From an uncultured virus (IMG/VR IMGVR_UViG_3300010351_001916) (taxonomy: Duplodnaviria; Heunggongvirae; Uroviricota; Caudoviricetes), in the IMG/VR virus record IMGVR_UViG_3300010351_001916: a stretch of DNA of 20,000 nucleotides. One strand, written 5' to 3'. Positions 1-20,000 of this stretch are shown here, one piece after another. The stretch's first letter is position 1. Each line of letters starts with the position of its first letter. The translations under genes and the position numbers were made by a program. The notes beneath the pieces are model-generated. The model saw only the letters and a program-made list of their open reading frames with translations, was not told the origin of the DNA and did not search any database.

Positions 1-172
1 CTACATCACCCCTACATGGCAGTCCACGCAGCATCTCCGCGGAATGTTGCAAGTATCTCAACCACCTGAAAAAGAACATCTTTCTGTCGATTGACGCCTT
101 GCTAATCCCACACACCGGAGCCTGTATGTCCCACGCGACAACGCACCCCCCACGGGACAACGGAGAAGGAAA

Positions 173-1078
173 ATGCTCAACACGCTGCGCTTCGGGATCG
201 AGATCGAGACGGTGGGCCTGGGACGCGAAGGCCTCGCGAATGCCATCCAGAGCGTGGTTGGCGGAACCAAGACTGCCGACTACCGCAGCTGGAAGATCGT
301 AGACGCCAAGGGCCGCAGCTGGAGGGTGGTGCCGGATGGTTCGCTGAGCGGCGGAGAGCAGAGCGGGGAGATCGTCAGCCCGGTCCTCGGCTACGACGAT
401 ATCGATGAGTTGCAGCAGGTGGTTCGGGCGGTGCGCAACGCGGGCGGACGCTCCGACCTGAGTTGCGGAATCCACGTCCACATTGACGGAAGCCGATTCG
501 ATGCGCGCGGGGTGACGAATCTGGTCAAGATGGTGCACAAGCAGGAGCGCTTGATCGAACAGGCGCTCGGGATCAGCGAGACCCGCCTCCAGCGCTACTG
601 CCGCCCGGTCGACGCGGAGTTCATCCGCCGCCTGGAGAGCCGCCGCCCGCGCACGATGCAGGAAGTCAGCGACGCCTGGTACGGGCGCCGCAACGCGAAC
701 CCCGATCGCTATGATTCGAGTCGCTATCACGGAGTCAACCTAAACAGCCTGTTTTTTAGGGGATCGATCGAGCTGAGGTTCTTCAACGGGACGACGCACG
801 CGGGCGAGATCAAGTCGTACATTCAATTCGCTCTCGCGCTCGCCGCCAAGGCGCTCGGGTCGAAGGCAGCATCGAGCCGCCGCCGCGAATACAACGCAGC
901 GACTTCGAAGTACGACATGAGGGTCTGGCTCCTCGGCCTCGGGATGATTGGCGACGAGTTCAAGACCGCCCGGCTGCACCTGCTCAAGAAGCTCGGCGGC
1001 TCCGCTGCTTGGAAGGGCGAGCGCCGCGATCGCGCCCAGGGCGACCAGCGCGCAGCCCAGGAGGAACGTGCCGCATAA
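173..1078 (+). CDS. Putative amidoligase (COOH-NH2 ligase, glutamine-synthetase-like fold; Amidoligase_2-type)
   Basis: 301-aa ORF with family motifs [32 protein letters not shown] and IELRFFNGT. Purine-rich RBS (GGAGAAGGA) before the ATG. GGCT genes lie downstream, as is typical for this family. Confidence 0.9.
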
Positions 1079-1091
1079 CGCAATAGCCCGG

Positions 1092-1113
1092 GGGGGCCCG
1101 GCCGCGGGCCCCC
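1092..1113 (+). terminator. GC-rich stem-loop after the amidoligase stop (possible terminator or processing hairpin)
   Basis: GGGGGCCCG-gccg-CGGGCCCCC, a perfect 9-bp stem shortly after TAA. No U-tract follows. Confidence 0.45.
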
Positions 1114-1281
1114 AAGCCAGGCCGCAAGTTCTGCTGACGCCCTGATTCGGGCATCGCGCAGAATCCTCGAAGAACCCGCAGGCCCTGATACGTACATCAG
1201 GGCGGCGACAATCGGGGGGCGAGAATCCTCGAGGATTGTCGAAGGTGATAGTTGGAACACAACCCGCATGTACATCCGGCC

Positions 1282-1596
1282 ATGAAGACGAACAACGCAA
1301 TCAGCAAGACGCCCGCGAACGCCAACATCAATGTATCGCTTGCCCACAGCCGCTACGGGACAGCGCAGCCGCAGGTCGAGATCCGCTACCCGCGCGGGAC
1401 CCACTACCGCGTAGTGCGCGCCGCCCTCTACGCCCTTGCCGCGAAGCTCGAGACCGCGACGCCGGCCGGGGACAACTGGGTCGTCGAAGTCGACGCTTTC
1501 GGCGACGAGAGCGGGCGAGTGTACCTCGAACTGGTCAAGGCCGACGACGCCGAGACGAAGCGCGGGCTCGCGCTGCTCCGAAAGGTGGTCGGCTGA
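1282..1596 (+). CDS. Hypothetical protein (~104 aa)
   Basis: Globular-looking ORF with GC3-rich codons, co-oriented inside the cluster. ATG at 1282 preferred over TTG at 1252. Confidence 0.65.
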   Translation: MKTNNAISKTPANANINVSLAHSRYGTAQPQVEIRYPRGTHYRVVRAALYALAAKLETATPAGDNWVVEVDAFGDESGRVYLELVKADDAETKRGLALLRKVVG

Positions 1597-1705
1597 CCGG
1601 GCCGGGGGCAGGGGCGCCAAGCGCGCTCCCGCCCTCGACTTGTCGCGCGCGAGAAGCGATTCATGATACGCGGGCAGGGAGCCCGCCGACGCGGGAGAAA
1701 CGAAC

Positions 1706-2146
1706 GTGCTCTACTTTGCCTATGGCTCGAATCTCAACGAAGCGCAGATGCGCGAGCGCTGCCCAAGCGCCGTGCGCGGTCCGCGCGCGCGCCTTCGCGG
1801 CTACGCGCTGACGTTCGGCGGGTTCAGCCACCGATGGGGCGGCGCGGTGGCAAGCGTCATCCGGGCGCATGGAGCCGAAGTGCACGGGCTCCTCTACGCC
1901 ATCGACGCCGAGGACATCGCGGCGCTCGACCGCTGCGAGGGCCACCCCTTCGCGTACGAGCGCGTGGAGCGCATCGTCATCGACGAGGAGAGCCGCCGCC
2001 GGCGCGTTCATCTCTACCTCCAGCCCGAGGAGGGCTTCGAGCCGTGGGAGCCCGCCCCGGACTACTACGCGGTCCTGCGGCGCGCGTACGCCCGCTTGGG
2101 CTTCGACCGGAGGCGGCTGGCTGCCGCAGCGCGGGTGGCGGCATGA
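1706..2146 (+). CDS. Gamma-glutamylcyclotransferase (GGCT/AIG2-like) family protein
   Basis: N-terminal LYFAYGSNL signature, VHGLLY, and LDRCEG with the catalytic-type Glu. GGGAG RBS before the GTG. Confidence 0.9.
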   Translation: MLYFAYGSNLNEAQMRERCPSAVRGPRARLRGYALTFGGFSHRWGGAVASVIRAHGAEVHGLLYAIDAEDIAALDRCEGHPFAYERVERIVIDEESRRRRVHLYLQPEEGFEPWEPAPDYYAVLRRAYARLGFDRRRLAAAARVAA

Positions 2147-2541
2147 GGCGCGACGTGAGCCAACGTGGGGCCAGCACGCGCGTGTTCGTCTACGGCACGC
2201 TTCTGGAGGGCGAGGGGAACCACGACCTCCTCGCCCGCGCCGAGTTCCTTGGCCCGGCTCGCACGCCGCCCCGCTTCGCGCTCCACGACCTGGGAGGCTT
2301 CCCGGGTCTGGTCGCCGGCGGCGAGCACGCGGTCGACGGAGAAGTGTACATCGTCGGGCCGGACACCCTGGCCCGGTTGGATCAGCTCGAAGGCCATCCC
2401 CGGTTCTACCGGCGCGCTCCGATCGCCCTCGAGGACGGCTGCACCGTCGAAACCTACCTGCTGCCCCGCGACCGCGTCGAGGGACGTCCCGTCATCGCGT
2501 CGGGCAGCTGGCGCGCGCGCCGGAGAGAGAGGGTCGCATGA
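2143..2541 (+). CDS. Gamma-glutamylcyclotransferase / gamma-glutamylamine cyclotransferase (YtfP/GGACT-like)
   Basis: Motifs VFVYGTL, FPGLV, VDGEVY and LDQLEGHP. True start inferred at ATG 2143 (ATGA overlap with the previous stop), not 1663. Confidence 0.88.
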   Translation: MRRDVSQRGASTRVFVYGTLLEGEGNHDLLARAEFLGPARTPPRFALHDLGGFPGLVAGGEHAVDGEVYIVGPDTLARLDQLEGHPRFYRRAPIALEDGCTVETYLLPRDRVEGRPVIASGSWRARRRERVA

Positions 2542-2780
2542 ACATCGTGATGCGTGATGGCCGCGTCTTCCGCGGCACGGCGGTGCAGATCGTCAAGGCG
2601 ATGCAGGACATCGCGTTCGGTGTTGAGCAGTTCACGCTGCCCGAGTACATCGACTGGGTCGTGCAGAACGCCGCGAAATTCGAGGAGGTCGAGCTCAAGA
2701 TCACGGGCGAGACCGACGAGGAGAAGGCGGCGTCGCTGGTGGCGGAGATGATCAGGACGGGTTTGACGCGGAAGATGTGA
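2538..2780 (+). CDS. Hypothetical protein (80 aa, MNIVMRDGRVF...)
   Basis: ATGA overlap with the upstream stop, GGAGAGAGAGG RBS and strong codon bias. It is the real C-terminal part of the 1869..2780 ORF. Confidence 0.75.
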   Translation: MNIVMRDGRVFRGTAVQIVKAMQDIAFGVEQFTLPEYIDWVVQNAAKFEEVELKITGETDEEKAASLVAEMIRTGLTRKM

Positions 2781-2954
2781 GCGGCGAATTCCGTTTGGAT
2801 AGAAGCAGTTCGTCGACCGCTTCCGATTTCCGGCGCTTGGGTGCCGCGCTGAACACAGATTCGTGGGGCACATTCTTGGGAGTGAAGAAACAGCGGGACA
2901 CCATTCCGCTGAGAGTCTTGTATGATCGCCAGGCTGCCCAGAGGAGGTACGAGC

Positions 2955-3584
2955 ATGGTGACCATCGAGCTACAGCGATCGTTCTGGGTGAGTGCGCTGT
3001 TAACAGCGCACGAGTTGTACGAGTTCGCCGATGAGAACGAGCAGATCAAGTCGATGGAATGCCTCGGCTGGTGCTGGGGCGATCGCAACCACGCGCGCAA
3101 CCTGTTCGTTGTACGCTACGCGAGTGTGACGCAGCTTATCGAGCACCGGGATGAGGGCTCAGTGCTGGGGCCCGACCCGTTCACGAGCTTGTTGCACCAA
3201 GCGTGGGCGGGCCTCGACCTGGCCGACGTGAACCCACTCGGGAACTTCCACTCCCACCCGTGGTCCGCTGCCGAAGTCGACCAGATCCGCGGCAACGGCG
3301 AGCCGGACACGTTCTTCTGGGAAGCGTCCGACGCCGACAAGGACAGCATGGGGCCGGACATGATTGAGGTGATCATCGCGCTTCGCCCGATCGGCAAGGT
3401 CGACGCGGCCGAGCACCAGTGGGCCGAGCGCGGCCTCATCGTTTCCGGTAAGCACGATGTGAAGCACGTGGCGATCTCGGGGTGGCACAAGGACGATCAG
3501 GGGACCGTCACACAGGCAAAGGTTCGCTTCCCGGACTGCGCATTCATTAACGACCTGATCGCAAGGATTGATGCGCGGCGCTAA
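2955..3584 (+). CDS. JAB/MPN (Mov34/JAMM-like) metallopeptidase-domain protein
   Basis: MECLGWCWG (E-x-x-G strand), LGNFHSHP and a downstream SDAD match the JAMM E...HxH...SxxD pattern. GGAGG at 2943-2947 precedes ATG 2955. TATGAT -10-like box at 2921-2926. Confidence 0.75.
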   Translation: MVTIELQRSFWVSALLTAHELYEFADENEQIKSMECLGWCWGDRNHARNLFVVRYASVTQLIEHRDEGSVLGPDPFTSLLHQAWAGLDLADVNPLGNFHSHPWSAAEVDQIRGNGEPDTFFWEASDADKDSMGPDMIEVIIALRPIGKVDAAEHQWAERGLIVSGKHDVKHVAISGWHKDDQGTVTQAKVRFPDCAFINDLIARIDARR

Positions 3585-3885
3585 GCCACCTCTGGTTGCG
3601 CTTCTTGCGATACGGATGCTTGTCGACTTTCGCCGGCACTAGCGATCGTTCGCAGGGGACCTTCACCGGTCTGGTTTGGTAATAGTGTGAATAGAACCTT
3701 GTGCCCAGCTCGCGGGCGGCGGCAGAAAACACCTTCTGGACACCACACAGCGCGTCAACTACACCGCCGCGAAAACAGGGTACTTGACGAGCTGTGATTT
3801 CGCCAGGATCTGTGCCGATACCGAACACGGATGGGCAGGGTAGGTCAGTCCAGGTCGAGCCTCTTGGGCGCGCGCTCCGTCGCGG

Positions 3886-4521
3886 TCAGTTGGTCGATCG
3901 TGCTCGCTCACTGCGTGCAGGATGGGCGACGCCCGTCGCAGCCGCGAGTTCGGCGATCACGCGCTCGAGGACATCGCCCGGGCTCCCAGGGTCGCCTGAC
4001 ACGCGCACGAACCGTCCGACCACGTCCACGTGCGCGCGCCGCAGATGCTCGTCGCGCAGGCGGCAGTCAGCGTCGGCCGTGATGGTCTCCAGATCCTCGG
4101 CGCTCGTTCCTCGGCGGTGCAGTCTCGCGACGCGCGTCGCAAGCGGTGTGTCCATGTAGATGGTGACGTCCGCAGGCCGGAGCAGCCGCTGCACATCGTC
4201 GACCTCGAGCCGCGATCCCCTGAAGGCGGCGTACGCCTGGGTCGAGAGAAAGTAGCGGTCGAGGACTACCGAGCGACCTCGCTTCAGCAGCGCGGAGACC
4301 TCTTCCGACGCTGCGAAAACGGTGGCGAGGTAGAAGAGTTGCTTGGCCTCTTGGCTCGAGCCGAGGGTCTCGACGAGGTCGTCACGAAAGCTCCGAACGC
4401 GTGGCGAGGGGGTCGTCATGAATTCGGCGCTGATGCGCTCGGCGAGTTGGGCAGCGCACGTGCTCTTGCCGGAGCCGTCCAGGCCCTCGAACACAATGAA
4501 GGTCGGCCGGGGAAGCGTCAT
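3886..4521 (-). CDS. Thymidylate-kinase-family NMP kinase (CMPK2-like)
   Basis: P-loop FIVFEGLDGSGKST and VVLDRYFLST. AAGGAGG RBS and ATGA overlap with the radical SAM stop. Confidence 0.88.
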   Translation of the reverse strand: MTLPRPTFIVFEGLDGSGKSTCAAQLAERISAEFMTTPSPRVRSFRDDLVETLGSSQEAKQLFYLATVFAASEEVSALLKRGRSVVLDRYFLSTQAYAAFRGSRLEVDDVQRLLRPADVTIYMDTPLATRVARLHRRGTSAEDLETITADADCRLRDEHLRRAHVDVVGRFVRVSGDPGSPGDVLERVIAELAAATGVAHPARSERARSTN

Positions 4522-5861
4522 GCCGCCTCCTTCGTGCTCGCCGGGATCCAGCGGAAGAGGTCCGGCTCCTGTGTGGCGGCGAGCATCTTAAGCTCCCGCA
4601 TGTCCTTGGGGTGGCGCCCCTCCGTGAGCCGCAGCGCTTCGGAGAGCCGCGCCATCGCGCGCCAGTCGTCGATTTCGAAGGTGCTCGACCGGAGGACCAT
4701 GGGCATCGCTCCGCCGCTGTCGCCGAGGCTCCACTTGTCGCGCTCACGCTCGATGGCCGTCCCGCGCAGCAGCAGGAGCGGGAACGCCTTGATGACGGGC
4801 ACCTCACGCTCGAGACACCAAGCGACACTCGCCTCGAACGAGTCCACGGTCTGCAGCGGCAGGCCGAAGATCAGCGACACCTCGTGAGAGATGCCGCGGG
4901 ACCGCACCCCCGCGAGCGCTGCGTCCACCCGGCCGATCTGGTTGCGACGTGCGATCACGCGCCCCTCGGCCGCGTGGATCGTCTGGAGCCCGAACTCCAG
5001 GCAGACGTCCAGAGCTGACGCCGCGTCGAGGAACGCATCATTCACCGCCTCCGCTCGACACTGCAGCGACAGACGCCCCGTGAAGCTCCGCTCCGCGAAT
5101 CGCTCGAGGACGCCCACGGCGTGCGGTGCCATGTTGAAGATGGGGTCCAGCACGGCGATCTCGCGCACACCGGACTCGCAGAAGAGATCGATCTCGGCTT
5201 CGATACGCGGAAGGCCCAGGGCGCGCTGCCGCAGCCGCGCACCTGGCTCGCGGTGCTGGCAGAACGCGCAGCGGAACGGGCAGCCGCGCTGCGTCTCCCA
5301 CCGGATGAACGACTGGTCGGTCAGCGGGATCGTCCCCGTCAGCCACGGCGAAGGAAGCGCTTCAAGGTTCACCGCCGCCTGCGCGAGGGCGTCCGGCGTC
5401 CCCGCCCAGTGGACGCCAAGGATCGGATTCGGCCGCGTCGTCGCCGCGAGAGTCGCCAGCGCTTCCTCGCCGTAGCCGCGGATGAAAGCATCGACGTCGG
5501 GGTAGATGCGCTCGAGACCGCGCCCGCTGTAGGAAATCTGAGGGCCGCCGAGGATCAGCCGGCCGCTGAAGCCCGCCGCCCGTAGTCGGCGGACCACGCC
5601 CTGCAGCAACTCCTCCCCCCACACGTAGGCCCCGAACGCGACATCGACGTCGGCGGGGTCAATGCCCTGCATCTCCTTGAGGATGGTGGCGGTGATCCCG
5701 GCAGCGTCGAGGTCGGGTCCGTTGACGGCCACGACGATGGATCGGACTTCCAGCCCACCTCGTCCGCGCAGCGCGGTGAGGATGGACGCGTGACCCAGTG
5801 GGACGCGCGGGTCCTTGTCGCGCGTCCAGTAGAAATCGACGAGAATGCTGCGGCGGTTCAA
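4518..5861 (-). CDS. Cobalamin (B12)-binding-domain radical SAM protein
   Basis: ETQRGCPFRCAFC (CxxxCxxC). N-terminal B12-binding-like segments VAFGAYVW, LILGGPQ and FIRGYGE; core motifs LEFGLQT and LIFGLP. Start placed at TTG 5861 behind AGGAGG; ATG 5924 is an alternative. Confidence 0.88.
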   Translation of the reverse strand: MNRRSILVDFYWTRDKDPRVPLGHASILTALRGRGGLEVRSIVVAVNGPDLDAAGITATILKEMQGIDPADVDVAFGAYVWGEELLQGVVRRLRAAGFSGRLILGGPQISYSGRGLERIYPDVDAFIRGYGEEALATLAATTRPNPILGVHWAGTPDALAQAAVNLEALPSPWLTGTIPLTDQSFIRWETQRGCPFRCAFCQHREPGARLRQRALGLPRIEAEIDLFCESGVREIAVLDPIFNMAPHAVGVLERFAERSFTGRLSLQCRAEAVNDAFLDAASALDVCLEFGLQTIHAAEGRVIARRNQIGRVDAALAGVRSRGISHEVSLIFGLPLQTVDSFEASVAWCLEREVPVIKAFPLLLLRGTAIERERDKWSLGDSGGAMPMVLRSSTFEIDDWRAMARLSEALRLTEGRHPKDMRELKMLAATQEPDLFRWIPASTKEAA

Positions 5862-6026
5862 AGGGCCTCCTCGGCTCGGGCAGTCGCGATGACCGAGACG
5901 GCGCTGGATTCGGGATGCGGACATCGGACAGGAAAGATCGACGGAGCTACGAACTCACACGGAAGCGTTGTCCGCATGGGCTGCCGCTGCGCGTCTACCT
6001 CCCGACGCATGTGACCGGGAGCAGCG

Positions 6027-9000
6027 ATGAGATCCTTTGATGACCTCTTGAGACGACTCGACGCGGCCGAAGCCAAGGACTGGGAGGAGGAGTACGCAAG
6101 GGCCGCGGTTGAGCTCACGCGAGACCAGGCTTCCGCGGTGGTGTGCTCCGAGCGAGTCTACGCGCACTGGTTCGCGTTCCGGTTCGACGCGGGACCGCCC
6201 GGTGAGCCGCTTCCAACCACCGAGGCTGCCCTCGAGGCCGTTCTGCTCGGCAACGACGGATCGCCGCTTGATGCGTACCGCGTCGTGTTCGGGTCGCCGC
6301 CCGTCGCAGAGGACGCTCCGGTTGACCTGCGACTGGCTCTCCTCTGCAACGCTGCCGCCTGCGCCCTGAAGCAAGATACGTCCTGGTTTGCGACGTGGCT
6401 TGCCGCTTGTGCTGGTTTGGCAGCAATCGCCCTCGGCTCGCCCGAGCGGGCGTGGCCGTTCCTCGACGGCCTCACTACCGCAGGCCGTCGTCATCCGCAC
6501 CTGGACAAGCTCGCTATGTTCGAGCCTCTGCGTCGCAGCGAGGCCGCCCAATGGAGTCCGTGGGTGCGCGCTGTGATCTGCCGCCTTTGGCCCAAGCTGG
6601 GCGTGCCCGTGGTCCCCTCGCTGCCGTTCCCGGACGTGGGGGCCGACGAGGCTCCTCTCGAAGACACGCTCGACGAGCTCTCTCGCATCGGCGCGATCGA
6701 GGTCCGCGCCCTTGTCGAGGCTTTCGTCGAGGAGTTGGACTCGGTGGATCTCGAGCGCCGCGCAGACGAACCTCTCGTTCGCGAGCTCCGCGCGCGGGCC
6801 ATGGGAGGGAATCTCGTGCCGCCGACCGTCGACCGCGTGCCATCGTGGTTCCCGGGTTGGGCGCTCGCGGTGGCCCGCGCAGGCGAGGCGCACCTCGCGC
6901 GGCTGGCGGGCCTGGTCCTTCGCGGGGTGGACTCCGATGCGGAGCAGCTAGCGGCCATGCTCGTGCTGCCCGCCGCCCGCGCGGCCGACCTGGAGGTGCT
7001 CGCTGAGGGGCTCGACGCTCCCGAGCTACAACCGCTCTTCGCTGAACTCACGGTCGCCCGAGAAGCGCTCCCCTTTGAGGTGGCAGACGCATTGGTCGCA
7101 GCTGCGCTGCCCCGTCACATTCGTTACGTCGAGGCTCTTGGTGTACTGGCCCAGCACGTCGAGCTGCTCCAAGGTGTGGGCGCTACGCCCGGGGGTGTTG
7201 TCAACCACATCGCAACGACGTTGCGGGCCTTGATCGAGGGGAGGCAGCGAGAACACGAGGTCGTTCGTCCCATCCTCGAGCGAGTAACCGCCGAGGTCGG
7301 CCGTGAGGCCGGCCGGCTGAGCACCGTTGGGAGGCGCCTCAGCGCGGCCGACGTCGAGCGGGCTTCCGCGAAGATCGGAGTGCCGGAGGTCACCACCGGC
7401 CTGCTGGAAGCGGCCACCGAAGCCACTTCGGGACTTCCGGTTCTCAATCGACTGCTGCTCGCCCTCGCGCTCCGACGAGCGGTCGGCGAGACGGACCACA
7501 AGGATCACTGGGAAGCGCCGCTCGCAAAGCTGGCTTCTGATTCGATCTACGCTCTTGGTGAGCCGCAGCTGTTCGACCTGCGACTGCGCCTGCTCGACGA
7601 GGCGATCCAGGCCGCCCACCCCGGGATGCCGAACGCCAAACTCTACTTCCAGCGGGCGAACACTCGGGGGGCGACCAGGGCCGGAGACGTGCGATCGACC
7701 GAGCTCGCCCTCGCCGATCTGCACACGGCGATCCGGCTGGCGCGTGCCGAGGGGAACTCAGGTCTGTGCGCAGCGTCGACTGCCGCCTGGGTGAAGGCCC
7801 TCGTGTGGAGCGCCACTGATGACGGTGCGGGTCGCTCCGATCGACTCGCCGAGGCGGAGTCGGCCATCGCAGATGCCCTCGAACTGCCCCTCGATCCCAT
7901 CGACAGGGCCGCGGTTCACCAGGCGCGCGCTCACCTCGTGCGGCTGGGGAGCCCCGCGGAGTCCGTGAGCGCCTTCGAGGCCGCGCTCGCGCTGCTGATG
8001 CCCGAGGACCCGTTTTGGACCGAGATCGCCGCCGAGATTGTGGCGACCCTGCTGCGCGTGGATCGCCTCGAAGAGGCAGTGCAGCGCGGGACCGAGTACC
8101 TGAACCAGGTCCGGGGTGACGGCATCGGGATCGCGTTTGGGATGCTTCACCTGGCACTCGGAGAGGCGCACCTTGCGAGCGGGCACTGGGATGAGGCGCG
8201 GCGACAGCTCGAGAGCGGACTTCAACTGGTCCGTGGGCGCGACACCCTGAACGAAGCGCTTGCCCGGCTGCACCTCGCACAGCTTGGGCTGGCCGCTGGC
8301 GACAACGCGTTGAGCGAGGAGCATCTCCGGTTCCTGCGGGACCATCAAGAAGAGTTGGACCCGTTGACTCGCCGCGACCTCGACATCCTGGAGGCCGCCG
8401 CCCTCGCGGCACAAGGAGACACGGCCCAGCAGCGTGCGATGCTCGCCCGAACGCTCTCTACTGTGAAGGATGAGTGTGTGAGCGTTGGGCTGCGCCTCGA
8501 GATCGCGCGGCTCGACCTGGCCGCGGGACGTCCGGTCAACGGCCTCGACGGTCTCATCCTGCTCGGCCTTGAGACGGAGCTCGAGCCTCGCCACGAGGCG
8601 GTGCTGACCGATCTGCTCTGCGACCGCGATGAGTCGTTGGCTCCTTCGACGCGCGAGGAGGCGCTCCGTTGGGCTCGCCAGCGTCCGCCGAGCATCCTCG
8701 CACGGCTACAGCACCAAGCCGGCCGAACCGCGGAGGCCCGAAGCACGTTGCGCGCTGCGCTCGCCGGTGACCTAATAGACAACCACGAGCGCTTCGGCTG
8801 CACGCACTTGCTCATGACCTTGCTCGACAGCGAGCAGCACGACGAGCGGCGAGCGTTATGCGGCGAGCTGGAGCGGCTGCTCGACGCCGTCGAGGACGTG
8901 CCCCACGTCCGGCTCGATCTCGCGGCGGGGATGTGGATGGCAGCTAGCGACGAGCTGGGTGTGGTCCTGCGAGCGCGGGCGCACGCGCTTCGAGCGCTAG

Positions 9001-12000
9001 CTGCTCCTCTGGACCCGCGAGAGCGAGAGTTCGGTCATCGGACCATGGGGCGGATCACGATCGATCTGCTTCGGCTGTCGTTGCCGCTGTCGTCGCCTTC
9101 GCTCGCGCATGACGCGAGCTGGCTGCTCGAGGAGCTTGCGCTGGGCGAGCCGGAAGCCTCGAAGCTGCGGTTCGCGGCCGCGCATCTGCTGTTGCTGCCT
9201 GGCCCTCTGATGCACCCCGACGCGGTGAGCGTCGCGGGTCGCATGCTGGGCCTCGTGAGCGTACCGCCCGACGCACGGGCGTTCGGGGCGCTGGTTGAGC
9301 GTCTCCGATGGGTCCGAGACCTGGCTGGCCCTGCTTCGCCTGTGGTCCCGCCGGCAGCCGAGCTCCGCGGCCCGTTCGACCACCTCCCCACCTGGCTCGT
9401 TGACCAGGTGCATGGGCGCGACGGGACAGTCGCCCCGGACGAGCTCGCACTCGCTGCCTCTTCCCTTGCCACGGTCGTCCGAGCCCGACCGGACGTTGCC
9501 GACCCTCTGCTCGCGATGGCCATCTCCGCGCAGCACAAGCTCTCGGGGAGGCAGCGGAAGGAGCTGCTCGACGCTGTCTACTCGGCGGTTCAGTCCGCCG
9601 GCGAAGTAGGGAACGAGACCTGGCCGCGTCTGCGCGGAGCGCTCGACGGCGTCCAGAAGAAGCACCACCACCCAAAGCTTGCGAACATCCGGTCGGCGAC
9701 AAGGCACTCGTCGTCCTCAGAGCGTCGTGCGCCGATGACGCGGCAGGGCACGGCCAGCGTGCGGAAGCACATCACCACCGTGCACGTCGGAGGCCGGCAA
9801 CGAGCGAGGGATTGCTTCGAGCGAGGCGTGGGGCTGATGGATAGCCTTCGCCTCGACCGCTACGCTGCTGACGCCGGCCTGCGGCTCTCCCAGTCCCGCG
9901 CGCTTCTGGAGGAGGCGGTTGCCATCGCCCGGAAGAAGCGGATGCCTGAGCTGTTCGATTTCTTCGTCTCCTACGGCAACGCCTGGAAGATGAGCCCGGA
10001 CGAGGACGTGGCAAAGGCGCTGCGCATCTACGAGTCCGCAGCGAAGCTCGATGCTCTGCCGGAGCAGCAGGCCAAGCTCTGGAAAGTCCAGGCGGACGCT
10101 CTGCGGCTGAGGGGCACCGCGGATGACCTCCGACGAGCTGACCGACTCCTCGAACGAGCGTGTCGCGTCCGGAGCGGGCGCTGGCTCGCCGAGACCCTGA
10201 TGTCCAGGGCGGAGGTTGCCCTCGTGCATCCCGATCTTGACGACACCGCTCGGGAGAGAGGGGCCGCCTCCTTCACGATGGACGCGGTGAGGGCACACCG
10301 TGGCTTCGGAGACCAGGATGGGGTTGTGGGCTTCCTGCTTCATCGGCTCTCGGCATGGAAGAGGCTGCAGCCCAACGACGCAACGCCGGCGCGAGTTCGC
10401 GACGAACTCAAGGCTATCTACCCGTCCCGCGCCGCTCAGATCGATACCCGGGTGCTTCGCCTCACAGACCGCGAGGTCGAGAGCATCGTCGCGGTGATGG
10501 GGCACCCCGCAGGCAACGCCTTCCTGAAGATCCGAACGCGACTGATGGCCGCCAGCGACCGTGGCCTGGACGGTTTCCTGAACCAGTTCGGCCTCCCGGC
10601 GAAGGAAGCGGTAACGGAACAGATGGAGCGCGACTCGCTCGTTGGGCGCCCCGACCTCGCCGAGGAGGTCCTCGCCTCGTTGGTAGTCTCCGCAGACGAA
10701 GCGGCGCGCCCAGGCATGCTCGCGGGACGAGTCGTCCTGTTGGCGTACCTCGCTCGCATCGGGCGACGGACCCTAGACGAGGTGCGGACAGCCACCGCCG
10801 AGGCGATCGCAGCAATCGGTGACGTCGAGGAGATCCTCGTTCGGTCGACGCTGCTGCGAGAAGTCGCGGTCGCCTGGGCTCCCGACGACCACGCCGAGGA
10901 TCCCGTCCGCGACTTCGCCCTCTCGGTAGATCTGCTCCGACGGTGCCTCACGTGGGAGGGTGGAGAGGAGAGCGCGGTGGGCGACACCCTCGCCTTCCTG
11001 GCCCGCGCCCTACGCTACTCGCCCGCCGGCGACCTCCAGTCGAATCTTCGTGAGGCTCGACGGTTGTATGAGCTTCGCCTCGAGCGCGCGCGTGCGGCCG
11101 ACGGCCCAGACGTAATCGCCAACCTCGTGCACAACCTGGCGGACGTCGAGAGCCAGATGGGCACGGGGAGCCGCCTTGAACGCATGCGCGCCGCCGAGCA
11201 GCGACTGGAGGAAGCAGCCTCGACAGCGCAGTCGCCCCACAAGAAGGCGCAGTACATAGGCAACCTCGCCTGGGAGCGAACGCAGATCGGCACGTTGATC
11301 GGAGGCTCCGAAGGCAGGGGGTACATCGAGAAGGCCCTCGCCACCTTCGACGAAGTGGACCAGACGCTGCTCGACGAACATGGGAGGAGGAACGTCGCGG
11401 GCAACCGCCGCGTGTGTGAGGCCACCCTCGCCAGGCTCGTCGGCGGACGAGTCGCCGAGATCGCGTCGTGGCGGGAGCACCTGGCGACGCTCGACGACCG
11501 TGCAGCCCCGAACAGCGTCGCGACCGCGAAGCACAACCTCGCCGACGCCCTGATGTTCGGCGAAGACGTCACTCGCGCAGCGCTGGCCGAGGGGCTCCGG
11601 CTGTCGCGCGAGGCCGCCGAGGTGAGGACGCTCGAGGCGAACCCGCGGCATCACTGGGAGACTTCTCTCAACATCGGGCGCGCGCTCGTCGGCGCCCTGG
11701 CGACGGGGCGCCTCGACATCCTTCCGCTCCCGCCAGGCCAGGCGGCGGCAGAGGCCGGATTGTGGCTGCGTCGAGCGGCCGCCGCAGCGCGCATCCTGGG
11801 GCCCGGCGAGGAGCTCCTCGACGCGGCCTTCGCCCTCTGCGCGCTCGCTGCTGGTGCGCCCACGCCGGAGGCCTTCATCGATCACACCGAGGAAGCGTGG
11901 ACGCTGGTTCACGAGGCTTTTGCTTACCTACTGCTTCACCCCCAAAGCCGAGGGCGCGAGGCCTGGTCGGCTACGAGCATGGCGGCGCAATTGGCATACA

Positions 12001-13397
12001 GGCTCGCGGAGCGCTCCCTCGCAGTTCCATCGCGCGGGCTCGCCTTCGTCCTTCACGGCGAGAGCGCTCGGCTCGTGGAGCGCTGGATCGTCCGAGCCCA
12101 GCAGCCCGCGAGGCGACCGCTTCAAGCACGGCTCTCCCGCCCGGAAGCTGTGTCGGCGTCTGTATGGGACGCATGGCGGAACGCCGTCGGATCCAGCGAC
12201 CAGCGGCAGATGGCGGACGCGCTCGATCGAGTACGAGAGGCCGCCCGCTCGTTCCTCGCCGAGGATCACGCCAACGACGTGACGTTGCGCTGGCTCCAGG
12301 CACGGCCGGGCAGCGTCGCGGTGGCCCTGATCCTCGCCGAGCCCGTGTCCCTGGCGCTGCTCATGCAGGCGGACGGGACCGGCGAGCGCAAGACCTGGGT
12401 ACTCGGTCTCGAGCTGGGGCCACCACCGCTTCCCCTCGATGCGCTGACGGGCTTGATGAGCGGGGCCGTCCCAGGGCCGAGCGCCCACGCTCTGCTCGAC
12501 GCACTCGCTCAGTGGATCAGGCGGGGTGTAGTGGAACCTATCGAGCGGTTTCTTGGCGAACCCCCGACCGCGGTCTTGTGGAGCCCAGGACCTGGCCTTC
12601 GTCTCGTCGCGCCCAGTGCCGTCTGGCGCACTGTCCCGGTGGCAGCGACGACTTCCCTCGTGCTCCCTGACCTCACCTCCTCGCCGAGTCGGCGCCGCTC
12701 ATCGCTGGTCATGCTCGCCGACCCCGGTGCCCAGACGCCAGATCCGCGGCTCGACCTCCGCGGTCAAGGCGTGCCGACCTTGCAAACGCTCGAACGCGCG
12801 GCTGCTCGACGGGGCCCCGTGCGACTGCTGGGGAGCGTCGGGGAACGCTTCGGGCGAGCGCTTCTCGGAGAGCGCTCGGAGGTTCGCGACACCCCTGCCA
12901 GCGCCCGCGACGTCATGCTCGAAGCGGCGGAGCACGAGGTCATCATCCTCGTCGCACACGGCGAGGTTGAAACGCTGGGGGATGCGGCGGTGCTGTGCCT
13001 TGATGCATCCGGAAGCATCGACCGGCTCGACGTCGCGCAGCTTGGGCGGTCACCCGATGCTTTCGCTGGGGCCACCGTGCTTTTGCTCTCGTGCGAAGGT
13101 GGGCGGATGGGCGACTCGTTGATCGAACCAGGAGGCCTCGCAGGAACACTGCTCTCGGCCGGCGCCGCTTGTGTGGTCGCCCCCTTGTGGCCGGTGCGTC
13201 TGGACGCCGCCGAGCAGGTCGGTCGGGCAGTGCTCGAAGGCATGGCCTCGGGCGACGAGCCGTGGACCGTCCTGGCGAAGCTCGACCTGCACGCGCATGG
13301 CGACTCACCGACGTTGGGCAGGCCGGCACCTTCGCTGTCGGAGCGACGAGCGGAGCAGGCTCTTCAGCGCCTAGCCTTCGTCGCATGGGTAGGCTGA
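6027..13397 (+). CDS. Giant TPR-like alpha-helical repeat protein with a C-terminal CHAT (caspase-like) protease domain
   Basis: 2456-aa ORF with Ala/Leu-rich helical repeats. The C-terminus has IILVAHG (His codon 12957-12959), VLLLSCEGG (Cys codon 13092-13094) and GLAGTLLSAGAACVVAPLWPV, all CHAT signatures. Confidence 0.88.
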   Translation: MRSFDDLLRRLDAAEAKDWEEEYARAAVELTRDQASAVVCSERVYAHWFAFRFDAGPPGEPLPTTEAALEAVLLGNDGSPLDAYRVVFGSPPVAEDAPVDLRLALLCNAAACALKQDTSWFATWLAACAGLAAIALGSPERAWPFLDGLTTAGRRHPHLDKLAMFEPLRRSEAAQWSPWVRAVICRLWPKLGVPVVPSLPFPDVGADEAPLEDTLDELSRIGAIEVRALVEAFVEELDSVDLERRADEPLVRELRARAMGGNLVPPTVDRVPSWFPGWALAVARAGEAHLARLAGLVLRGVDSDAEQLAAMLVLPAARAADLEVLAEGLDAPELQPLFAELTVAREALPFEVADALVAAALPRHIRYVEALGVLAQHVELLQGVGATPGGVVNHIATTLRALIEGRQREHEVVRPILERVTAEVGREAGRLSTVGRRLSAADVERASAKIGVPEVTTGLLEAATEATSGLPVLNRLLLALALRRAVGETDHKDHWEAPLAKLASDSIYALGEPQLFDLRLRLLDEAIQAAHPGMPNAKLYFQRANTRGATRAGDVRSTELALADLHTAIRLARAEGNSGLCAASTAAWVKALVWSATDDGAGRSDRLAEAESAIADALELPLDPIDRAAVHQARAHLVRLGSPAESVSAFEAALALLMPEDPFWTEIAAEIVATLLRVDRLEEAVQRGTEYLNQVRGDGIGIAFGMLHLALGEAHLASGHWDEARRQLESGLQLVRGRDTLNEALARLHLAQLGLAAGDNALSEEHLRFLRDHQEELDPLTRRDLDILEAAALAAQGDTAQQRAMLARTLSTVKDECVSVGLRLEIARLDLAAGRPVNGLDGLILLGLETELEPRHEAVLTDLLCDRDESLAPSTREEALRWARQRPPSILARLQHQAGRTAEARSTLRAALAGDLIDNHERFGCTHLLMTLLDSEQHDERRALCGELERLLDAVEDVPHVRLDLAAGMWMAASDELGVVLRARAHALRALAAPLDPREREFGHRTMGRITIDLLRLSLPLSSPSLAHDASWLLEELALGEPEASKLRFAAAHLLLLPGPLMHPDAVSVAGRMLGLVSVPPDARAFGALVERLRWVRDLAGPASPVVPPAAELRGPFDHLPTWLVDQVHGRDGTVAPDELALAASSLATVVRARPDVADPLLAMAISAQHKLSGRQRKELLDAVYSAVQSAGEVGNETWPRLRGALDGVQKKHHHPKLANIRSATRHSSSSERRAPMTRQGTASVRKHITTVHVGGRQRARDCFERGVGLMDSLRLDRYAADAGLRLSQSRALLEEAVAIARKKRMPELFDFFVSYGNAWKMSPDEDVAKALRIYESAAKLDALPEQQAKLWKVQADALRLRGTADDLRRADRLLERACRVRSGRWLAETLMSRAEVALVHPDLDDTARERGAASFTMDAVRAHRGFGDQDGVVGFLLHRLSAWKRLQPNDATPARVRDELKAIYPSRAAQIDTRVLRLTDREVESIVAVMGHPAGNAFLKIRTRLMAASDRGLDGFLNQFGLPAKEAVTEQMERDSLVGRPDLAEEVLASLVVSADEAARPGMLAGRVVLLAYLARIGRRTLDEVRTATAEAIAAIGDVEEILVRSTLLREVAVAWAPDDHAEDPVRDFALSVDLLRRCLTWEGGEESAVGDTLAFLARALRYSPAGDLQSNLREARRLYELRLERARAADGPDVIANLVHNLADVESQMGTGSRLERMRAAEQRLEEAASTAQSPHKKAQYIGNLAWERTQIGTLIGGSEGRGYIEKALATFDEVDQTLLDEHGRRNVAGNRRVCEATLARLVGGRVAEIASWREHLATLDDRAAPNSVATAKHNLADALMFGEDVTRAALAEGLRLSREAAEVRTLEANPRHHWETSLNIGRALVGALATGRLDILPLPPGQAAAEAGLWLRRAAAAARILGPGEELLDAAFALCALAAGAPTPEAFIDHTEEAWTLVHEAFAYLLLHPQSRGREAWSATSMAAQLAYRLAERSLAVPSRGLAFVLHGESARLVERWIVRAQQPARRPLQARLSRPEAVSASVWDAWRNAVGSSDQRQMADALDRVREAARSFLAEDHANDVTLRWLQARPGSVAVALILAEPVSLALLMQADGTGERKTWVLGLELGPPPLPLDALTGLMSGAVPGPSAHALLDALAQWIRRGVVEPIERFLGEPPTAVLWSPGPGLRLVAPSAVWRTVPVAATTSLVLPDLTSSPSRRRSSLVMLADPGAQTPDPRLDLRGQGVPTLQTLERAAARRGPVRLLGSVGERFGRALLGERSEVRDTPASARDVMLEAAEHEVIILVAHGEVETLGDAAVLCLDASGSIDRLDVAQLGRSPDAFAGATVLLLSCEGGRMGDSLIEPGGLAGTLLSAGAACVVAPLWPVRLDAAEQVGRAVLEGMASGDEPWTVLAKLDLHAHGDSPTLGRPAPSLSERRAEQALQRLAFVAWVG

Positions 13398-14875
13398 AGC
13401 TCTCGTGCACGAGCCACAACGTCGCCCCTTGTGGACGCCTCCTTCAGCACCTGCGCCATGCTCAGGCCGACGAGCGGCGTCTCCCCCGCGATGATCACGA
13501 CCAGTGCCTGCTCGTGTGCGCTCAGTCGCCACAGGTCCCCGTCGACGTCGGTGAAACGCTCGGTAACTTCCCAGCCGTCCGGGTGCTCAGCGTCAACGAC
13601 GAAGACGCGGTAGTGAGGCGCTCCGGGAGCTGGACGCCCGCGAACCGCCCACTCGTCGTTGGCGACGTCGGACCCACCCATCGTGGGCGCCAGATGCGAC
13701 ATGGTCAGCCCCTCGATGCTTCGATCGATCCAGGTCGCCGCGGCGTCGGTCGCTCGCGTCGCGATGTCCGCGATCTGGTCCCGCCAGCTAAACCACCGAG
13801 GCTCTTGCGGGATGAGGTCATCGGCGAGTCGTGAAGCTGGGCGGATCCACGGGGCCCCCTCCCGCGCGAGCGCCGCCGTGCATGCATCCTCCACGGCGCC
13901 CCACAGCCGCACAGCCAGGCTCGGCTGTGCTGCGAAGGCGTGCACGCGATGACGCGCACGATCGCCGATGTGCGCCCACTCCGCAGGCAGCCACGGAAGC
14001 AGCATCTCTGCCTCATCGCAGAACGCCTCGGCCTCTGACTCCGCACCCACGGCGGCGGCGACTGCGAGGAGCTCCTCGGCCTCAGCAAGGACGGCTTCGA
14101 GATCTTCCGGGCGTGCCTCCTTGAGGGCACCCGCTAGCCGCCCCACCAGAGGCTCCCATCCGAGAGCCCCTCGTAGCTCCTCCATTACCGAGTCGGGCGT
14201 CCCGGAGAGGGACTTCTCGGCGGCGGGTAGCGCGTCGCGGACCGCGGGTACATGCCGAAGGAGCCGACCGTAGCCCACAGCCGATGCCTGCCACCACAGC
14301 TCCCTCGCCGTCGAGGGCAGCCTAGACACACGCCGGAGGTTCTCGGCAACGGTTGGTGCAAGCTCATCCACGTTCACGCCGGTCTCCTTCCGGAAATACC
14401 AGACCCCATGTCGGCGGAGTTCGGCCTCATCCCAATCGACGTCTTGGAGCGGCGGATGCGGACGAAATGCCGTGACGACCCAACTCCGAGGCCGGTCGAG
14501 CTGGACGACGATGAAAACGCAGCGCGGGGTCAGCGCCTGGTGCCGGTGCGAGGCGTCCATGGACGGCGTCCAGACCGTCTCGAGGGACGACATCTCCGCG
14601 GAGTAGGCGGGCGCGTAGGCGGCATCGTGGTGAGCGACTAGCAGATCCCTCGCTCGACGCCATCGCTCCCCGGCCAGACGTGGGAGCGCGCTATTGCTGG
14701 CACGAGCGGCGCCCACGACGTCCTCGGCTTCGAGACGCATTGCCGCGACGTCGATGCTGCAGACCCGCTCCCAGTGCTCGTGCGGGTTATAGAAGTGCTG
14801 CCAGACCTTCTTCGGGCAGAGCTTCCGCGGGATGAGCTCGATCGGTCCCAGCGACGGATGCGTCCATGCGCTCAT
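13364..14875 (-). CDS. Hypothetical 503-aa protein coupled to the ECF sigma factor (candidate anti-sigma or protease substrate)
   Basis: Long ORF with GGAGG RBS and ATGA overlap with the sigma stop. No obvious TM segment and no recognised family. Confidence 0.75.
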   Translation of the reverse strand: MSAWTHPSLGPIELIPRKLCPKKVWQHFYNPHEHWERVCSIDVAAMRLEAEDVVGAARASNSALPRLAGERWRRARDLLVAHHDAAYAPAYSAEMSSLETVWTPSMDASHRHQALTPRCVFIVVQLDRPRSWVVTAFRPHPPLQDVDWDEAELRRHGVWYFRKETGVNVDELAPTVAENLRRVSRLPSTARELWWQASAVGYGRLLRHVPAVRDALPAAEKSLSGTPDSVMEELRGALGWEPLVGRLAGALKEARPEDLEAVLAEAEELLAVAAAVGAESEAEAFCDEAEMLLPWLPAEWAHIGDRARHRVHAFAAQPSLAVRLWGAVEDACTAALAREGAPWIRPASRLADDLIPQEPRWFSWRDQIADIATRATDAAATWIDRSIEGLTMSHLAPTMGGSDVANDEWAVRGRPAPGAPHYRVFVVDAEHPDGWEVTERFTDVDGDLWRLSAHEQALVVIIAGETPLVGLSMAQVLKEASTRGDVVARARELQPTHATKARR

Positions 14876-15582
14876 GCTCCGTCCTCCTCGAGCTGCGCCC
14901 TCAGCTTCTCGCGGGCCCTGGATCGACGACGGCGAAAGCGCTCCATCCTCATCCGACGGATCTCGGGATCGTCCGGATCGTCATCGCCGGGATCGAATAT
15001 GGTCGTGAGTGCGTACATGTCGTCCGCGGCGTCGATGGCATCGCGAAGGCCTGAGGCATTGGAACCTGTGCGCTCGGCGAGCCAAAAGACCTCTTCCTCA
15101 GTCAGCCACTCCGGGGCGAGTTCGAGCTTGAGTACCACACGGTCGGCCGGCGACAGGCGAGCGAGGGCAGCGTGAACTCGCGCCCGCTGCTCGTCGCGCA
15201 GCACAGCATGAAGTGGGGAAGCCGAAGGCTCCGCCGGGATCTCCCACTCACCTGCTCCAGTTTCGAGCGAGGACTCGCGCTTGCGCGCGCGAGCGCGATA
15301 GCAGTCGATGCAGTGGTTGCGGAACGTGCGTCTCAGGTAGGCTCGTAGGTCGGTGATGTCGTCCGGGAAACGGCTCTCCACGAGCCGCACGAGCAAGTCC
15401 CGGAGCGCATCCTCGACGAGGTCTTCTGGCCAGGAGCGGCGGACCAGCGCTGGAGTCATCAGTCGCAGCTCGCTCTCGATGAACCGCAGGACCGAGCGCC
15501 CGACTTCCGGGCGACGCTCTTCGTGCCACTGCACCAAGAGGTCTAGAGCGTTGTCCCAGGATGCGCGCTGCTCCTCAGTCAT
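14872..15582 (-). CDS. ECF-type (sigma-70 group 4) RNA polymerase sigma factor
   Basis: Region 2: LVEDALRDLLVRL...DLRAYLRRTFRNHCIDCYR. Region 4: VHAALARLSPADRVVLKL...RSRAREKLR. ATG 15582 is preceded by GGAGAG. Confidence 0.82.
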   Translation of the reverse strand: MTEEQRASWDNALDLLVQWHEERRPEVGRSVLRFIESELRLMTPALVRRSWPEDLVEDALRDLLVRLVESRFPDDITDLRAYLRRTFRNHCIDCYRARARKRESSLETGAGEWEIPAEPSASPLHAVLRDEQRARVHAALARLSPADRVVLKLELAPEWLTEEEVFWLAERTGSNASGLRDAIDAADDMYALTTIFDPGDDDPDDPEIRRMRMERFRRRRSRAREKLRAQLEEDGA

Positions 15583-15709
15583 CGCGCTCTCCGTCGGGCG
15601 TCGCCGGACGCACCCGCTTGTCGATCCTCTGGGCCATCGTGTACGCGGTCTTCTCCCCGATCTTGAGGAGGGCTGCGAGCTCACGGATGGTCAGGATCTC
15701 GTCGTCCAC
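15575..15709 (-). pseudogene. Excisionase-family (HTH_17/MerR-like) DNA-binding gene, apparently internally deleted (44 aa)
   Basis: DEILTIRELAALLKIGEKTAYTMAQ is the typical N-terminal HTH, but the usual wing (G-x-LP-x-FKV-x-GQWRF) is missing. GAGG RBS before GTG 15709. Confidence 0.7.
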
Positions 15710-16016
15710 GCCGGGCACCTCGCGCCAGAGCGACGACCGGTAGATACCAAAGAACACCAATGTTCACAACGCGAGTCGGCCCGACGCGGCCCGACGCGAA
15801 GCGATCGCTGCTCGTCCTCGCGCCGACGCGTTGGACCGCGTGCCGGAAGGACCGGCACGAAGATTTCCTGGCAGCGGCTCCGGACTTAACGTCAACGTCG
15901 ATCGAGAGCCCGGTGCACAACGAAAGGCGCGCGCCGGACTCGGCGAGGGGCGCGCAGAAACCTACCCGGGGATGACCCGGGCAAGGCTCCGCGCGCCTAC
16001 TCTCCTGTAGAAAGCG

Positions 16017-18398
16017 TCAGCCAGTTGAGGAGCCGGATGAGCCGGATAACTCGTCGGGGCCGCGCACGCCGCCCTCGCCATCGAACGCCTCCGCATCCAC
16101 ACCACCGGCGTCGTGGAGAATCGTCGCGTAGTTCGCGCGCAGGTACTCATCCGTGAGTGCAACAACATCCTCCGCAGCTCCAGCGACCTGAGTGTTCGTC
16201 GCGCTCGTGACTTCGCGCGCTGCCGCGTTCAAACGCCAGGCCAGTTGAAAGAGGTCCTCTGCGATGGCGTGCTCGGCCATTCCAACCATTTCCTCCGGTC
16301 GAACATAGAAGCCAGCGATCATCGCGTTGCCAAGGGGCTCTACAACGCCGTTGTTCAGGCACGGTACCGAGCCCTTGCCGGGGAACTCGTGAAAATGGAA
16401 TCCGACCATCTCCCGCCATCGCTCGTCTTGAACGCGCCGGAGGAAGCCATCGAATGCCCCGACGGTCGCAATGATCCATCCGTTCGGGCTTACTTCGCCC
16501 TCTGGTCCGGCCATCGGGAGTATTGCAAGCTGGGCGAGGACGAGCCACGGATGGATGTTGCCGATCATCGCCGACGGTTCGGGCGTTTCGATCTCTCCGA
16601 GCACGCGGCCACGGAAAGACACCTGCAGGGTGGACCCAGCCGGAATGGTCTCGGTGCTTGGCGAGTCAGATAGCGCTTGTTGGATCATGCGCGAGAATCG
16701 CGCGGCGTCTCGATCTGCGAGCACTCGGAGCGCCCCGGCACCAACGATGTCGCCCAACGGCAGCAGGTCGCTCCGCGACATCAGCGCCTGGTAGGCCTCG
16801 TCAAAGTTCGCGATGGTCGACACGATCTCGCCGAGTTCAAGCGCGGCCGCTTTGGCGAACAGTTCGAGGTGGCGCGGCAGAAGAAGCACTTCTTCATGCG
16901 CGCCAAGCCGCGTGGACAGAAAGCTGTGTTTCTGGAGCCACGCCAGCGTGTCCGGCTGCATGAGCTTCGAGGCGACATCCTGTCGCATCGCGGCAGCTCG
17001 GTATGATGCGAGCTGGAGCTCAGCGTCGCTCGCTCTCGTCGCAACGTCTTCGAGATATGCGCGCGCGAGGTGTCGCAGCCCTGCCACGAGGTCATGGTTG
17101 GAGCGGACCAGGGCGCTCCACGTCATGTCGACCTCGCTGAGCGTGGTGGTGCTCGGAAATTTCAGGCAGGTCCCGTCGTCTCCCGCGGCGCGAGGCGGCA
17201 GGCGCCCCGCAATCACTCGAAGGACACGTGGCTCGCGGTACTCGATGTTGTACTGGCCGCCGAAGTGAGGCTGACTGCGTGTTGCCTCGAAGAGTTGCGC
17301 CATCGCCACGTTGAACTCCCGGTCAGAGAGGAGTTCGAGGTGGACGACCTCGGCACGCAGACCGAACTCCGTCTTCGTCTGACGTCCTGGTCGCAGCGAC
17401 AGTGCCTTCCAGGTGTTTGGATCGAGAGCCGTGACGATAGAGAGCGGCGATGCCGCCCCGAGTGCGAGGAGCTCATCCAGATCGCCGAGCCAGGTGTCGT
17501 TCAGCTCAGGCACGATCTCGTCGAGGAACAGCACGAGGCGCGTCTCGTCGTGCAGCGTACGCAGAGACGTCGAGAGCCACTGCCGAACCTGCTCAAGGCT
17601 GGTGGCCGTGAAGAGGTTCTTCGCGAAGACGGAGGCCAGCAGACGAAGCGGGCCGTGACGCGCGCTGCTCGCGTCGACGTACAGTGGAACCAGACTGCCG
17701 GTCGCGAGTTTCTCACAGCACTGCTTGAGCACGACCGACTTGCCCGAGAGCGGAGGTCCCACGACCGCCACGGCCGGCGCGTTCTTGCGTAGCTTGCCGA
17801 GCACTCGAGCAACAAGCTCGCGCTCGACTGAAAACCCCTGAGCAAACGGGAGGCTGAAGTTCTTGATCTCTCCAGTCCGCGCCGCGAGGGCGTCCGCGGT
17901 GTGTTTGCGAAGGAAGTCAGCCCACACGCTCGGGTTGGCCCCCAGCAGGCTGCGGATTGCCTCGTCACGAGCTGCGGCCGCTACGGCAGCGGCGCCCGCG
18001 ATCAGGTTGGCGAAAACGTCGTCGCTGATGCCTTGGCGCTCCCAGGGAGTCCCGTCGATGGTCTTGTAGAACCTGGTCGTCCTTCCGTTCGAGACGATCA
18101 CCAGCGGTGGCATGGGCGTTAGCAGTCGCGCGTAAGACAGCCCTTGGTCGCGGTCATCTTCCGTCAAGTCGATGTCTGGGCGTTTCAGCTCCAGAACCGC
18201 AACGTGGCCAACCTCGGCCGTCAGGAGCACGTCCGCTCGGCCCTTCTTTTCCCAGCCCTTGCGGCCATCGGCTTCAAAGTCATGGTGACCGAGCCGGACG
18301 GTGAACTGGAGCTGGTGGGTTACTTGAACGCCACTTGTCGGAAAGAGATCTGCAAGCACTGCGCCCAGATGGGTTTCGAAGGTGGCCTCGTTCATCAT
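16017..18398 (-). CDS. HsdR-N-type PD-(D/E)xK nuclease fused to a P-loop NTPase and an unknown C-terminal region (putative defence protein)
   Basis: GRADVLL...VLELKRP...DQGLSYA...VIVSNG matches the type I restriction R-subunit N-terminal nuclease. Walker A GPPLSGKS and Walker B LVLFLDE. Start uncertain (ATG 18398 or 18395, or GTG 18473). Confidence 0.82.
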   Translation of the reverse strand: MMNEATFETHLGAVLADLFPTSGVQVTHQLQFTVRLGHHDFEADGRKGWEKKGRADVLLTAEVGHVAVLELKRPDIDLTEDDRDQGLSYARLLTPMPPLVIVSNGRTTRFYKTIDGTPWERQGISDDVFANLIAGAAAVAAAARDEAIRSLLGANPSVWADFLRKHTADALAARTGEIKNFSLPFAQGFSVERELVARVLGKLRKNAPAVAVVGPPLSGKSVVLKQCCEKLATGSLVPLYVDASSARHGPLRLLASVFAKNLFTATSLEQVRQWLSTSLRTLHDETRLVLFLDEIVPELNDTWLGDLDELLALGAASPLSIVTALDPNTWKALSLRPGRQTKTEFGLRAEVVHLELLSDREFNVAMAQLFEATRSQPHFGGQYNIEYREPRVLRVIAGRLPPRAAGDDGTCLKFPSTTTLSEVDMTWSALVRSNHDLVAGLRHLARAYLEDVATRASDAELQLASYRAAAMRQDVASKLMQPDTLAWLQKHSFLSTRLGAHEEVLLLPRHLELFAKAAALELGEIVSTIANFDEAYQALMSRSDLLPLGDIVGAGALRVLADRDAARFSRMIQQALSDSPSTETIPAGSTLQVSFRGRVLGEIETPEPSAMIGNIHPWLVLAQLAILPMAGPEGEVSPNGWIIATVGAFDGFLRRVQDERWREMVGFHFHEFPGKGSVPCLNNGVVEPLGNAMIAGFYVRPEEMVGMAEHAIAEDLFQLAWRLNAAAREVTSATNTQVAGAAEDVVALTDEYLRANYATILHDAGGVDAEAFDGEGGVRGPDELSGSSGSSTG

Positions 18399-18613
18399 CG
18401 CGTGCAGTTTTCCTCGCTGTTGCTCACCTGGGGGCCTCCCAGGCACGCTTGGCCCGAGCGTCGTTTCTTCCACGGGATAGGCCCGCGGGCCGCGGAGATC
18501 CTACATCAACCGGCTGTGTCGCCACCCAAACCCTCGTCCGGCTTTGTCCTCCCCCGTGGTCCGCAGGAGAACGGCGGCCGCCGTCGTGGTGTCGCGTGTG
18601 CCGTGAGTGCTTC

Positions 18614-18643
18614 TTGACGCGTCCACCTCGGGTGTGGTCTGTT
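18614..18643 (+). promoter_or_regulatory. Possible sigma-70 promoter of the tRNA-like gene
   Basis: TTGACG at 18614-18619, then TG-G-TCTGTT (a weak extended -10 lacking the conserved A) ending 8 nt before the cloverleaf. Confidence 0.35.
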
Positions 18644-18650
18644 CTCTCCG

Positions 18651-18726
18651 TCCAGCTTAGCTCGGTCGGTAGAGCAGGTGGCTGTACAACCATCGGGTCG
18701 CTGGGAGAGCCCAGCAGTTGGAACCA
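18651..18726 (+). tRNA. Non-canonical tRNA or pseudo-tRNA (tRNA-Asn-like body, 8-nt anticodon loop CTGTACAA)
   Basis: 76-nt cloverleaf: acceptor TCCAGCT/AGTTGGA, D stem GCTC/GAGC with loop GGTCGGTA, anticodon stem GGTGG/CCATC, variable loop GGGTC, T stem GCTGG/CCAGC, discriminator A and encoded CCA. Confidence 0.82.
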
Positions 18727-18800
18727 GTGCAACGAGGCGACCGCACGACTGTGTGGATCGCCTCTTCGCGTTCCATGCCCCTCCGCACGTTGACGACGCG

Positions 18801-20000
18801 ATGGACTCGCGCTTGAACGCGCGCCCCGTGCTGTCTCTCGCCTTCCGCACCCTCGAGTTCCTGTTCTACCACGTGCTGTTGTCGCTCGTGGATCGCGTCG
18901 CGCGCCTTCCACGCACGACGATGCTGCCCGAAGCCGCGCGCTTGTATCGGCAGAACATCGCGCTGAAAGCGCAGCTCGACGCGCTCGAAGATCACCTCGC
19001 GCGCATCGAGAACAAGCGTCGCGCGAAGCCTCTTTCGGTGCGCGCGGCGCAGGTGTTCGCGCTCTTGCTCACACGCGGCGACGAGCAGTTCCTTCGGTAC
19101 TTCTTGTCGTCGCCTCGCGCCACGATCGAGCGATGGCTGACGCGCTTCAGATCGCTCTGGGGACGATCGCTCGGAGGCAGGCCGCGCACGGACGTCGACG
19201 TCGAAGACCTGGTCGTGACGCTCAAACGGGAGAACCCGAGCTGGGGGCAGCGCCGCATTCGCGAAGAGCTACGGCGCATGGGCATTCGCGTGAGCGAGCC
19301 GACTATCATGCGCATCCTGCGCGAGCACGGCTTCACGCCGCACCCACTGCGGAAGCTGTCGTTCGAGCGGGTGCAGTCGTCGGTCAAGGACGCGTTGTGG
19401 GCCGTGGACTTCTTCGCGGTGAAGACCGCGACCGGTGCCTGGCTGCAGGTGCTGATCGTGATCGACGTGCACACGCGCGAGGTCCTCGGGCTCCGCGCGT
19501 ACGACGGCTGGGACGTCGACTCGTTCTGGACCATCCGCGCGTTCAACGCGATCGCCAGCGCTGTGAAGCGCCTGCCGACGAAGGTCGTGCATGATCACGG
19601 ACCGACGTTCCTGGGCCAGTTTGCGCGCCAGCTTCGCGTGCTCGGCGTCGAGCGCGAGCTCACGCCCGCACGGATGCCGTACATGAATTGCTACGTCGAG
19701 CGGTGGATCGGCTCCGTTCGCCGCGAGCTGTTGCGCCACGTGCGCGTGCACGACGTCGTGGAGCTCCAAGACTGGCTCGACGAGTACCGCGCGTACGCGA
19801 ACGCCGAACGGGCACACCAAGGGCTCGATGGGCGCACACCGAACGAGGTCGCGCGCGGGCAGCCGGAGGCCGTAGTGCTCGAGCTCGAGCAGCTGCGGAC
19901 GCGCAAGCTGGTGCGGCGCATGTACGCCAACGGCTTGCTCCAAGGGTACTCGCTGGTCGAACGCGACGACGGCGTTGCTCCGGACCGCAAGGCCGCGTAG
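18801..20000 (+). mobile_element. DDE transposase with an rve integrase core (IS3/IS481-like)
   Basis: HTH ENPSWGQRRIREELRRMG. Catalytic triad in WAVDFF, VVHDHG and NCYVERW; tail ERAHQGL. Stop TAG at 19998-20000. ATG 18801 preferred because the 18678 start lies inside the tRNA-like element. Confidence 0.88.

Follow-up and report, generated by a model that had tools for sequence, protein, structure and literature searches.

The 20,000-nt window analysed here, that is, the whole stretch of DNA taken from the uncultured virus record IMGVR_UViG_3300010351_001916, carries a disabled copy of a tRNA-Asn gene, which forms part of a separable cassette close to the right end of elements that target tRNA-Asn genes. 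This pseudo-tRNA is real, shared and partly constrained, and it is most probably neither a translational nor an aminoacyl-donor tRNA. Judging from the sequence comparisons below, we see an even chance that it is a captured and disabled tRNA gene whose core has been kept as a weakly transcribed non-coding leader/terminator cassette.

Structure and identity of the window copy

The pseudo-tRNA-Asn(GTT) occupies positions 18651–18726 on the plus strand, where pairing, folding and alignment indicate that a cloverleaf can form although the T loop and the anticodon are destroyed. The 76-nt sequence can make all 21 cloverleaf pairs and encodes its CCA, and thus has the four paired stems and the 3′ end of a canonical tRNA, but it lacks a TTC-containing T loop, A14 and a 7-nt anticodon loop. 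It shows instead G14, an 8-nt anticodon loop (CTGTACAA) and the 6-nt T loop GAGAGC, together with A73, a U1-A72 pair and a 5-nt variable loop. Re-reading the letters bore out the paired stems, the CCA, G14, the 8-nt anticodon loop, the GAGAGC T loop and A73 as they had been described in an earlier note on this DNA. The same note had limited the changes to the loops, which proved incorrect, since the window copy also departs from the commonest tRNA-Asn of the family at the discriminator and at stem positions 29, 41, 42 and 68. ARAGORN called no tRNA in the window and returned only noise with a relaxed threshold, and Rfam gave no match at E ≤ 1 over positions 14,000–20,000. The sequence is nevertheless unusually stable (folding z = −3.16; 0 of 200 shuffles equally stable), and its local alignment to tRNA-Asn scores 90 versus 23–24 elsewhere in the window, a resemblance to tRNA far beyond chance. 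The minimum-energy fold retains the acceptor and T stems, with the D and anticodon arms refolded. A contig of run X1 spanning 18300–18817 and one of run X2 spanning 18300–18834 match the window letter for letter, so that an assembly error does not account for the sequence; X1 is possibly the source of the window. An N-terminal extension translated from the tRNA region was considered and rejected, the GTG at 18678 not being conserved.

When compared to the commonest tRNA-Asn of the family, the window copy is identical in 65 of 77 columns, while the best genes of the other isotypes compared, a set without tRNA-Val, reached 54 (Thr), 53 (Phe) and 44 columns (Tyr, 44 of 87). By its sequence, the window copy is a tRNA-Asn(GTT) derivative, a statement about origin and not about function, and the tRNA-Asn body recognized in the earlier note is upheld. 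Bacterial tRNA-Tyr has a long variable arm and a G1-C72 pair. The Tyr-like identity suggested earlier does not hold against the column counts, the short variable loop and U1-A72, and on this comparison the Tyr-like appearance is an accident of one copy. Normal tRNA-Asn(GTT) is nearly invariant in the related genomes, with A14 and T54 in 57 of 57 distinct loci, which were taken from best-match lists and not randomly sampled.

Nine copies and their shared features

Nine distinct copies of the pseudo-tRNA were obtained, counting identical DNA retrieved twice only once: that of the window, four in genome G001, two in G243, one in G137 and one on a metagenome contig. A tenth variant is visible in a contig of run X3. 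The relatives are myxobacterial sequences, and the closest integrase loci are annotated as Myxococcales, Polyangiaceae and 'Deltaproteobacteria' MAGs; G001, G137 and G243 each possess a normal tRNA-Asn as well. Of 151 family genomes searched with an RNA model, only 3 contained copies and no new copy came to light, the 23 other top matches and three second matches inspected being normal tRNA-Asn. A family-wide DNA search matched 3 of 383 genomes, although only two candidates were scored in each genome and known copies escaped it. The pseudo-tRNA pattern had one exact match among metagenome contigs and none among viral contigs.

All nine copies open the T loop with GAG in place of TTCG and have lost the GTT anticodon, and neither the T loop nor the anticodon is restored in any of them. 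Because it is present in every copy, the loss of the T loop is ancestral and shared, and not private to this DNA; by contrast, G14, which the earlier note had listed among the oddities, occurs in the window only and is not a family feature. The anticodon loop exists in five forms with lengths of 5, 6, 7 or 8 nt, the 8-nt GUAC form of the window being found in three copies and 8-nt loops of any sequence in four. CCA is lost in three copies and the acceptor stem contains mismatches in five; the other copies pair at 16–21 of the 21 cloverleaf positions, and the complete cloverleaf of the window is the best-preserved case and not the family norm. The T stem GCTGG/CCAGC is present in eight of the nine, and four copies combine the host-type C29 with A41, a broken pair.

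The cassette and its neighbouring genes

The pseudo-tRNA belongs to a cassette of about 170 bp, composed of promoter, tRNA and hairpin, situated near the right end of prophages or islands of about 100 kb. Alignment of the copies points to a down-mutated tRNA-type promoter at 18614–18640 (plus strand), with TTGACG and TGGTCT separated by a 15-nt spacer, which a scan for consensus promoters did not call. The promoters of the host tRNA-Asn genes read TTGACN, 16 nt, TANNNT; the cassette has a −10 box without its A and a spacer one base shorter than that of the host, which counts against a leader/terminator role. TTGAC and TGG are unchanged in eight of the nine copies, while the 15-nt spacer between them changes 1.7–2.2 times per site. 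Following the CCA, the alignment and the consensus fold indicate a GC-rich hairpin with a weak T tail (18734–18764, plus strand), terminator- or attenuator-like and common to the copies, although that of copy L100 is degenerate and displaced. This arrangement suggests capture of an entire tRNA transcription unit, with weakening of its promoter.

Downstream of the cassette, six copies have an rve integrase gene, two have no gene and one has a Phd/ParE-type pair. In the window, the rve/DDE integrase-core gene (18801–20000, plus strand) encodes 399 aa with profile matches to HTH_32 and rve_3, and its product contains a D-35-E triad (D203, D265, E300). It is IS481/IS3-like but falls under both NCBIfam cut-offs (IS481, 126.5 vs. 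224 bits; IS3, 116.8 vs. 160). A plain insertion sequence with terminal repeats was considered for this gene and is unsupported, with no TG...CA ends seen by eye. The segment 18788–18800 (plus strand), which contains a second TTGAC at 18790, is the left boundary of a separate integrase module, as runs X1–X3 have loose ends at 18788 and copies without the pseudo-tRNA join at approximately 18755–18790. Three of nine close integrase copies, at identities of at least 87%, lack the cassette, which is therefore dispensable; no cassette was found near integrase homologues of 52–68% identity. In L018 (6443–8552), L016 and L017, an element with two tyrosine recombinases interrupts integrase copies at about codon 147.

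The upstream neighbours vary among the copies and include genes encoding peptidase M48/M56, AbiEii, an enolase, an AAA protein and hypothetical proteins. In the window, profile matches place variable cargo between the core block and the right end (2781–18600), consisting of a PDC-M51 pair, a CHAT protease, an ECF sigma factor and an NTPase; only two matches of about 110 nt to this segment appeared in the four genomes searched. The radical SAM and kinase pair at 3886–5924 (minus strand) corresponds to PADLOC PDC-M51A/B (E = 2e-144 and 2e-59), and positions 6027–15684 contain a 2456-aa protein with a C-terminal CHAT domain, a convergent 503-aa gene and the ECF sigma factor, which may make up a caspase-like signalling module. 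The gene at 16017–18473 (minus strand) would encode a divergent nuclease-like/STAND NTPase, with weak HSDR_N and nSTAND5 matches below the cut-off and no PADLOC match. It adjoins none of the other eight copies, and its sole homologue found lies in a 3-kb locus without a tRNA-like match; it is one more cargo gene, and the earlier idea that the RNA acts as its cofactor is not sustained. Among viral contigs, no relative of either the integrase or the NTPase was found.

Prophages and islands stacked at tRNA-Asn

Positions 1–2780 (plus strand) form a conserved prophage core block, recognized by genome matches and including an amidoligase (173–1078) and GGACT (1706–2146), of which G001, G137 and G243 each contain several copies. 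A single contig of G243 (C31) bears terminase, portal, head protease and tail genes, the core block, the pseudo-tRNA and the integrase, with the core block situated between the phage head/tail genes and the pseudo-tRNA. In G137, tRNA-Asn precedes a set of defence genes, a large serine recombinase linked to DUF2924, and structural genes for portal, capsid, sheath and baseplate; the contig concerned terminates within the first 220 nt of the window, and its join to the right-arm contigs is a probable one.

Homologues of the integrase lie 20 kb (G080, on one contig) or 30 kb (G144) 3′ of tRNA-Asn, on the same strand. The final six bases of tRNA-Asn, GAGCCA, reappear after the integrase gene and are followed by sequence found elsewhere directly behind a real tRNA-Asn. 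This junction was located 355–458 nt past the integrase gene at 11 of 23 loci of at least 50% identity and at 0 of 6 of 30–36% identity, against a background of about 0.08, where the loci counted had enough downstream sequence and six shorter ones were dropped. The junction repeat measures only about 6 bp, and in relatives the pseudo-tRNA lies 0.3–1.8 kb inside the junction. The left-end motif of the elements, 33–37 nt past the CCA, was present at 32 of 58 real tRNA-Asn loci vs. 0 of 9 pseudo copies, the latter not being nine independent tests because the copies share ancestry. Large serine recombinases recur in these elements; as none was matched in the 20-kb unit of G080, the rve/DDE protein is a candidate tRNA-targeting integrase. 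On this arrangement of sequences, the window most likely represents the right arm of one prophage within a tandem tRNA-Asn array, and its own joint would lie past base 20,000.

Several further observations were made on these loci. The conserved left end comprises a hairpin, a GTYAAC-like word at +33 to +37 and a terminator, and the word mirrors the anticodon GTTAAC about the CCA end; examples are the tRNA-Asn loci L006, L029, L039, L092 and L156 (family f1), and joints are seen in L055, L062 and L100. The joint-adjacent IS481/IS3-like DDE clade consists of window 18801–20000 and L055–L074. Elements 3′ of tRNA-Asn repeatedly contain DUF2924 and a large serine recombinase that is CcrB/XisF-like but scores below cut-offs, as in L187 (9303–11718, minus strand), L105 (4351–7096), L111, L113 and L176. 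Contigs G137:C15, G137:C32 and G243:C31 contain tandem myovirus-like prophages of about 100 kb with RecA, WYL, helicases and two cargo hotspots, which hold a Gabija-like pair, Argonaute, Sir2-HerA, restriction genes and metal efflux genes. In one right-end type, an opposite-strand tRNA T-arm fragment is situated about 130 nt before the joint (L012, 7470–7500; L103, near 17630, minus strand). A type I-G CRISPR-Cas operon lies immediately 3′ of tRNA-Asn in G074 (L120, 1051–7964, minus strand), and G131 contains a degenerate fragment of the 3′ two-thirds of tRNA-Asn (L087, 1500–1557, plus strand), its tRNA-Asn being 179 kb away on the opposite strand.

Constraint on the pseudo-tRNA

The D arm, variable loop and T stem accumulated 5 changes in 34 columns vs. 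22.8 expected from the fourfold-degenerate sites of the integrase in the six integrase-bearing copies, a comparison that is imperfect because the genealogies of the pseudo-tRNA and the integrase disagree in a mosaic fashion. By parsimony, the core, whose columns were selected after viewing the alignment, changed 0.24–0.35 times per site vs. 1.75–2.0 for the leader and the promoter spacer. Rates in the acceptor and anticodon stems are approximately neutral. The earlier argument against random decay is upheld for part of the molecule, which looks constrained. Covariation was limited to two pairs with two-sided changes, equalled in 47 of 500 shuffles, and in the free consensus fold two-sided changes affect 1 of 36 pairs, while L100 has one compensatory T-stem pair. 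The D, T and 3′ hairpins persist in the free consensus fold and the cloverleaf does not. Conversion by a host tRNA could, from the sequences, be the source of the D-arm conservation; for the T stem, conversion by the current host fails because the GCTGG/CCAGC stem differs from that of the tRNA-Asn in all three of G001, G137 and G243.

Interpretation and alternatives

The leader/terminator reading would begin with the capture of a host tRNA-Asn transcription unit (promoter, tRNA and 3′ hairpin) by an element integrating at the 3′ end of tRNA-Asn. A tRNA without a T-loop elbow and an anticodon is not expected to undergo processing, charging or decoding, and the loss of both may have removed the RNA from all three. 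Loss of the GTTAAC motif of the real target would also protect the element from insertion by others of its kind. The cassette would yield, as predicted from its sequence, a weak, uncharged RNA of about 115–125 nt with three hairpins, for the sake of which the D arm, variable loop, T stem, promoter boxes and hairpin may have been retained, and which could act as leader and terminator between variable cargo and the integrase gene, the toxin-antitoxin pair or the element end. The rarity and dispensability of the cassette (3 of 151 genomes; integrase copies without it) count against this reading. A bolder and doubtful version holds that the prophage family domesticated the copy of its integration target: the RNA would be invisible to translation, the DNA would no longer be a target, the D-arm/T-stem core would be a functional small RNA (acting as regulatory leader or as decoy towards tRNA-binding defence proteins), and the arrays would be stacked via the 6-bp joint.

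A functionless relic, in which tRNA-Asn was captured once, knocked out early and has been decaying, with conservation maintained by recombination with the adjacent host tRNA-Asn, is quite possible, though on balance unlikely. It agrees with the near-neutral acceptor and anticodon stems, the loss of CCA in three of the nine copies, a rare and dispensable cassette, a promoter that looks crippled, and C29 with A41 in four copies, a broken pair such as conversion of the 5′ half would leave; against it stand the T stem of eight copies, which is unlike the tRNA-Asn of G001, G137 and G243, the TTGAC and TGG boxes fixed next to a fast-changing spacer, and a T loop and anticodon restored nowhere. That the locus acts at the DNA level, as a non-recombining look-alike of the attachment site for the recombinase of the element or for a regulator, is improbable. 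What is conserved is indeed sequence and not pairing, and GTYRAC-like words, which are similar to the TTGAC boxes, occur repeatedly at the ends of elements, but the changed parts include GTTAAC itself and the acceptor 3′ end by the junction, and the serine recombinase gene is tens of kb distant.

We consider a charged RNA, whether a +1 frameshift suppressor, a non-ribosomal aminoacyl donor, a decoy or a cofactor of the nuclease-NTPase, very improbable. The 21 pairs, CCA and 8-nt loop of the window copy suit such a role, and a decoy is conceivable in elements so rich in defence genes; still, the family has no TTC, its neighbour genes include none common to all copies, and no aminoacyl transferase appeared among the Pfam matches of the scanned ORFs. 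Since the nine copies do not share loop form, CCA or an intact acceptor stem, the RNA is most probably not the frameshift suppressor or aminoacyl donor proposed earlier: the former is contradicted by an anticodon loop broken in five ways and a T loop lost throughout, the latter by the three copies without CCA and the five with acceptor mismatches. It is extremely improbable that the copy is an attR scar, the displaced half of an integration site. The elements do integrate at tRNA-Asn, and damaged displaced fragments are known from the accessible part of PMC4383910, but this copy is full length, carries an upstream promoter and lies well inside a junction with a very short repeat, unlike a displaced attR/attL fragment, since the junction is farther downstream. 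The decayed integration-site copy offered in the earlier note as its alternative therefore survives only insofar as the sequence is a copy of the target gene; a displaced end fragment it is not.

Comparison with known systems

A search of the literature, with most subscription papers outside its reach, retrieved no publication on this element. The closest precedent appears, by analogy and from the accessible part of PMC3146451, to be the pseudo-tRNA-Gly of the Dehalococcoides ssrA islands, where a conserved 76-nt tRNA-like locus is found in tandem islands with a large serine recombinase. Both are tRNA-like loci with an odd anticodon loop in tandem elements targeting tDNA, and our locus would be a variant of such island-borne pseudo-tRNAs that works alike without being homologous. 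The Dehalococcoides locus is described there as tRNA-Gly-like, situated within a mom gene and not a copy of the target ssrA, whereas the present one is an intergenic copy of the target gene with a promoter and a hairpin, near the far end of a prophage. Islander islands, as far as the available part of PMC4383910 covers them, contain displaced and damaged tDNA fragments, and only tyrosine integrases were known at tDNAs in 2014; tycheposons, from the portion seen of bioRxiv 10.1101/2020.12.28.424599, accrete in tandem, with serine recombinases in the minority. On these partial sources, our elements share with both the integration at tRNA 3′ ends, the tandem stacking and partial or damaged tRNA inside islands, and differ in the junction repeat of about 6 bp, the full-length internal copy and the serine- and DDE-type recombinases. 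A Klebsiella preprint, in the part available, lists tRNA-Asn as a common island target.

Other tRNA derivatives offer looser parallels. The yjdF riboswitch, in the accessible text of PMC9142559, has a tRNA-related fold acting in cis upstream of a gene and retains the D-loop/T-loop elbow, while the pseudo-tRNA has lost the T-loop motif and has no Rfam match, and the gene downstream of it is variable or absent. The staphylococcal non-proteinogenic tRNA-Gly has, according to the part of PMC12256121 consulted, a UCC anticodon, charging by GlyRS and altered T-stem determinants for EF-Tu; it is likewise a tRNA derivative withdrawn from translation, but unlike it the pseudo-tRNA has a host-like T stem, a destroyed anticodon and a CCA that is not kept. 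Known +1 frameshift suppressors have an 8-nt anticodon loop in otherwise intact tRNAs. Four of the nine copies resemble them in loop length, and the family differs in its lost T loop and unconserved loop sequence.

Significance

If the locus is a relic, it offers an annotation lesson only. If the core is functional, it would represent a recent recruitment of a tRNA as a non-coding element, and the nine natural variants separate the parts retained (D arm, T stem and promoter boxes) from those dropped (anticodon, T loop and acceptor end). The tRNA-Asn locus is a myxobacterial hotspot at which prophages of about 100 kb and defence islands are inserted with a 6-bp repeat only, and island finders that depend on a tyrosine integrase together with a longer stretch of tRNA would overlook these elements.
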